A stretch of DNA of 64,000 bases from a candidate division WWE3 bacterium (lineage in GTDB: Bacteria; Patescibacteriota; WWE3; 2-01-FULL-39-13), in NCBI GenBank assembly GCA_943354835.1, contig CALRDH010000001.1, positions 255,298-319,297 on the forward strand, in the 5' to 3' direction. The notes under the pieces are model-generated. The model was given only the letters and a program-made list of their open reading frames with translations, made no database searches and was not told the origin of the DNA. The position numbers and the translations under genes were made by a program. This document shows, piece after piece, positions 1 to 64,000 of the stretch. The first letter of the stretch is position 1. Each line of letters begins with the position of its first letter.

Positions 1-197
1 TATTAATAGTAGGCAAACTGGTTTTTGGTTCAACGCTTTCAGACAGGCCACTTTTTACAACAGGAATATTAATGATAATGCTTGGTTTAATAATGGTAAT
101 GTTTGGAATGTTAGGCGAACTTTTGATGAGAATTTATTTCGAATCATCAGGAAGAAAACCTTACATGGTTAGACAGATTTCAAGAAATGGCAAATAA
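1..197 (+). CDS. C-terminal fragment of a GT2 polyprenyl-phosphate glycosyltransferase (GtrB/ArnC/Dpm1-like); 5' end lies outside the window
   Basis: Frame ending in TAA at 195-197 translates to ...GILMIMLGLIMVMFGMLGELLMRIYFESSGRKPYMV, the characteristic C-terminal TM/amphipathic tail of GtrB/ArnC-type GT2 enzymes. Confidence 0.5.
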   Translation, partial: LIVGKLVFGSTLSDRPLFTTGILMIMLGLIMVMFGMLGELLMRIYFESSGRKPYMVRQISRNGK

Positions 198-2268
198 AAT
201 CTTTATTCGCGTAGGTATAAGCTTAGGCTTAATTTCGTATCTACTTTATACTCAAGATTTTGAAAAGATTAAGCTTGGAGTTCTATCATATAATCCACTA
301 TTTTTATTCTTTGCATTAATTTTGCTTTTATCTGGTACATTAGCTTCAAGTCTAAGATGGCAAGCAATTTTATCTACATCCAAAGTTCACGTTAAAGTTG
401 TTGATTTATTTAAGCTCTATATAAAAGGTTATTTTTATAATAACTTTTTGCCTACACAAATGGGTGGAGATGTTTATAAATCGGTAAGCCTCGGTAACAT
501 AATAAAAGACCAGGCAGTTTCTTTATTTAGCGTTTTCATGGATCGTTTTAGCGGACTTATTGTACTTTTGGTAATTGGGCTTTTGGGAATTTCATCTTTT
601 TACGGAATAAAAGGTGTAGCTTTGGCTTTTGGGTTTTTGGTTTTAGGACTTACGCTTTATTTTCCATTTTTGAATTTCTTTTCAAAAAAAGTAAAGTTTT
701 TAGAGAAATTTAAAATTGCAAGCGAAATGTTTGTAAAAGATAAACAGGGCGGTATGAAAGTATTGTTGTACTCAATCTTAGTTCAGCTTATTTCATTTGC
801 CACAACATACGTTTTATTCATGGGAATTGGAGTAAACCTTCCACTATGGAGTGTTTTTGCATACATGCCAATTGCATCACTTTCGCTTTTGATTCCTTCA
901 TTTAACGGCTTTGGAACTCAAGAAACTGTATACGCATTCTTATTTAGTGGAGTTGGCGTTACCTCAGAAGTTTCAATAACGGTTTCATTAATGATGCATG
1001 TAGTAAGATTGATTGTAAGTTTAATTGGTGGGGTGCTCTTAATAGGGGTAGCCCCGATAAAAAAGGGTAGCCCTTATATGAACATACTTCGCATTGTCTA
1101 CGATTGGCCCGATGAAAATGTAATTACGGAAGGATTGGCTCCAGCTCCGTATGAGCTTTCTGTATCACAAGCAAAATTAGGTCATAAAATATTTGTACTT
1201 TGTGGAAATTTAAACGGTAAAAATATAAAGGCAGGAAAATTCCATTATTCACTTGAAGATGGAAAGATTGAAGTTTTTAATCTTCCACGTGCAATAAATA
1301 AACTCGGGCCATTTTTATCGACCTCGATTTTCGTGCTTCCATATTATTTTTATCTAAAAGCAACAAAAAAAATTGATTTAATTCATAATCAGGGACATCT
1401 TGGAGTTTGGCTTTTAGTTTATAAATATATATTTGGTTTTATTGATAAGACTCCTGTTTTAGGTCATATTCACATAACGGCAAAAGGCAGAGAACAAAAA
1501 ATACTCGAACAGGGTAAACCAATTGATTTTTGGACTAAATATTTTGAATATCCAATTCATAAGATGTCCGATTACTTAACGGGTAAAGTTTGTGAAGAGA
1601 TCGTCACAGTTGGAATAGAAAATATAGACGAACTTCATAATTTGTATGGAATTGATAAAGATAAAATTACTTTACTTGAAAGCGGAGTTGATACAAAAAG
1701 ATTTTCAAGAAAAGGCGAGATTAATAAAACAGGATTTGGTAAGGATGATATCGTTTTAGGAAATATAGGAAGACTTAGTAAAAGAAAGAATATTGATGTT
1801 ATCGTTGAATCTTTAACATTTTTGCCAGAAAAATATAAGCTTGTTTTATGGGGAAAATGGGACGGAGAATTCGAGTCTGAAGTTCAGAAAATTATAGATC
1901 AAAAAAAACTTGCGTCACGTGTGAAGTATCTAGGACCTGTCTCTTATTTTTCTGTTGATAAAGCATATCGTGCAATTAATTTATTTTTGTTGCCCTCGAG
2001 TTACGAAGGTTTACCAAAGGTTGTTATAGAAGCTTTAAGCACAGGTTGCAAAGCCATCGCTAGCGGATTTAGCATGGATAAGGATGTTCCAAATATGTAT
2101 TTTCTAGACAAAATAGACCCAAAGACTTTAGCTGATTTAATTTTAAAGGTTTCGAAAAACCCTGATAAATACGAAGAAGCTCGCAAAGTAATTGAAAAAT
2201 ATTATAGCTGGGATTCAAAAGCTCACGACTTAGAAAAAATATATGCCAAGATCATCAAAAAAAATTGA
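187..2268 (+). CDS. Fusion protein: N-terminal polytopic membrane domain (UPF0104/LPG-synthase-TM 'flippase-like') plus C-terminal GT4/GT1-type glycosyltransferase
   Basis: 693-aa ORF. First ~300 aa are multi-TM. C-terminal half has GT4 motifs (…EGLPKVVIEALSTGCKAIAS…). Confidence 0.7.
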   Translation: MANKIFIRVGISLGLISYLLYTQDFEKIKLGVLSYNPLFLFFALILLLSGTLASSLRWQAILSTSKVHVKVVDLFKLYIKGYFYNNFLPTQMGGDVYKSVSLGNIIKDQAVSLFSVFMDRFSGLIVLLVIGLLGISSFYGIKGVALAFGFLVLGLTLYFPFLNFFSKKVKFLEKFKIASEMFVKDKQGGMKVLLYSILVQLISFATTYVLFMGIGVNLPLWSVFAYMPIASLSLLIPSFNGFGTQETVYAFLFSGVGVTSEVSITVSLMMHVVRLIVSLIGGVLLIGVAPIKKGSPYMNILRIVYDWPDENVITEGLAPAPYELSVSQAKLGHKIFVLCGNLNGKNIKAGKFHYSLEDGKIEVFNLPRAINKLGPFLSTSIFVLPYYFYLKATKKIDLIHNQGHLGVWLLVYKYIFGFIDKTPVLGHIHITAKGREQKILEQGKPIDFWTKYFEYPIHKMSDYLTGKVCEEIVTVGIENIDELHNLYGIDKDKITLLESGVDTKRFSRKGEINKTGFGKDDIVLGNIGRLSKRKNIDVIVESLTFLPEKYKLVLWGKWDGEFESEVQKIIDQKKLASRVKYLGPVSYFSVDKAYRAINLFLLPSSYEGLPKVVIEALSTGCKAIASGFSMDKDVPNMYFLDKIDPKTLADLILKVSKNPDKYEEARKVIEKYYSWDSKAHDLEKIYAKIIKKN
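1045..1077. repeat. 33-nt G/C-rich element GGGGTAGCCCC-N8-AGGGTAGCCCTTAT inserted in-frame in the membrane-GT4 fusion gene
   Basis: Same bipartite motif as 13643-13677. A related inverted half (GGGCTACCCCGATAT) occurs in the tRNA-Ala/23S spacer at ~46940-46968. Confidence 0.6.
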
Positions 2269-2869
2269 TGAATTATTGCATGATATTAAAAGTCCTTTAA
2301 CCTCGGCGATTATCTCTTGTGAAGAAGCTTTAGATAAGGACCCACTTAATGAAAATTTGCGAGATGTTCGTGAATCCTTAAAGTATATTGCTAGTTTAAT
2401 AAATGCTGATTCCGGTGATGAGAGATTTAGCGTAAGAGAAGTTATTTCTTCTTCGATTAAGTCCGCAAAAAAATTTAGTATAGACTCGTGTGAAATAAAC
2501 TTTTCGAGTCCTGATAATTATATATATGGAAATACAATTAAATTCAAAAGAGTAATTGATAACATTTTACTTAATGCAATAGAAGCTTTGGCAACCAATA
2601 TTGTTATCAGGGTTGAAATCGTTATGGCGAATTCAGAAAATGCTTCCACGGTAGTTAAAATAAGCGATAATGGACCAGGAATTATGGCAGGTGATTTAGA
2701 AAAGGTATTTGATAACGGGTTTTCCACAAAGGATAAAACTATGGTGAACTCTGGCTTAGGGCTTTATATTTGTAAGTCGATAATTGAAAAAGATTTTGGT
2801 GGTCAAATAAGTGTTGAAAGCAAAATTGGACGTGATCATGGTACGACTTTTACACTGGTTTTCCCGTGA
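2243..2869 (+). CDS. Sensor-less histidine kinase core (H-box plus HATPase_c)
   Basis: H-box LLHDIKSPLTSAI. N/G boxes (NILLNAIEA…SDNGPGI…GLGLYICKSII). No TM or sensor domain. Overlaps upstream gene by 26 nt. Confidence 0.6.
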   Translation: MPRSSKKIDELLHDIKSPLTSAIISCEEALDKDPLNENLRDVRESLKYIASLINADSGDERFSVREVISSSIKSAKKFSIDSCEINFSSPDNYIYGNTIKFKRVIDNILLNAIEALATNIVIRVEIVMANSENASTVVKISDNGPGIMAGDLEKVFDNGFSTKDKTMVNSGLGLYICKSIIEKDFGGQISVESKIGRDHGTTFTLVFP

Positions 2870-2881
2870 TATACTGCGAAT

Positions 2882-4090
2882 GTGAAATACACTTTTCCAA
2901 AGGATTTTGCTTGGGGAACCGCAACTTCAGCTCATCAAATAGAAGGAAATAATATTAATTCTGACTGGTGGGAATGGGAAGACTCAAAGAAATATTTCCC
3001 CCAAAGAGAGTTTCCTTTGGAGTCATCTGGTATAGCTTGCGATTCATATAATAGATACGAAGAAGATTTTGATTTATGCGTTGATTTAAACAATAATGCT
3101 GTAAGGATTTCCGTTGAATGGGCAAGAATAGAACCGACGCAAGGAAATTTTGACGAAAAGGAAATTGCGCATTATAAAAAGGTATTAAAATCAGCAAGAT
3201 CTCGTGGTTTGAAAACTTTTGTTACTCTTCACCATTTTACAAATCCGATTTGGTTTTCGAATCTCGGTGGATGGACAAATATAAATGCTCCAATTTATTT
3301 TGCAAAATATGCAAAAAAATGTGCAAAAGAATTTAACGATCTAATTGATGTTTATTTAACGATTAACGAACCACAAGTTTATGTCTACATGTCATATTTT
3401 CATGGAATTTGGCCGCCAAATAAAGTAAGCGCTGTTTTATCTTTGTGGGTGCAAATTAATCTAGCAAGAGCGAATAATAAGGCGTATAACGCAATAAAAG
3501 GTAATCATTTTAAAAAAGACGATGCTCCAACGGTAGGAATCGTCAAAAACATTGTTTGGTACGAGGCCTCAAATTCATCGAAAAATCCGCTAGATAAACT
3601 CGTCGCAAGTTTTTTATATTTTATTGGCGGCGATTTTTTCTTCCTTATGATTAGAAATAAATTTGACATAATTGGCCTAAATTACTATTTTACTAATCGT
3701 ATAAATAATCTAAAAACAAAAAACCCAGATGATGTTGTAAATGATTTAGGTTGGTGGATTTATCCGAAAGGACTTTACAATGTTCTTTTATCGCTTAAGA
3801 AATACAATGTTGAAATCTATATAACCGAAAATGGCCTTGCCGATGAGAAGGATGAAAAAAGAATACCTTTTATTCGAGACATGTTGGAATCTTGTGCGAA
3901 AGCCATAGATAAAGGAGTCAATTTGAAAGGCTATTTTCATTGGTCGCTTTTGGATAACTACGAGTGGCACCATGGATTTTGGCCATGCTTTGGTTTAGTA
4001 AAGGTCGATAGGGAAACTTTAAAAAGAAGTAAGCGTCCATCTTTTAAATATTATTCAGAAATTTGTAAAACTAGCGAATTAAAACTGTAG
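2882..4090 (+). CDS. Glycoside hydrolase family 1 beta-glucosidase
   Basis: GH1 catalytic motifs TINEP (acid/base) and ITENG (nucleophile). W-rich GH1 signature. Starts with GTG. Confidence 0.85.
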   Translation: MKYTFPKDFAWGTATSAHQIEGNNINSDWWEWEDSKKYFPQREFPLESSGIACDSYNRYEEDFDLCVDLNNNAVRISVEWARIEPTQGNFDEKEIAHYKKVLKSARSRGLKTFVTLHHFTNPIWFSNLGGWTNINAPIYFAKYAKKCAKEFNDLIDVYLTINEPQVYVYMSYFHGIWPPNKVSAVLSLWVQINLARANNKAYNAIKGNHFKKDDAPTVGIVKNIVWYEASNSSKNPLDKLVASFLYFIGGDFFFLMIRNKFDIIGLNYYFTNRINNLKTKNPDDVVNDLGWWIYPKGLYNVLLSLKKYNVEIYITENGLADEKDEKRIPFIRDMLESCAKAIDKGVNLKGYFHWSLLDNYEWHHGFWPCFGLVKVDRETLKRSKRPSFKYYSEICKTSELKL

Positions 4091-4103
4091 TAGAATAAAT
4101 TTA

Positions 4104-5174
4104 ATGCCTAGAAAAGACCTCAAAAAAGATATATCAGTAACAATCTTTTTGTTTAGACGTCTGTTTTTTAATCGAATTGCGAGATTCCTCTTTTTGTTCA
4201 TTTTTATTTTAGTTGCACTCCCTCTAGTTTTGTTTTTTATATTAAAACCGAAAATTCAATCGAATATAAACTACGGAGTTAATTTTAGTGATAAATATGC
4301 AACTGACCTTGGTCTAGATTGGAAAAGTTCGTATATAGAAATATTAGACGGATTAAACGTTAAAAATATTAGACTTGTTGCATATTGGAATGATATTGAA
4401 AAAACTAATGATACTTTTGATTTTAGTAACATTAAATGGCAACTTGAGGAAGCTGAAAAAAGAAATATAAACGTAATTTTAGCAATTGGGCGAAAAGAGC
4501 CAAGATATCCAGAGTGTCATGAGCCAGATTGGTGGAGAAACTCAAGCGACGAGAAACTAAAAGAAATCGAACTTTATGAATTTATTAAAAAATCAGTTCA
4601 AGAATTAAAGTCATATGAATCAATAAAAACTTGGCAAGTCGAAAATGAACCATTCTTTCCATTTGGTGACTGCCAGAAATCGTCCTTTGAGGTTGTTAAA
4701 AACGAAGTCGAAATTGTTCGAAGTTTAGACACAAGAAAAATATTAATTCAGGACAGCGGAGAAGGTGGATTCTGGTATCCAAGTTATAAAATGGCCGACT
4801 ACTTAGGAATTTCGATGTATAGAAAAATTTGGTACGATTTTTGGAAAATATTTTTTGGTAGATTTATATATTTCCAATATCCACTTGCGCATTGGACATA
4901 TAAGATTAAAGCGGATCTAGTTAACGTTCCATATCAAAATATTATTGTTACTGAACTTCAGTCAGAGCCGTGGGGTCCTGGGATAAACTCAAAACTCTCA
5001 CAAGATGAGAAAGATAAAACAATGTCTCGAACTGATTTTCTTGAAACTATAAATTATGCACAAAAGGCAGGCTTTAGTGATTTATACTTTTGGGGAGTTG
5101 AATGGTGGCTTTGGGAAAAGAATGTTAAAAATAACTCTTACTTTTGGGAAACAGGAAAAGCCTTATTTAACTAG
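4104..5174 (+). CDS. Membrane-anchored glycoside hydrolase of clan GH-A (GH5/GH26-like)
   Basis: N-terminal TM helix. Catalytic-type motifs WQVENEP and IIVTELQSEPW. Confidence 0.5.
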   Translation: MPRKDLKKDISVTIFLFRRLFFNRIARFLFLFIFILVALPLVLFFILKPKIQSNINYGVNFSDKYATDLGLDWKSSYIEILDGLNVKNIRLVAYWNDIEKTNDTFDFSNIKWQLEEAEKRNINVILAIGRKEPRYPECHEPDWWRNSSDEKLKEIELYEFIKKSVQELKSYESIKTWQVENEPFFPFGDCQKSSFEVVKNEVEIVRSLDTRKILIQDSGEGGFWYPSYKMADYLGISMYRKIWYDFWKIFFGRFIYFQYPLAHWTYKIKADLVNVPYQNIIVTELQSEPWGPGINSKLSQDEKDKTMSRTDFLETINYAQKAGFSDLYFWGVEWWLWEKNVKNNSYFWETGKALFN

Positions 5175-5971
5175 GATTTCGATTTAATAAGTTCAAGTCC
5201 GCCGATGATTCCATTTTCTTCACCAAGTTGTGAAATTTCTATACTAGGGTAGCTTTTGAAAGGTTCAAGTGAAGCTAACGTATCCTTTGTTTTTTGAAGA
5301 AAAAGTTGAGATTTTTTTGATAAACTTCCGCCTATAACTATAATATCGGGGCGCCATAGAAGAATAATATTGTGAAGGCCGAATCCAAGGTTTTTACCGA
5401 ATTCTGACCAAATATTTTCGTCATTATATTCTTCAGGCGAGACGCCATATCTTTTTCTGAAAGCAGTTCCAGAACATAGATTTTCAAATGTTTCATTTGT
5501 AGTGTAATTCAAAACGTGATGTCCCGGTTCAAAATTAAATATAGTGTCGGGGATTTTTTTGTTTACAATGATTGAACCTCCAACTCCTGTGCTGATTGTT
5601 ATATACGCGACTCTTGAATAGGTTTTGCCGGCTCCGTGAGTTGCTTCTGCAAGGCTTGCTAAAGCTGCGTCATTCTCTATATATATAGATTTATATTTTG
5701 TGTCTGAAACAATTTCTTCGACGAGTCGGTTATTAAGAAATCCTGCGTGAGGTGAATAGTAAATTCGTTTTTCAACTCTATTTACAAACCCGGCAGCTCC
5801 GATTGATATTGCTTCATACGAAGTATTTGATTCAAGGACGCCTTTGATTTTTGATTGAAGTTCATTGAATGTTTTTGGCGTAGGGAACTTTTGTATATCA
5901 AAAAATTGATTTAAATCTTTTGAAAGTCCTATTTTAGTTTTTGTTCCACCGATGTCTATTGATGCGTACAT
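5171..5971 (-). CDS. Sugar kinase of the ASKHA superfamily (ROK/glucokinase-like or BadF-type)
   Basis: N-terminal phosphate-1 motif SIDIGGTKTKIGL. Size and adenosine motif VIGGS. Confidence 0.65.
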   Translation of the reverse strand: MYASIDIGGTKTKIGLSKDLNQFFDIQKFPTPKTFNELQSKIKGVLESNTSYEAISIGAAGFVNRVEKRIYYSPHAGFLNNRLVEEIVSDTKYKSIYIENDAALASLAEATHGAGKTYSRVAYITISTGVGGSIIVNKKIPDTIFNFEPGHHVLNYTTNETFENLCSGTAFRKRYGVSPEEYNDENIWSEFGKNLGFGLHNIILLWRPDIIVIGGSLSKKSQLFLQKTKDTLASLEPFKSYPSIEISQLGEENGIIGGLELIKSKS

Positions 5972-7035
5972 AGTTTTTCAATTGCCGGAAGTTTTTTTCC
6001 AGCTAAAAATTCTAAAGTTGCTCCGCCAGCAAGGCTGATGTAGGAAATATCAGCCTTGCTGGCGAATTTATCTAGGGCGGCGACTGTGTCGCCGCCCGCT
6101 ACTACAGAAAATCCTCCATTTGATTTGATTTTACATATAGCTTCTACAACTTTTTTTGTGCCATTTGAATATTTTTCTTCTTCGTATTTCCCAAGAGGTC
6201 CTGCCCAAAATACTGTTTTTGATTTTTCTATTATTTCAACATACTTCTCGGTTAACTCTGGGCTTATATCGAATCCATCAATCAAATCAGTAGTGCTTGG
6301 AATTATTATTTTTGTTGCATCTATTTTACTTTTAAGTTCTGAAAGCTCCATTCGTGCTGAATTTACATTTCCTCCAACTAATATCATGTCGGAAGTCTTA
6401 TCAAGGTTTTCCATTTCATCAACTTTTTCTGTGATTTTTGCTCCACCAAATACGATTGTGTATGGTCGCATTACATTTTTTAATAATTTCTCAAGTCCTG
6501 ATACTTCGCTTTGAACATAAAACCCAGCATATGTAGGTAAGTAGTCCATGATGCCTGTCACAGATGCGCTATCTCTATGAGATTGAGGAAATGCATCAAA
6601 AACTATTACGTCAGAACCTGTAGTTAACGTTTTAGCAAAGACTTTTGAGTTTTCGGAATCTTCCTTATAAAAACGTGTGTTTTCGAGCATTAGGATATCT
6701 TTTGGATTCATTGCAATTATTGCTGCTTTAACTTTTTCGCCAACGCAATCATTAAGATGGTAAACTTTAGCTCCAAGTAAATTTGAAAGGGCTTTGGCAT
6801 GTGGTTTTGTACTCAAGCTAGAATCAACTCCATTTGGCCTTCCAACCCAAGTCAAAATTACTATCTTGCAGTTATTTTCGAGCAGATATTTTAATGTTGG
6901 AATTGTCGCTTCTATACGGGAATTGTCTTTAACTACATATTCACCATTAACAAGTTCAGTATCAATATCGTAAGGGGATCTGTATAAAACAGTTTTGCCT
7001 TCAATGTTTGCTGTTAAAAGCGATTTTAATTCCAT
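5956..7035 (-). CDS. pgk: Phosphoglycerate kinase
   Basis: Motifs KIVILTWVGRP, ILMLENTRFYKED, VVAGGDTVAAL and SLAGGATLEFL. Confidence 0.85.
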   Translation of the reverse strand: MELKSLLTANIEGKTVLYRSPYDIDTELVNGEYVVKDNSRIEATIPTLKYLLENNCKIVILTWVGRPNGVDSSLSTKPHAKALSNLLGAKVYHLNDCVGEKVKAAIIAMNPKDILMLENTRFYKEDSENSKVFAKTLTTGSDVIVFDAFPQSHRDSASVTGIMDYLPTYAGFYVQSEVSGLEKLLKNVMRPYTIVFGGAKITEKVDEMENLDKTSDMILVGGNVNSARMELSELKSKIDATKIIIPSTTDLIDGFDISPELTEKYVEIIEKSKTVFWAGPLGKYEEEKYSNGTKKVVEAICKIKSNGGFSVVAGGDTVAALDKFASKADISYISLAGGATLEFLAGKKLPAIEKLCTHQ

Positions 7036-7850
7036 GTTTCTGAAATTTCCTTCATTCTATCTACCGCCACGGTTTTCATAAATTTAACTTTATCTTCCCA
7101 TGAACCAAAATCCGAGAATTCTTGCCAAACAGCTCTTCCTACGGCATATCCACTGCAACCGGATGTTTTGGCTATCTTAAGTGCATGTTTGTAATGATCA
7201 AATTTCATTCCGCGGCTTAATAAAATCCATGGAATGTTGATTTCTTCGGAAATTTGCTCTAAGTATGGTATCGCATTTTCAATGTCCTCAATTTTGGGGT
7301 CAACTGGATATTCGAGCTTTAAAATGTCACAGTGATTTTTTAGATCTGTGACAGCCTTTATTATTGAATCTCCTTGGTGATAATAATGACCGTCAATCGG
7401 ATATGTAATTGGTTCGATTAGAAAAGGCAAATCGATTTCTTTTGCTTCAGCTGATACTTTTTTCACAATTTCAATTTGTTCTTCTGCATTTTTTGCATCT
7501 GAATTGTAATAAACGAGTAGCTTAATTGCAGTGGCTCCCATTTCCTTCAGTTTCATTGCTGTAAAGTTTTCGTATAATTCAGTTTCTCTTCCATCTGGGT
7601 TATCAGTGTATCCGCTTTTTTCGCGTCCAAGGAGTATCCCTTTGTTTTGTCCTTGAGCAATTTTAATAGCGTCTGCTCCAAATTCAGGATCGACTAATAT
7701 TGCTGTTGAATAAGGGGAGAATAATTCCGCACATATACTTTTAAATTCAGACATTCTTTCTTTGGATATAAGCTTTTGTAGTGAGTCTCTGTGGTCAAAT
7801 GCCGCAATTTTTATAAATCCGTTTTCATTTGTAAGAGAAGATAGTTCCAT
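7026..7850 (-). CDS. Class I aldolase of the LacD / tagatose-1,6-bisphosphate aldolase family (probable fructose/tagatose-bisphosphate aldolase)
   Basis: Colinear similarity to LacD: AAFDHRDSL, ILVDPEFG, AIKLLVYYN, ILKLEYP and VGRAVW. Confidence 0.7.
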   Translation of the reverse strand: MELSSLTNENGFIKIAAFDHRDSLQKLISKERMSEFKSICAELFSPYSTAILVDPEFGADAIKIAQGQNKGILLGREKSGYTDNPDGRETELYENFTAMKLKEMGATAIKLLVYYNSDAKNAEEQIEIVKKVSAEAKEIDLPFLIEPITYPIDGHYYHQGDSIIKAVTDLKNHCDILKLEYPVDPKIEDIENAIPYLEQISEEINIPWILLSRGMKFDHYKHALKIAKTSGCSGYAVGRAVWQEFSDFGSWEDKVKFMKTVAVDRMKEISETWN

Positions 7851-7876
7851 TAAAGTGAGTATAACATTATAATAAA

Positions 7877-8227
7877 TTGATGCTAAAAGCTAAAATCTCT
7901 GGGTTTGTTCAAGGTGTTAGTTATCGTGCTTTTGTTAAAAAATTCGCAGATCAAAAAGGTATAAAGGGGTACGTTAAGAATCTTTCTGATGGTAGCGTTG
8001 AAGTAGTGGCTGATGGGATAAGAGATGATTTGCTTGAGCTAGTAGATCATTTGAAAAAAGGCCCTATATTTGCAAAAGTGTCACGCGTAGACTATTCTTT
8101 CTTCGGTAAAAATGGTAACTTTATGTCATTCAAAATAGTTAGAGACAGCAGTTATTTAATTGATCAGATTAAAGCGTATCGTATTTTTTTGAAAAACATA
8201 TTTATAAAGAGAAAAAAAGATGGATAA
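7877..8227 (+). CDS. acyP: Acylphosphatase
   Basis: Signature VQGVSYRAF…GYVKNLSDGSVEVVA. Confidence 0.7.
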   Translation: MMLKAKISGFVQGVSYRAFVKKFADQKGIKGYVKNLSDGSVEVVADGIRDDLLELVDHLKKGPIFAKVSRVDYSFFGKNGNFMSFKIVRDSSYLIDQIKAYRIFLKNIFIKRKKDG

Positions 8228-8981
8228 TACAAGCCAAAATATTAACCCAGACAGGTTACCTGTTCATATTGCCATAATTGCAGATGGAAATCGAAGGTGG
8301 GCAAGAAGCAAAGGCCTGATGGATTTTGAAGGTCACAAGCATGGTTTTGAAACAATGCAACAGCTTTCTAAAGATGCAAGGAAGCTTGGAATCAAATATG
8401 TAACCTTTTGGTTTTTCTCGACCGAAAATTGGAAACGTGCGAAAGACGAAGTCGATTACTTGATGAATCTAGCACTTGTCAGAGTTGATAAAATGTCAAA
8501 AGATCTTATAGAAGAAGGTGTCCGGTTTACTCATCTTGGGAGAAAGGATAGGATTCCTAAAAAATTAGCCAAAAAGTTTTCGGAACTCGAAGAGAAAACA
8601 AAGCATTTTGTAGGATATTACCTTAATATAGCCTTTGATTACGGTGGACGAGATGAATTAGTAACAGCCATAAAGGAAATTATTAAATCTGGCGTGAAAG
8701 CAGAAGATGTAACAGAGGAGTTAATTCCTCAATATCTATACACAGGTAAATATATCCCAGATCCAGATCTAATCATAAGAACATCCGGTGAACAACGCTT
8801 AAGTGGATATTTAACATGGCAAGGAATTTATTCCGAACTTTATTTCCCACTTGTTCACTGCCCGGATTTTAATATTGATGAATTAAGAAAAGCCATAGCG
8901 TGGTATCAGGAAAGAGATAGGAAATACGGTGGAAATTCGGTTGTTGAGGATTCAAAATTTAAAAAGGTTTCGGTTTCTTGA
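8220..8981 (+). CDS. uppS: Undecaprenyl-diphosphate synthase (cis-isoprenyl transferase)
   Basis: HIAIIADGNRRWA catalytic motif and conserved C-terminal RXG region. Confidence 0.9.
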   Translation: MDNTSQNINPDRLPVHIAIIADGNRRWARSKGLMDFEGHKHGFETMQQLSKDARKLGIKYVTFWFFSTENWKRAKDEVDYLMNLALVRVDKMSKDLIEEGVRFTHLGRKDRIPKKLAKKFSELEEKTKHFVGYYLNIAFDYGGRDELVTAIKEIIKSGVKAEDVTEELIPQYLYTGKYIPDPDLIIRTSGEQRLSGYLTWQGIYSELYFPLVHCPDFNIDELRKAIAWYQERDRKYGGNSVVEDSKFKKVSVS

Positions 8982-9042
8982 CGATAAGTTATTTTGTCTT
9001 CCATTAGTATACCCATTGCCCCTTGGTATGCCGTGCCGTATC

Positions 9043-9309
9043 ATGTATACCATGAGCGCTTCTTCTAAACTAACAAGCAAATATCAGGTAACACTTCCTT
9101 CTTATGTAAGGGAGAATTTAGGACTTAAGCCTTCTGACAAGGTTACTTTTATTATTAAGAATGATGAGGTTATTATTAAAAAGATACGATCGTTGGATGA
9201 AATTATGGGCTCTATCAAAGGAAGAAAGAGCGTTGATGAAATTGATATTCATGAAGTAGCCGAAGACTACGTAGTTGATATGTATAAAAAGAAATGGCAT
9301 TTGTCTTAA
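9043..9309 (+). CDS. AbrB/MazE-fold antitoxin (VapB-like)
   Basis: SpoVT/AbrB swapped-hairpin motif YQVTLPSYVRENLGLKPSDKV. Start trimmed from ORF-track 8929 to ATG 9043 to avoid overlap with uppS. Overlaps downstream PIN gene. Confidence 0.55.
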   Translation: MYTMSASSKLTSKYQVTLPSYVRENLGLKPSDKVTFIIKNDEVIIKKIRSLDEIMGSIKGRKSVDEIDIHEVAEDYVVDMYKKKWHLS

Positions 9310-9689
9310 TTGATACGAATTTACTTATTAGGTTTTTTACAGGTGATGATCTTGTTAAAGCCAATAAGGTTAAGGCGTTATTGAACTCAACTGAAAATAA
9401 GATACTCCTTTTGGATATGGTTGTTGCTGAGTGTATCTGGCTTTTAACGAGGTATTATCAATTAAATCAAGAAGAAATTGAATCAATGCTAAGTCCGATA
9501 ATTGAGTCTGATACTGTAGTTGGTAATAAGCAGGTTTTAAGACTTGCTTTGGACATTTGGATAAAAGAGAAAATAAGTTTTATAGATGCTTATGAAATTG
9601 CTATGTCGGCAGAGTTAGGCGTTGATGTGATTTATAGCTACGATAAAAAGCTCGCCAAGGTTTCAGAAATCAAAGTCTTAGAGCCTTAA
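9294..9689 (+). CDS. PIN-domain toxin (VapC-like)
   Basis: N-terminal PIN motif FVLIDTNLLIRF with acidic residues downstream. Confidence 0.7.
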   Translation: MAFVLIDTNLLIRFFTGDDLVKANKVKALLNSTENKILLLDMVVAECIWLLTRYYQLNQEEIESMLSPIIESDTVVGNKQVLRLALDIWIKEKISFIDAYEIAMSAELGVDVIYSYDKKLAKVSEIKVLEP

Positions 9690-9697
9690 GTAAAGCT

Positions 9698-10129
9698 TTA
9701 AACTCCAACTACCTCAAATCCATATTTTTCGCCTAGCTTTTTGAAGTGTTTGTCGAATGTTGCCACGGCGGATATTTTATTTATTTTGGCAATGATGGAA
9801 GTAGATAGATCCACATAGCTAATGTTTTTATCTTTGAGTTTGAGGAATTCCAGTTGGATTTTTTTATCAAGGAGTTTGTCTATCCATATCATTTCTATAT
9901 TACTCCCCAAGAACCCCTGAAGCAGTCGATTACTTTCTAGTTTCCCGAGTTTCTGTGAAGACACGGTAGCTATCTCTAAAAATATATAATTCGTAATGTA
10001 TTTCTTTTCAAATGTATCAACTTTGGCGATATAATTTCCTGCGGAATGGTAGTTCGAATCTTTCCATAATGTTGATGAAATTATATAGCTTGTATCGAAT
10101 AGTATGCTAGTAGGCTTATTATATTCCAT
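9698..10129 (-). CDS. PIN-domain toxin (VapC-like)
   Basis: ILFDTSYIIS N-terminal PIN motif. Overlaps upstream small antitoxin gene. Confidence 0.5.
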   Translation of the reverse strand: MEYNKPTSILFDTSYIISSTLWKDSNYHSAGNYIAKVDTFEKKYITNYIFLEIATVSSQKLGKLESNRLLQGFLGSNIEMIWIDKLLDKKIQLEFLKLKDKNISYVDLSTSIIAKINKISAVATFDKHFKKLGEKYGFEVVGV

Positions 10130-10439
10130 ATACTATTTTATCTATGTTCCCAGATATATTTTCTGTTTTTTCGATTGGGACTGGAGGATGTTTGTCTCTC
10201 CAATCTTTCAGAATGTCCATTATATTCTCGCCAATTTTTTTCTTGGGTTTTACTTCCGTGAATACATATTCTGGGAGATATTTATCAGCCGTGGCTTTAT
10301 CAATCATTACAACTTTTGGCTCATTTCTAACTTTGACGACATACATATAATCGCCACTTGCCGACTCTTTTACTACATCGCTGAAATTTGCCCTGATGTC
10401 TTTTAAATTAGAGAATTTGACTATCTTTTTATTTTCCAT
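10119..10439 (-). CDS. Phd/YefM-type antitoxin
   Basis: IRANFSDVVKESASGD…VVMIDKATADKY pattern typical of Phd/YefM. Confidence 0.5.
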   Translation of the reverse strand: MENKKIVKFSNLKDIRANFSDVVKESASGDYMYVVKVRNEPKVVMIDKATADKYLPEYVFTEVKPKKKIGENIMDILKDWRDKHPPVPIEKTENISGNIDKIVYGI

Positions 10440-10477
10440 GTGTACATCCTAGCATGCAGGTGTGCACCTTGTCGCCA

Positions 10478-11533
10478 TTAATTTTCGATCAATTCTGCTT
10501 TTTTGTCTCCGATTCTTCCTATACTGTCGAGGCCACCGATTCTGTTGTCTAATCTTTCATAATTCTTTGTGACTTCATCAGCGCTATTTTTTGCATTTGA
10601 TATGTGCTTTGTCATAACGCGTAGGGAATCAGAAAATTTAATTGAGTCTTCTTTTATGCTTCTTATTGCGGAAAGTATTTCTTTTGCCCTTGATTCGACT
10701 TTTTTGCCTTCAAGTCCGATTAATATTGCTTTTAAATATGAGTAAAAAACGTTAGGTGAAACTGGCAAAACCCTTTGACTCCATGAATATTTTCCGAGTT
10801 CAGGATTATTTACAACGACTTCATAGTAGATTGCTTCGCTTGGAATGTACATTAATGCAAAATCAACAGTTCCTTCAGAAGGCAATATATATTTTTTGGA
10901 AATATCACTTATGTGTTTTTTGACATCTCGGGTAAATGTTTTTCTAATTATTTCGCGGTCTTCTTGCTTTTCAGCTTGTGCCATTTGATTAAAATTTTCC
11001 ATTGGAAATTTAGAGTCTACAGAAATATATCCTTCTTCAACTTTTAGAAGTGCATCAACGCGATCTCCCGTAGAGAAGGTGTGTTGTAGTATGTAATTTT
11101 CAGATGGAATCATTTGCTCGAGTAAGTCTTTTAGAACTTCTTCGCCAATGTTTCCTCGAAGCTTAGGCGATCTTAAAAAATCTTGAAGGTCTTTCATGCC
11201 GCGGCCAATTTCACTCATTGAACCTAATTCTTTTTGAACATTTCCTATTACTTCGGCAGCCTTATCGAGTCGAAAATTCATACTTTTAGCAGACGCATCA
11301 ACTCGGTCATTAAGCGTGGAAGTTGTTTGGTGAAGCTGATCTTGAACATTTTTTAATCTCAAATCCATAGTGCCTTGCATGTTTTCAAGCCATTTGGTTA
11401 GAATCTCATCCTTTCTATCGTTTTGGTTTCCTTCCTGAAGCTTTTTGAACTGTTCTTTCATAAAATAAAAAATCGCTCCAAAAAGGGCAATGCTTACAAA
11501 TATTGAAAAGACGAATAAAATTGAAGTATCCAT
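10478..11533 (-). CDS. rmuC: DNA recombination protein RmuC
   Basis: N-terminal TM, long coiled coil, C-terminal RmuC nuclease-like motif DFALMYIPSEAIYYEV. Confidence 0.7.
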   Translation of the reverse strand: MDTSILFVFSIFVSIALFGAIFYFMKEQFKKLQEGNQNDRKDEILTKWLENMQGTMDLRLKNVQDQLHQTTSTLNDRVDASAKSMNFRLDKAAEVIGNVQKELGSMSEIGRGMKDLQDFLRSPKLRGNIGEEVLKDLLEQMIPSENYILQHTFSTGDRVDALLKVEEGYISVDSKFPMENFNQMAQAEKQEDREIIRKTFTRDVKKHISDISKKYILPSEGTVDFALMYIPSEAIYYEVVVNNPELGKYSWSQRVLPVSPNVFYSYLKAILIGLEGKKVESRAKEILSAIRSIKEDSIKFSDSLRVMTKHISNAKNSADEVTKNYERLDNRIGGLDSIGRIGDKKAELIEN

Positions 11534-11587
11534 ATAAAAACGATTCTAGCACGAGGACTTGACGAGATAATAGGTTAGAATGTTTTT

Positions 11588-11878
11588 ATGAAATCGTATT
11601 TTTTGCTTACTGTCTTTGTTCTTATGCTTCTGGCTTTGGGCGGAGCTTCTTACATCGTGTTTATGATTCCTCCGGCCGGATATTTAATATATCTATTACT
11701 TTTTTTATTTTGGGCTTTTATAAGTTTATTTCTATCCATCATCTTTTATAAATTTAGTTCTTCACTTGGTCACGAAAGTGATAGGGAAAGATATAGAAGG
11801 CAGTTTAAAAAGGCTGTTTTTGTGGGGTTAATAATTATTTTGATTCTAATTCTCCAGCGTCATTTTGATATCATTTAG
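11588..11878 (+). CDS. Small membrane protein, hypothetical
   Basis: Two to three predicted TM helices. No recognisable family. Confidence 0.4.
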   Translation: MKSYFLLTVFVLMLLALGGASYIVFMIPPAGYLIYLLLFLFWAFISLFLSIIFYKFSSSLGHESDRERYRRQFKKAVFVGLIIILILILQRHFDII

Positions 11879-11881
11879 CAT

Positions 11882-12550
11882 ATGTTTCATAAAGTTATAA
11901 ATACAATCAAGTCACATATCTCAAAAGATTTGATGTTTTTCATTTTGATAAGCATTGTTATGATGCTTGGATATCTTTGGTTTATAAATTCATCATATGC
12001 GACTTCACTTAATGAATATGCCGATGATAATTTTGTGTTGTTTTGTTCTGTTTTAATTTTTATTAAATTTTTTGGAATTGTTTATCCGCCAATTTCTGGA
12101 GGATATTTTACGCTTGCCGCAATTCCTATTATTGGTTGGGAATATGCTTTGATCTGTGATTTAACAGGTTCGATATTAGGAGGTTCAGTAGATTATTATA
12201 TCGGCAGAAAATATGGCATTAAAATTGTTAAAAAGTTTTTTGGCGAGAAAATTGCAGATAAAATCGGGCTTATCAAAATTAAAAACGGGAAAGAAATTGA
12301 AGGCTTGATAGTTTCAAGAATTTTAGCTGGGGCAACAGTTGTTGAAGCAATTCACTACGCAGCCGGACTTTTTAAAATAGATTTTGCTAAATATACAATT
12401 GCTATGTTGGTTTCACATTTGATTATTGGTCTTCCTGTTTATTGGATTTTTGGAGGAGTTCTAGGAACAACTTTAACTTTATTTATGGTTCCAGTTTTAA
12501 TATTGGCACTAATTATCCTTTATAAGATGCGTGGAAGATATCTTGAATGA
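11882..12550 (+). CDS. DedA/TVP38-family membrane protein
   Basis: DedA-type motif G…VDYYIGRKYG inside a multi-TM protein. Confidence 0.55.
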   Translation: MFHKVINTIKSHISKDLMFFILISIVMMLGYLWFINSSYATSLNEYADDNFVLFCSVLIFIKFFGIVYPPISGGYFTLAAIPIIGWEYALICDLTGSILGGSVDYYIGRKYGIKIVKKFFGEKIADKIGLIKIKNGKEIEGLIVSRILAGATVVEAIHYAAGLFKIDFAKYTIAMLVSHLIIGLPVYWIFGGVLGTTLTLFMVPVLILALIILYKMRGRYLE

Positions 12551-12562
12551 TATACTTTTGCC

Positions 12563-13942
12563 ATGTCTGACCGTTTTTACATTACAACTCCAATTTATTA
12601 TGCGAATGATGTTCCACATATTGGACACACAGGAACAACGATTTTTGCAGATATTATTGCAAGATATCAAAGATCGCTAGGTAAGGACGTCTTTTTTCTA
12701 ACAGGAACCGATGAGCATGGTGAAAAGGTTGCAAAAGCAGCGGAGAGTGCAGGAAAGAATCCACAGGAATTTGTCGATGAACTTGCATTAAAGTGGCAAG
12801 AATACTGGAAAAAATTAAATATAAGTAATGACCAATTTATGCGAACGACGCTGCCTGGGCATGAAAAGGTTGCTCAAGAATTACTCGTTTTGCTTCAAGC
12901 AAAAGGCGACATCTACAAAGGTGTCTATAAAGGCATTTATTGTTGGGGATGTGAGGAATTCAAATCAGAAAAAGATTTAGTCGATGGAAAATGTCCAGAG
13001 CACAGGCCTGATCAAGTTGAATATCGTGAAGAAGACAATTACTTTTTTAAACTTTCAAAATATATTCCGCGTGTTAAGGATCTAATTGAAAGCGGTGAAC
13101 TTTCTGTTGAACCAGAAAATAAGAAGGCCGAAATGTTGGCAAGAATAGAAGGTGGCGTTAATGATTTGTCGGCTTCTCGTCAAAATGTTACGTGGGGAGT
13201 TCCGATTCCTTGGGATACATCGCATACAACATATGTTTGGATTGAAGCTTTAATGAACTATTATTCTGCAACAAAAATTTGGAATAAAGAAGGATTTTGG
13301 CCAGCGGATGTGCATTTTCTTGGAAAGGGTAATAACTGGTTTCATTCCGTGATTTGGCCAGCACTTTTATTGGCTTTGGATTTGCCTTTGCCAAAAAGGG
13401 TTTTTGTTCATGGATATTATAATGTTGAAGGTCGAAAAATGGGTAAATCTTTGGGAAACGTTATATCTCCTGGGGAATTAATGGATAGGTATGGGGTAGA
13501 TGGTACAAGATATTTGCTTGCTGCAAGCATGCCATATGCTGATGACAGCGATGTAAGTATGAAATGGTTTGATGAAAAATTCAATTCTGATTTAGCAAAT
13601 GGCTTGGGGAACTTGGTTTCAAGAGTGGCGAAGTTCGTAAATGGGGGTAGCCCCTCAAAAGAAAGGGTAGCCCTTATTAATACATACTATGACAATTTTA
13701 AGCTAAACGAGGTTATTTCTGAATCCCAGAAGCTTGTTAAGTTCGTTAATGACTATTTTAGTAGTGAAGCACCTTGGAAGCTTGAAGGCGATGCTAGGAA
13801 AGTTGTTATAGACGCAGCGGTTGAGAAAATAATTGAAATCGCAAATCTTTTAGAACCGGTTATGCCGGAGTCTTCATCAGAAATTAGAAAAATATTAAGT
13901 GGAGAAGTCCCATCAAAAAATCTTTTTATGAGAATTGTTTAG
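12563..13942 (+). CDS. metG: Methionyl-tRNA synthetase, short form
   Basis: PIYYANDVPHIGH (HIGH), KMGKSLGN (KMSKS), CWGCEE…CPEH zinc knuckle. Carries an in-frame G/C-rich insert at 13643-13677. Confidence 0.9.
   Translation: MSDRFYITTPIYYANDVPHIGHTGTTIFADIIARYQRSLGKDVFFLTGTDEHGEKVAKAAESAGKNPQEFVDELALKWQEYWKKLNISNDQFMRTTLPGHEKVAQELLVLLQAKGDIYKGVYKGIYCWGCEEFKSEKDLVDGKCPEHRPDQVEYREEDNYFFKLSKYIPRVKDLIESGELSVEPENKKAEMLARIEGGVNDLSASRQNVTWGVPIPWDTSHTTYVWIEALMNYYSATKIWNKEGFWPADVHFLGKGNNWFHSVIWPALLLALDLPLPKRVFVHGYYNVEGRKMGKSLGNVISPGELMDRYGVDGTRYLLAASMPYADDSDVSMKWFDEKFNSDLANGLGNLVSRVAKFVNGGSPSKERVALINTYYDNFKLNEVISESQKLVKFVNDYFSSEAPWKLEGDARKVVIDAAVEKIIEIANLLEPVMPESSSEIRKILSGEVPSKNLFMRIV
13643..13677. 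repeat. 35-nt G/C-rich element GGGGTAGCCCC-N9-AGGGTAGCCCTTAT inserted in-frame in metG; near-identical copy inside the gene at 187-2268
   Basis: Direct sequence comparison with 1045-1077. The two copies are read in different frames in the two host genes. Confidence 0.6.
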
Positions 13943-13956
13943 CTTTCCTTTGAATT

Positions 13957-14286
13957 TTATCTGTATTCTTCGACTTTTTCGTCAACGTGTGTAGGAAGGT
14001 CTTTTTCTGCTAATTGATCTGATCTTACTTGAAGTAATTCAGTTAAAGTTTGTATCGCCTCTGTGACTTTTTCCTGGTCAACAAAAATTGCATCACTACT
14101 TTCAGCTTCGGCTTCTAGCTCATCTTGTACTTGCTCAATAAGTTTTCCAAGTTTATTTAGGTAGTCATCACGTGCGGATTCTTCATCGTCGCTTATATGA
14201 ACTGTTGAATCTGAATCGTCATCGTCGAAATCGGTTTGTGATGACACGACTAAGTCATCATTATATGAGGTATCTTTTTTAGGCAT
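13957..14286 (-). CDS. Highly acidic hypothetical protein
   Basis: ORF with D/E-rich N-terminus. No known motif. Confidence 0.4.
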   Translation of the reverse strand: MPKKDTSYNDDLVVSSQTDFDDDDSDSTVHISDDEESARDDYLNKLGKLIEQVQDELEAEAESSDAIFVDQEKVTEAIQTLTELLQVRSDQLAEKDLPTHVDEKVEEYR

Positions 14287-14362
14287 TGCATTGATGTTAT
14301 CAAGATTAAAACTGGTCGTCTAGACCTTAAAAGTGCCCAAATTATTGTGCTAAAATCAATCT

Positions 14363-15457
14363 ATGAATCAAGCTGTCCTGTCCATCGGAGATACTCCTGA
14401 TATTTCTAAAGCTTTAAACGAAACTGCTGTTTTGAAATCGAAAATCGAAAGCACATTTGTTCCAGACGAATTAAAAACTACATGTTTTGCTATGATTTCT
14501 AGGTTAGACAAAATGACTGAATCAGGAGTTTATTCTCGTGAGTACGATATTATAAGTAATTATATTAACTGGATCATTTCATTTCCATGGAAAAACACAG
14601 CTGAAGAGGTTTTTGATATAAATCGAGTACGAACGATATTGAATAAAAATCATTATGGTCTTGATGTTGTTAAAGACAGAATCGCTCAATATTTGGCAGT
14701 AAGGCAACTTCTTTTTGAAAAGAAAGATTTTGTTGCTTTAGAAAGATCTCCTGTTATTTGTATGGTCGGTCTTCAAGGTATAGGAAAAACGACAATGGCA
14801 AAAAGCATTGCTGAAGCTTTAAATCGTCCATTTTATAGAGTTTCCATGGGTGCAATTGGTTCTGTTTTAGAAATTAGAGGAAGAGATAAAGCCGTTGAAG
14901 GAGCAGAGCCAGGTCAAATTATAAAGGCAATTATTAGAACCGGAGTCAGAAATCCAGTTATTTTATTAGATGAGCTTGATAAAGCAAGCGGTCAAAGTGG
15001 ACTCCTTGCCGACATTATGGCAACGATGCTTGAAGTTTTGGATCCTGAACAAAACACTTCGTTTAGGGATCATTATTTTGATTATCCAATTAACCTGTCG
15101 CAAGTTATGTTTATTGTATCTGCAAACAAAATTGGTACGTTTAGTGCAGCACTTTTAGACCGTTTAGAAGTTGTAAGAATGCCTTCATATACAGACGACG
15201 AAAAACAAGTTATAGCTAGAGATTATTTATTGCCAAGAGTTAGAGCAACAACAGGTCTTGATGAAAGCCAATTAGAATTTTCCTCTGATGTGTGGGCTTC
15301 TATATTAAGACCTTTAGGATTTGATAGTGGAATTAGATCTTTGCAAAGAACACTTGAAAACATGGCTAGAAAAGCAGCCCTTGAAATAGTCGAAAAGAAA
15401 GCTATAAAAGTAATTATTGATGCCTCTAATTTCCAGTCATATTTGCCGAAGTACTAA
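14363..15457 (+). CDS. Lon-derived AAA+ ATPase module with no LAN domain and no S16 protease domain
   Basis: Colinear with Lon residues ~230-590: pre-AAA helix (…NYINWIISFPW…HYGLDVVKDRIAQYLAV), Walker A GLQGIGKTT, Walker B ILLDELDK, sensor/lid (…GIRSLQRTLE…). Stops right after the lid and is translationally coupled to pcrA. Confidence 0.65.
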   Translation: MNQAVLSIGDTPDISKALNETAVLKSKIESTFVPDELKTTCFAMISRLDKMTESGVYSREYDIISNYINWIISFPWKNTAEEVFDINRVRTILNKNHYGLDVVKDRIAQYLAVRQLLFEKKDFVALERSPVICMVGLQGIGKTTMAKSIAEALNRPFYRVSMGAIGSVLEIRGRDKAVEGAEPGQIIKAIIRTGVRNPVILLDELDKASGQSGLLADIMATMLEVLDPEQNTSFRDHYFDYPINLSQVMFIVSANKIGTFSAALLDRLEVVRMPSYTDDEKQVIARDYLLPRVRATTGLDESQLEFSSDVWASILRPLGFDSGIRSLQRTLENMARKAALEIVEKKAIKVIIDASNFQSYLPKY

Positions 15458-17340
15458 TGGATTTATTAAAGGAGTTAAACCAGGAACAAAAAGATGTTGT
15501 GTTGCATGATGGGGGGCCGGCTATGATAATAGCCGGCCCAGGTAGCGGTAAAACAAGAGCTTTAACTCATAAGATTGCTTATTTGATTCAAGATAAAGGT
15601 TTAAGTCCAGATCAAATTTTGGCTGTCACTTTTACGAATAAAGCCGCAAAAGAAATGAAACAAAGAGTAGAAAGTTTGCTCAAAGACACAGGTCTTAGTG
15701 CTCCTTCATGGATTGGAACTTTTCATGCAATTTGTGTCCGAATATTGCGTATCGAAGGCACTTCCTTAGATTTAGCTCCTGATTTTGTTATTTATGATAC
15801 AGATGATTCATTAAAAATTATAAAAGAAGTCATGGATGAAATAGGCGATTCTATGAGCGATTTAGCTCCAAAAGCAGTTTTGTCCTCAATTTCTAGAGCA
15901 AAAAATGAACTTATCGATCCAAAGGAGTATACAAAGCAATCAGGGGGAAATTATTTTTTTGATCGCGTAAGCAAGATTTATCCCAAGTATCAAGACCGGT
16001 TAAAAGATAACCATGCTTTGGACTTTGATGACATATTATTCGCGGTAGTAAAGCTTTTTCATGGTAACCCAAATGTACTCGAAAAGTATCAAAAAAAGTT
16101 TTTGCAGGTCCTCGTTGATGAGTATCAGGACACTAATCGAGTACAGTATAGCCTAGTAAAAATGATTGCAAAGACGCATAGGAACATAACTGTCGTCGGC
16201 GATGTTTCTCAATCCATCTATTCATGGAGAGGGGCTGACTATAGAAACATGCTTCAGTTCGAAAAAGATTATCCTGGGGCAAAGGTTTATAAACTTGAAA
16301 AAAATTATAGATCGACGAAAAACATTCTTCTTGCGGCAAAAACTCTAATTGAGAATAATTCAACGCATATTTCTATTGATCTTTATACTGATAATCCAAC
16401 TGGCGAGAAGGTCTATTTGTATGAAGCAGAGCATGAAAAGTCTGAAGCAGGTTATGTAGCGGATACAATTGCAATGAGTTTTGCTTCAAGTACTAGCCAT
16501 AGTCCTGAATATTTATCGAAGTCGTCATACAGTGACTGTGCTGTTTTATATAGAACAAATGCTCAATCAAGAGCTATCGAGGAATCATTTATTTCAGCTG
16601 GAATTCCGTACAGAATAGTTGGCGGTGTTAGATTCTATGATAGAAGAGAAATTAAGGATGCATTGGCTTATTTAAGAGTTTTTCAAAATCCAAGAGATAC
16701 GGTTTCTTGGGATAGGTGCGTGAATACTCCAGCAAGAGGAATCGGCAAAAAGGGAATGGAAAGGATCAAGGAGTCTAGTTATGATGTTTCTTTAATAGAG
16801 GAATTAACTCACCTAGATTGGAATAAGTATATAAATGTAGCTTCAGAAAATGCTCCAATTGTTCTTATAGATGCAGTTTTAAAATATTTTAATTATCTAG
16901 AATATCTAAATGATGGCACTGAAGAAAGTCTTTCTCGTATAGAAAATATAAAAGAGCTTCGTACAGTTGCCGGCCAATTTTCTAGTCTTTCTGAATTTTT
17001 AGAAAGCGTTGCTTTGGTCGAGTCTTCGAACAGGGCATTGGATGCTGTTTCAGATGCAGTTACTTTAATGACTCTTCATTCAGCAAAAGGTCTCGAATTT
17101 GATAATGTCTTTATAGTAGGAATGGAAGAAGGCATTTTTCCTCATTCAAGGGCTATGACTGATCCAAAAGAGTTAGAAGAGGAACGCAGACTTTGTTATG
17201 TTGGCATAACAAGAGCAAAGAAAACCCTTTATTTAACGTATACAAGAAGACGAACTTTATATGGTCAATCAGGCACTTCAATTGTCTCAAGATTTATAGC
17301 AGAATTGCCTGAACATGTATTGAAATTCAGTTTTAGTTGA
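15457..17340 (+). CDS. pcrA: UvrD/PcrA/Rep-family ATP-dependent DNA helicase
   Basis: Motif I AGPGSGKT, Ia TFTNKAA, II VLVDEYQDTN, III QSIYSWRGA, IV YRST, V/VI LHSAKGLEF…VGITRAK. Confidence 0.85.
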   Translation: MDLLKELNQEQKDVVLHDGGPAMIIAGPGSGKTRALTHKIAYLIQDKGLSPDQILAVTFTNKAAKEMKQRVESLLKDTGLSAPSWIGTFHAICVRILRIEGTSLDLAPDFVIYDTDDSLKIIKEVMDEIGDSMSDLAPKAVLSSISRAKNELIDPKEYTKQSGGNYFFDRVSKIYPKYQDRLKDNHALDFDDILFAVVKLFHGNPNVLEKYQKKFLQVLVDEYQDTNRVQYSLVKMIAKTHRNITVVGDVSQSIYSWRGADYRNMLQFEKDYPGAKVYKLEKNYRSTKNILLAAKTLIENNSTHISIDLYTDNPTGEKVYLYEAEHEKSEAGYVADTIAMSFASSTSHSPEYLSKSSYSDCAVLYRTNAQSRAIEESFISAGIPYRIVGGVRFYDRREIKDALAYLRVFQNPRDTVSWDRCVNTPARGIGKKGMERIKESSYDVSLIEELTHLDWNKYINVASENAPIVLIDAVLKYFNYLEYLNDGTEESLSRIENIKELRTVAGQFSSLSEFLESVALVESSNRALDAVSDAVTLMTLHSAKGLEFDNVFIVGMEEGIFPHSRAMTDPKELEEERRLCYVGITRAKKTLYLTYTRRRTLYGQSGTSIVSRFIAELPEHVLKFSFS

Positions 17341-17366
17341 GCTAGTCTTGGTGCTATACTCGAATT

Positions 17367-19643
17367 ATGGCAAAACGTGGTCGCAAGCCCAGGAGGCGCA
17401 TAGTTTGGGAATCCCATAAAACAACATTAATATCGGCTGTTTCTTTAGTCTTTATTTTGTTGTCTGTTTTATCTGTGATTTCTATTTTTGCTGGAGTGGG
17501 TGATTCAGCAGGTTTTCTTATTTCAAAACTTAGGTATTTTGTTGTCGATGGATTTGGATTCGCATCATTTATGGTTCCAGTTGTTCTTTTATATGTAGGT
17601 TTGCTTTTTATTGGAAGTATTAATTGGAAATTTTTGAACTCTAGAATTTTAATTGGTATAGGATTTTTCTTTTTAGGATTTTTAGGAATGTTTGGAGAAA
17701 ATGGGGGAGGATTTGTAGGCGGTTTTGTTACAAACAAAACCGCCCTTTTGCTGTCCTATGCTGGTGCTGTTTTCTTTTATTTCATATTGTCCGTGTTTGC
17801 TGTGATTTTAATATCAAACACAGGTCTTAATGTTTTTATTGAAAAGATAAAACCGTTTTTTGCTTTGATCTCAAATAAAGTTTTTAAGATTAATAGCGCT
17901 TCGGATTCTTCGGAACCCACAGATGTTCTCGAAACTTCTAGCGGTTTGATAAGTGATACTTTTGAATCTCCTATTATTGATTATTCAGCGCAAGATTTAA
18001 ATATCACCACAGAAGAAGATTTGTCTGCTTTGCATGATAGCGATTTTCAGTTGATATCTCCGCCTTCTGGACCCGTTGATGATTTAGAAGGTTCGTCTAC
18101 TGTTGAAAAGCCTGTGGTTTTGGTTCCTGATGTTTCGTACGAAGATCTTCCTGAAGCAGAAAAAAAGACTTCAAGATTGCCATTTTCTAATAAATTGTGG
18201 GAATATCCTCCGCATAGCCTTTTGTCTGATACTCCAAATCGTCCACCTGATGCAGGTGATATAGAAGGAAGAGCAAGAATGATAGAAGAAACTTTAAGGG
18301 CTTTTGGAATTAATGCTACAACAGTTGATAAGCATGTGGGTCCTGCGGTTACACGTTATGCTTTAAACCTTCCAATTGGAGTAAAGGCAAGTAAGGTTCA
18401 AGGTTTAAGTACGGACCTTGCATTAAGGCTTAAGTCACCAAGTGGTTCTGTTCGTATAGAGGCCCCAATTCCCGGAACAAATTTAGTTGGTATTGAGGTT
18501 CCAAATTTTACGCCTTCTTCTGTTTCATTAAAAAGTGTTTTAGAAAGTGATGAGCTTAAAAAATCAAAAGGTAAGTTATGTATTGCAATAGGGCACGATG
18601 TTTCTGGTAAATCGGTTGTTTCTGATATGTCAAAATGGCCGCATGCTTTAATTGCTGGAGCGACTGGTACAGGTAAATCAGTCTTTTTGAATGAGATTAT
18701 TGCAACTCTTCTTTTTAGATGTTCTCCATCTGAATGTAGGTTTATTATGATTGACCCAAAGCTTGTCGAGTTAAGTCAATATAATGGTATTCCACATTTA
18801 TTAACGCCAGTTGTTACGGATATGGAGCAAAAAGCAGTTTCAGCACTTGCTTGGGCAGTTTCTGAAATGGAAAGAAGGTATCAGTTGTTTGCAAATGCAG
18901 GAGTCAGGAATATTGCTGATTTTAATACTAAGTCTGGTTTTCAAGCAGAGCCGTATATTGTTATTGTTATCGACGAGATTGCCGATATGATGATGGTTGC
19001 TGCAAGTGAAGTCGAAAAGTATATTATTAGACTTGCTCAAAAATCTAGGGCCACAGGGATTCATTTGATTTTGGCTACACAAAGACCTTCTGTAAATATT
19101 TTGACAGGAACTATTAAGGCTAATGTTCCAACACGTTTTGCTTTTAAGGTTACTTCAAATGTTGATTCTAGAGTTATTATTGATCAAGCAGGCGCTGAAA
19201 CACTTATTGGTCGTGGAGATATGCTTTTTGTACCTCCTGATGATAATAAACCAAAGAGGCTTCAAGGTGCTTATGTTAGCGATGATGAGATTACACGTCT
19301 TGTTGATTATTTAAGAAATACAGGCATTGAGCCAGATTATAAAGACGAGATTTTAAAGCATAAGGTCGAGGTTAAGTCTTCTTCTGGAAGGCCTTCTGGT
19401 GATATTGACCCTAAGATTGTTGAGGCTTTGGAGATAATTTTGTCTGAAGGAAAGGCTTCTGCTTCGTATTTACAAAGGAAGCTTGGACTTGGTTATTCAA
19501 GGGCCGCAAGAATTATTGACGAGCTTCAAGATACTGGTATCATAGGGCAGGCAAATGGAAGCAAGCCAAGAGAAGTTTTGGTTTCCGGTCTTGACGAAGC
19601 TATTTCGCGTTTAAGTAGTGAAGATAAAGATAAAAACGAATAA
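17367..19643 (+). CDS. ftsK: DNA translocase FtsK
   Basis: N-terminal TM domain, linker, FtsK motor (GATGTGKSV; ILATQRPS…VPTRFAFKV), C-terminal gamma winged helix (ASYLQRKLGLGYSRAARIID). Confidence 0.9.
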   Translation: MAKRGRKPRRRIVWESHKTTLISAVSLVFILLSVLSVISIFAGVGDSAGFLISKLRYFVVDGFGFASFMVPVVLLYVGLLFIGSINWKFLNSRILIGIGFFFLGFLGMFGENGGGFVGGFVTNKTALLLSYAGAVFFYFILSVFAVILISNTGLNVFIEKIKPFFALISNKVFKINSASDSSEPTDVLETSSGLISDTFESPIIDYSAQDLNITTEEDLSALHDSDFQLISPPSGPVDDLEGSSTVEKPVVLVPDVSYEDLPEAEKKTSRLPFSNKLWEYPPHSLLSDTPNRPPDAGDIEGRARMIEETLRAFGINATTVDKHVGPAVTRYALNLPIGVKASKVQGLSTDLALRLKSPSGSVRIEAPIPGTNLVGIEVPNFTPSSVSLKSVLESDELKKSKGKLCIAIGHDVSGKSVVSDMSKWPHALIAGATGTGKSVFLNEIIATLLFRCSPSECRFIMIDPKLVELSQYNGIPHLLTPVVTDMEQKAVSALAWAVSEMERRYQLFANAGVRNIADFNTKSGFQAEPYIVIVIDEIADMMMVAASEVEKYIIRLAQKSRATGIHLILATQRPSVNILTGTIKANVPTRFAFKVTSNVDSRVIIDQAGAETLIGRGDMLFVPPDDNKPKRLQGAYVSDDEITRLVDYLRNTGIEPDYKDEILKHKVEVKSSSGRPSGDIDPKIVEALEIILSEGKASASYLQRKLGLGYSRAARIIDELQDTGIIGQANGSKPREVLVSGLDEAISRLSSEDKDKNE

Positions 19644-20029
19644 TGACGCCAATCAATTTTAATTTAGAAACCGTTTTAATAGTTGTAATTTCACTTATTA
19701 CATTAAATTTGCTTTTTATTGGATTTTATATCGCAAGCGTTTTGCGTGAAGTTAAAAAAACGATTCGTAAAGCAGGGGACGTAATAGATGAAGTCGATCA
19801 AACAGTAAAAGATGGAATCGAAAAAGTAAGCGCCATGGAAAAACCACTACAAGCACTTGCAATGACAACAGCAGCCTTTGGAGGAATCATAAAAACCGCA
19901 GGAGCCATAAGAAATGCAACTCAAACAATAATGGGATCAAATGCAGAAGTCGTTTCGGATGTAAAGTCAGAAACCACGCCCGCCAAAAAACCAGCCAAAA
20001 AACCAAAATTTTTTAAGAAGGGGAAATAG
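19643..20029 (+). CDS. Small membrane protein with lysine-rich tail, hypothetical
   Basis: One TM helix, C-terminal KKPAKKPKFFKKGK. Confidence 0.35.
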   Translation: MTPINFNLETVLIVVISLITLNLLFIGFYIASVLREVKKTIRKAGDVIDEVDQTVKDGIEKVSAMEKPLQALAMTTAAFGGIIKTAGAIRNATQTIMGSNAEVVSDVKSETTPAKKPAKKPKFFKKGK

Positions 20030-20303
20030 ATTTGATGCTAGTTTTTTCTGCCCTGGTTTTAGCATATTCATTATCAGAATATGGGTCCATAACAGTAAAA
20101 AAACTTTTTCCTGTTATCTGTGTATATAGTTTTGCGAATCCGGTTACTGTTTTTCCGTTAATTTTATATTCTTCATAAAGGTTTCCTGTGTATGCAGTTC
20201 CAAAAACTGATCTTAGTGCATCTACTTTAGTACATCCTGAGGCAATAATTTCATTAAACATAATGTCTAATTGCTTTACTCCATATTTGTACCCATTACC
20301 CAT
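20013..20303 (-). CDS. Hypothetical protein, possibly a detached C-terminal part of the upstream HExxH gene
   Basis: Follows the previous ORF after a 53-nt gap in a different frame. Confidence 0.3.
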   Translation of the reverse strand: MGNGYKYGVKQLDIMFNEIIASGCTKVDALRSVFGTAYTGNLYEEYKINGKTVTGFAKLYTQITGKSFFTVMDPYSDNEYAKTRAEKTSIKSISPS

Positions 20304-20356
20304 AAATGTAACTGGCGACTTTGTCCTAGTCCTAGGTATTCCTACTGCAGTGTAAT

Positions 20357-21142
20357 CTACAAAAAACCGTATTGTCTTCTAGAATTTTCAAATACAGTAT
20401 GTTTGTAGTGTCCTTCTTCATGTGCGATTACTTCTCCTAGTGATTGTATGTATTTATAATTTACTGATTTTGGCTGATAACTGTATTTTTCACGAGTTGA
20501 TGCAAGCAAAATGTTTGGATTAATCAATATATTTAATAGATTGTTTTGTGTATCTGATTTAGATAATCCTGCAAAGTCAATTACATCTGTAAAAATCATT
20601 ATTCTGGACTTGTCGTGCCTTGTTGTAAGTGGCGTTTCGAATAGTTCGTTTTCTATTTCCCAACGTGTCTGCTGAAGTTGTAATGCTGCATTTTCTGCTT
20701 GTGCTAGTCCGTTAAGGTAGATCGACTCACGTGAGTTTTCTCCTGTTCCGCTTAGTAGCGAGGGGTCGATTGACTGTGATGTGCAAAATGCATCAACTCC
20801 TAAACAATAATTTTTTAATGCGAGATAATATCGTTGTTTGGGATAAGACATTTCTTTAAATGTTGTTTTTTCATCATCATTTTTTATTAAACGCTCGTAT
20901 ATAAAGACAAAAAAACTTTGGTCGATATCATTAATTATTTTTGATATATGTGGAGAAAAAGAATCTTTGCCATAAAGGATTTCTTCGTTTGTTAACCATG
21001 GATAATCATATTGCAAAATTTGTAGTATTTCGGCTAAATCTTTAGGACGATTTATCTCATTAAGTTCGGGTTGACTATCAGGGTGGTCAAAATTTTCTGG
21101 GAGAAGTGTAGATATTGCAGTGGTAGGATAGTTGGGATACAT
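20357..21142 (-). CDS. Hypothetical protein with HExxH motif (possible zinc metallopeptidase)
   Basis: C-terminal …VIAHEEGHYKH. No further family signal. Confidence 0.4.
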   Translation of the reverse strand: MYPNYPTTAISTLLPENFDHPDSQPELNEINRPKDLAEILQILQYDYPWLTNEEILYGKDSFSPHISKIINDIDQSFFVFIYERLIKNDDEKTTFKEMSYPKQRYYLALKNYCLGVDAFCTSQSIDPSLLSGTGENSRESIYLNGLAQAENAALQLQQTRWEIENELFETPLTTRHDKSRIMIFTDVIDFAGLSKSDTQNNLLNILINPNILLASTREKYSYQPKSVNYKYIQSLGEVIAHEEGHYKHTVFENSRRQYGFL

Positions 21143-21206
21143 ATTTCATTTCATTTTATCATTTTTACAAATTGTGTTTTTAGTTGTGTAATGCTATTGT
21201 GTATGC

Positions 21207-21455
21207 ATGCTTATTAGAACTCAGTTAATGTTAGATAAAGGAATAAAGGCTGATTTGGAGGTTTTGTCTAAAGCTTCAGGGAAGTCTTATTCTGAATTGG
21301 TTCGTGTTTTTTTAAGAGAAATGATTGAAAAAGAGAAGGTTAAGAAAAACGCTCGATTAACTGGAAGGCAGTTGGCATTAAAAGCGAAAAAGTTTGCAGT
21401 TAAGGGTGTTGCGACCACTGTTGAGTTGCAGGATGAATATATATATGGAGTGTGA
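21207..21455 (+). CDS. Ribbon-helix-helix (CopG/VapB-like) antitoxin
   Basis: Short basic N-terminal strand plus helices (…SYSELVRVFLREMIEKE…). Immediately precedes a PIN gene. Confidence 0.5.
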   Translation: MLIRTQLMLDKGIKADLEVLSKASGKSYSELVRVFLREMIEKEKVKKNARLTGRQLALKAKKFAVKGVATTVELQDEYIYGV

Positions 21456-21461
21456 AGTCAA

Positions 21462-21854
21462 ATGAAAATTTTTATTGATACATCAGCCTTATATGCTATG
21501 TACAATATTTCTGACCCTTTGCACGAGAAATCTATTGTTTCACTCGATAATATACCAGATGAAGCGGAATTAATTACAAGCTCGAATGTAGTTGGTGAAA
21601 CCATATCTTTACTTTCTATGAGACTTTCTAAAAATGATGCTTTATCGTTTTATAACGAAGTTTTATTTGGAATTGAAACAGTAATTGTTGATTTAGAGAT
21701 ATTCAATGATGCTATTGCTCTTTTTAAAAAGATCAAATCGAAAAATGTTTCGTTCGTTGATTGTACAAGCTTTGTGATTTGCAAAAATCAAAAAATTGAT
21801 TTTGTATTTACCTTTGACAAGCACTTCGGAAAACAGGGGATTAAGGTTCTTTAG
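21462..21854 (+). CDS. PIN-domain toxin (VapC-like)
   Basis: MKIFIDTSALYAM N-terminal PIN motif. Confidence 0.65.
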   Translation: MKIFIDTSALYAMYNISDPLHEKSIVSLDNIPDEAELITSSNVVGETISLLSMRLSKNDALSFYNEVLFGIETVIVDLEIFNDAIALFKKIKSKNVSFVDCTSFVICKNQKIDFVFTFDKHFGKQGIKVL

Positions 21855-22116
21855 TTTTTGGACGTACTTTTTGTGGTTTTTCTAAGGTTGGAAAAACATA
21901 AAAGTCTTAGGCATGAGTTGATTTGAGGTGAATGAGTGCTTGCTTGTATAGCTATTTGCTATAATTCCGACATGGATTATTCAATCAAAACTATATCGCC
22001 GACTGTTCACCCAGAGAGTCTAGCCTGCCCCAATGACGTAAGAATTATTGAATTTTCTAAGTTAGAGAATATATAGTGACGAGGGATCTAGCGCGCTAAT
22101 ATATATATATCCAACA

Positions 22117-22587
22117 GTGCCAGGTATTGTATATAAGGTCTATAAGGCAGATAGTGAATTCGAGGATTTTATGCGTGTTGGTAGATTAGAAATGGAATTA
22201 GAGGAAATACAAATGGCAATGCGTCTTAGCAAAAAAATGTTGGCTCCTCATTTCTATGGTGTCGTTGCATCGACTGATGGTCGTTTGGGTTTTGCGATGG
22301 AGAGAGTTAATCTATTTCAATTTGACGAACTTCCAGAAGACGTATTAAGAACATACAACGATAGGATTAGGCAATATAGAGATTATTTATGGCAAGAAGG
22401 TTTTACTTGCGGTGGGGATATAGAATTGGTCGGTCGTTTAAATGATACAGGCTCGATTCCTGAACCAGATAATGTCGAGATATTACTCGTTGACTTGTCA
22501 TCTGTAAGTCGAACTTCGGGTCTTAATGATGTAGAGTTGGCAAGGAAGACGCATTTGGATACGTTCAATTCACGTTACATTAAGTAG
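22117..22587 (+). CDS. Hypothetical protein; start uncertain (GTG at 22117 or ATG at 22171)
   Basis: ORF only. Follows a 260-nt intergenic region. Confidence 0.35.
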   Translation: MPGIVYKVYKADSEFEDFMRVGRLEMELEEIQMAMRLSKKMLAPHFYGVVASTDGRLGFAMERVNLFQFDELPEDVLRTYNDRIRQYRDYLWQEGFTCGGDIELVGRLNDTGSIPEPDNVEILLVDLSSVSRTSGLNDVELARKTHLDTFNSRYIK

Positions 22588-22599
22588 ATTCGATTTTTA

Positions 22600-24384
22600 T
22601 TAAGACACCATTGCAAGGAGTTTAGCTTCGGTTATCACTTTGATGCCTAGCTTTTTTGCTTTTTCTAGTTTTGAGCCGGCGTTTTCGCCGGCGATTAGGT
22701 AGTTTGTGTTTTTGGTTAGGGCGGCGGCGTACTCGCCGCCGCCTTGTTCTATTATTTCTATTAGTTCTTCACGTGAGTATTTTTGTTTTTTACCCGTTAT
22801 GCAAAAGGTGAGTCCTGCAAGTTTTGCGGATGTTAGTTCCTTTTTAAAACTTAGGCCTTTTCTAAATAAGCTTTCCGCTATTTGCCATTTTTCTTTTATG
22901 TCTTGAATAAAACTTTCCGCTTTGTTTGGGCCGATTCCTTTAATATCTTGAAGATCTTCTTTTGTGAGAAGGTTGAGCTTCTCGATTCCGTATTTCTTTA
23001 TTATCCATTTGCTTGAAGCCCTTCCAATATCCTTAACTCCAAGCGCTTCAAGAAGTTCGAATTCAGTAATTGTTTTATCTAGTGTTTTTTGAATTCCTGA
23101 CACAATGTTGCTTGCACTTTTATCTCCAAATCCATCAAGTGGAGCTATTTGTTCTACTTTTAGATTGTAAAAATCGATAGGGGAAGTTATTTCAAATACA
23201 TCCATAAATTTCTCAATTGTTTTAAGTCCAAGCTCTTGTACGTTTAGTGCCTTAAAAAAATGCTCTATTTCCTGAGATTTCCTTGCAGGACATTTTTGAT
23301 TAATGCATTCAAGATATTTGCCATTTCTTGTTATTTTTGATTTACATATTGGGCATACGTTTGGTATCAAAAATGGAGAATCCGAAGCCTTAACGTTTGT
23401 AATAAAAGGGATGACTTCTCCTGATCTACAAACTTCGACATCAGATCCAATTCCGATTTTTGTTTTTTCAACAAAATCGATATTGTGCAACGTAACATTT
23501 TTTATTGTGGCACCGCTTAAATCGATAGGTGTTATCACTGCAACGTTTGTAATGCGACCTGTTCTTCCGACTTGGCTTTTAATATCCAAAACTTTGCTCC
23601 ACTTTCTTTCAGCGGGTAATTTGTATGCAACCTGCCACTTTTCATGATGTTCGGTTGCTTCAAACTTATCTCTGATTTTATTATCAGCAACTTTTATGAC
23701 GACTCCATCAAGAGGGTAGTCAACTTGAAGTGTTTCTTCCAGAATTCCTTCCCATTCATCTTTGTCCAAAAGGCTATCGATACTAACAGTTTTTGAGTTC
23801 GCCTCATCATAAATAATAAAGTGAACGCCTTTATCCATAAGAGCTTTTATGCCGGATTCACTGACTTTTTTCGATTTAATAATTCCGACAACTGCATTGC
23901 GTGGATTTTTGTATTCCTTAGCAAGATTTTTATTAAAATATGATAGGGGAATTATGATTTCGCCTAAAACAGCTTCGCTTTTTTTTGGTAATTTGCCGAT
24001 TATGTTTAGGTCCTTAAGTCTTTTAGAAATATCTTCTCCGACAAGTCCATTTCCACGAGTAGACAGAACGCCGTTTTGATATTTTGCCGCCATGCCGTCA
24101 TATTTAGGTTCAATAATGTATTTTTTATCGCCTGTCGAAATAAGCCATTTTTGAATTTCCTCATATGAATATCTTTTTTCTATCGAAAGCATAGGCTTTT
24201 CATGAGTTACATCTCCAATTTCACCGACTAACTCAAAAAGAGTAGGGTTTGAAGGGTCAAGCTTTCTTAATCCTTCGACTAATTGGTCAAATTCTTGATC
24301 GCTAATTTGTGGATTATTGTTGATAAAATATAGCTTATTGTGAAGTTTTATTTCTTTTTCGAGAGTTTGAATATTTTTTTGCAT
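22600..24384 (-). CDS. ligA: NAD-dependent DNA ligase
   Basis: KYDG adenylation motif (IIEPKYDGMAAKY), Cys4 zinc finger (CPICKS…CINQKCPARK), HhH region, C-terminal BRCT (LAGLTFCITGK). Start trimmed to MQKNIQTLEKEI… at 24384 (LigA-like N-terminus). Confidence 0.9.
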   Translation of the reverse strand: MQKNIQTLEKEIKLHNKLYFINNNPQISDQEFDQLVEGLRKLDPSNPTLFELVGEIGDVTHEKPMLSIEKRYSYEEIQKWLISTGDKKYIIEPKYDGMAAKYQNGVLSTRGNGLVGEDISKRLKDLNIIGKLPKKSEAVLGEIIIPLSYFNKNLAKEYKNPRNAVVGIIKSKKVSESGIKALMDKGVHFIIYDEANSKTVSIDSLLDKDEWEGILEETLQVDYPLDGVVIKVADNKIRDKFEATEHHEKWQVAYKLPAERKWSKVLDIKSQVGRTGRITNVAVITPIDLSGATIKNVTLHNIDFVEKTKIGIGSDVEVCRSGEVIPFITNVKASDSPFLIPNVCPICKSKITRNGKYLECINQKCPARKSQEIEHFFKALNVQELGLKTIEKFMDVFEITSPIDFYNLKVEQIAPLDGFGDKSASNIVSGIQKTLDKTITEFELLEALGVKDIGRASSKWIIKKYGIEKLNLLTKEDLQDIKGIGPNKAESFIQDIKEKWQIAESLFRKGLSFKKELTSAKLAGLTFCITGKKQKYSREELIEIIEQGGGEYAAALTKNTNYLIAGENAGSKLEKAKKLGIKVITEAKLLAMVS

Positions 24385-24426
24385 TACCTGGAAATTATAC
24401 AGATAATATAATTGACATGATAGTGT

Positions 24427-24442
24427 ACAAGTGTACACTTGT
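24427..24442. promoter_or_regulatory. Perfect 16-bp palindrome ACAAGTGTACACTTGT between divergent ligA and the antitoxin/PIN operon; probable operator
   Basis: Exact inverted repeat read from sequence, just upstream of the antitoxin start. Confidence 0.45.
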
Positions 24443-24445
24443 GTT

Positions 24446-24745
24446 ATGGGAAAAATTAATACAGGTGAAAAAATAATCGGTAAAACATATGCAAGATATA
24501 ACTGGGCTTCTATAGTCAAGGAGGCCTCTGAAGGTCAAGTTTTTTACTTAACTGATAGAGATAAATCTTCTGATGTTGTCATTACATCTGTCAAAAATTT
24601 TGAAAAAGCAAAAGGCGAAAAAAAATCTTTTTCGATAGAAAATTACGAGATCTTTGGCGCATTTGCTGATAGAACAGAAATGAAAGATTCTGTTGATTGG
24701 GTAAGGAAAAGAAGATCAGCACGAAGGGAACGAGTGTATGAATAA
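24446..24745 (+). CDS. Phd/YefM-type antitoxin
   Basis: …YNWASIVKEASEGQVFYLTDRDKSSDVVITSVKNFE… Overlaps downstream PIN gene by 8 nt. ORF-track start 24431 is GTG; ATG at 24446 preferred. Confidence 0.5.
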   Translation: MGKINTGEKIIGKTYARYNWASIVKEASEGQVFYLTDRDKSSDVVITSVKNFEKAKGEKKSFSIENYEIFGAFADRTEMKDSVDWVRKRRSARRERVYE

Positions 24746-25121
24746 ACTGTTGCTGTTAGATACTAATATTATTATTGATGCTTTAAGAAAATATTCAAGT
24801 GCAGTTGAATATATAAATTCTTTACAAGGAGAAGTTTCTATTTCTATTGTTTCAGCTGTCGAGCTTATCTATGGAACAAAAAACTTGAAAGAACAACGAG
24901 ATATGGAAGACTTCTTAGCAGATTTGAATGTGATTCATATAGATGAAAAGATTAGTAGGTTTGCGTATCTATTAATAATAGAAAATAGGTTAAAAGAAGG
25001 TATTGAATTTGATGATGCTATTATCGCTGCAACAGCGGTTGTTTTTGGATACACGTTTGTATCAAGGGACATAAAACACTTTAAGAAAATTCCTGGATTA
25101 AAGCTTAGCGTGCCTTATTAG
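24738..25121 (+). CDS. PIN-domain toxin (VapC-like)
   Basis: LLLLDTNIIIDAL N-terminal PIN motif. Confidence 0.7.
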   Translation: MNKLLLLDTNIIIDALRKYSSAVEYINSLQGEVSISIVSAVELIYGTKNLKEQRDMEDFLADLNVIHIDEKISRFAYLLIIENRLKEGIEFDDAIIAATAVVFGYTFVSRDIKHFKKIPGLKLSVPY

Positions 25122-25127
25122 CTTCTT

Positions 25128-26021
25128 TTAGGATTTACTGCTTTTAATTTGTTCCCATTTTCCCTTTGAGTAGCTTTTTTTATGATGTTGAATATAAATT
25201 AATATCCAAAGGTGAAGTCGTAATAGATAAATTCCGAGTAGGAAGAAGTATTCTTTTGGTGTCTTGGCGAATTTTATCGGTATAAGTGCATTTTGAAGAT
25301 CTTCGAAGATACTTCTTTGGTTTTTGATTTGAATATTTCCACCAAGTGATCTTTTCTTTTGATTGATCCAATCTTTTAGATTTTTCGGAAATTTTACGTA
25401 GGCAAGTGCATTTGTTGCATAGTTTATTTTGTATCCCATTCCAGCTATTTTTTTAGAGATATACGCATCTTCTGCACGGATTTCTGTGGGAAGTGGAAAG
25501 AGCTTTGCTACTGCATTCGTCATTTTTATAGCGTATAAATAGCCACTCATAGGGGACGAGGGTGATGCGGGCCAGGCCGCAGAGGGCCTGGCCCGCATAG
25601 TATGCGCACCAAAGCAGAACAGGTGAGAAGTAAATCCCCAGAAGGTATTTCTATCATCAAGCGATACTGGATGTCCTGAAACACCGGTCACTTTTTCATC
25701 CGTAAAGCCTTCAATCAAAAGGGAAATGGCATTATCAGATATGTACATGTCTCCATCGGTAAAAATTATAATTTCACCTTTCGCATAGGGGATAGCTGTA
25801 TTTATAGCGTTTGGTTTTCCAATTCCAGCGTCCTTTATGATTTTAGATTCTTTTAATTGTTGATGTTTTGCGATTTCATCTTTCGCGATTTCGATTGTTT
25901 TTTGATCAGGTGCGACGACTAAAAGTTGAAGATTATTTACATTATTTTTTGCAATTTGAGAAATCGCTTTTGCGATAGATCTGTGTTCATCATATGAAGT
26001 CAATATAATAGAAACGTTCAT
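25128..26021 (-). CDS. Family 2 glycosyltransferase
   Basis: N-terminal VSIILTSYDE and IIFTDGDMY (DxD). Contains an in-frame GC-rich palindromic insert at 25567-25596. Confidence 0.75.
   Translation of the reverse strand: MNVSIILTSYDEHRSIAKAISQIAKNNVNNLQLLVVAPDQKTIEIAKDEIAKHQQLKESKIIKDAGIGKPNAINTAIPYAKGEIIIFTDGDMYISDNAISLLIEGFTDEKVTGVSGHPVSLDDRNTFWGFTSHLFCFGAHTMRARPSAAWPASPSSPMSGYLYAIKMTNAVAKLFPLPTEIRAEDAYISKKIAGMGYKINYATNALAYVKFPKNLKDWINQKKRSLGGNIQIKNQRSIFEDLQNALIPIKFAKTPKEYFFLLGIYLLRLHLWILIYIQHHKKSYSKGKWEQIKSSKS
25567..25596. repeat. GC-rich perfect hairpin GCGGGCCAGGCC-GCAGAG-GGCCTGGCCCGC inside the GT2 coding sequence
   Basis: 12-bp perfect inverted repeat in a ~60-nt island of >70% GC. 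Encodes low-complexity ARPSAAWPASPSSP. Confidence 0.6.
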
Positions 26022-26065
26022 GTTTATATTTTAGAGTAAATCTCTTTGTGATACTATAGCTATAG

Positions 26066-26263
26066 ATGGAAAACTACGATGAATTCAGTGAAACCAGCAG
26101 AAGTAGCATGCTGGCTTCTATACGCTCCTCTGTGATTTTGATAGCTGGAGTAGGCCTTTTTATACTTTTGGTTTTTGTTTTTATCAACATGGTCACGTCG
26201 TGGTCACAAAAACTTGGAACTAATGTTCCTTCCGATCCTGCGGTTTCTTCGGTTGCAAAGTAA
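26066..26263 (+). CDS. Small membrane protein, hypothetical
   Basis: 65-aa ORF with one TM helix. Weak. Confidence 0.25.
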   Translation: MENYDEFSETSRSSMLASIRSSVILIAGVGLFILLVFVFINMVTSWSQKLGTNVPSDPAVSSVAK

Positions 26264-26281
26264 TAAAGTAATTTCATGAAA

Positions 26282-26310
26282 TTTGACAATGTACGTTTGT
26301 TTTTATAGAA
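26282..26310 (+). promoter_or_regulatory. Sigma-70-type promoter (TTGACA, 17 nt, TAGAAT) driving the leader RNA
   Basis: Near-consensus -35 and -10 hexamers with 17-nt spacer. Confidence 0.55.
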
Positions 26311-26319
26311 TCTCCCTTG

Positions 26320-26650
26320 TTTGATAAAGCGTTAATGAAGGAATAGTACATTTGGTTTGTTATCTTTAGCGAAAAGGGGACGGTGTAAGCCCTTGATAAT
26401 ATCCACTTGGAACACGCCTTCGAGCCTAATTTATTTAGCGCGCAGTTAAGAGAAAAGCATTTGCAAAATGCATAATCTTAAACGGAAGCAAACCGTAAAA
26501 TATAGCACCCAGTGTCGGTAAGTTTTTTACCAGAGCCGGGATAAAGTGCCATTTCGCATAAAGCGATTTGGAACAGAGATGGGACCGCGAAGACTTTTTA
26601 TTAAGCCCTCGTTCTCTGATTAAGTAATTAATTAGAGACGAGGGCTTTTT
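26320..26650 (+). ncRNA. Probable T-box riboswitch leader (tRNA-sensing antiterminator), candidate tRNA-His specificity
   Basis: T-box-like core AGAGAUGGGACCGCGAAG at 26574-26591. Antiterminator reconstruction: A1 GAGA(26575-78)/UCUC(26611-14), 7-nt bulge UGGGACC, A2 GCGA(26586-89)/UCGU(26607-10). Competing terminator 26601-26650. AGAGA and hairpin GCAUUUGCAAAAUGC upstream. hisS is in the downstream gene string. Confidence 0.45.
26601..26650 (+). terminator. Rho-independent terminator of the leader (AAGCCCUCGUUCUCU…AGAGACGAGGGCUU plus U6)
   Basis: 14-bp stem with one bulge followed by TTTTTT. Confidence 0.7.
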
Positions 26651-26696
26651 TGTTGGTATAAATCACTTAAAACCCAAAAATCTATGAAAGTTAGCT

Positions 26697-27509
26697 ATGA
26701 GAGGCGGAATAGTTATTGATCGAATACCATATAGTGAAGACTTTGATTTTGTCAGTGAATCAATGTGGTCTAAGCTGCCAGTTATTGATGCTTGTTTGCT
26801 AAACCAACGTATGGAGCAGGCTTATATGTCAGATCAGCCGGTCAATTTCGGTGTAATTTCTTGTATGCCTAATTTGGAGCTTACGTCAACTGGGCCAAGA
26901 GATCTGACATATTCTTATGGTCCATACGGGCTTAAATCAGCAGTTGATTATAAGGCCTCTGAATTAGCAACGTGGAAAAGCTGTGTTTCGTTTGCTTTTA
27001 GTATAGATGTTAATTTAACATGTTTAGTTGCAGATACTGAGGCACGTGTTAAATCTGATGGGCTTTTGTTTCCAAGTACAAAGACCGCAGTATCAAGGGT
27101 TGCTGATAAGGTTGTGAATAGAGTTTCAAAGGTTTTTCCTGGAAACGTCCTTAAAAGGTCTTCTGTATTTCCGGTTTCCGATCCAATTTATCGAAGATAT
27201 TTCAGGCGTACATTTTTGGAAATATATAATGAAATAGTTTTAAATGATCCACTAAATAATCCTAGGGTTACAAGTAGGCTTTCTACAATGCTTGAGTTGG
27301 GATTGGATTATGATTTTGCATATGAGAGATCTTTGAGAGACCTTGCATTACAAGATGCCGAATATGCAATGGAAGGAGCATGGATTGCTTACAGAAGTGG
27401 ATGGACTGGTCTTTTGATAATTGATAATTATCCATTAAGTGCGGCAAAAAGGACATCGCGTTTAGCAGGTATGCCAATTATTTTTCCAGTAAAATATGAC
27501 AAATTTTAA
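26697..27509 (+). CDS. Hypothetical protein, first gene downstream of the T-box-like leader
   Basis: 270-aa ORF with no recognisable motif. Confidence 0.4.
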   Translation: MRGGIVIDRIPYSEDFDFVSESMWSKLPVIDACLLNQRMEQAYMSDQPVNFGVISCMPNLELTSTGPRDLTYSYGPYGLKSAVDYKASELATWKSCVSFAFSIDVNLTCLVADTEARVKSDGLLFPSTKTAVSRVADKVVNRVSKVFPGNVLKRSSVFPVSDPIYRRYFRRTFLEIYNEIVLNDPLNNPRVTSRLSTMLELGLDYDFAYERSLRDLALQDAEYAMEGAWIAYRSGWTGLLIIDNYPLSAAKRTSRLAGMPIIFPVKYDKF

Positions 27510-27984
27510 ATGGACGATATTTAAGATGGAGAGGCAAGAAGACGGTGCATACTTATTTGATTTATCTATTGATGAACGTTGGATCGAAAAACAAAGAAGC
27601 TACCTTATTGCTGAAACGTTTCCCACTTTGATTGTTTTTGCTGATGTTTTTGCGAAATATGTTTATAGGTGTGATTTTCCTATAGATGTGAGAAGTGAGT
27701 ATCTAAATTCAATTAAGAAACCATTACAAGCGAATAAGAATTTGATTGATGTATGTTTCGAGTCGGATTTAATTAATGATGTTTGGAGCATATCTGATTT
27801 CATTCGCGCATGTGATTCCGAAACATTCAAACAAGATGAAATACTTGCAGAATCTATAAAAAGGAAGTCACTGTATAACTACGCAGGTTATCCAATTTCT
27901 TCCAAAGAGCTATTTAATATATCTAAGAAAGCTTTAGCTTGTCTAAACGTAGAGGGATTATTAGAGAAACGATTTAGTGTATAG
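27496..27984 (+). CDS. Hypothetical protein
   Basis: 162-aa ORF overlapping the previous by 14 nt. No motif. Confidence 0.4.
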   Translation: MTNFKWTIFKMERQEDGAYLFDLSIDERWIEKQRSYLIAETFPTLIVFADVFAKYVYRCDFPIDVRSEYLNSIKKPLQANKNLIDVCFESDLINDVWSISDFIRACDSETFKQDEILAESIKRKSLYNYAGYPISSKELFNISKKALACLNVEGLLEKRFSV

Positions 27985-28007
27985 TTATTTAAAAGGTAAC
28001 CATTATT

Positions 28008-29216
28008 ATGACAACAACACAACCATTAAAAGGATTTAGAGATTTTTTGCCAGAGGAAGCATTAAAAAGGCAGTGGCTTAAGTCAAAAATTATCGAGGTT
28101 TTCGAGTCTTGGGGATATGATCCAATCGAGACTCCGACTTTGGAGCCTTTAAGTATTTTTGAGGGGCAAATTGGTGATGATGAAAAGCTCTTTTACAAGT
28201 TTAAAGATGCAGGGGATAGAGATGTTGCTTTAAGATATGATCAGTCGGTTCCAAGTGCTCGGTATGTTGCCGAAAACAAAGATAAGTTAGGGCTTCCATT
28301 TAGAAGATATCAAATCCAACCAGTTTTTAGAGCTGAAAAGCCTCAAAAGGGTAGATATAGGGAATTTATACAGTGCGACGCCGATATATTCGGCGTCGCC
28401 TCAGTCTTAGCCGACGCCGAGGTAATCGCCGTCGGCCTTGATGTGTACAGAAAGCTTGGTTTTAAAAATGCAAAAGTTTTAATAAATGACCGTGCACTGC
28501 TAAAGGAATTTCCATACGCTGCAATTTCCGCAATTGATAAACTCAAGAAAATTGGCGAAGAAGGCGTTATTTCCGAAATGGTTCGCCGTGGAATTCCAGA
28601 ATCAGAAGCTAAGTCGTATTTAGAAAAAATCCAGAACTTAAAACCAAATGATAATGTAAATTTCATTTTGGATTACTTATCTAGGCAGGGATTTGATAAA
28701 TCTTGGTATGAATTTGCTCCAACTATTGCAAGATCATTCTCGTATTCGAGCGGTCCAATTTGGGAGATTGTTATTACTGATTTAGAAAGCGGTTCTGTTT
28801 TAGGTGGCGAACGTTTTGACGGTCTTGTTGAATCGATATCTGGTACAAAAATAGAAGCTACTGGGTTTGGGCTTGGATTTGATAGAACTCTTGAGGCGGC
28901 AGAAGCCCTCGGCCTTGTCCCTGATTTAAAGACTAAAGTTCAAGTATTGGTGACAATATTTAATGAAGATCTGGTGAACAATTCAATAGAGATCTCTAAC
29001 ACACTTCGAGGTTTTGGTCTGAATGTGGAAACATATCCGAACCCAAAAGATAAGTTTGCTAAACAGATTAAATATGCACTTTCAAAAGGCATGAAATGGG
29101 CAGTTGTTTGTGGCCCAGACGAAGCCGAAAAGGGCGTAATCACAATTAAAAACCTGATTCTAAACGAACAAACTGAATGTGATATTAATTCTTCTCGCGA
29201 TTTGTTTTTTAAGTGA
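28008..29216 (+). CDS. hisS: Histidyl-tRNA synthetase
   Basis: N-terminal KGFRDFLPEE, class II motif 2 FRRYQIQPVFRAEKPQKGRYREF, motif 3 …GFGLGFDR, C-terminal anticodon-binding domain. Confidence 0.9.
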   Translation: MTTTQPLKGFRDFLPEEALKRQWLKSKIIEVFESWGYDPIETPTLEPLSIFEGQIGDDEKLFYKFKDAGDRDVALRYDQSVPSARYVAENKDKLGLPFRRYQIQPVFRAEKPQKGRYREFIQCDADIFGVASVLADAEVIAVGLDVYRKLGFKNAKVLINDRALLKEFPYAAISAIDKLKKIGEEGVISEMVRRGIPESEAKSYLEKIQNLKPNDNVNFILDYLSRQGFDKSWYEFAPTIARSFSYSSGPIWEIVITDLESGSVLGGERFDGLVESISGTKIEATGFGLGFDRTLEAAEALGLVPDLKTKVQVLVTIFNEDLVNNSIEISNTLRGFGLNVETYPNPKDKFAKQIKYALSKGMKWAVVCGPDEAEKGVITIKNLILNEQTECDINSSRDLFFK

Positions 29217-29228
29217 TACAATCGAAGT

Positions 29229-29519
29229 ATGAATACAAAAATTTCCCAAGAATCCCGGATCAACGCGGTTGTAAGTTATGTTTTCGTTTTTTCAGTTGTC
29301 CTTTATATAATCAATAAAGAAGACAAGTTCGTTCAGTTCCATTCAAGACAGGGGATTATTATCGCGATGATTATGTTAGTCGGATTTGTTCCAGTATTGG
29401 GAGTTCCATTCCTCTTGTTATCAGTTGTTTTATCAATCATAGGTGCATCGAAAGCATATATAGGGGAGGAATTCAAAATCCCATTTATATATAAGTATGC
29501 CCAGAAGATAGATTTTTAA
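29229..29519 (+). CDS. Small membrane protein, hypothetical
   Basis: 2-3 TM helices. Confidence 0.35.
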   Translation: MNTKISQESRINAVVSYVFVFSVVLYIINKEDKFVQFHSRQGIIIAMIMLVGFVPVLGVPFLLLSVVLSIIGASKAYIGEEFKIPFIYKYAQKIDF

Positions 29520-29520
29520 A

Positions 29521-29778
29521 ATGGAGTCAATTGCTCAGATTTTAGCTAATTTAAAATCTAATGATTCCGGTAAATATTTGGCTCACGAATGGCAATTGTA
29601 TGGATATCGTCTTGCCATGTGGCTTGAAGACGACAAACGAGTTTCAATGTATATGAAGCTTGCCAAAAATGAGAACAGAGATCTTTTGCAAAAGGCCTGG
29701 GATTTTGTTAAGGAATCAAAGGCGAGGTCTAAGCCTAGGCTTTTTTTATGGAAATTAACACAGCTTAAGAAAGTGTAG
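29521..29778 (+). CDS. Hypothetical small protein
   Basis: 85-aa ORF tightly packed with neighbours. Confidence 0.3.
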   Translation: MESIAQILANLKSNDSGKYLAHEWQLYGYRLAMWLEDDKRVSMYMKLAKNENRDLLQKAWDFVKESKARSKPRLFLWKLTQLKKV

Positions 29779-29795
29779 TATTATTTTATTAGGTT

Positions 29796-30341
29796 ATGAA
29801 TGTATTCTTGCAAAGATATAAAATCCCAATTTTAATTTCGCTTGTGTCTGGTTTGGCATTTATCGCTTTAACGCGTGAGTCGAATTGGCTTAATGCTATA
29901 TTTGCATTTTTAGGTGCTTTGTTTGGAATGATTTTGATTGATTCAGAATCTGTAATTTACGCCTATATATTAGATGGAGCTTCTGAAAGGGGAAAGAAAA
30001 TTAAATCCCTTGTTAAAAAATTTGATATTAAAGGTTTTGCCCAATACCTTGAAGAGTATGATTACACATTTGGTGAATCTTCAATAAAAAGTGTATTTTT
30101 TCAACTCATATTATTTGTATTTTCTTTATACGTTATAACAACAGGGTCAATAGTTTTTGTGCAAACATTAACATTGTCTATGTTCGCAAACTTGCTTTAC
30201 TCACAACATATCGAACTTCAAAAAACGTCTACATTGAAAAGATGGTTTTGGTTTAATGACGGAAAAATTTCCGGAAAATTTTTCTCTGGGTATCTAGTTT
30301 TAGTATTATTGTTAGTTATATTTCAATATACTTTTTTGTAA
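29796..30341 (+). CDS. Membrane protein, hypothetical
   Basis: Four predicted TM helices. Confidence 0.35.
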   Translation: MNVFLQRYKIPILISLVSGLAFIALTRESNWLNAIFAFLGALFGMILIDSESVIYAYILDGASERGKKIKSLVKKFDIKGFAQYLEEYDYTFGESSIKSVFFQLILFVFSLYVITTGSIVFVQTLTLSMFANLLYSQHIELQKTSTLKRWFWFNDGKISGKFFSGYLVLVLLLVIFQYTFL

Positions 30342-30380
30342 GTAGGCAACGAGTGTACAGAGTGTTAGAATCGAATTAAT

Positions 30381-30815
30381 ATGGAAGAAAATCTGCCGAG
30401 AGAAGAAAACACAGAAATCACAGGACTATTTGGAGTTCAGGAACAAGCTTCAGGACAGGGTGGAGATGGTTTTAAAGAAAACGAAGTCTCCCTAAAACCT
30501 CAAATACATGGAGGTCAGGGAGAAACTTTAGATAGCGAGGTCGAAAGCTTATTACAAACTGCTGCGCTTGCCGCCGAAAGAACTCCGGATGAACCTACTG
30601 ATAGAGAAGCAGAAGTTAAGCTCACTGAACTTCTAAAAAAAGATGGTGATAATGGGACACAAGAGGTAGCTGGATCTTCAACAGCTTTCACCGCCATCTC
30701 AGCTTTTGTTGCTGGACTTGCTGTTGTTGGCGTAGTTTATGCATTTGCAGTCCAGGGAACTCTTGATCAATATAAATCTGTTGTTTTGGGCGATAGCATT
30801 GAATCTTCTAAGTAA
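30381..30815 (+). CDS. Acidic protein with C-terminal TM anchor, hypothetical
   Basis: E/D/G-rich N-terminus with hydrophobic C-terminal segment. Confidence 0.35.
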   Translation: MEENLPREENTEITGLFGVQEQASGQGGDGFKENEVSLKPQIHGGQGETLDSEVESLLQTAALAAERTPDEPTDREAEVKLTELLKKDGDNGTQEVAGSSTAFTAISAFVAGLAVVGVVYAFAVQGTLDQYKSVVLGDSIESSK

Positions 30816-30840
30816 GATCGTTTGTAATTTCGATTAAAAT

Positions 30841-31809
30841 ATGAATTCTAAATTACCAAGTGTGCATTGTATCGGACATGTAACTCTTGATACTTTTTTG
30901 GAGCTATATGAAGCCGAAGTTGACTGTGATATTAATAGCAAGGAATGTAAGGTTAGTTTTGGATTTGGGGCTAAAGTACCAGTGAAAAATGTTAGGTATG
31001 GCGTAGGTGGAGGGGCTTCAAATGTTTCTGTCGGTCTCAAAAAGCTTGGTATTCAAACTTATTTACATACAACTGTAGGAGATGATCCAAAAGGTGTTGA
31101 TATCAAAAATGAACTTGGTCAACTTGGCGTTGATCTTACATATTTGAAAGTTGATGGTTTTCCTACAGACCAGTCAGCAATACTTTCTTACTTTAGAGAA
31201 AGAACTATATTTACGTATTCTCAAAAGCGAAAAGTAACCTTTGATGTTAATTCCGCTGAATATATATTCTTGTCTTCAATAGGTGGAGAAGTTGCCGAAA
31301 TCTATTCTCAAGTTATTAAACTAAAAAAGAAGAGTCCTTCGCCGGTATTGTTTTTTAATCCGGGATCAAAAGAATTAAAAAATTCAAGAGATGAAATTTT
31401 AAACGTATTAGAATATGCCGATTATTTGATTTGTAACGTTGAGGAAGCCTTGATGATAGTTGATCCGACGCTTACTCGTTCGCAAATCGAAATGCCAGAC
31501 TTGCTTGATATCTTGATACAAAAAGGTGCTGACAATGTAGTTTTAACTGATGGAGTGAATGGTTCTCATGCTTTAATTGATGGCCAATTTTACACAATTC
31601 CTATTCATCAAGTTGAGGTTACAGAAAAAACTGGGGCAGGAGACGCTTTTGCTTCTGGATTTATTAGCGGCGTGGTTCATGGAATTCCAGCTTTAGATTC
31701 TTTAAAAAGGGGAGCTGTCAACGGAGCAAGTGTAATTACAAAGTCTGGTGCTCAAAACGGTTTGCTTGATCTTTCCGAAATGGAGCTAAAGGTCAGAACT
31801 TGGTACTGA
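30841..31809 (+). CDS. PfkB/ribokinase-family carbohydrate kinase
   Basis: GGGASNVSVGL N-terminal motif and PfkB signature TGAGDAFASGF. Confidence 0.8.
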   Translation: MNSKLPSVHCIGHVTLDTFLELYEAEVDCDINSKECKVSFGFGAKVPVKNVRYGVGGGASNVSVGLKKLGIQTYLHTTVGDDPKGVDIKNELGQLGVDLTYLKVDGFPTDQSAILSYFRERTIFTYSQKRKVTFDVNSAEYIFLSSIGGEVAEIYSQVIKLKKKSPSPVLFFNPGSKELKNSRDEILNVLEYADYLICNVEEALMIVDPTLTRSQIEMPDLLDILIQKGADNVVLTDGVNGSHALIDGQFYTIPIHQVEVTEKTGAGDAFASGFISGVVHGIPALDSLKRGAVNGASVITKSGAQNGLLDLSEMELKVRTWY

Positions 31810-32952
31810 TTTTCCAAGCATCGTTAATGTGAATAGTGGAACTAGCCCTAGACCTATTAACATAACTCTAATTAATGTTTCGTCTTTTATATTTATTCCC
31901 AGAATAATAAGCAAAATTAAAGGTATCAGTCTTGCAATAGAAGTTACTAAATCTATTAGAAATTGATACTCGGAAAAAAGGGAAGTCTCATTTTTATCTT
32001 GCGCCATGAGCTTGTCTATTGATCCGTAATAACCGGCATCCTTAATTACAAACATTAATGTTTTTGCAATCAAGAAAATCGCAAGTATATAAAAATTATA
32101 TCTGGCAATGAAAAAAAGGCTTGCAGATGCGTATAATAGAGCGCCTATTGCGTAAAGTGATTTTGAGTTAGTATCGTTTATTATTTGCTCAATCATCAAA
32201 CTTGCAAATATTGAAATTAGAACTAATGCTGTGTTCAATATGCTCCAATTTAGTATGGATCCAACAAAAACCAATATGATTATCGGAAGGATTGTCAGAG
32301 TGACACCCTCTGACAATCCTTCCATGAACACACCCTTTATTAATGTTGCTTTATTAGGGTTTGTGCCTGGAATTGTTAGTATCTCTTTAAGATTGAAATC
32401 AGTTGATTTGTTTTGAACTTGTACAAGAGATGTTAATAGAGATTCGGCGACTAAGAGCAATACAGAAATTTGGAATATTACTGTATATCCGGTTGTTCCG
32501 GTTCCGATTAGTAGGGCACATGATAATGGTATGAATAGTCTTAATAATTCGTTTTGTATTGATCTTTCAGTGTAATATTTTGCCTCATTTGTATGAGATC
32601 TTGTTTGATCTGCGATATCTCGAATAGCAATGTTTTTGAATCCTTCTCCAAGTCCACCAATTATCCCAATTAATATAAGTAGGAATGTATCAAGTGATGA
32701 TGCGAGTACAATAATAAGAATAATTTGGGCGACCTGCATCCAGATTCCAGATAACATAGAAATTTTAGGGGCAATTGCATTTGACAAGGCGCCTCCGATT
32801 AATGACGCAAGTGGAATTGCTGCAAAATATGCAACGCTGAAAATCAAGATAGGGTATAAGTTTTCTGCAGTCTCCCACAAAAATAGGGCTAGGAATGTTT
32901 TTAAAATTATGTCCGATGCGCTTGATAGTAAATCAATGTATTTCCAAAGCAT
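31786..32952 (-). CDS. Polytopic membrane protein (transporter-like, ~10-12 TM)
   Basis: Hydrophobicity pattern only. Confidence 0.4.
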   Translation of the reverse strand: MLWKYIDLLSSASDIILKTFLALFLWETAENLYPILIFSVAYFAAIPLASLIGGALSNAIAPKISMLSGIWMQVAQIILIIVLASSLDTFLLILIGIIGGLGEGFKNIAIRDIADQTRSHTNEAKYYTERSIQNELLRLFIPLSCALLIGTGTTGYTVIFQISVLLLVAESLLTSLVQVQNKSTDFNLKEILTIPGTNPNKATLIKGVFMEGLSEGVTLTILPIIILVFVGSILNWSILNTALVLISIFASLMIEQIINDTNSKSLYAIGALLYASASLFFIARYNFYILAIFLIAKTLMFVIKDAGYYGSIDKLMAQDKNETSLFSEYQFLIDLVTSIARLIPLILLIILGINIKDETLIRVMLIGLGLVPLFTLTMLGKSVPSSDL

Positions 32953-33253
32953 TAATAATTAGTATATTGTAAAAAAACTTGGTTGACTATCCTTCCTCGT
33001 AAACAGTAAATTACGACATTGCGTACATGGCTTCTGATTTGGTTGCGTTCGTGCCCAAGGTTTGTGGTTTTTAGTTTTATTTATTTTTTGTAGGGACTTG
33101 AATTGCAAAAATTAAGCAGGGAAGCCGATTTTTGAAAAAAGTCCTCCCCCGGGGCCTCCCCCGATTTCATTAAAAGTTCATGAACTATGACTCCCCTAGC
33201 GTTTTTCAATATATGACATTTGGAATAGGTAGCCTAGATGTTATGATTTAGTA

Positions 33254-33646
33254 ATGAAAATGATTGAAAAGCTCGCCTTTTGGCTAAGTATCTTAGGAGC
33301 CTTGATCTCGGTGTACTTATTACAAAGTAAAATTTTAGGTTCGGGCATATTGTGTGGAGTTTCATCGTGTGGGGTTGTTAATAATAGTCAGTATTCACAA
33401 CTATTTGGTATTCCTGTTTCTGCGTTTGGTTTGGCTTTTTATATAGGCATGGCCTGTGTATTAACTTTTGGATATAAACGACTTTTTTTGATTGGCTCAA
33501 TTGCTGGCGTTTTATTTTCTGCTTATTTAACTTATATAGAGGCATTTGTTATACATGCATGGTGCCAATGGTGTATTATGTCCGCTTGGATATCATTTAG
33601 CTTGTTTGCTTGTGCATTATCGAGATTCAAATCAAAATGGAATTGA
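33254..33646 (+). CDS. Vitamin K epoxide reductase (VKOR) family thiol oxidoreductase
   Basis: Loop cysteines CGVSSCGVV, SQYSQLFGIPVSAFGLAFY, TM4 CQWC redox motif. Confidence 0.65.
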   Translation: MKMIEKLAFWLSILGALISVYLLQSKILGSGILCGVSSCGVVNNSQYSQLFGIPVSAFGLAFYIGMACVLTFGYKRLFLIGSIAGVLFSAYLTYIEAFVIHAWCQWCIMSAWISFSLFACALSRFKSKWN

Positions 33647-34371
33647 TATATATTTTACTTTCAACAATAACAATCAGCCTGTTTTCATTGATTGGAGTTT
33701 TCTTTATATCTATAAAGGAATCAATAATTCACAAAATCCTATTGTCGCTTGTAGCGTTTTCCACTGGGACGATGCTTGGAGGCGCGTTTTTGCATTTACT
33801 GCCTGAAGCTATAAATGAGCTTGGTGCAGATTCCGCTTTGAAGTTTGCGCTTGGGTCATTTATTGGGTTTTTCCTTATCGAAAAGTTAATTCATTGGAGG
33901 CATTGCCATGATGAGACTTGTGGCGTTCATTCATTCGGATACGTAAATCTATTTGGAGATGCAATACATAACTTTATTGATGGGATGATAATTGCTTCTG
34001 CCTTCTTAGTAAATGTTCCGCTTGGAATTGCGACAACTTTTGCTTTGGCTTTGCACGAAATTCCTCAAGAGATCGGAGATTTTGGTGTTTTGTTACATGC
34101 AGGGTTTTCAAGAAAGCAGGCATTGATGTCTAATTTTTTTGTTGCGTTAACTTCTGTTTTCGGAGGTATTGTTGGTTACTTTATTTCTACAAGTATTGAT
34201 TTTATAGTCCCCTATTTTGTTGCTATCGCTGCTGGAGGATTCCTGTACATTGCGACGTCGGATTTAATGCCAGAATTAATTAAAGAAGTAGCACCTAAAA
34301 AATCAATAAGATCATTTCTGCTTTTTATTGCAGGAGTAGGTGTTATATATCTATTTTCAGTGTTTGAATAA
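33637..34371 (+). CDS. zupT: ZIP-family metal (zinc) transporter
   Basis: ZIP signature ALALHEIPQEIGDFGVLLHAG and His-rich loop. Start chosen at ATG 33637. Confidence 0.8.
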   Translation: MELIYILLSTITISLFSLIGVFFISIKESIIHKILLSLVAFSTGTMLGGAFLHLLPEAINELGADSALKFALGSFIGFFLIEKLIHWRHCHDETCGVHSFGYVNLFGDAIHNFIDGMIIASAFLVNVPLGIATTFALALHEIPQEIGDFGVLLHAGFSRKQALMSNFFVALTSVFGGIVGYFISTSIDFIVPYFVAIAAGGFLYIATSDLMPELIKEVAPKKSIRSFLLFIAGVGVIYLFSVFE

Positions 34372-34376
34372 ACATT

Positions 34377-34452
34377 TGGTCGGGGTGCCCGGACTTGAAC
34401 CGGGGACCTCACAGTCCCGAACCGTGCGCGCTACCAACTGCGCCACACCCCG
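34377..34452 (-). tRNA. tRNA-Pro (anticodon CGG)
   Basis: Cloverleaf folded manually on reverse complement: acceptor CGGGGUG/CACCCCG, anticodon loop UUCGGGA, T-loop UUCAAGU, encoded CCA. Confidence 0.8.
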
Positions 34453-34539
34453 AAGCGAAGCGAGGGGTGCAAGCTTTGCTTCCACCCCGTAATAACTTCC
34501 ACATTGCAAATTGAACTCTCACCATAATATACTACCAAC

Positions 34540-35247
34540 ATGGATTCAGACAAATTAATTTTTTCAATAATTGGCGGTATAACAATATTGATTTTGGTCT
34601 TTATATTAGGTAGTTCCTTTTTAAAACAGCCAGTTGAGATAAATGATGTAGCTTTTATCTCTGGCGGTTCGTCGTCTGATGGGTCATTTTTACTAGACGA
34701 TGTTAGTAGTCACAGAATAGGCCCAGAATATCCTAAACTTATTTTAGTAGAATTTAGTGATTATCAATGTCCGTCATGTAAATTATATGAGCCGATTGTT
34801 AAGTCTTTGCTCGAAAAGTATCCAAATGATTTAAGTTTAGTGTATAGACATTTCCCACTTCCAGTTCACAACATGGCGATTCCTGCTGCAAGAGCGTCGG
34901 AAGCTGCAGCTTTGCAAGGTAAGTTTTGGGAGTATTCATCGATATTATTTGAGCGTCAACCAAGTTTTTCCAATGATGAATTAATAAGCTATGCAAGTGA
35001 ACTCGGGCTTGATATGGAGCAGTTCAAAAGCGATTTTAATAGCCAAGAGGTAGCGACTATCGTAAATAGTGATTATCAAACCGCGACAGATTTAAATCTT
35101 CCAGGAACCCCGACTTTCTTTTTAATAAATGGTGATAAGGTAGAGCAATTGAATTTGCAAAATGACGGGGATTTGGAAAGTAAAATCGCCGAAATTCTTG
35201 GCCCGGGAATTTCTGAGCCAGCAGTCGAGACTTCTATTCCGGAGTAA
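34540..35247 (+). CDS. Membrane-anchored DsbA-like thioredoxin-fold protein (thiol:disulfide oxidoreductase)
   Basis: N-terminal TM, CPSC active site (EFSDYQCPSCKLYEP), DsbA-like helical insert. Confidence 0.75.
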   Translation: MDSDKLIFSIIGGITILILVFILGSSFLKQPVEINDVAFISGGSSSDGSFLLDDVSSHRIGPEYPKLILVEFSDYQCPSCKLYEPIVKSLLEKYPNDLSLVYRHFPLPVHNMAIPAARASEAAALQGKFWEYSSILFERQPSFSNDELISYASELGLDMEQFKSDFNSQEVATIVNSDYQTATDLNLPGTPTFFLINGDKVEQLNLQNDGDLESKIAEILGPGISEPAVETSIPE

Positions 35248-35866
35248 ACGCCGAAGGGCATATTTTATTTAATATACATTCTTTGCAATTTGGCTTTTTT
35301 GCTTTGCAAACATATCTTCCGTGAAGGACAATCGATTGTGAGAAAAATCGCCATTCGTTTTGTGGAATCCTTGACATTAACTCTTTTTCTATCTTTTCCG
35401 CATTTGTTTGATTTTCCACAAGTTTTAGTCGATTCGAAACACGAGTTACATGAGTGTCTACAACAATTCCTTGTGATATTCCCATTGTCTCTTGCAGAAT
35501 AACGTTAGCGCTTTTTCTTCCTATACCTGGGATTTTTATTAGTTCATCTATTGATTTTGGAATCTCTCCATTTAATGATTCTTTAATATATTTGTTTGCA
35601 TCAATAATCCTTGTTGCTTTCGTTTTGTAGTAGTTAATTGATGAAACAAGTTTTTCCATCTCGTTTATGTCTGCATTTGCAAAATCGTCGACAGAGCTGT
35701 ATTTTTCGAATAAGTTTTTTGAGATTTTATTAACCTGTTTATCTGTCGCTTGAGCGCTTAGGATGACAGAAGCTATGAATTGTGGCGTAGTCATCCAGTT
35801 ATCAAGCTCTGTTTTAGGGTTTGTATATTCTTTGTGAAGAAGTTTTAACAAGATTTCTATTTCCAT
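35234..35866 (-). CDS. nth: Endonuclease III (DNA glycosylase/AP lyase)
   Basis: HhH-GPD (LIKIPGIGRKSANVIL…D) and [4Fe-4S] loop C-x6-C-x2-C-x5-C (CKAKKPNCKECILNKIC). Confidence 0.85.
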   Translation of the reverse strand: MEIEILLKLLHKEYTNPKTELDNWMTTPQFIASVILSAQATDKQVNKISKNLFEKYSSVDDFANADINEMEKLVSSINYYKTKATRIIDANKYIKESLNGEIPKSIDELIKIPGIGRKSANVILQETMGISQGIVVDTHVTRVSNRLKLVENQTNAEKIEKELMSRIPQNEWRFFSQSIVLHGRYVCKAKKPNCKECILNKICPSAFTPE

Positions 35867-35905
35867 TTATTGATTGTAACACTGTCAGTTCGATATACTG
35901 AATTT

Positions 35906-36487
35906 ATGAAAATTTATTTTTTAGGAGCCATTTCAGGACTAAGTACGTACAGAAAGAATTATGAAAAAGAAGTACGAATTCTTGAGAAAATGGGACATCA
36001 TGTTCTTTCGGATCATGTTTTGGATGTAGATCACAATCGGCCCGATACTTTTGTTGTAAACAGTGATAAAGAGTACTTTGAGTATATGATCGGAAGAATA
36101 AGATCATCTGATATTGTTGTCGCTGATATCTCGCATCCGACGGCAAATATTGGCTACGAAATTTCATATGCACTAAGTAACAATATACCTGTTTTAGCTT
36201 TGTATTCTGAAAGTAAGGGCCGAAAAGTTTTCCCATTATTAGTTGGGAATCAAAGCGATCTTTTATGTTTGCGCGAATATGATAATAAGAATATTTCAAA
36301 CATACTAAAAGAAGAAATGGGAAAGCTCGAAGATTCCGCTTGTATCAAATTCACAATAATGATAAACCCGCAGATAGCATCTTATTTAGATTGGATTTCG
36401 GAGAAGAATAAGCTGACAAGATCAGCTTTTATAAAAAAATTAATTGAGGATTATATGATGTCCGATAAATCATATAAAAAAAAGTAG
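35906..36487 (+). CDS. Hypothetical protein: nucleoside 2-deoxyribosyltransferase/Rcl-like Rossmann domain plus C-terminal ribbon-helix-helix-like tail
   Basis: MKIYFLGAISG… N-terminus resembles the PF05014 family (weak). C-terminal …LTRSAFIKKLIEDYM is RHH-like. ORF-track start 35870 is TTG. Confidence 0.3.
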   Translation: MKIYFLGAISGLSTYRKNYEKEVRILEKMGHHVLSDHVLDVDHNRPDTFVVNSDKEYFEYMIGRIRSSDIVVADISHPTANIGYEISYALSNNIPVLALYSESKGRKVFPLLVGNQSDLLCLREYDNKNISNILKEEMGKLEDSACIKFTIMINPQIASYLDWISEKNKLTRSAFIKKLIEDYMMSDKSYKKK

Positions 36488-36508
36488 ATCTCGTGATATT
36501 CTAACTTT

Positions 36509-37525
36509 ATGAATATGAAAAAAGTTGTATTTTTTGAAACAAAACCTTGGGAAGTTGATTATGTTAATGGTTCGCTTAAAGACTTTGAGGTTGAATTTTG
36601 TGAAGAAAAACTTACAGCAGAAAATGTCGAAAAATATGCTGATGCAGAAGTCATTTCGAGCTTTATCGGTTCAACTTTTACATCTGAAGTTTTAAGCAAA
36701 CTTAAAAGCCTTAAAATGATTGCTACAAGGTCAACGGGATATGATCATATTGATTTGGATTACTGTAAGAATAGCAATATTTTAGTTTCAAATGTTCCAA
36801 GTTATGGAGAAAATACCGTTGCAGAACATGCTATGGCATTACTTTTGTCGTTATCAAGAAGAATTCCTGAATCTATAGACAGGGTTCGTGCAAATAGCTT
36901 TATACCAGAAGGACTAACAGGAAGAGATTTAAAAGGTAAAGTTATGGGAGTTTTAGGTACGGGTCATATCGGTAAAAATATGATTGCGTATTCACTCGCT
37001 TTTGGCATGAAGGTTTTGGCGTATGACCTTTATCCTGATGAAAAGTTTGCTTCAGAAGCAGGTTTCTCATATGCAGAGCTTGATTATTTGTTTGCTAAAG
37101 CTGATGTAATTTCACTTCACCTTCCTTACACTAAAGAAACTCACCACGTTATAAATAAGGAAGCTATTTCTAAAATGAAAAAAGATGTTGTAATCATCAA
37201 TACTGCTCGTGGGGGTTTGATCGAAACTGACGCTTTATTTGATGGCTTAAGTAGCGGAAAAGTTGGTGGTGCCGGTCTTGATGTCTTAGAAGAAGAGAAG
37301 TTCTTATCTGAAGAAGTAGTGCTTTTGCATATGGATAATCACGGAGAGGTGAATTTTAAAGTGGCTCTTGAGAATCATATGATGGCTCATTTGCCCAATG
37401 TTATAATTACTCCACATAATGCGTTTAATTCCAAAGAGGCTTTGGAAAGAATTATTACTACTACCATTGATAATGTTAAGTGCTATTTCGGTGGTTCCTG
37501 CAAAAATTTAGTCGCACATCAATAA
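36509..37525 (+). CDS. D-isomer-specific 2-hydroxyacid dehydrogenase (D-lactate/phosphoglycerate dehydrogenase family)
   Basis: NAD-binding GVLGTGHIGKNM, catalytic region IINTARGGLI…H. Confidence 0.8.
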   Translation: MNMKKVVFFETKPWEVDYVNGSLKDFEVEFCEEKLTAENVEKYADAEVISSFIGSTFTSEVLSKLKSLKMIATRSTGYDHIDLDYCKNSNILVSNVPSYGENTVAEHAMALLLSLSRRIPESIDRVRANSFIPEGLTGRDLKGKVMGVLGTGHIGKNMIAYSLAFGMKVLAYDLYPDEKFASEAGFSYAELDYLFAKADVISLHLPYTKETHHVINKEAISKMKKDVVIINTARGGLIETDALFDGLSSGKVGGAGLDVLEEEKFLSEEVVLLHMDNHGEVNFKVALENHMMAHLPNVIITPHNAFNSKEALERIITTTIDNVKCYFGGSCKNLVAHQ

Positions 37526-37527
37526 AT

Positions 37528-38481
37528 ATGAACACGGATAAATCTGACATTTACGATGTAATTATAGTAGGCGCTGGGGCCGCTGGATGTTCAGCAGCTA
37601 TTTATGCAACAAGATATGCCATGAAAACGTTAATGCTTGGCGGTCCAATGCCTGGTGGCTTAATTTCAGAGGCAAGAGATGTAGAGAATTACCCTGGCTT
37701 TAAAAGCATTAGCGGTATGGATTTGGCCAAGAATTTTATAGATCAGGCCGTTTCTTTAGGCGCTGAATATAAAATCGACACTGTTTTATCTATTAAAAAA
37801 TCAGATGATATTTTTGAAGTAAAAACCTTTGATGAAAGCTTTTTTGCTAGATCTGTAATTCTAGCAATGGGAGCACATCACCGAAAGCTTGGAGTAAAAG
37901 GCGAAGAAGAGTTTGCGGGTCGAGGTGTAAGTTATTGCGCGACGTGCGATGCGCCATTTTTCAAGAATAAGGTTGTTGCGATAATCGGCGGTGGAAATAG
38001 CGCTGTTGAAGGAGCTCAAGATGTAGCTGTACATGCAAAGCTTGTCTACATTATCTATAGAAGTGAATTAAAAGCAGCTCCTCTATATATAAACGAGCTA
38101 AGGAAAACTAAAAATATTATTGAAGTCCCATTTACTAATATCACTGAAATTTGCGGAGACAATGTAGTTAAAAATATTGTTTTAGATAAGGCGTTTAATG
38201 ACAGCGAGACACTTGATGTTGATGGTGTTTTTGTTCAGATCGGATACGCGCCACAAACAGAATTGGCAGGAAATACCGGAGCAGAGCTCACCAAGAATAA
38301 ATATGTCAAAGTAGACGCTGGCATGTCAAGTAGTATCGCTGGCCTCTTCTGTGCAGGCGACATGAATAATGGGTCAAACCTTTTGCATCAGCAAGTTACG
38401 TCTGCAGCAGAAGGGGCAATAGCTGCTCAAAGCGCTTACCGGTTTATAAAAACAGGCTCATATCTTGTAGAAGAGTTATAA
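37528..38481 (+). CDS. trxB: Thioredoxin-disulfide reductase
   Basis: FAD motif DVIIVGAGAAGCSAAIYA, redox-active CATC, NADPH motif IIGGGNSAVE. Start trimmed to ATG 37528. Confidence 0.85.
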   Translation: MNTDKSDIYDVIIVGAGAAGCSAAIYATRYAMKTLMLGGPMPGGLISEARDVENYPGFKSISGMDLAKNFIDQAVSLGAEYKIDTVLSIKKSDDIFEVKTFDESFFARSVILAMGAHHRKLGVKGEEEFAGRGVSYCATCDAPFFKNKVVAIIGGGNSAVEGAQDVAVHAKLVYIIYRSELKAAPLYINELRKTKNIIEVPFTNITEICGDNVVKNIVLDKAFNDSETLDVDGVFVQIGYAPQTELAGNTGAELTKNKYVKVDAGMSSSIAGLFCAGDMNNGSNLLHQQVTSAAEGAIAAQSAYRFIKTGSYLVEEL

Positions 38482-38490
38482 TCAATCACA

Positions 38491-39588
38491 ATGAAAAAAT
38501 CAAAAGGAAAAGTTTATTTAGGATTAAGCGGTGGTGTCGACAGCTCTGTTTCTGCAGATATTCTTAAAAAACAAGGGTATGACGTGGCCTGTGTATACAT
38601 GAAATGTTGGGACGAAGGCCCCGGCTGCTCTACTAAGCAGGATGTGTCAGACGCAGTCAAGGTAGCGTCCTCTTTAGGATTGCAATTTCAGGAATGGGAT
38701 TTTGTACAAGACTACAAATCCAACGTACTTGATTCATTTATACAATCTTACAAGTCTGGTTTAACTCCAAATCCAGATGTTCTTTGCAATTCTGAAATAA
38801 AATTTGGATCATTTTATAAGCGTGTTAAGAGTATTGATCCTGAGGCATTTGTAGCTACTGGCCATTATGTAAGAACTTTATCTTTAGATGGTCGTAAATA
38901 TTTAGCATCGGGTTTAGATCTTAGTAAAGACCAATCATATTTTCTTTATCGTATTTCTACTTCGTTTGACATTATAAATAGCTGTTTATTTCCAATTGGA
39001 GAGATGAAAAAAGTCGACGTTCGCCGTTACGCAAAGAATATTGGTTTACCAAACATGAGCCGTCCTGATAGCCAAGGTTTGTGCTTTATTGGAGATGTAA
39101 ATATGCGTCAATTCTTAAGTACCTATATAGATAAGACAAACGGACCAGTTGTCAGAGTGGGCGGAGAATTGATCGGGGAGCACATGGGGCTTTCATTCTA
39201 TACGATCGGACAAAGACATGGTTTTTCGCTGTCTGGATATCATGGTGAACCATTGTATGTAATAGGCAAATTGCCACAAAGTAACACTCTAATAGTTGGC
39301 GGTCGTGAAGAAGCGTATTTTGATGAAGTCCATGTTTCGGAGCTTTTGTTTATTGAAAAGTTCAAAGATTTAGATTTATCTGTTCGTGTTAGGAACTTGG
39401 GTAAGAATATTCCATGTTCCGTGACTTTTGATCTCGATGGAAAAAATGAATGTGATGTGAAATTGAAGTTTTCTGAATTCGGAATTGCTCCTGGTCAAAG
39501 TGTTGTTTTTTACCATAAAGATATTGTCGTCGGAGGAGGAATTGTTACAAAGTCAGGTTCCTCAAAAATTCCCCAAACTACTACTTGA
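38491..39588 (+). CDS. mnmA: tRNA-specific 2-thiouridylase
   Basis: PP-loop LGLSGGVDSSV, catalytic Cys regions, C-terminal beta-barrel. Confidence 0.85.
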   Translation: MKKSKGKVYLGLSGGVDSSVSADILKKQGYDVACVYMKCWDEGPGCSTKQDVSDAVKVASSLGLQFQEWDFVQDYKSNVLDSFIQSYKSGLTPNPDVLCNSEIKFGSFYKRVKSIDPEAFVATGHYVRTLSLDGRKYLASGLDLSKDQSYFLYRISTSFDIINSCLFPIGEMKKVDVRRYAKNIGLPNMSRPDSQGLCFIGDVNMRQFLSTYIDKTNGPVVRVGGELIGEHMGLSFYTIGQRHGFSLSGYHGEPLYVIGKLPQSNTLIVGGREEAYFDEVHVSELLFIEKFKDLDLSVRVRNLGKNIPCSVTFDLDGKNECDVKLKFSEFGIAPGQSVVFYHKDIVVGGGIVTKSGSSKIPQTTT

Positions 39589-39637
39589 CACATTTGTGTT
39601 CAATATTGTTAAATAGCTTTAGGACAGGCCAAACACT

Positions 39638-40285
39638 ATGGCCAGAAAAGAGAGTAACAAAAATACCCAAAAGGTAAGCTTCCCAGAACTATTCCAGTTT
39701 ACAGTGATAGAGATGTTCAGTCCTAAATCTGATAAGTCCCTTATTGATTATAATTCGTTAAAGCTGATAAATACTAAAGAATTAGCATTTTTGAATAAAT
39801 CACAGCTTCGTTTTTTTGTTGAATATATTGGTGCTTTCTTTATAACGATTAACTTATCTGTTTTAGCTATGTTGTTTTTGGTTGACTTTAATGGCGTAAA
39901 AAGCGTAGCTCCAAGACAGGTTGCACAGGCATCTGCACCAGTTACAATCGTTGCTGCAACTCCTGCTTCCGCTTCGAATGTTTTAGGAATCAATTCTGAT
40001 TCAAATTCTTTTGGACTCGATAGTTGTTCATTTTCAGTAAACGATGTTATGTATTCATCCCAATCAGAAGTAAGTCTTCGTGGTTTGAAAACTTTATGCG
40101 TTAATCATTCCGTTAAAAATGGGTCCGTTTTGTGGCAGGTCAACATGAAAGATGGTGAGAATCTTGTAATGAAAGGCGATTGTGTGAGTTTTGGAAATCC
40201 ATCAATTGTCAAAAGTATTGAAACTTATATTATAGATTCTTCAAACATTAATAGTGCGTCGTGTGAGTTAGGTTTTTCAAAGTAA
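39638..40285 (+). CDS. Hypothetical secreted/membrane-anchored protein
   Basis: TM segment at ~aa 55-80. No other motif. Confidence 0.35.
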   Translation: MARKESNKNTQKVSFPELFQFTVIEMFSPKSDKSLIDYNSLKLINTKELAFLNKSQLRFFVEYIGAFFITINLSVLAMLFLVDFNGVKSVAPRQVAQASAPVTIVAATPASASNVLGINSDSNSFGLDSCSFSVNDVMYSSQSEVSLRGLKTLCVNHSVKNGSVLWQVNMKDGENLVMKGDCVSFGNPSIVKSIETYIIDSSNINSASCELGFSK

Positions 40286-40420
40286 TCATGACAATAAAGC
40301 TTTATTTATACATATTTTCTTCAGTATTCTTATTTGTATTCTCTCTACTCTCAATCCCATATGCGATTTCGGCGAACGTCGTTTCCATCGCCTCTGCAAA
40401 TACTGATGTGAATATGTGCA

Positions 40421-40450
40421 TTGACCAACGCCTGTAATTATTGTTAGAAT
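40421..40450 (+). promoter_or_regulatory. rRNA promoter candidate (TTGACC, 18 nt, TAGAAT)
   Basis: Near-consensus hexamers ~90 nt upstream of the 16S 5' end. Confidence 0.5.
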
Positions 40451-40537
40451 GGCGCAGTCACAAATTTAGTAGCACTTTAACAATTTAAGAGTCAGCAATA
40501 TATATCGGTTTTTGAATGGTGAAAAGAATTTTATTTA

Positions 40538-41990
<1,453 letters not shown>

Positions 41991-42167
41991 AAGGAGATTA
42001 AAAGGAAGGTTTAAAAGCTTTCCAAACTTACGAGAAGCTTAGTCGGCTTTCGTATTTTACAAGGAAAATTTCTCACGATCTTTTCTAGACAGCTTAACAA
42101 CAAGAGGCTTAAAAGTTGTAGACGAGTTCTTTTCACCGCTTAGAGACTGATATATTGCAAAATCCAA

Positions 42168-42193
42168 AAAGAGTCCGAAAAGGCTCTTTTTTT
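42168..42193 (+). terminator. Rho-independent terminator-like hairpin downstream of 16S (AAAGAGUC-CGAAAA-GGCUCUUU plus U-run)
   Basis: 8-bp stem followed by TTTTTTT. Confidence 0.5.
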
Positions 42194-42217
42194 AGTTTTT
42201 GATGTACTGTTTTCGCA

Positions 42218-42745
42218 ATGACTGATTCAAATAAATCAATTAAAATTCCAAAGCTCACAAGATTCCATCAATTATTAGATAAAGCACTTGAACCAGTAAT
42301 GGTGGTATTAGGAGGATTTGATGGCGATTCTCTACAGGAAACCCACGTGTGGCATACAATAAGAATGGACCCGAGTCTTATTGATCTTGATCTTACCGTT
42401 GAGGTTCCTGGATCGGTAAGTGCTAGAGATTATAAAAATAGGTTTGATCCTCGTTTTCATATTCCAGCTATTGATGGTTGGGGTTGGAATGACTATGTTG
42501 TGCTCGCTCCAAAGTTAGAAAATCTAGAGCCTTGGCATATAGGTTGGCATAAAGTTAGAGATAATGAGCTTTTTTTATGTAAATTACATTTAAAACCAGT
42601 TGAAGATTATGCTCTCAAGTTATTAAAAGGGCCCAATAACAGTTCTTTTTTTGCATTCACAAGCGGTGGCAGTCAGATTCCATTAAAATTCCTTGATGAA
42701 GGTCGACATGGTGATAAAAAATATTCAAAATTAAGATTGTTTTAA
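42218..42745 (+). CDS. Hypothetical 175-aa protein encoded in the 16S to tRNA-Ile spacer
   Basis: Clean ORF with ATG. No LAGLIDADG/GIY-YIG/HNH motif and no recognisable family. Confidence 0.45.
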   Translation: MTDSNKSIKIPKLTRFHQLLDKALEPVMVVLGGFDGDSLQETHVWHTIRMDPSLIDLDLTVEVPGSVSARDYKNRFDPRFHIPAIDGWGWNDYVVLAPKLENLEPWHIGWHKVRDNELFLCKLHLKPVEDYALKLLKGPNNSSFFAFTSGGSQIPLKFLDEGRHGDKKYSKLRLF

Positions 42746-42784
42746 TTTTGGTATAATTTCAACGTTCGGTTTGTTAGTACTTCT

Positions 42785-42861
42785 CGGGCGATTAGCTCAG
42801 GTGGTTAGAGCGCTAATCTGATAAGTTAGAGGTCCATGGTTCGAGTCCATGATCGCCCACC
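42785..42861 (+). tRNA. tRNA-Ile (anticodon GAU)
   Basis: Manual cloverleaf: acceptor GGGCGAU/AUCGCCC, anticodon loop CUGAUAA, T-loop UUCGAGU, encoded CCA. Confidence 0.85.
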
Positions 42862-42876
42862 AGTTATACTCCGTAT

Positions 42877-43449
42877 ATGAAAGTTCAAAAGAGATTTTTT
42901 AAATATTGTTTTGTATTCCTTTTAGTGTTCTTTCTTGTAAACATTTTCGCAATTGTTCTTTTTGGACATTTTGATAGGGTTCGGAATGCAGATGTAATAA
43001 TTGTTTTGGGAAATAAGGTTGAGATGGATGGGAAACCTTCTGAAAGGCTTATGTCGCGTCTTGATAAGGCTTTAGAACTTTATAATTCTGGATATTCGTC
43101 CAATATCTTTGTTAGCGGAGGCCTTGGCAAAGAGGGTTATGAAGAAGTCGAAGTTATGGAGCAATTTCTTTTAGAAAATGGAGTTCAAAAGTTACATATC
43201 CATAAAGATTATCTTGGTTTTGACACAGAGCAATCAGGTTTAAATTTAAAATCCTATATGGATGAATTTGGTTATAAATCGGTTATTGTTGTTTCGAATT
43301 TCTATCATATTCCAAGGTCTGTAATGTTCTTCAAAAAGCTTGGAATTAAAGACACCTATAATTCTCATGCAAATTATTATGAGATTAGGGATGCTTATTC
43401 TTTGGTCAGGGAAGTTTTTGCTTTTTATGATTACTTGGTGTTAAGATAA
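42877..43449 (+). CDS. DUF218 (YdcF/SanA/ElyC-like) domain protein
   Basis: N-terminal TM plus DUF218 core DVIIVLGNKVEMDGKPSERLMSRLDKALELY…FVSGG. Confidence 0.65.
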   Translation: MKVQKRFFKYCFVFLLVFFLVNIFAIVLFGHFDRVRNADVIIVLGNKVEMDGKPSERLMSRLDKALELYNSGYSSNIFVSGGLGKEGYEEVEVMEQFLLENGVQKLHIHKDYLGFDTEQSGLNLKSYMDEFGYKSVIVVSNFYHIPRSVMFFKKLGIKDTYNSHANYYEIRDAYSLVREVFAFYDYLVLR

Positions 43450-44052
43450 TTGTTCTATTATCTCTATATGAAAATCGCAAAATCCAATATCTCCGAAATT
43501 TCAGATGCTCTCCTTTCTGGTTCCGTCGGCATTATGCCTAGCGATACTGTTTATGGTTTGTTTGCAATGGCTATGAATTCCAAGTCTGTTGAAAGGATTT
43601 ATTCGATTAAGAAGCGTGATTTGGATAAGCCTTTTATTGTTTTGATTTCTGATATTTCCGATTTGGAGCTGTTTGGAATTAAAGCGTTTGATTATCAGTC
43701 TAGGTTTGTAAATAAATATTGGCCTGGACCTTTAAGCTTGATTTTTGACTGTAAAAATCCGGAATTCGAATATCTCCATCGTGGAACAAATTCTTTAGCT
43801 ATAAGAATGCCTAAAGATGACTGGTTGTTAAATATTCTTCGTAAAACCGGTCCGCTTGTCGCGCCATCTGCAAATCTTCAAGATTCTCCGACAGTAAAAA
43901 ATATAGGTGAGGCGATTGAGATTTTTGATGATGCTGTCGATTTTTATGTTGATGGTGGAGAAATCGTCGGCGAGCCTTCTACTTTAGCAAAATTCAATGG
44001 AGACAAACTTGAGATATTAAGACTTGGGCAGTTAAAAATCGAATATCCTTGA
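43450..44052 (+). CDS. tsaC: L-threonylcarbamoyladenylate synthase (YrdC/Sua5 family)
   Basis: YrdC motifs …MPSDTVYGL…, KKRD.DKPFIVL. Confidence 0.75.
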   Translation: MFYYLYMKIAKSNISEISDALLSGSVGIMPSDTVYGLFAMAMNSKSVERIYSIKKRDLDKPFIVLISDISDLELFGIKAFDYQSRFVNKYWPGPLSLIFDCKNPEFEYLHRGTNSLAIRMPKDDWLLNILRKTGPLVAPSANLQDSPTVKNIGEAIEIFDDAVDFYVDGGEIVGEPSTLAKFNGDKLEILRLGQLKIEYP

Positions 44053-44064
44053 TACAATTGCACT

Positions 44065-44670
44065 ATGATTTCCCTTTCTAAATCCAAAGAGCTTCACTTA
44101 AAAAAACTAGCAAGTCTTGTCGAAGAAAAATCTAAAGTTGTAAACATCACAGCCATTCGTGATTTTGATGGTATTTGGGAAAAGCATGTTTTAGATTCTT
44201 TGGAGTTTTTGAATACAGAGTTTTTTAAAACGCATACTAATGAGAAGTTTACTTATATGGACTTTGGAACTGGGGCTGGATTTCCTGGGCTTCCTTTGGC
44301 CATAATGCTTCCTGATTCAAAGTTTTCACTTGTAGATGGAACTAGAAAGAAAGTTGAAATCGTTAATGCGTTTGCAAATGAATTAGGTTTAAGTAATGTT
44401 CAAACAATTTGGTCAAGAGCAGAAGACCTTGATCGTAAGTTTGAAATTGTATTGGCAAGGGCAGTGAAATATTTGCCTGAACTTTTAAAAACTGCTGTTG
44501 AATTTGTTTCTAAAGATGGGTACATCGTTGCATACAAAATGTTAAATGATGAAGAAATAAAAGCCGGAGACGACGTTTGTGGGGAGATTTCACTTGTTAA
44601 GGTTGAAGAATATAGATATTCGTTAAGCGGTCAAGATCGTGTGATTTTGATATACCAGAAAAAATCCTAG
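44065..44670 (+). CDS. rsmG: 16S rRNA (guanine527-N7)-methyltransferase
   Basis: GidB/RsmG motifs DFGTGAGFPGLPLAI, SLVDGTRKKVE. Confidence 0.8.
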   Translation: MISLSKSKELHLKKLASLVEEKSKVVNITAIRDFDGIWEKHVLDSLEFLNTEFFKTHTNEKFTYMDFGTGAGFPGLPLAIMLPDSKFSLVDGTRKKVEIVNAFANELGLSNVQTIWSRAEDLDRKFEIVLARAVKYLPELLKTAVEFVSKDGYIVAYKMLNDEEIKAGDDVCGEISLVKVEEYRYSLSGQDRVILIYQKKS

Positions 44671-44689
44671 AAATGATAGAATCGGTTTA

Positions 44690-45706
44690 ATGCCTGTAAT
44701 TGATAAATATCTTTCATATATTTTCGAAAATGGATTTAGTGATCTTCATATTATTCCGGATGTTCATATAATCGGCCGGATTGATGGTGATTTGGTAAAA
44801 ATATCAGAAGATAAATATACCAATGCGGATTTGGAAAAGGTTTTATTTGAAATTATTCCGCAAGGCGATAAAGATTATCTTAACAAACACTTTAATCTAG
44901 ATTTTTCATATGAGGTTCCAGGTGTTTCAAGGTACAGGGCAAATTATTATTGGCATAATGGTGGAATCGGCGCGACTTTTAGAGTAATTCCTAAAAAAAT
45001 ACCAACAATATCAGAACTTGGTTTATCAGAGGCTTCGCTTAGAACAACTCAATTTAAAAACGGCTTAGTTTTAATAACAGGACCGACTGGTTCAGGAAAA
45101 ACTTCTACAATGGCTGCGCTTTTAAATTACATAAACATAAATAGACCTGCTCACATTATTACGATCGAAGATCCAATTGAATTTGTTCACCAAAATGACA
45201 AATTAGGTCTGGTCAGTCAAAGAGAACTTGGAAAGCACACAAAAAGCTTTTCAAGCGCGCTAAGAGCAGCCTTAAGAGAAGATCCAAACGTAATAATGAT
45301 TGGCGAAATGCGAGATATGGAAACAATAGAGTTGGCTATCACAGCAGCTGAAACCGGACATTTAGTTTTTGCATCGCTTCATACTAATTCAGTTGCAAAA
45401 ACCGTTGATCGTTTAGTCGATGTATTTCCAAACGAAAGCAAAGGCGAAGTTAGGGCTTTGCTTGCTGATACGTTAAGAGCAGTTTTATCTCAAACACTTG
45501 TTAAACGTGCAGATGGAAAAGGCAGAATTCCAGTTCAAGAGATTATGTTTGTAAATCATGCAATTTCAAATTTAATTAGGGAAGGTAAATCTTTCCAAAT
45601 CGATGATGTTATACAAACAAGTATGAAAGACGGAATGCTTTTAATGTCTAATGAAATGCAAAGATTAACAAAAGAAGGCAAGATCGGCGTAGAAAAAATA
45701 GCTTAA
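44690..45706 (+). CDS. pilT: Type IV pilus retraction ATPase
   Basis: Walker A GPTGSGKTST, Asp box EDPIEF, Walker B/His box IGEMRDMETI…ETGHLVFASLHTNS. Confidence 0.8.
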   Translation: MPVIDKYLSYIFENGFSDLHIIPDVHIIGRIDGDLVKISEDKYTNADLEKVLFEIIPQGDKDYLNKHFNLDFSYEVPGVSRYRANYYWHNGGIGATFRVIPKKIPTISELGLSEASLRTTQFKNGLVLITGPTGSGKTSTMAALLNYININRPAHIITIEDPIEFVHQNDKLGLVSQRELGKHTKSFSSALRAALREDPNVIMIGEMRDMETIELAITAAETGHLVFASLHTNSVAKTVDRLVDVFPNESKGEVRALLADTLRAVLSQTLVKRADGKGRIPVQEIMFVNHAISNLIREGKSFQIDDVIQTSMKDGMLLMSNEMQRLTKEGKIGVEKIA

Positions 45707-45710
45707 CCTT

Positions 45711-46601
45711 TTAATTTATTTTTGATTTAAGATACTCTTTGAATTTCTGATTATATTCTGGATTTTCGAGCGCTAAGTCTATTGATGTTTGAAGATAATT
45801 GATAGGATCTCCAGTAGTTTTCCATTCTCCGCTTATTGGTTTTACGAGTACTGTTTTTTCTTTTGCCATTCTGTGGATAGCATCTACCATCCAAAGCTCA
45901 CTATCTTTTCCAAGATTTGATGGCGTCGGTTCTAGGTAATTGAAGATTTCTGGTCGTAAAAGATATCCGCTAAAGCTAACTAGGCTTGAAGGGGATTCTT
46001 CTTTTGATGGTTTTTCGATTATGTAATCAAGAACATTTTCAGTTCCTTCTTTTATTTTGATCATTCCATATTTTGTCACGTCGATATTTGGAAGATCTTG
46101 TGCTGGGATTACGCCGTATACATCATCACCGCTGTTTTCGTAGACTTCTATCATTTCTGTTACTCGGGATTTTCCGAAAACCAAATCGTCTGTGTAAATA
46201 TAAACGAATGGTTCGTTTCCAATGTATGGTCTTGCAGAAATTGCAGGTGAGCCATTTCCATATGGAAGATTATTATCTTGTGTAATGACGATTATATTTG
46301 GAAGGCTGAATACTTGGCTAACTTTTCTAAATCTTTCTTCTTTTCCTTGCTTTTGAAGCTGTTGGTAAATATGTTGAACTGTATTGTGAAAATAATCTTC
46401 ATAAATGGATTGTCCTTCTTTTGTTGCGACAATTATGATTTCAGTTATTCCTGCGACCATGCATTCTTCGACAATATAATGCGTAATCGGTTTATCTAAA
46501 ATCGGAATCATTGACTTTGGAAGAGTTTTTGTAATAGGCAAGAATCTTGTTGCGTAACCTGCGTCTGTTAAAACAGCTTTTCTGACTTTTTGTTTTTCCA
46601 T
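45711..46601 (-). CDS. galU: UTP--glucose-1-phosphate uridylyltransferase
   Basis: N-terminal KAVLTDAGYATRFLPITKTLPKSMIPI and sugar-binding region. Confidence 0.8.
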   Translation of the reverse strand: MEKQKVRKAVLTDAGYATRFLPITKTLPKSMIPILDKPITHYIVEECMVAGITEIIIVATKEGQSIYEDYFHNTVQHIYQQLQKQGKEERFRKVSQVFSLPNIIVITQDNNLPYGNGSPAISARPYIGNEPFVYIYTDDLVFGKSRVTEMIEVYENSGDDVYGVIPAQDLPNIDVTKYGMIKIKEGTENVLDYIIEKPSKEESPSSLVSFSGYLLRPEIFNYLEPTPSNLGKDSELWMVDAIHRMAKEKTVLVKPISGEWKTTGDPINYLQTSIDLALENPEYNQKFKEYLKSKIN

Positions 46602-46795
46602 TGAGTCGAAATATACAGCGAACTTTATACTGGTGTCAATTAGTTGGAAAATAGTTGATGCTGTCTATTGTAAATTCGTTTTTGCTGTAGTATATTTTCG
46701 TCCATACAGTTAACGTTGTTGATCAACCTCTTAACATTCCGTATTATATATATCGTAAGGCCAAGAAAGGCTTTAGAAAAAGCCGGCAGAATTTT

Positions 46796-46871
46796 GGGCC
46801 GGTAGCTCAGCTGGTAGAGCGCTACATTTGCAATGTAGAGGTCATGGGTTCGAATCCCATTCGGTCCACCA
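46796..46871 (+). tRNA. tRNA-Ala (anticodon UGC)
   Basis: Manual cloverleaf with diagnostic G3:U70 pair, anticodon loop UUUGCAA, encoded CCA. Confidence 0.9.
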
Positions 46872-46977
46872 GTTTGTAAATCATGGCTTACGATAAGCGG
46901 ATTTTCGCTCTTTAACAACTGAATAGATTATTTAAAGGGGCAGCCACCTTAAAAGGGCTACCCCGATATTGTAAAAA

Positions 46978-49890
<2,913 letters not shown>

Positions 49891-49986
49891 TCTTTTTTAC
49901 AAATAATCTATTCAGCATTTAGAGAGAGAATGGGCGATGGGACGAGGCTCTATAGCCTTCGCCCCATCACTATCTAATGAGTATAA

Positions 49987-50104
49987 TGCTGGTGATTCTA
50001 GCGACGTGGAACAACCTCTTCCCATTCCGAACAGAGTCGTTAAACGCGTCAGCGGCGAAAATAGTGTTTTGGCAACGAAATGCGAAGATAGCTCGTCGCC
50101 AGCA
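49987..50104 (+). rRNA. rrf: 5S ribosomal RNA
   Basis: Helix I UGCUGGUGA/UCGCCAGCA closes the molecule. Loop motif CCCAUUCCGAACAGAGUCGUUAAACGC. Confidence 0.8.
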
Positions 50105-50146
50105 TTATGCTCAGTAGAAAGAGTTTATATAGTTTTAATTTTTATA

Positions 50147-51244
50147 ATGTCAGAAGTTCCCACAAATAATTTATCGGATTTAATTAAAAAGCATTCAAAG
50201 CAAGTTAAGGTTTTTTCAACAGGCGCTGTAATCGAAGGCGTTATTGTTTCAATAGATAAGAAATATGTTTTAGTCGATGTCGGAGCAAAATCTGAAGGAA
50301 TGATTCCAACAGAAGAACTCAAACTCTTGCCTGATAGAGATGTTAAAGTTGGAGACAAAATAACATCTATTGTTGTACAGCCAGAAAATAGACAAGGTAA
50401 TTTAATCCTTTCACTTAAAAAAGCTAAATCTCAACATAATTGGTCATCCTTAGATGTCGTTTTCGAATCTGGAGAACCAATTGAAGTTACAATTATTGAT
50501 TACTTAAAAGGTGGTTTAATTGTTGATACAAACGGGCAACGAGGTTTTGTTCCAATTAGTCATCTAAATCGCGTTCATTTTGAGCAATTCAATATTGCAA
50601 TGGCTGAAGGTACAAGTTCTGACTCTGCACAAAATCTTGGTGGTTTAAAAGGTACGACAATGCAGGTAAAGATTATAGAAATTAATGCAGAAAAAAATAG
50701 ACTCGTAATGTCAGAAAAAGAAGTAATGTCAAAGGAAGAGGCAGCTTCAAAAGATAGAAGATTAGCTGAAGTAAAAGAAGGCGACGTTATAGATGGAACT
50801 GTTTCGACTGTACTTCCATATGGCGTATTAGTTGATTTAGGCGGAATAGACGGTCTTGTACATATTTCAGAAATTGCATGGGAAAAAGTTTCAGCTCCAA
50901 AAGATTATTATAAACCAGGAGATTCTATTAAGGTTAAGATTATTGGAAAAGATGAAGACAAAATAGCTTTATCAGTAAAAGAACTTAAAGATAATCCATG
51001 GAATAAAGTAGAAGAAAGATATCCTTTAGGCAAACGCGTAAAAGCAACTGTTTCTAAAGTCGTACCATTTGGAGCGTTTATCGAACTTGAACCAGGACTT
51101 GATGGACTTATTCATATATCAGAGACTGTTGGTCCATTAAATGTTGGTGATGAAGTAGAGGCTGTTGTCGTTAATGTTGATTCTAAAGATCGTAAACTTG
51201 CCTTAAGCATAAGACAGATCGAAGATTCAAAAATCTACAGATAA
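50147..51244 (+). CDS. rpsA: 30S ribosomal protein S1 (four S1 domains)
   Basis: Repeated S1 OB-fold motifs (G.V.G.V…G.G.LVH.SE…). Start set at ATG 50147; ORF-track 49937 start would overlap 5S. Confidence 0.8.
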   Translation: MSEVPTNNLSDLIKKHSKQVKVFSTGAVIEGVIVSIDKKYVLVDVGAKSEGMIPTEELKLLPDRDVKVGDKITSIVVQPENRQGNLILSLKKAKSQHNWSSLDVVFESGEPIEVTIIDYLKGGLIVDTNGQRGFVPISHLNRVHFEQFNIAMAEGTSSDSAQNLGGLKGTTMQVKIIEINAEKNRLVMSEKEVMSKEEAASKDRRLAEVKEGDVIDGTVSTVLPYGVLVDLGGIDGLVHISEIAWEKVSAPKDYYKPGDSIKVKIIGKDEDKIALSVKELKDNPWNKVEERYPLGKRVKATVSKVVPFGAFIELEPGLDGLIHISETVGPLNVGDEVEAVVVNVDSKDRKLALSIRQIEDSKIYR

Positions 51245-51256
51245 CATTGAACATAA

Positions 51257-53389
51257 ATGCAGAAAATCGATATTCTCGACCGTTTGTCAGAAAAAAGTGT
51301 TCAGTTACTTCGTGAATTAAATCCTGATTTATCTGAAATTAAAGACATCAAAGCCGGTGAAGCAATATCTCTTATGTCAAAAGATAGCGAAGAAATTGCA
51401 CAGGTTCTTCGCGAATTAAAAGTCTCATCCAAATCGAAAAAGAAAATAGATATCGCTGATTGGATAATAAACGCATATAGCGAAGCGTATGTTACGGATT
51501 CAAAAACAGTTGAAGTCCAACATTTATTATTATCTTTGCTACTTGGAATTGATGTTCAAAAATATTACCTCGCAAAACGTAAGATTAATCTAAATATACA
51601 AACATCAAGACAGGGCTATCTTACTAAATATGTCGAGGATTTTACTGAAATAGCCAAAAAATCAAAAACATCCATTTTGTACGGAAGATCAAAAGAATTA
51701 ATACACCTTATGGTCAATCTTTCAACCAAGGGGGGTAAGCCGACCTTGCTAATTGGTGGTTCCGGATCTGGAAAAACAACATTAATGAAAGAACTAGCTC
51801 GTAAAATAGTTGAAAATGATGTTCCAGCCGAACTTATAGGATCAAGAATTCTTGGTATAAAACTTTCAGGACTTGTGAATTCACTTCCAATTGAAAACAA
51901 TACATTGCAAAGTGGCATGCTATCGAGCCTTTTTTCAAGTATTGCTGAAATGAATAAAGATCAATATACAAAAACGATTTTGTTTTTTGATGATCTAAAT
52001 TATGGTGTTAATTTTTTTGTAGGGATTGAGTCTGCTTATCTTTCAAATGATATTTTATTTGTTGGTGCAGCAAGAGATGACAACAGTGAAAAGTTTTGGG
52101 AAAGTCCTATTTCAAAGATGTGGAATATCATCTTTTTGGATGATCAAAGCGATAAAGAAGTTAAAGAAATACTTGTGAATTATGGCAAAAAGGTTAAAAA
52201 GAAAAATAATATTGAATTTTCAGCTGATTCTATAGGCAAAATTGTTGAAATAAATAAAACTGATTTAGCGAATGGTGATGTTATGCCTGGTGCAGGAATT
52301 AAGATGATGGATCTTTTGGCAACATACAAAAGACATGTAATTAGCAATTCCTTGGACCTAGATTCTGAATCGAATGTAATTACATCTTTGGATGTTGACA
52401 CCTTTTTTAATGGTCAAAATTTTGATTCAAAGGATAAATCATCAACAAGTAGAATATTGAATGATAAGCTTGAATCCCTCGAAGATTCGATTAAAAAAGA
52501 AATTATTGGTCAGGATAATGCAATTTCTTTATTGGTTAGTTCGCTTAGAGTTTCTAGCCTAAAATTACACAGTGAACCTCGTCCTGTAGGAACTTTTTTA
52601 TTCTTGGGTCCGACTGGAGTTGGAAAAACTCAACTTTCAAAGGTTTTAGCAAGGCAACTTTTTGGATATAAAGAAGGAACAAAAAAACATCCAGATAAAT
52701 TCCTAAGGATTGATATGACAGAATATTCAGAAAAACATTCAGTTTCAAAATTATTTGGCGCGCCACCTGGATATATTGGTTATGATGATGGCGCCTCATT
52801 ATGTGATTTTGTTTCCGAAAATCCTAATTCTATTGTTCTATTTGATGAAATAGACAAAGCTCATCCTGATGTTCTTAATTCTTTGCTTCATATTATGGAT
52901 GAAGCTGAAATAAGAAGTAATACAGGGGATATGGTCTCATTTGAAGAAGTTATTATCTTGATGACAAGCAATCACGGCGCAAATTTAATAAATTCACATG
53001 AAATTGGGTTTTCAAATGATAAAAATACTCATTGGAAAAATGATCTTAAAACTTACTTAAAGAAGCAATTAAAACCAGAATTTTTGAATAGATTTGATGA
53101 AATAATAATATTTGAGCCGTTAGGCGAGGAGTCATTATTAAAGATTACTGATTCTATTGTTAATCCAATTATAAAAAGTTTGTCGGCAAGGAATATAGTT
53201 TTGAAAGTTTCACTCTCGGTAAAGAGATATTTGGTTAAAAAATCAGGTACAGAATATGGTGCAAGAGAACTTAGGCGTGCGATTAACCGTGATTTAATAG
53301 ATCCTATATCAAAAATCATTTTAAGGTCTAAGGATGTTTCAGAAATCAGGGTATCATATAAGAATGGAAATTTATCTTTTGACAGTTAA
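51257..53389 (+). CDS. Clp/Hsp100-family AAA+ ATPase (ClpC/ClpA-like) with degenerate first nucleotide-binding domain
   Basis: D1 Walker A GGSGSGKTT with atypical Walker B. D2 GPTGVGKT, DEIDKAHPDV, sensor GARELRRAINR. Confidence 0.7.
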   Translation: MQKIDILDRLSEKSVQLLRELNPDLSEIKDIKAGEAISLMSKDSEEIAQVLRELKVSSKSKKKIDIADWIINAYSEAYVTDSKTVEVQHLLLSLLLGIDVQKYYLAKRKINLNIQTSRQGYLTKYVEDFTEIAKKSKTSILYGRSKELIHLMVNLSTKGGKPTLLIGGSGSGKTTLMKELARKIVENDVPAELIGSRILGIKLSGLVNSLPIENNTLQSGMLSSLFSSIAEMNKDQYTKTILFFDDLNYGVNFFVGIESAYLSNDILFVGAARDDNSEKFWESPISKMWNIIFLDDQSDKEVKEILVNYGKKVKKKNNIEFSADSIGKIVEINKTDLANGDVMPGAGIKMMDLLATYKRHVISNSLDLDSESNVITSLDVDTFFNGQNFDSKDKSSTSRILNDKLESLEDSIKKEIIGQDNAISLLVSSLRVSSLKLHSEPRPVGTFLFLGPTGVGKTQLSKVLARQLFGYKEGTKKHPDKFLRIDMTEYSEKHSVSKLFGAPPGYIGYDDGASLCDFVSENPNSIVLFDEIDKAHPDVLNSLLHIMDEAEIRSNTGDMVSFEEVIILMTSNHGANLINSHEIGFSNDKNTHWKNDLKTYLKKQLKPEFLNRFDEIIIFEPLGEESLLKITDSIVNPIIKSLSARNIVLKVSLSVKRYLVKKSGTEYGARELRRAINRDLIDPISKIILRSKDVSEIRVSYKNGNLSFDS

Positions 53390-53409
53390 ATTAATTTTAT
53401 TTAAAAAAC

Positions 53410-54690
53410 ATGGCAAGCAAAGTTAAGGAAATTTTTGTTTGCAGAGAATGCGGAAATGAGTCTCCAAGGTGGGAAGGGCAATGTAGAGCATGTAATTCTT
53501 GGAACTCATATGAAATGTCAACGCATGTTTCTTTCGGCAAATCTTCTAAAAATTCTTCAAAAAAATCTCCTAAAAAATTAAATGATATTAATATTCTTGA
53601 GCAAAGCCGTATTTCAACTGGAATTGAAGAACTTGATCGTACTTTAGGTGGTGGTCTAGTTGCAGGACAAGTTATTCTTTTGGGAGGAACTCCAGGTGTT
53701 GGAAAATCAACTCTTTTATTACAACTCGCAGGACTTTTTAGCCAGAAGGTTTTATATGTTTCAGGCGAAGAATCTGAGTCTCAAATAGCACTTAGGTCAA
53801 ACCGCCTTGGAATTTCAAGCGATTTAATTAGTATAATTTCAACTAATTCAATAGATGACGCACTTATTGATATTGGTCAAAAGCTATTGATTATAGATTC
53901 AATTCAAGTTATGGAAAGCCAGGAGATTCCTTCAAGAGCTGGTTCAGTAACCCAAGTTCGTGAATGTGCTGCTAAAATCGTTAATTCGTCAAAAAATAAT
54001 GGTTATGCAACTATAATTGTCGGTCATATTACAAAAGAAGGTTCGATTGCTGGCCCAAAAATTCTTGAGCATATGGTTGATACAGTTTTGTATTTAGAAG
54101 GTGATAAATCTCATTTATTTAGGATGTTAAGAGTTCATAAAAATCGTTTTGGCGACGACTCAGAAGTTGGAATATTTCAAATGCAATCAAATGGATTGTG
54201 TGGTGTTGAAAATCCTGGCAAATTATTACTTGGGGGTGAGGTTTCACCAAAAAGTGGATCGGCAACAGCAATTGTTTTAGAAGGAAGTCGGCCACTTTGT
54301 ATAGAAATTCAAGCTTTAACAACTAAAACGTCATTTGGATATCCGAAGCGTGCAGTAAGTGGATTTAGCTTAAATCGGCTACAGCTTTTGTGCGCTGTGA
54401 TACAAAAGTGCCTAAATATAAACCTAATCGACCAAGATGTTTATGTTAATGTTGCATCTGGATTAAATGTTAAAGAGCCTGCAGTAGATTTAGCTGTTTG
54501 TGCCGCAATCATTTCGTCTTATAAAGGGGTTGCGATTCCAAGAGAGACAGCCTATTTTGGTGAAGTCGGATTAACTGGTGAAATTAGAAAAGTAGTTGCT
54601 TCTGATAGAAGAATTAAAGAGGCAAAGGCCTTAGGCTTTACTAAAATACTCAGTCCCGACAATGTCAAAAATATAGCGTCCGTGCTATAA
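53410..54690 (+). CDS. radA: DNA repair protein RadA/Sms
   Basis: N-terminal C4 zinc finger CRECG…CRACNSW, Walker A GGTPGVGKST, KNRFG motif, Lon-like C-terminal domain. Confidence 0.9.
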   Translation: MASKVKEIFVCRECGNESPRWEGQCRACNSWNSYEMSTHVSFGKSSKNSSKKSPKKLNDINILEQSRISTGIEELDRTLGGGLVAGQVILLGGTPGVGKSTLLLQLAGLFSQKVLYVSGEESESQIALRSNRLGISSDLISIISTNSIDDALIDIGQKLLIIDSIQVMESQEIPSRAGSVTQVRECAAKIVNSSKNNGYATIIVGHITKEGSIAGPKILEHMVDTVLYLEGDKSHLFRMLRVHKNRFGDDSEVGIFQMQSNGLCGVENPGKLLLGGEVSPKSGSATAIVLEGSRPLCIEIQALTTKTSFGYPKRAVSGFSLNRLQLLCAVIQKCLNINLIDQDVYVNVASGLNVKEPAVDLAVCAAIISSYKGVAIPRETAYFGEVGLTGEIRKVVASDRRIKEAKALGFTKILSPDNVKNIASVL

Positions 54691-54722
54691 TTTTTGCATT
54701 ACAGTTCTGCAAAATATATTCA

Positions 54723-55700
54723 ATGGATGATATCAAGATCAAGGTCATAAACTTTATTTCCAATATTTTCTCTAAGGTCTCGGTCTTTTCAACAATAATT
54801 TGGTCGATAGTTGTTGGTTTGGTTGGTTTATATCTTTCTGAATCCATCTATTTTAAAGAGACATATCTATTCAGCGTTCCATTTTTAGGGGAAGTTATTA
54901 TTGCGTGTACATTATTCCTGCTTACGTATTTTTTTGGTAAAGCTTTAGTTACTTCAATAGGCTCTGCTTTTGAGAATTTTGTAATAAAGACTTTTCGAAA
55001 AGTTTTAAATGAGCTTTGGAAAGTACAGTATCCAAGAATACTTGAAGTAATATCAAGGGAAAATAAAGTTGTTTCGGTTGTGGAAGAAAAAAAGGTTTTA
55101 TATAGTCCGTCGCCAATTGTCCTAGATACTTCTACGATAATAGACGGTCGAATACTTGGTGTTATACAGACCGGATTTCTTGATTCCCCAATTATTGTTC
55201 CACAAAACGTTATTGACGAACTTCAGCATATGGCAGATAAAAGTGATGCACTAAAGAGACAAAAAGGTAGGCGAGGACTTGATGCGCTTAAGACGATAAG
55301 AAAATCTATGCCAAAGGGTGTCTTTAGTGTAGTCGATTTGAAGAGCAAGCCTGAAGATGTTGATAAGTCTCTTGTGTCATATTGCAAAAAGCACAATGCC
55401 AAAATTGCAACCGTTGACTACAATTTGAATAAAGCTGCTCAAGTTAGTGGTGTAAAAGTTCTTAATATAAACAGACTCGCGAATGAGATAAAAACAAATT
55501 TATTGCCCGGAGAAGTTATGATTGTAAAACTTGTACAAAAAGGTAAAGAAGGTGATCAGGCCGTTGCGTATCTCGAAGATGGAACAATGCTTGTCGTTAA
55601 GAATGCTTCCGAACATGTAGGGAGTCATAAAGAAGTGCGTGTTGAAAAAGTTTTACAGACAAGTGCTGGCCGTATGATATTTGCGGAATTGAACTTATAA
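54723..55700 (+). CDS. YacL-like membrane protein with PIN and TRAM domains
   Basis: N-terminal TM helices, PIN (IVLDTSTIIDGR…D), C-terminal TRAM-like beta barrel. Gene order clp-radA-yacL mirrors Firmicutes. Confidence 0.7.
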   Translation: MDDIKIKVINFISNIFSKVSVFSTIIWSIVVGLVGLYLSESIYFKETYLFSVPFLGEVIIACTLFLLTYFFGKALVTSIGSAFENFVIKTFRKVLNELWKVQYPRILEVISRENKVVSVVEEKKVLYSPSPIVLDTSTIIDGRILGVIQTGFLDSPIIVPQNVIDELQHMADKSDALKRQKGRRGLDALKTIRKSMPKGVFSVVDLKSKPEDVDKSLVSYCKKHNAKIATVDYNLNKAAQVSGVKVLNINRLANEIKTNLLPGEVMIVKLVQKGKEGDQAVAYLEDGTMLVVKNASEHVGSHKEVRVEKVLQTSAGRMIFAELNL

Positions 55701-56035
55701 AAAATGAAAAGCCCCCGTATTACCGGGGGCCGATATGATATCTACTTCCTAGGACAGGGAAAGGAAGCAGGTATCACTTCAATAAATGAAATCTATCACA
55801 AGCCCATCAAGTGTCAAGTGCGAGTTTTTGCGAAGGCTCGCAAATTGAGTAAATTTGACGTTTTTCGTTGTGGCGACGGCAATATTTAGCGACTAATTTG
55901 TACTCGGCGGTTATTCGCCGGTAGTATTTATTTTGTATGTTGCAATTTGATTATCATGGTGTTAGCATTTCCCTGTTGAATCTCCGAAAAGACAGCTGTG
56001 AATCCTAATAATTATATATTTTAAATTTTAAAAAT

Positions 56036-57274
56036 ATGGCTAAAGATGATGTAACCACAATTCCTTCAGAAGTTGTTGATTATAATGACCTTGTTGGAAA
56101 ACCAGATCCAGATTTTGCTCCTAAACCAAGACCTCAAACAAAAAGACAAGAAGATGATACTTATCCAGTAGATGGAATACTAGAAGTTAAACAAGATTAT
56201 GGAGTATTAAGACAAGACTCTGAACCTAAAGATCCGAACACTCCTAAAGATGTATATGTTGCCCAAACTCAAATTAATAAATTTGGACTTAGAAAAGGTG
56301 ATCGTGTTGAAGGTGTGGCAAGAAAGCCAAAAGAAGGTGAAAGGTATCTTTCACTATTAAGAGTAGACAAAGTAGAAGGTATTGATTCAGAACAAGCCAG
56401 AAATAGGCCGAGATTTGAGAACTTAACTGCTATTCACCCTAATGTAAGATTAAGATTGGAAACTAAAAATGGTGAGCTTACAACAAGGTTCATAGATCTT
56501 TTGGCGCCTATTGGAAAAGGTCAAAGAGGAATGTTAGTTGCTCCACCAAAAGCTGGTAAAACTTGGTTGTTACAGCATATAGCTACTGGTGTTTCAGAAA
56601 ACTATCCCGAAATTACTTTAATAGTCGTTCTGATAGGTGAAAGGCCAGAAGAAGTTACTGAAATGAAAAGAACAGTTAAGGGAGAAGTTTGGGCAAGTAA
56701 CTTTGATGAGTCCGCTCAAGAGCAGGTTGCTGTTGCAGAAACTGCATTAGAAAGAGCAAAGCGATTAGCTGAAAAAGGTCAAGATGTTGTAATTTTGATG
56801 GATTCAATTACTAGACTTGCTCGTGCATATAATATGGTTGAGGCTCCAAGCGGAAGAACTCTAACTGGAGGTTTTGACCCAGCAGCACTTTATCCGCCAA
56901 AAAAGTTTTTTGGAGCAGCTAGAAATTTCGAAGAAGGTGGATCGTTGACCATAATTGCTACAGCCTTAATAAATACTGGAAGCCGAATGGACGATGTCAT
57001 TTTCGAAGAATTTAAAGGTACTGGAAACATGGAGCTTTTCCTTGATAGAAATTTAGCTGAAAGAAGAATTTTCCCGGCTTTTGATATCAAGTTGTCTATG
57101 ACAAGACACGAAGAGCTTTTATATACGAAAAAAGAAGCTGAAAAAGTTTTGACACTACGAAGAATGATTGACCTTCTCGATGATAAAGAAGCAACGCAAG
57201 TTGTAATCGAGAGAATGAGAAAAACAAAAACGAATGAAGAATTTTTGGACTCTCTTTCTAGCGGCAAGATTTGA
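56036..57274 (+). CDS. rho: Transcription termination factor Rho
   Basis: OB-fold RNA-binding region, Walker A APPKAGKT, Q and R loops, Walker B VILMDSITR. Confidence 0.9.
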   Translation: MAKDDVTTIPSEVVDYNDLVGKPDPDFAPKPRPQTKRQEDDTYPVDGILEVKQDYGVLRQDSEPKDPNTPKDVYVAQTQINKFGLRKGDRVEGVARKPKEGERYLSLLRVDKVEGIDSEQARNRPRFENLTAIHPNVRLRLETKNGELTTRFIDLLAPIGKGQRGMLVAPPKAGKTWLLQHIATGVSENYPEITLIVVLIGERPEEVTEMKRTVKGEVWASNFDESAQEQVAVAETALERAKRLAEKGQDVVILMDSITRLARAYNMVEAPSGRTLTGGFDPAALYPPKKFFGAARNFEEGGSLTIIATALINTGSRMDDVIFEEFKGTGNMELFLDRNLAERRIFPAFDIKLSMTRHEELLYTKKEAEKVLTLRRMIDLLDDKEATQVVIERMRKTKTNEEFLDSLSSGKI

Positions 57275-57499
57275 TAAACTACCTTCAATATGAGAATCCC
57301 AATTGTTTCGAGAGTTCTTGAATTTGTCGGTATATTAGGCTCTTTTGGGGTTTCAGTTTTAGATTATCTATCACATAGAGTTGATCAATGGCTTCATTTT
57401 TTGCATATATTTACTTTAAGAAACACTGAACTTTTTGTGAAAGTAAAATTTCAGACAGCTGCTAGGTTTATCTGGTCGGGTGGAAAACTAGAAAGGCGT

Positions 57500-58426
57500 A
57501 TGAGGGGCGTTCTTGTCTTGGTTCTAGGTTGGTTTGTTTTATTTGCTGGAGGTATATTCCAAAGTAATTTAGTGGAAAAGACAGATTCATCTCAATTTCA
57601 ATTTTTAACTTCTACTGGATCAATATTATTAGCTGAAGCGACTGCATCAACTCAATCTGGAGAAAAAGGACTATCTGACAAGCCAATTGATCATATTGTC
57701 AAAGAAGACGAAACAATAGAGTCAATTGGAAAAGCTTATGGTATTTCTGTTGAGTCACTAAAATTCGCCAACAATTTAACAGGGAGTAAATTAAAAGTAG
57801 GAGAGATCCTTGTTATTCCTCCGGTTGAAGGTACATTACACACTGTTAAACGTGGAGATACTATTAAATCACTTTCTAAGAAATATAATGTTGCGACACA
57901 AACTATCGTTGATTTTAACTATTTAGACGCACCGTACGAATTAGCTGTTGGACAAATAATAACAATTCCAGATGCAAAACTTCCTACTACGCAAAAATAC
58001 TACACTCAAGGTGATACTTACGATACTTCATCATATGGACTTATTCCATATGCTGGTAGTGGGACAAAAGGGACTGGTGCGTTTTTATGGCCATTTTCAG
58101 GCATTATTACGCAAGGTTTTCATAAATATCATCCAGCGATTGATATCGCTGCAAATACGGGAAATATTGTCGCTGCGGATAAAGGAACTATAATAAGGGC
58201 TGGTTGGTGGCAGGGTGGATATGGTAATGCAGTTCAGATTGATCATGGAAATGGGTATGTAACTACGTATGCTCATATGAGTGTAATTTCTGTTTCGAAT
58301 GGTCAAGATGTTTCAAAGGGTGAAAAAATTGGTGTTGTGGGTTCAACTGGTAGGTCTACTGGTCCACATGTTCATTTTACGATTCAGCTTGACGGGAAAT
58401 ATATAAATCCTTTATCTGTACTATAG
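57500..58426 (+). CDS. Secreted M23 peptidase with two LysM domains
   Basis: Signal anchor MRGVLVLVLGWFVLFAGG, two LysM repeats, M23 motifs HPAIDI…HMS…GSTGRSTGPHVHF. ORF-track start 57290 adds an implausible 70-aa leader. Confidence 0.85.
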   Translation: MRGVLVLVLGWFVLFAGGIFQSNLVEKTDSSQFQFLTSTGSILLAEATASTQSGEKGLSDKPIDHIVKEDETIESIGKAYGISVESLKFANNLTGSKLKVGEILVIPPVEGTLHTVKRGDTIKSLSKKYNVATQTIVDFNYLDAPYELAVGQIITIPDAKLPTTQKYYTQGDTYDTSSYGLIPYAGSGTKGTGAFLWPFSGIITQGFHKYHPAIDIAANTGNIVAADKGTIIRAGWWQGGYGNAVQIDHGNGYVTTYAHMSVISVSNGQDVSKGEKIGVVGSTGRSTGPHVHFTIQLDGKYINPLSVL

Positions 58427-58464
58427 TTTTGCGTGATTTGTTTGTCACTCTTTGCCATATTGCT

Positions 58465-60699
58465 ATGCATTGCTCTGTAGTGCAAAATGACAACATGGAC
58501 TTCAATAATTCAAACAACCAAACAGTAAATACTAATTCAATTTTGCAAACGGAAAAATTTGTAGATATACATGGAATTATAGAGAATTTATTGTCAGGAA
58601 TGGTCTTTTTGTTGCCGATATTTTTCTTGCCATTTACTGCGGATGCATTTAGCTTAAATAAAGCCTATTTGGTTATGCTCACAGCTGTTTTATCATTGTT
58701 GCTTTTTTTTGTTGATGCGTTTAGAAAAAAGAAACTACAAATTAGATCATTATCATCATATCTTCCTTTTTTTATTATTTTATTGGGAGCTTTGATTTCC
58801 ACCTATTTTTCTACCAATCGAAGAATTTCGATGTTCGGTTATTTTGGTAATTATGAATCTTCATTTATCTTTATTTTTTCATTGGCATTGATCGGATTTG
58901 TCTCATCTAATGTCAAAATTAATTTTTCTAAATTTATCAAATTCTTCTTTAGTGGTGTATCTTTGTCAGTCTTGCTATCTTTAGTTGCTTTTTATCTTAG
59001 ATTTATTCCAGGACTTGGACAAACTGGGAATTCATTTTCTCTCGTTGGAAGTAATCATTTGCTTGTCGGGCTCGAGGTCGTTGTTATCTTAGGATCTTTT
59101 TATAAACTAGGAAACCTAGCAGTAAAGGACCTCAAATCTTCTTTGTTATTCGGGTTTTTCATATCGATTTGTACAATCCATTTACTTATTGTTGGAAATA
59201 TTTTGGCTTTAGCACTTACTTTTATAACAATATTCTATTTGTTTATTACTTCTAAAGTAGATTTCGCGAAGACAAGAAATGTCTTTATGCCGATTGCTGT
59301 TATGGTTATTTTTGTAACATTTGTTAACTATTTTAATGTTACAAGGGAAGTTTTTGGTATTCAGCCATTTCAGGAAGCGCAAAGATTGCCATTGACCGAA
59401 TCGTGGTTGGTATCGATTCAGTCAGTTCGAGATTTCCCATTTACTGGAACTGGGCTTGGTACATTTATTACTGACTTTACGAGGTATCGACCAGCATCTT
59501 TAAATGTTGGTGATGCATGGGAATCAAGATTTGCATTCCCATATAATGATGTATTTTTATGGCTAGCTACTGCTGGGCTCGTCGGGCTTACTTTATACAT
59601 TTTATTTTGGGTTCTAGTAATAAAAGACAGTTTCAAAATCCTTAGAGAAGGAAAAGACAAATATTTTATTTCCTTCATTGTGGTAATCACTTTTATATCG
59701 TTGATGTTTTTTGGTAATAGCGTTCCACTATATGCATTATTATTTATATTGGTTGGAGTTGTTATAAACCATAAAGAATCAAGCTTTATTACATCTTATT
59801 CGTTAGGCTCGATTGGAGCGGCTTCTTTTATTGCGTTTGTTTTGACATCGGTGTTTGGTTATCAAGCATACGGGGTTTACGCAGGACAAGCCAAATTTTT
59901 ACAGAGCCTTGCAACGAATAATGTTAGTGAGAGATATCAATTGCAGTCTGCTGCAATAATGGCGGATAAAACTGAAAGTGTGTATATGAGGTCTTTTATC
60001 GATACTAGTTTATTTGTGGCAAGATCTATTTCCCAAAATGAGAAGCCTACAGAAACTGATATGTCGGACGTTCAGCAATTAGTTTCTAATTCAGTTGAAA
60101 ATGCCAGATTGTTGACTGAAGTTATTAATCCATTAGATGTTTCAAACTGGGAAATGAGAGGACAAGTTTATGATGCGTTGTCAGGTGTTGCAGAAAACGC
60201 TGACCAGTTTGCCACAAGTGCATATACAAATGCTATTAATCTAGAATCAACAAATCCAAGATTATGGTTAAGACTAGGAAGTGTCTATTATAGACAAAAA
60301 GATTATGCAAGTGCTGTTCAGTCATTTTCAAGATCCGTTCAACTCAAGGCTGATTATGCAAATGCTCAATACAACCTTGCTTTTGCTTTAAGAGATTATG
60401 GTGATTTGTCTAATGCTTTGATTAGATTACAGATTGCGAAGCGCTTAGTGTCTGCAGAAAGTGAAGATGGAAAAAGGCTTGATCAGGATATAGCAGAGAT
60501 GGAAAAGTTGATAGAACAAGCAAAAGCTAATTCAAAGATTCAAGAGAATGAACAGGTCAGTAGTGTTCCAGTAGTAGAGACGGTTGAAGAATCGAAGGTA
60601 GAAGAGGTAGTTTCTGAACCATTAACAAATCCAGGCGAACAAGATGTGAATCAGATAGAGCCTATTGTTGATGCCCCTTTAGCGAATCCTCCGGAATAA
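58465..60699 (+). CDS. O-antigen ligase/polymerase-like (Wzy_C) polytopic membrane protein with C-terminal TPR repeats
   Basis: ~12 TM helices with Wzy_C-like loop, TPR motifs in the last ~200 aa. Start uncertain (TTG 58429 or ATG 58465). Confidence 0.6.
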   Translation: MHCSVVQNDNMDFNNSNNQTVNTNSILQTEKFVDIHGIIENLLSGMVFLLPIFFLPFTADAFSLNKAYLVMLTAVLSLLLFFVDAFRKKKLQIRSLSSYLPFFIILLGALISTYFSTNRRISMFGYFGNYESSFIFIFSLALIGFVSSNVKINFSKFIKFFFSGVSLSVLLSLVAFYLRFIPGLGQTGNSFSLVGSNHLLVGLEVVVILGSFYKLGNLAVKDLKSSLLFGFFISICTIHLLIVGNILALALTFITIFYLFITSKVDFAKTRNVFMPIAVMVIFVTFVNYFNVTREVFGIQPFQEAQRLPLTESWLVSIQSVRDFPFTGTGLGTFITDFTRYRPASLNVGDAWESRFAFPYNDVFLWLATAGLVGLTLYILFWVLVIKDSFKILREGKDKYFISFIVVITFISLMFFGNSVPLYALLFILVGVVINHKESSFITSYSLGSIGAASFIAFVLTSVFGYQAYGVYAGQAKFLQSLATNNVSERYQLQSAAIMADKTESVYMRSFIDTSLFVARSISQNEKPTETDMSDVQQLVSNSVENARLLTEVINPLDVSNWEMRGQVYDALSGVAENADQFATSAYTNAINLESTNPRLWLRLGSVYYRQKDYASAVQSFSRSVQLKADYANAQYNLAFALRDYGDLSNALIRLQIAKRLVSAESEDGKRLDQDIAEMEKLIEQAKANSKIQENEQVSSVPVVETVEESKVEEVVSEPLTNPGEQDVNQIEPIVDAPLANPPE

Positions 60700-60704
60700 T
60701 AAAT

Positions 60705-61802
60705 TTACTCAGCGGATTGTTTTTCAAGAAAAACAATCCGCTTATTTTTTAAGTCTTTTATATTTAGAACCATGTCTTTCTTTTCTACAAATTCAACCTC
60801 ATTATTTTTGTTTTTTTCTACTTCTTCTGCTATTGAGTAGATAAGTTTGTCGAGTTGATATCCTGTTGCCGCTGATATAAAAAGGATGTTTTTAACTCCT
60901 TTTGATGTAAATGTTTTCCTAATTTCTTTTTCTTTTTGAAGAACTTCAGGAATATCACATTTATTTATAACAACGATTTCAGATTTTTTAAGAAGTTCAG
61001 TGTTCCATTCACCAAGTTCATTCCTTATGGTTTTATAGTTTTCGTATATCGAATCGATTGGATTATTAAGAATGAAAGATCCATCAAGTATGTGTATTAA
61101 AAGTTTGGTTCTTTCAACGTGTCTTAAAAAATCGTGTCCAAGACCTTTTCCAGATGATGCACCTTCGATGAGTCCGGGAATATCGGCAAGAACAATATCT
61201 TGACTTTCTAATACTCCAAGATTTGGTTCAAGAGTTGTAAATTCGTAAGACGCAGTTTTGGCTTTAGAGTTTGTGAGAATATTTAGAAGTGTTGATTTTC
61301 CGCTATTTGGCATTCCTATAAATCCTGCATCTGCCAATAATTTAAGCTCTAAATTTATTTTCATGATAGGTGTTTTAACACCTGGCGTTGCTTTTCTTGG
61401 CGTTTGGTTAACTGATGATTTGAAATGCCAGTTACCAAGTCCACCTCTACCACCTTTAGAAATTATATATTCTTCATTGTCGTTTGTTAGGTCTCTTAAA
61501 ACTTCGTTATCTTGATTTTTGATTAGCGTGCCTTTTGGAACTCGTATGATTAAATCCTCGCCTTGTTTACCTGTTCTTAGATTTTTCATTCCATCTTGGC
61601 CATCTTGTGCTTTAAATACTCTTTGTCTTCTAAACGCAGATAAAGTATTAATATGATCGTCGACTAAGAAAATTAGATTTCCACCATTGGCACCGTCTCC
61701 ACCCCAAGGGCCACCTTTTGGAATATATTTTTCACGACGAAAGGAAACTATCCCGTCTCCGCCGTCTCCAGATTTTATTGTAATTAAGGCCGTATCTATC
61801 AT
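60705..61802 (-). CDS. obg: GTPase Obg/CgtA
   Basis: Gly-rich Obg fold (IKSGDGGDGIVSFRREKYIPKGGPWGGDG), G1 GMPNSGKST, G3 DIPG, G4 NKCD. Confidence 0.9.
   Translation of the reverse strand: MIDTALITIKSGDGGDGIVSFRREKYIPKGGPWGGDGANGGNLIFLVDDHINTLSAFRRQRVFKAQDGQDGMKNLRTGKQGEDLIIRVPKGTLIKNQDNEVLRDLTNDNEEYIISKGGRGGLGNWHFKSSVNQTPRKATPGVKTPIMKINLELKLLADAGFIGMPNSGKSTLLNILTNSKAKTASYEFTTLEPNLGVLESQDIVLADIPGLIEGASSGKGLGHDFLRHVERTKLLIHILDGSFILNNPIDSIYENYKTIRNELGEWNTELLKKSEIVVINKCDIPEVLQKEKEIRKTFTSKGVKNILFISAATGYQLDKLIYSIAEEVEKNKNNEVEFVEKKDMVLNIKDLKNKRIVFLEKQSAE
60711..60750 (+). terminator. Rho-independent terminator for the Wzy_C/TPR gene, overlapping the 3' end of convergent obg
   Basis: AGCGGAUUGUUUUU-CAAG-AAAAACAAUCCGCU followed by UAUUUUUU. 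Confidence 0.5.
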
Positions 61803-61846
61803 GCAATAAGTATACAGGATTCTGAGTGGGATATTCTAATTAATAA

Positions 61847-62584
61847 TTATTCGCAGCTCAAGCAGGATAACGTTTTTATGCCAAACTGATATACATTATG
61901 TTGTGATCTTTGGTGTGTGAAAACCATAAGCTCGTCGTGTTTATCGTTTGCTTCTGCGTACAATGTAAGCTGTAAAGCGGGACCGGTTTTGTAGTCGGGT
62001 TTGGTGAATTGTTCGTATACCTCGTTTCGGTCATTGGTTGAAAAAGGTCCAAATGTGGGTAGCCATGGAAATATCCTCGGATCATAAGTTATTATGGCTA
62101 TGCCATCATTTGATAAAAGTGATTTTATTTGCAAAGCGAATTCTCGGAGTTGGCTTTTTGGCATGCATCCAATTGTATAGTCAGCAATTATGATGGAAAA
62201 AATGTTTTCGCCAAATGATGGAGTGCGAAGATCACATTGTACTGCATTTATTATTGATCCACCTTGTGTTTTTTGCTCATAAAAAACATATGGACTTGTT
62301 GTATCTTGTATATTAGTAAATGGCTTTGCGTTTCTGTCTGCGATTACTGCATGGAAAGGTTTACCATAAAGCCTTTCGGTGTTTTCAACAAGATCTACGA
62401 AATCTCCGTAGGTGCCGTTCTTTGGATGCATGCCGCATAAAAGCATCCTGTTTTGGCTCCAAGGGTCTATTTCTTCATCAGGCATAAATCTTTCAATGAT
62501 CTTTTTATAAACTGGGGTTTGACGTCCAAGGTATGTTACAGTTGCGTCTTCATAATAATTATCGTAGTTTCCATATATTCGCAT
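61847..62584 (-). CDS. Hypothetical protein
   Basis: 245-aa ORF with no confident motif. Confidence 0.35.
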   Translation of the reverse strand: MRIYGNYDNYYEDATVTYLGRQTPVYKKIIERFMPDEEIDPWSQNRMLLCGMHPKNGTYGDFVDLVENTERLYGKPFHAVIADRNAKPFTNIQDTTSPYVFYEQKTQGGSIINAVQCDLRTPSFGENIFSIIIADYTIGCMPKSQLREFALQIKSLLSNDGIAIITYDPRIFPWLPTFGPFSTNDRNEVYEQFTKPDYKTGPALQLTLYAEANDKHDELMVFTHQRSQHNVYQFGIKTLSCLSCE

Positions 62585-62643
62585 TTTGTGGCTAATTCTA
62601 TACTATATATTTGTAAAATAAAACTTTTTGATACAATATCAGC

Positions 62644-64000
62644 ATGCCGAAAAACTTTGATAGCAAATCTATAGAAAATAAATGGAGAAAGATTTGGAAA
62701 GATAAAAAAATTTATGAGGTTGATATACAAAACGCCAAAAATCCATTTTATAACTTGTGGATGTTCCCATATCCATCTGGAGCAAGAATGCATGTTGGTC
62801 ATGCATATGCCTCAACCGGTTCTGATATAGTTGGACGTTTTCAAAGAATGCATGGAAAAGATGTCTTGCAGCCAATGGGTTTTGATGCCTTTGGTATTCA
62901 TGGCGAAAATTATGCAATTAAAATCGGAGAGCACCCTTGGACATTAATGGAGGATCTCTGTAATAGGTTTAGAGACGAGCAATTCGATGCAATAGGTAAT
63001 GGGTATGATTGGAGCAAAGAAGTCCGTACGTACTGGCCAGACTACTACAAGTGGACACAATGGATTTTCGTTCAACTTTTTAAACATGGTTTAGCCGAAC
63101 GCAAAAAAGCAAATGTAAACTGGTGTCCTGGATGTAAAACCGTATTGGCTGACGAGCAGGTAATTGCAGGTCAATGTGAGAGATGTCATTCAGAAGTTCA
63201 GCAAAAAGATTTAGAACAATGGTTTTTTAAGATTACAAAATTTTCAGATAAGTTACTTTCTAATCTTGATCACATTGATTGGAGTAAAAAGGTTGTCGAA
63301 GCACAAAGAAATTGGATCGGCAAAAGTGAAGGCGCTGAAATCACATTTAAAATTGATGGAAGTGACAAAGAAATAAAAGTTTTTACAACGCGTATCGATA
63401 CTATCTTTAGTGCGGCATTTTTAGTATTGGCTCCAGAACATCCTTTGGTCGGGGAATTAACATTAGGTGAGGATAAAACAGCTGTTGAGGAATATGTGGA
63501 AGTCTCAAAAAAGAAACCAACTATAGAAAGGACTTCAGAAGAAAAGGACAAGACCGGAGTCTCCCTCGGTAGCTATGCTATTAATCCTGCCAATAACGAG
63601 AAAATCCCTGTGTGGATTGCTGATTTTGTTTTGGGTTCATATGGAACTGGTGCAGTTTTTGGAGATGCTCATGATGAGAGAGATTTCGTATTTGCAAAGA
63701 AATACGAAATCCCTTTAAAAATAGGAATAATTCCAGATACACAAGATGTTTCAGAAATAGATTCGATTAAAAACCAAGAAAAATGTTTTTCCGGATATGG
63801 AGTTCTTATAAACTCCGGCCAGTTTGATGGACAAAAATCAGAAGAAGCAAAGTCAAACATTACAAAGTGGTTGAAAGAACTTGGAAGTGCTGATTTTGTA
63901 GTCAAATACAAACTCCGCGATTGGTTGATTTCTCGTCAGCGTTATTGGAGTGCTCCGATTCCTATGATTCATTGCGAGAAGTGTGGATGGTTGCCTGTTC
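62644..64000 (+). CDS. leuS: Leucyl-tRNA synthetase, 5' part (continues beyond window)
   Basis: N-terminus KWRKIWKDKKIYEV…MFPYPSGARMHVGHAYASTGSDIVGRFQRMHGKDVLQPMGFDAFG and zinc knuckle WCPGCKTVLADEQ. Open to window end. Confidence 0.85.
   Translation, partial: MPKNFDSKSIENKWRKIWKDKKIYEVDIQNAKNPFYNLWMFPYPSGARMHVGHAYASTGSDIVGRFQRMHGKDVLQPMGFDAFGIHGENYAIKIGEHPWTLMEDLCNRFRDEQFDAIGNGYDWSKEVRTYWPDYYKWTQWIFVQLFKHGLAERKKANVNWCPGCKTVLADEQVIAGQCERCHSEVQQKDLEQWFFKITKFSDKLLSNLDHIDWSKKVVEAQRNWIGKSEGAEITFKIDGSDKEIKVFTTRIDTIFSAAFLVLAPEHPLVGELTLGEDKTAVEEYVEVSKKKPTIERTSEEKDKTGVSLGSYAINPANNEKIPVWIADFVLGSYGTGAVFGDAHDERDFVFAKKYEIPLKIGIIPDTQDVSEIDSIKNQEKCFSGYGVLINSGQFDGQKSEEAKSNITKWLKELGSADFVVKYKLRDWLISRQRYWSAPIPMIHCEKCGWLPV

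Follow-up and report, generated by a model that had tools for sequence, protein, structure and literature searches.

A WWE3 ribosomal RNA locus with protein genes between its spacer tRNAs, probably transcribed as several units

Brewer et al. (bioRxiv 10.1101/705046) call rRNA genes unlinked when 16S and 23S lie more than 1500 bp apart. They describe such genes as common and clustered by phylogeny, with Patescibacteria among the named clades; on average about 410 kb separate the genes, which in most cases are completely dispersed. In Borrelia burgdorferi, RT-PCR revealed three transcripts, 16S-tRNAAla, tRNAIle and 23S-5S (Bugrysheva et al. 2011, PMC3037291), and in the reduced symbionts Buchnera, Wolbachia and Rickettsia the 16S and 23S-5S genes form separate units, those of Buchnera 16S including ORFs (PMC7761764). 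For WWE3 itself, fosmid DIGA11YD11 carries 16S, three CDS, tRNA-Ile, one CDS, tRNA-Ala, 23S, 5S, rpsA and radA (Guermazi et al. 2008, PMC2702496, Table 4), in a paper that lists these genes without discussing their arrangement and in which the word operon is absent. The frame of the locus described here is therefore already listed in 2008, and unlinked, Borrelia-like rRNA genes are a known kind of arrangement.

We analysed a window of 64,000 nt from a contig of candidate division WWE3 (Patescibacteria/CPR), and all coordinates are window positions. One rRNA locus was seen within it. Its genes follow each other as listed below, the RNA genes all on the + strand and each a full-length model match (Rfam and ARAGORN).

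40531..41989, + strand: 16S rRNA, 1459 nt (RF00177, 1347 bits, model positions 1-1533)
42166..42199, + strand: intrinsic-terminator-like hairpin of 10 bp (42166-42191) plus T7, directly after the 16S helix
42218..42745, + strand: ORF175, lineage-restricted protein of 175 aa (ORF scan)
42786..42862, + strand: tRNA-Ile(GAU)
42877..43449, + strand: DUF218 (SanA/ElyC-like) protein, starting 15 nt after tRNA-Ile
43468..44052, + strand: TsaC/Sua5 L-threonylcarbamoyladenylate synthase (TIGR00057, 147.8 bits, cut-off 123.2)
44065..44670, + strand: RsmG, 16S rRNA m7G527 methyltransferase (TIGR00138, 118.7 bits, cut-off 99.5)
44690..45706, + strand: PilT-family type IV pilus retraction ATPase (TIGR01420, 406.6 bits, cut-off 319.1)
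45711..46601, - strand: GalU-like sugar-1-phosphate nucleotidylyltransferase (TIGR01099)
46796..46871, + strand: tRNA-Ala(UGC)
46973..49900, + strand: 23S rRNA, full length (RF02541, 2469 bits)
49988..50104, + strand: 5S rRNA
50147..51244, + strand: rpsA (ribosomal protein S1, four S1 domains), 42 nt after 5S

Rfam, ARAGORN, ORF and family scans confirmed, at every coordinate, what the first-pass annotation gave for gene identity, gene order and the tRNA separation of about 4 kb (3933 nt). We write GalU-like because the TIGR01099 score of 198.9 bits lies under the cut-off of 326.8. An alternative TTG start for tsaC lies at 43450, and this gene is also called in an independent assembly. The closest named homologue of RsmG (83% identity) belongs to candidate division WWE3. 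PilT, GalU and DUF218 are without a link to rRNA. The true start of rpsA is 50147; the S1 domains begin at about residue 75 of the longer ORF.

With a 16S-23S gap of 4983 nt, the locus falls under the definition of Brewer et al. and resembles their unlinked set in the low G+C and compact gene packing of the organism. Unlike that set, however, its rRNA genes remain neighbours on one strand and in canonical order, each spacer tRNA stays with its own rRNA, and the flanking genes keep their synteny as the cargo changes. The canonical rrn operon (E. coli rrnA type) is matched in gene order, strand, boxA in the leader and before 23S, and long flank helices around 16S and 23S, whereas the tRNAs are 3.9 kb apart instead of tens of nucleotides, a terminator-like hairpin follows 16S, promoter-like sites precede each tRNA, a reverse-strand gene lies inside and rpsA follows 5S. 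In E. coli the long 16S and 23S flank helices are RNase III substrates. As in B. burgdorferi, where protein genes presumably also lie between the two spacer tRNAs, 16S and 23S-5S are near but apart and the spacer tRNAs are separated; Borrelia, however, has tRNA-Ala after 16S, tRNA-Ile alone and 23S-5S tandemly duplicated, whereas in WWE3 tRNA-Ile lies after 16S, behind the terminator-like hairpin, and would head an mRNA, tRNA-Ala leads the 23S genes and rpsA comes after 5S. Buchnera, Wolbachia and Rickettsia share small A+T-rich genomes and separate 16S and 23S-5S units, but there a large distance lies between the two units and the spacer tRNAs are not known to have stayed in place, unlike the preserved local gene order of WWE3. 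Fosmid DIGA11YD11 is of the same lineage with the same frame, and its CDSs between 16S and tRNA-Ile include a NUDIX protein, as in L091; it differs in its single CDS of about 330 aa between the tRNAs and three between 16S and tRNA-Ile.

Ribosomal RNA genes are the usual points of breaks and joins in metagenome assemblies, and an artefact joining two loci at rRNA/tRNA repeats, or a decaying copy in addition to a canonical operon, could in principle produce such a layout. Both possibilities were raised by the first-pass annotation, and we regard them as next to impossible. An independent Logan assembly, built from a different sequencing run (ERR5863117), is 100% identical to window 41826-47470, from inside the 3' end of 16S to inside 23S, with all junctions identical. 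JGI, ENA, NCBI and Logan data contain the frame, and with it the uncoupling of 16S and 23S, for at least seven further lineages, and it is present in the physically cloned WWE3 fosmid. Each rRNA gene aligns over the full length of its model with a high score, and the processing helices of these genes are intact and covarying. With rRNA genes of full length and a layout shared by its relatives, the locus is not a decaying copy.

The order [16S]-tRNAIle-[genes]-tRNAAla-23S-5S-rpsA was found in L083/84/86, L087, L088-90, L091/92, L093, L104 and L102, as far as their contigs reach, with 16S identities to the window of 98.6% (L083/84/86), 85% (L088-90), 86% (L091/92) and 86% (L093). By lineage, the tRNA-Ile/tRNA-Ala distance is 3.9, 9.5, 8.7, 7.4, 11.0 and 6.6 kb. 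Upstream synteny is common to the relatives (2-hydroxyacid dehydrogenase, TrxB-like, MnmA, orf). The constant core of the spacer is RsmG followed by a convergent UDP-sugar pyrophosphorylase; the GalU-like gene is kept on the reverse strand, and a PF01704 UDPGP enzyme takes its position in L093, L102 and L104. Around this core the cargo changes, and in other lineages includes DNA polymerase I, Fpg, NUDIX, PIN toxins, a cell-wall hydrolase and radical SAM proteins.

Frequent use of tRNA genes as integration sites raises the question of a mobile island, recently acquired and integrated at a tRNA gene. Such an origin would fit the different cargo of two genomes sharing 98.6% 16S identity (5 genes versus 14, the extras including two PIN toxin-antitoxin pairs) and the small palindromic elements, which occupy different sites in these two loci. 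One of these is listed here.

46937..46964, + strand: G/C-rich hairpin in the tRNA-Ala/23S spacer, a degenerate copy of the GGGTAGCCCC palindromic element (fold)

The hairpin is missing at this site in L083. The motif family CCCCGATA to which it had been assigned is weakly supported as stated, with 5 matches versus 0.74 expected, two of the five inside the G+C-rich 23S gene, but a short GGGTAGCCC(C) repeat/palindrome family is real. Against an island, family scans of the spacer proteins found no integrase, transposase or recombinase, the window spacer contains no partial tRNA direct repeats, and its G+C of 0.35 is the same as that of the surrounding DNA. Its five genes are housekeeping genes in the order seen in relatives, and spacer and flanking proteins are equally similar between genomes, which fits vertical descent. 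We therefore consider a recent island very improbable. The earlier term "invaded" does not hold either, as there is no recent or special event here; this is an old WWE3 trait with variable cargo, visible in the 2008 fosmid table. Probably the ancestral 16S-tRNAIle-tRNAAla-23S-5S order was opened in the WWE3 lineage at two places, 16S/tRNA-Ile and tRNA-Ile/tRNA-Ala, and both intervals have since gained and lost housekeeping and accessory genes.

Could some of these genes be retained for their function? RsmG (16S G527), TsaC (t6A37 of tRNA-Ile) and MnmA might be kept in or near the locus so that their expression tracks rRNA and tRNA synthesis, a reading that is compatible with separate transcription units. 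RsmG lies inside the interval in 7/7 lineages with readable cargo, mnmA precedes 16S by two genes wherever a locus reaches that far, the window, L083 and L087 have tsaC within the interval, and the spacer genes stand directly behind a tRNA promoter-like site. However, the relatives were found via RsmG, so that lineages with RsmG elsewhere or missing are unevenly sampled, and the sole CDS between the tRNAs of the 2008 fosmid is too long for RsmG. Moreover, the other constant resident, the UDP-sugar pyrophosphorylase, has no ribosome link, the interval lacks tsaC in L088, L091, L093 and L104, and the cargo elsewhere is mixed. We regard functional selection as a rather doubtful, though not negligible, explanation; the link to rRNA and tRNA enzymes noted earlier stands for rsmG and not for tsaC, which is confined to the closest clade.

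The signals around each gene are listed next, beginning with 16S.

40421..40450, + strand: candidate 16S promoter, TTGACC-N18-TAGAAT with TG before the -10 (promoter scan)
40471..40483, + strand: boxA-like box in the 16S leader, AGCACTTTAACAA, two mismatches to the E. coli boxA consensus
40495..40530, + strand: 5' strand of the 16S-enclosing helix (processing stem; inverted repeat I3, unbiased search)
42124..42158, + strand: 3' strand of the same helix (I3), conserved block GAATTCTTTTCACC in the downstream alignment

The candidate promoter aligns as TTGAC[CG]-N17/18-TA[GA]AAT in L088, L091 and L093. The boxA-like box forms a direct repeat (D18) with the spacer boxA and is partly conserved in the 16S-leader alignment; the pattern count is not above chance, and its support is its position. 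The helix, about 30 bp long, is found in 5/5 lineages, its core invariant and its distal half covarying, around a 16S of a group in which helix H17 is reported absent (PMC2702496). The terminator-like hairpin is modest (-9.9 kcal/mol, z -1.7), but L083 and L101 retain it in place, with compensatory changes, and another hairpin plus T run takes its position in L091; comparison of the downstream flanks did not make it evident in L088 or L093. ORF175, which follows, had no match in Pfam, NCBIfam or PADLOC and only two homologues among 5.8 billion proteins, one of which (52% identity, L101) also sits downstream of a 16S gene. Blocks of it are kept at the amino-acid level, and its AlphaFold model (pLDDT 39) is unusable. 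No convincing promoter of its own was found for ORF175, the next promoter-like site being downstream of it.

42749..42757, + strand: extended -10 promoter-like site TGgTATAAT, 29 nt upstream of tRNA-Ile
46610..46639, - strand: candidate galU promoter, TTGACA-N18-TATATT, 11/12, best match of the scanned region

Equivalents of the tRNA-Ile site occupy the same place in L083 (TGTTATAAT) and L088 (TGGTAAAAT). The tRNA-Ala and 23S side presented a comparable set of elements.

46668..46696, + strand: candidate tRNA-Ala-23S-5S promoter, TTGTAA-N17-TATATT (promoter scan)
46708..46735, + strand: conserved leader block AGTTAACGTTGTTGATCAACCTCTTAAC, a small hairpin plus boxA-like CTCTTAAC (alignment, fold)
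46906..46918, + strand: boxA CGCTCTTTAACAA, one mismatch, top consensus match in the whole window
46908..46934, + strand: 5' strand of the 23S-enclosing helix, boxA included (inverted repeat I2)
49901..49926, + strand: 3' strand of the 23S-enclosing helix (I2)
49970-49995 / 50096-50121, + strand: 5S flank helix (inverted repeat I5)

The promoter-like site is identical in L083, reads TTGTAA-N17-TATAAT in L088 and L093, and TTGACT-N18-TAATAT in L091. Similarity of the leader block to part of the 5S gene is limited to the window and L083, and boxA is conserved in L083, L088, L091 and L093. An unbiased repeat search recovers the flank helices of 16S, 23S and 5S; in the 23S helix 96% of cells are paired, with three compensatory pairs, versus 30-50% in slid controls, covariation in the flank helices being counted over only 4-5 distinct lineages. 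The 42 nt between 5S and rpsA fold into no hairpin, are unstructured and are too short for a promoter, and this adjacency is kept in L083, L088, L091 and the 2008 fosmid, which makes the earlier proposal of co-transcription of rpsA with 5S plausible.

The promoter and terminator activities and the transcript boundaries proposed here are read from consensus matches. These were no more numerous in the scanned region than in shuffled sequence (27 versus 26.8 for promoters, 8 versus 9.1 for terminators), so it is position and conservation, not counts, that carry the case. The promoter-like sites ahead of 16S, tRNA-Ile and tRNA-Ala are all conserved. Since a conserved promoter-like site, a boxA-like box and a covarying helix of its own go with each rRNA, a terminator-like hairpin follows 16S and galU is reversed, the conserved positions suggest that the locus most likely consists of several independent transcription units and not one operon. 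The first would comprise promoter, boxA-like box, 16S in its processing helix and the intrinsic terminator. The second would run from the extended -10 promoter through tRNA-Ile into a DUF218-tsaC-rsmG-pilT mRNA, the tRNA being cut out of this tRNA-led message, and the third would be galU, read in the opposite direction from a promoter of its own and converging on pilT. The fourth would include promoter, conserved leader, tRNA-Ala, boxA, 23S and 5S each in its own helix, and rpsA, probably also clp/radA, with no terminator in between. By analogy, the separate transcripts of the similarly opened B. burgdorferi locus would support this.

Alternatively, the locus might still be one operon, with a single precursor that starts at the 16S promoter, crosses the protein genes and extends to 23S-5S (and rpsA), a boxA-bound antitermination complex reading through the hairpin at 42166 and the pre-rRNA transcript expressing the protein genes. 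The boxA-like boxes in the 16S leader and before 23S are indeed placed as in canonical operons, all spacer genes except one lie on the rRNA strand, and the terminator is weak and, in two lineages, not apparent. However, galU is antisense to such a transcript and ends 4 nt from the pilT stop, and some relatives have 7-11 kb with several reverse-strand genes between the tRNAs. The tRNA-Ala promoter-like site and leader block are conserved in five lineages, the hairpin and T run after the 16S helix are maintained via compensatory changes, and each rRNA has a complete helix of its own. A single operon thus appears unlikely, even if boxA-type antitermination could let some polymerases pass from 16S into ORF175 and tRNA-Ile. 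The locus earlier named an "rRNA operon" most likely functions as a single operon no longer. If the units are indeed separate, the balance of 16S and 23S would come from similar promoters and leaders rather than from co-transcription.

Rfam and ARAGORN located one complete set of RNA genes in the window, all on the plus strand, and the canonical order of 16S, tRNA-Ile, tRNA-Ala, 23S and 5S on one strand is kept. The canonical short spacer of tRNAs alone (typically <1 kb) is not kept, as the interval from 16S to 23S holds six protein ORFs, five on the strand of the rRNAs and one on the other. A relaxed Rfam search over the whole spacer returned only the two tRNAs. The genes are as follows.

Genes of the rRNA locus in the window
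40531-41989, plus strand, 16S (Rfam, full model matched end to end)
42218-42745, plus strand, ORF175, a 175-aa ORF without family match
42786-42862, plus strand, tRNA-Ile(GAU) (Rfam, ARAGORN)
42877-43449, plus strand, DUF218 protein (ORF and family scan)
43468-44052, plus strand, TsaC/Sua5 (above NCBIfam cut-off)
44065-44670, plus strand, RsmG (above NCBIfam cut-off)
44690-45706, plus strand, PilT-family ATPase (above NCBIfam cut-off)
45711-46601, minus strand, GalU-like nucleotidyltransferase (below GalU equivalog cut-off)
46796-46871, plus strand, tRNA-Ala(UGC) (Rfam, ARAGORN)
46973-49900, plus strand, 23S (Rfam, full model matched end to end)
49988-50104, plus strand, 5S (Rfam)
50147 (start), plus strand, rpsA (ORF and domain scan)

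The gene order and identities proposed in the first-pass annotation were right in all main points, including the separation of the spacer tRNAs by about 4 kb (3933 nt measured, within a 16S to 23S gap of 4983 nt) and the start of rpsA 42 nt behind 5S. The DUF218, tsaC, rsmG and pilT genes are packed behind tRNA-Ile with intergenic gaps of 0-19 nt, and the 3' end of the convergent galU gene lies 4 nt from the pilT stop. Upstream of 16S are mnmA and then a 215-aa ORF of no assigned function, and downstream of rpsA come a gene for a Clp-type ATPase and then, judged from relatives, radA. At 1459 nt the 16S gene is short, though the full model was matched, and this length fits the report that all WWE3 16S rRNAs are without helix H17 (PMC2702496).

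Two artefacts had been named in the first-pass annotation as possible sources of this arrangement, a mis-assembly and a decaying copy of the operon, and both are effectively excluded. The genome is contained in runs ERR5863117 and ERR3719140, and an independently assembled 5645-bp contig from the former encodes the identical RsmG protein. This contig corresponds to window positions 41826-47470 at 100% identity and reproduces the junctions from inside 16S, through the six genes and both tRNAs, to inside 23S. As for decay, the rRNA genes match their models end to end.

To compare related genomes, contigs around RsmG homologues of falling identity were taken, and their rRNA and tRNA genes were located with Rfam, ARAGORN and blastn; these contigs carry labels such as L083 and their own coordinates. 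The closest named RsmG homologue (83% identity) belongs to a candidate division WWE3 bacterium (Patescibacteria/CPR). The split between 16S and 23S, for which the first-pass annotation had proposed such a comparison, recurs in seven further WWE3 lineages and in a fosmid published in 2008, and the opening of the WWE3 rRNA operon is real, old and conserved. All WWE3-type loci have a common frame: 2-hydroxyacid dehydrogenase, TrxB-like protein, mnmA, an ORF, 16S, tRNA-Ile, a variable set of genes, tRNA-Ala, 23S, 5S, rpsA, clp and radA. The relevant loci from a metagenome-contig search with the window RsmG numbered only three, each of the L083 type, and a genome-contig search with the RsmG alignment gave, among the matches listed, only unrelated Bacteroidota/Firmicutes loci (L003-L082). 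The outer edge of the sample is L094 (P0039), an unrelated non-WWE3 genome in which RsmG is 38% identical, gidA and gidB form their usual pair and the neighbourhood is free of rRNA genes.

Spacer intervals in the window and in WWE3 relatives (16S identities are to the window)
Window: 16S to tRNA-Ile 796 nt, with ORF175; tRNA-Ile to tRNA-Ala 3.9 kb, 5 genes
L083 (GCA_002789015.1), 16S 98.6% identical: 346 nt, no gene; 9.5 kb, 14 genes
L087, second interval only: tRNA-Ile to tRNA-Ala with 5 genes and an extra tRNA
L088, 16S 85% identical: 329 nt; 8.7 kb
L091, 16S 86% identical: 887 nt, with a NUDIX gene; 7.4 kb
L093, 16S 86% identical: 1306 nt, with a reverse-strand gene; 11.0 kb
L104, 16S 3' end only: 1293 nt, with a reverse-strand gene; 6.6 kb

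Within this frame the cargo, that is the protein genes between 16S and 23S, is variable. The L083 spacer holds the five genes of the window in the same order, together with a cell-wall hydrolase, two PIN toxin modules, a phosphoribosyltransferase and small ORFs, while that of L088 holds PolA, Fpg, RsmG, GalU and unknowns, and the L102 stretch reads RsmG, UDPGP, tRNA-Ala, 23S. Two residents are constant: RsmG and a UDP-sugar pyrophosphorylase converging on the RsmG gene, the latter being of the GalU type (PF00483) in some lineages and of the UDPGP type (PF01704) in others. At the position after rsmG where the window has its reverse-strand GalU, the unrelated PF01704 enzyme is found in L093 (10676-12061), L102 (1689-3089) and L104 (6394-7764), and it looks as though GalU had been replaced in place by an enzyme that is non-homologous but functionally similar.

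The first-pass annotation had called the operon invaded, and insertion of a mobile island at a tRNA gene would be one way to open it. This is unlikely, as no integrase or recombinase family is present among the spacer proteins, no partial, att-like copy of tRNA-Ile or tRNA-Ala is found in the window spacer, and the composition of the inserted block is native (G+C of 0.35, the same as in its surroundings). Between the window and L083, the similarity of spacer proteins is 75-85% and that of flanking proteins 54-93%; the spacer proteins diverge like the flanking ones, which fits vertical descent. It is possible that selection keeps modification enzymes in the locus, namely RsmG, whose gene is always present, and perhaps the product of mnmA upstream; for the remaining cargo such selection is unsupported.

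The content of the interval between 16S and tRNA-Ile changes in almost every lineage, from ORF175 to a NUDIX gene, a LAGLIDADG gene, a 1052-aa ORF or reverse-strand ORFs. The LAGLIDADG homing-endonuclease ORF lies right behind the 16S region on the ENA contig of P0016 (L087 lineage, 70% RsmG identity), at 5542-5991 of the listed range. L087 itself carries, at 3958-4029 between galU and tRNA-Ala, a well-formed 72-nt tRNA (63 bits with the Rfam tRNA model) whose anticodon UUA would read the UAA stop codon; a 14-bp inverted repeat follows it, and it has no counterpart in the window. In L083, tandem units of about 40 nt (GGGTAGTGCGTTAGCACGTTACGTCCGACGAAAGTCGGA) lie at 1250-1345 upstream of the 16S leader and set the 16S promoter farther off than in the window.

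Just two homologues of ORF175 exist in a set of 5.8 billion proteins, and ORF175 is without match in Pfam (even at E <1), NCBIfam or PADLOC. The homologue in L101 (52% identical) is also downstream of a 16S gene, behind the same helix strand, the terminator and the unknown 1052-aa ORF. Its conserved blocks, one of them an invariant GDKKYSKLRLF at the C-terminus, speak for ORF175 being a real gene. An AlphaFold2 model from the 3-sequence alignment had a pLDDT of 39 and was unusable.

An unbiased inverted-repeat search over 40000-51500 placed three helices flanking the rRNAs among the five longest pairs, and the long processing helices from the 16S and 23S flanks that characterize a canonical operon are present. 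The signals around the RNA genes are listed here.

Signals around the RNA genes in the window
40500-40528 with 42127-42155, 16S flank helix (inverted-repeat search)
46904-46933 with 49901-49930, 23S flank helix (inverted-repeat search)
49970-49995 with 50096-50121, 5S flank helix (inverted-repeat search)
42166-42199, terminator-like hairpin of 10 bp and T7 immediately downstream of the 16S helix 3' strand (-9.9 kcal/mol)
Upstream of 16S, plus strand, promoter-like site TTGACC-N18-TAGAAT, conserved
20-30 nt upstream of tRNA-Ile, promoter-like site with extended -10 TGnTAtAAT, in the window, L083 and L088
Upstream of tRNA-Ala, promoter-like site TTGTAA-N17-TATA(T/A)T, then a conserved leader block, in five lineages

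In all five lineages the 16S flanks form a helix of about 30 bp, whose core (GGUGAAAAGAAUU / GAAUUCUUUUCACC) is invariant and whose distal half varies on both strands with pairing kept. In the 23S helix, compared over four lineages, three pairs show compensatory change and the share of paired cells is 96%, against 30-50% in slid controls. Its outer part is the putative boxA itself (CGCTCTTTAACAA at 46906-46918, 1 mismatch), the best match in the whole window, and the 16S leader has a weaker boxA-like copy at 40471-40483 with 2 mismatches. The boxA pattern count over the window is not above chance, and it is position and conservation that favour both boxes. Similarly, the region has no more matches to promoters and terminators than shuffled sequence, so the case for separate units rests on position and conservation. 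L083 and L101 keep the hairpin after the 16S helix through compensatory changes, and L091 has a different hairpin with a T run there. This terminator alone was rejected as proof of separate units, the hairpin being modest and a counterpart not evident in L088 or L093.

Taken with the antisense galU gene, whose minus-strand promoter-like site is the best match of the scanned region, the predicted promoters, terminator and helices point to four separate transcription units. The first would be 16S alone, the second tRNA-Ile with DUF218, tsaC, rsmG and pilT, the third galU, and the fourth tRNA-Ala, 23S, 5S and rpsA. A single operon read through from 16S to 5S seems unlikely, given that galU is antisense, that the tRNA-Ala promoter-like site and leader are conserved, that a terminator-like hairpin follows the 16S helix, and that the spacers of relatives contain several reverse-strand genes. 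The 42-nt spacer between 5S and rpsA is unstructured and too short for a promoter. The 3' strand of the 5S helix ends 25 nt before the rpsA start codon, and processing of 5S from a co-transcript would cut right at the rpsA leader. The tRNA-Ala leader (46717-46740) and a stretch inside 5S (50005-50028) are alike in 20 of 24 bases, a score reached by 0 of 300 shuffles. This likeness is also found in the close relative L083, with none in L088 or L091; it is due to chance, or else the leader contains a remnant or mimic of 5S.

A motif family seen inside protein genes, and shared by the G/C-rich hairpin of the tRNA-Ala/23S spacer, had been described by the first-pass annotation through the 8-mer CCCCGATA. 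Its excess was inflated by two 23S matches and the 8-mer is not the signature of the family, so it was dropped and the GGGTAGCCC(C) element put in its place. The hairpin at 46937-46964, between tRNA-Ala and 23S, is a degenerate copy, the single one in the rRNA spacers of the window, and L083 lacks it there. L083 has perfect palindromes (GGGTAGCCCC-loop-GGGGCTACCC) at three other sites of its rRNA locus (12582-12612, 16029-16061 and 16259-16292), and direct pairs GGGGTAGCCCC-N9/10-AAAGGGTAGCCCTTAT occur inside two protein genes of the window in different reading frames (1044-1078 and 13643-13678). A small G/C-rich GGGTAGCCC(C) family therefore exists, and it looks like a REP/MITE-like element that moves between sites and tolerates in-frame insertion. 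Just upstream of the intact tRNA-Ile gene of L083, at 3147-3230, there is also a partial copy of its 5' half (nt 1-22 and 23-38), split by a 46-nt insertion with a GGGTAGCC motif related to the palindrome family.

In Borrelia, protein genes are located between the two spacer tRNAs, and the window is similar in that its 16S and 23S-5S are neighbouring but apart and its spacer tRNAs are parted by protein genes. The similarly opened region of Borrelia burgdorferi gives three transcripts, 16S-tRNAAla, tRNAIle and 23S-5S (PMC3037291). However, tRNA-Ala goes with 16S there, whereas the window has Ile then Ala, and cargo and phylum differ as well; the likeness is therefore a resemblance of layout and not homology. 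Other split rRNA units, in Buchnera, Wolbachia and others, are summarized in PMC7761764. Unlinked rRNA genes, defined as >1500 bp apart, are widespread and phylogenetically clustered, with Patescibacteria named (Brewer et al., 10.1101/705046); those of the window are 4983 bp apart, and the seven further lineages and the fosmid show that the separation is conserved within the clade. That fosmid is the clone from which Guermazi et al. 2008 described WWE3 (PMC2702496), and its table reads 16S, a NUDIX hydrolase and two hypothetical CDS, tRNA-Ile, one CDS, tRNA-Ala, 23S, 5S, rpsA and radA, an arrangement that the paper lists without discussion. The locus is well explained as an instance of this known class with a layout that recalls Borrelia. 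As the general phenomenon has already been described, Patescibacteria included, the gain is incremental. What is new is the comparative picture of two variable intervals, a constant core of RsmG and pyrophosphorylase, and rpsA behind 5S, together with small palindromic elements colonising the spacers and conserved signals that suggest separate units.

A much more speculative reading, which we consider improbable, is that the opened locus is a dedicated platform for gene exchange and expression. Near-invariant 16S and 23S would serve as long homology arms, relatives would exchange cassettes through DNA uptake and recombination, and the residents would be expressed from rRNA-grade promoters as tRNA-led (tRNA-Ile to rsmG) and rRNA-led (5S to rpsA) mRNAs. 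This would account for 5 versus 14 cargo genes at 98.6% 16S identity, and, if true, an organism poor in regulators would thereby couple its ribosome-modifying enzymes and protein S1 to the synthesis of rRNA.

In practical terms, the 'ITS' of WWE3 bacteria measures 5 to 14 kb and contains protein genes, so that operon-based rRNA binning and long-amplicon typing over 16S-ITS-23S will overlook these bacteria or mis-size them, and assembly breaks are to be expected often at the WWE3 rRNA locus. For the biology of the group, nature provides here a clean example of a locus that retains the canonical order and has probably lost co-transcription, each rRNA having a promoter-like site, a boxA-like box and a processing helix of its own. 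With a ribosomal protein gene behind 5S and a putative tRNA-led mRNA, the locus would offer, given metatranscriptomes of WWE3-rich samples, a test bed for operon-free rRNA stoichiometry.
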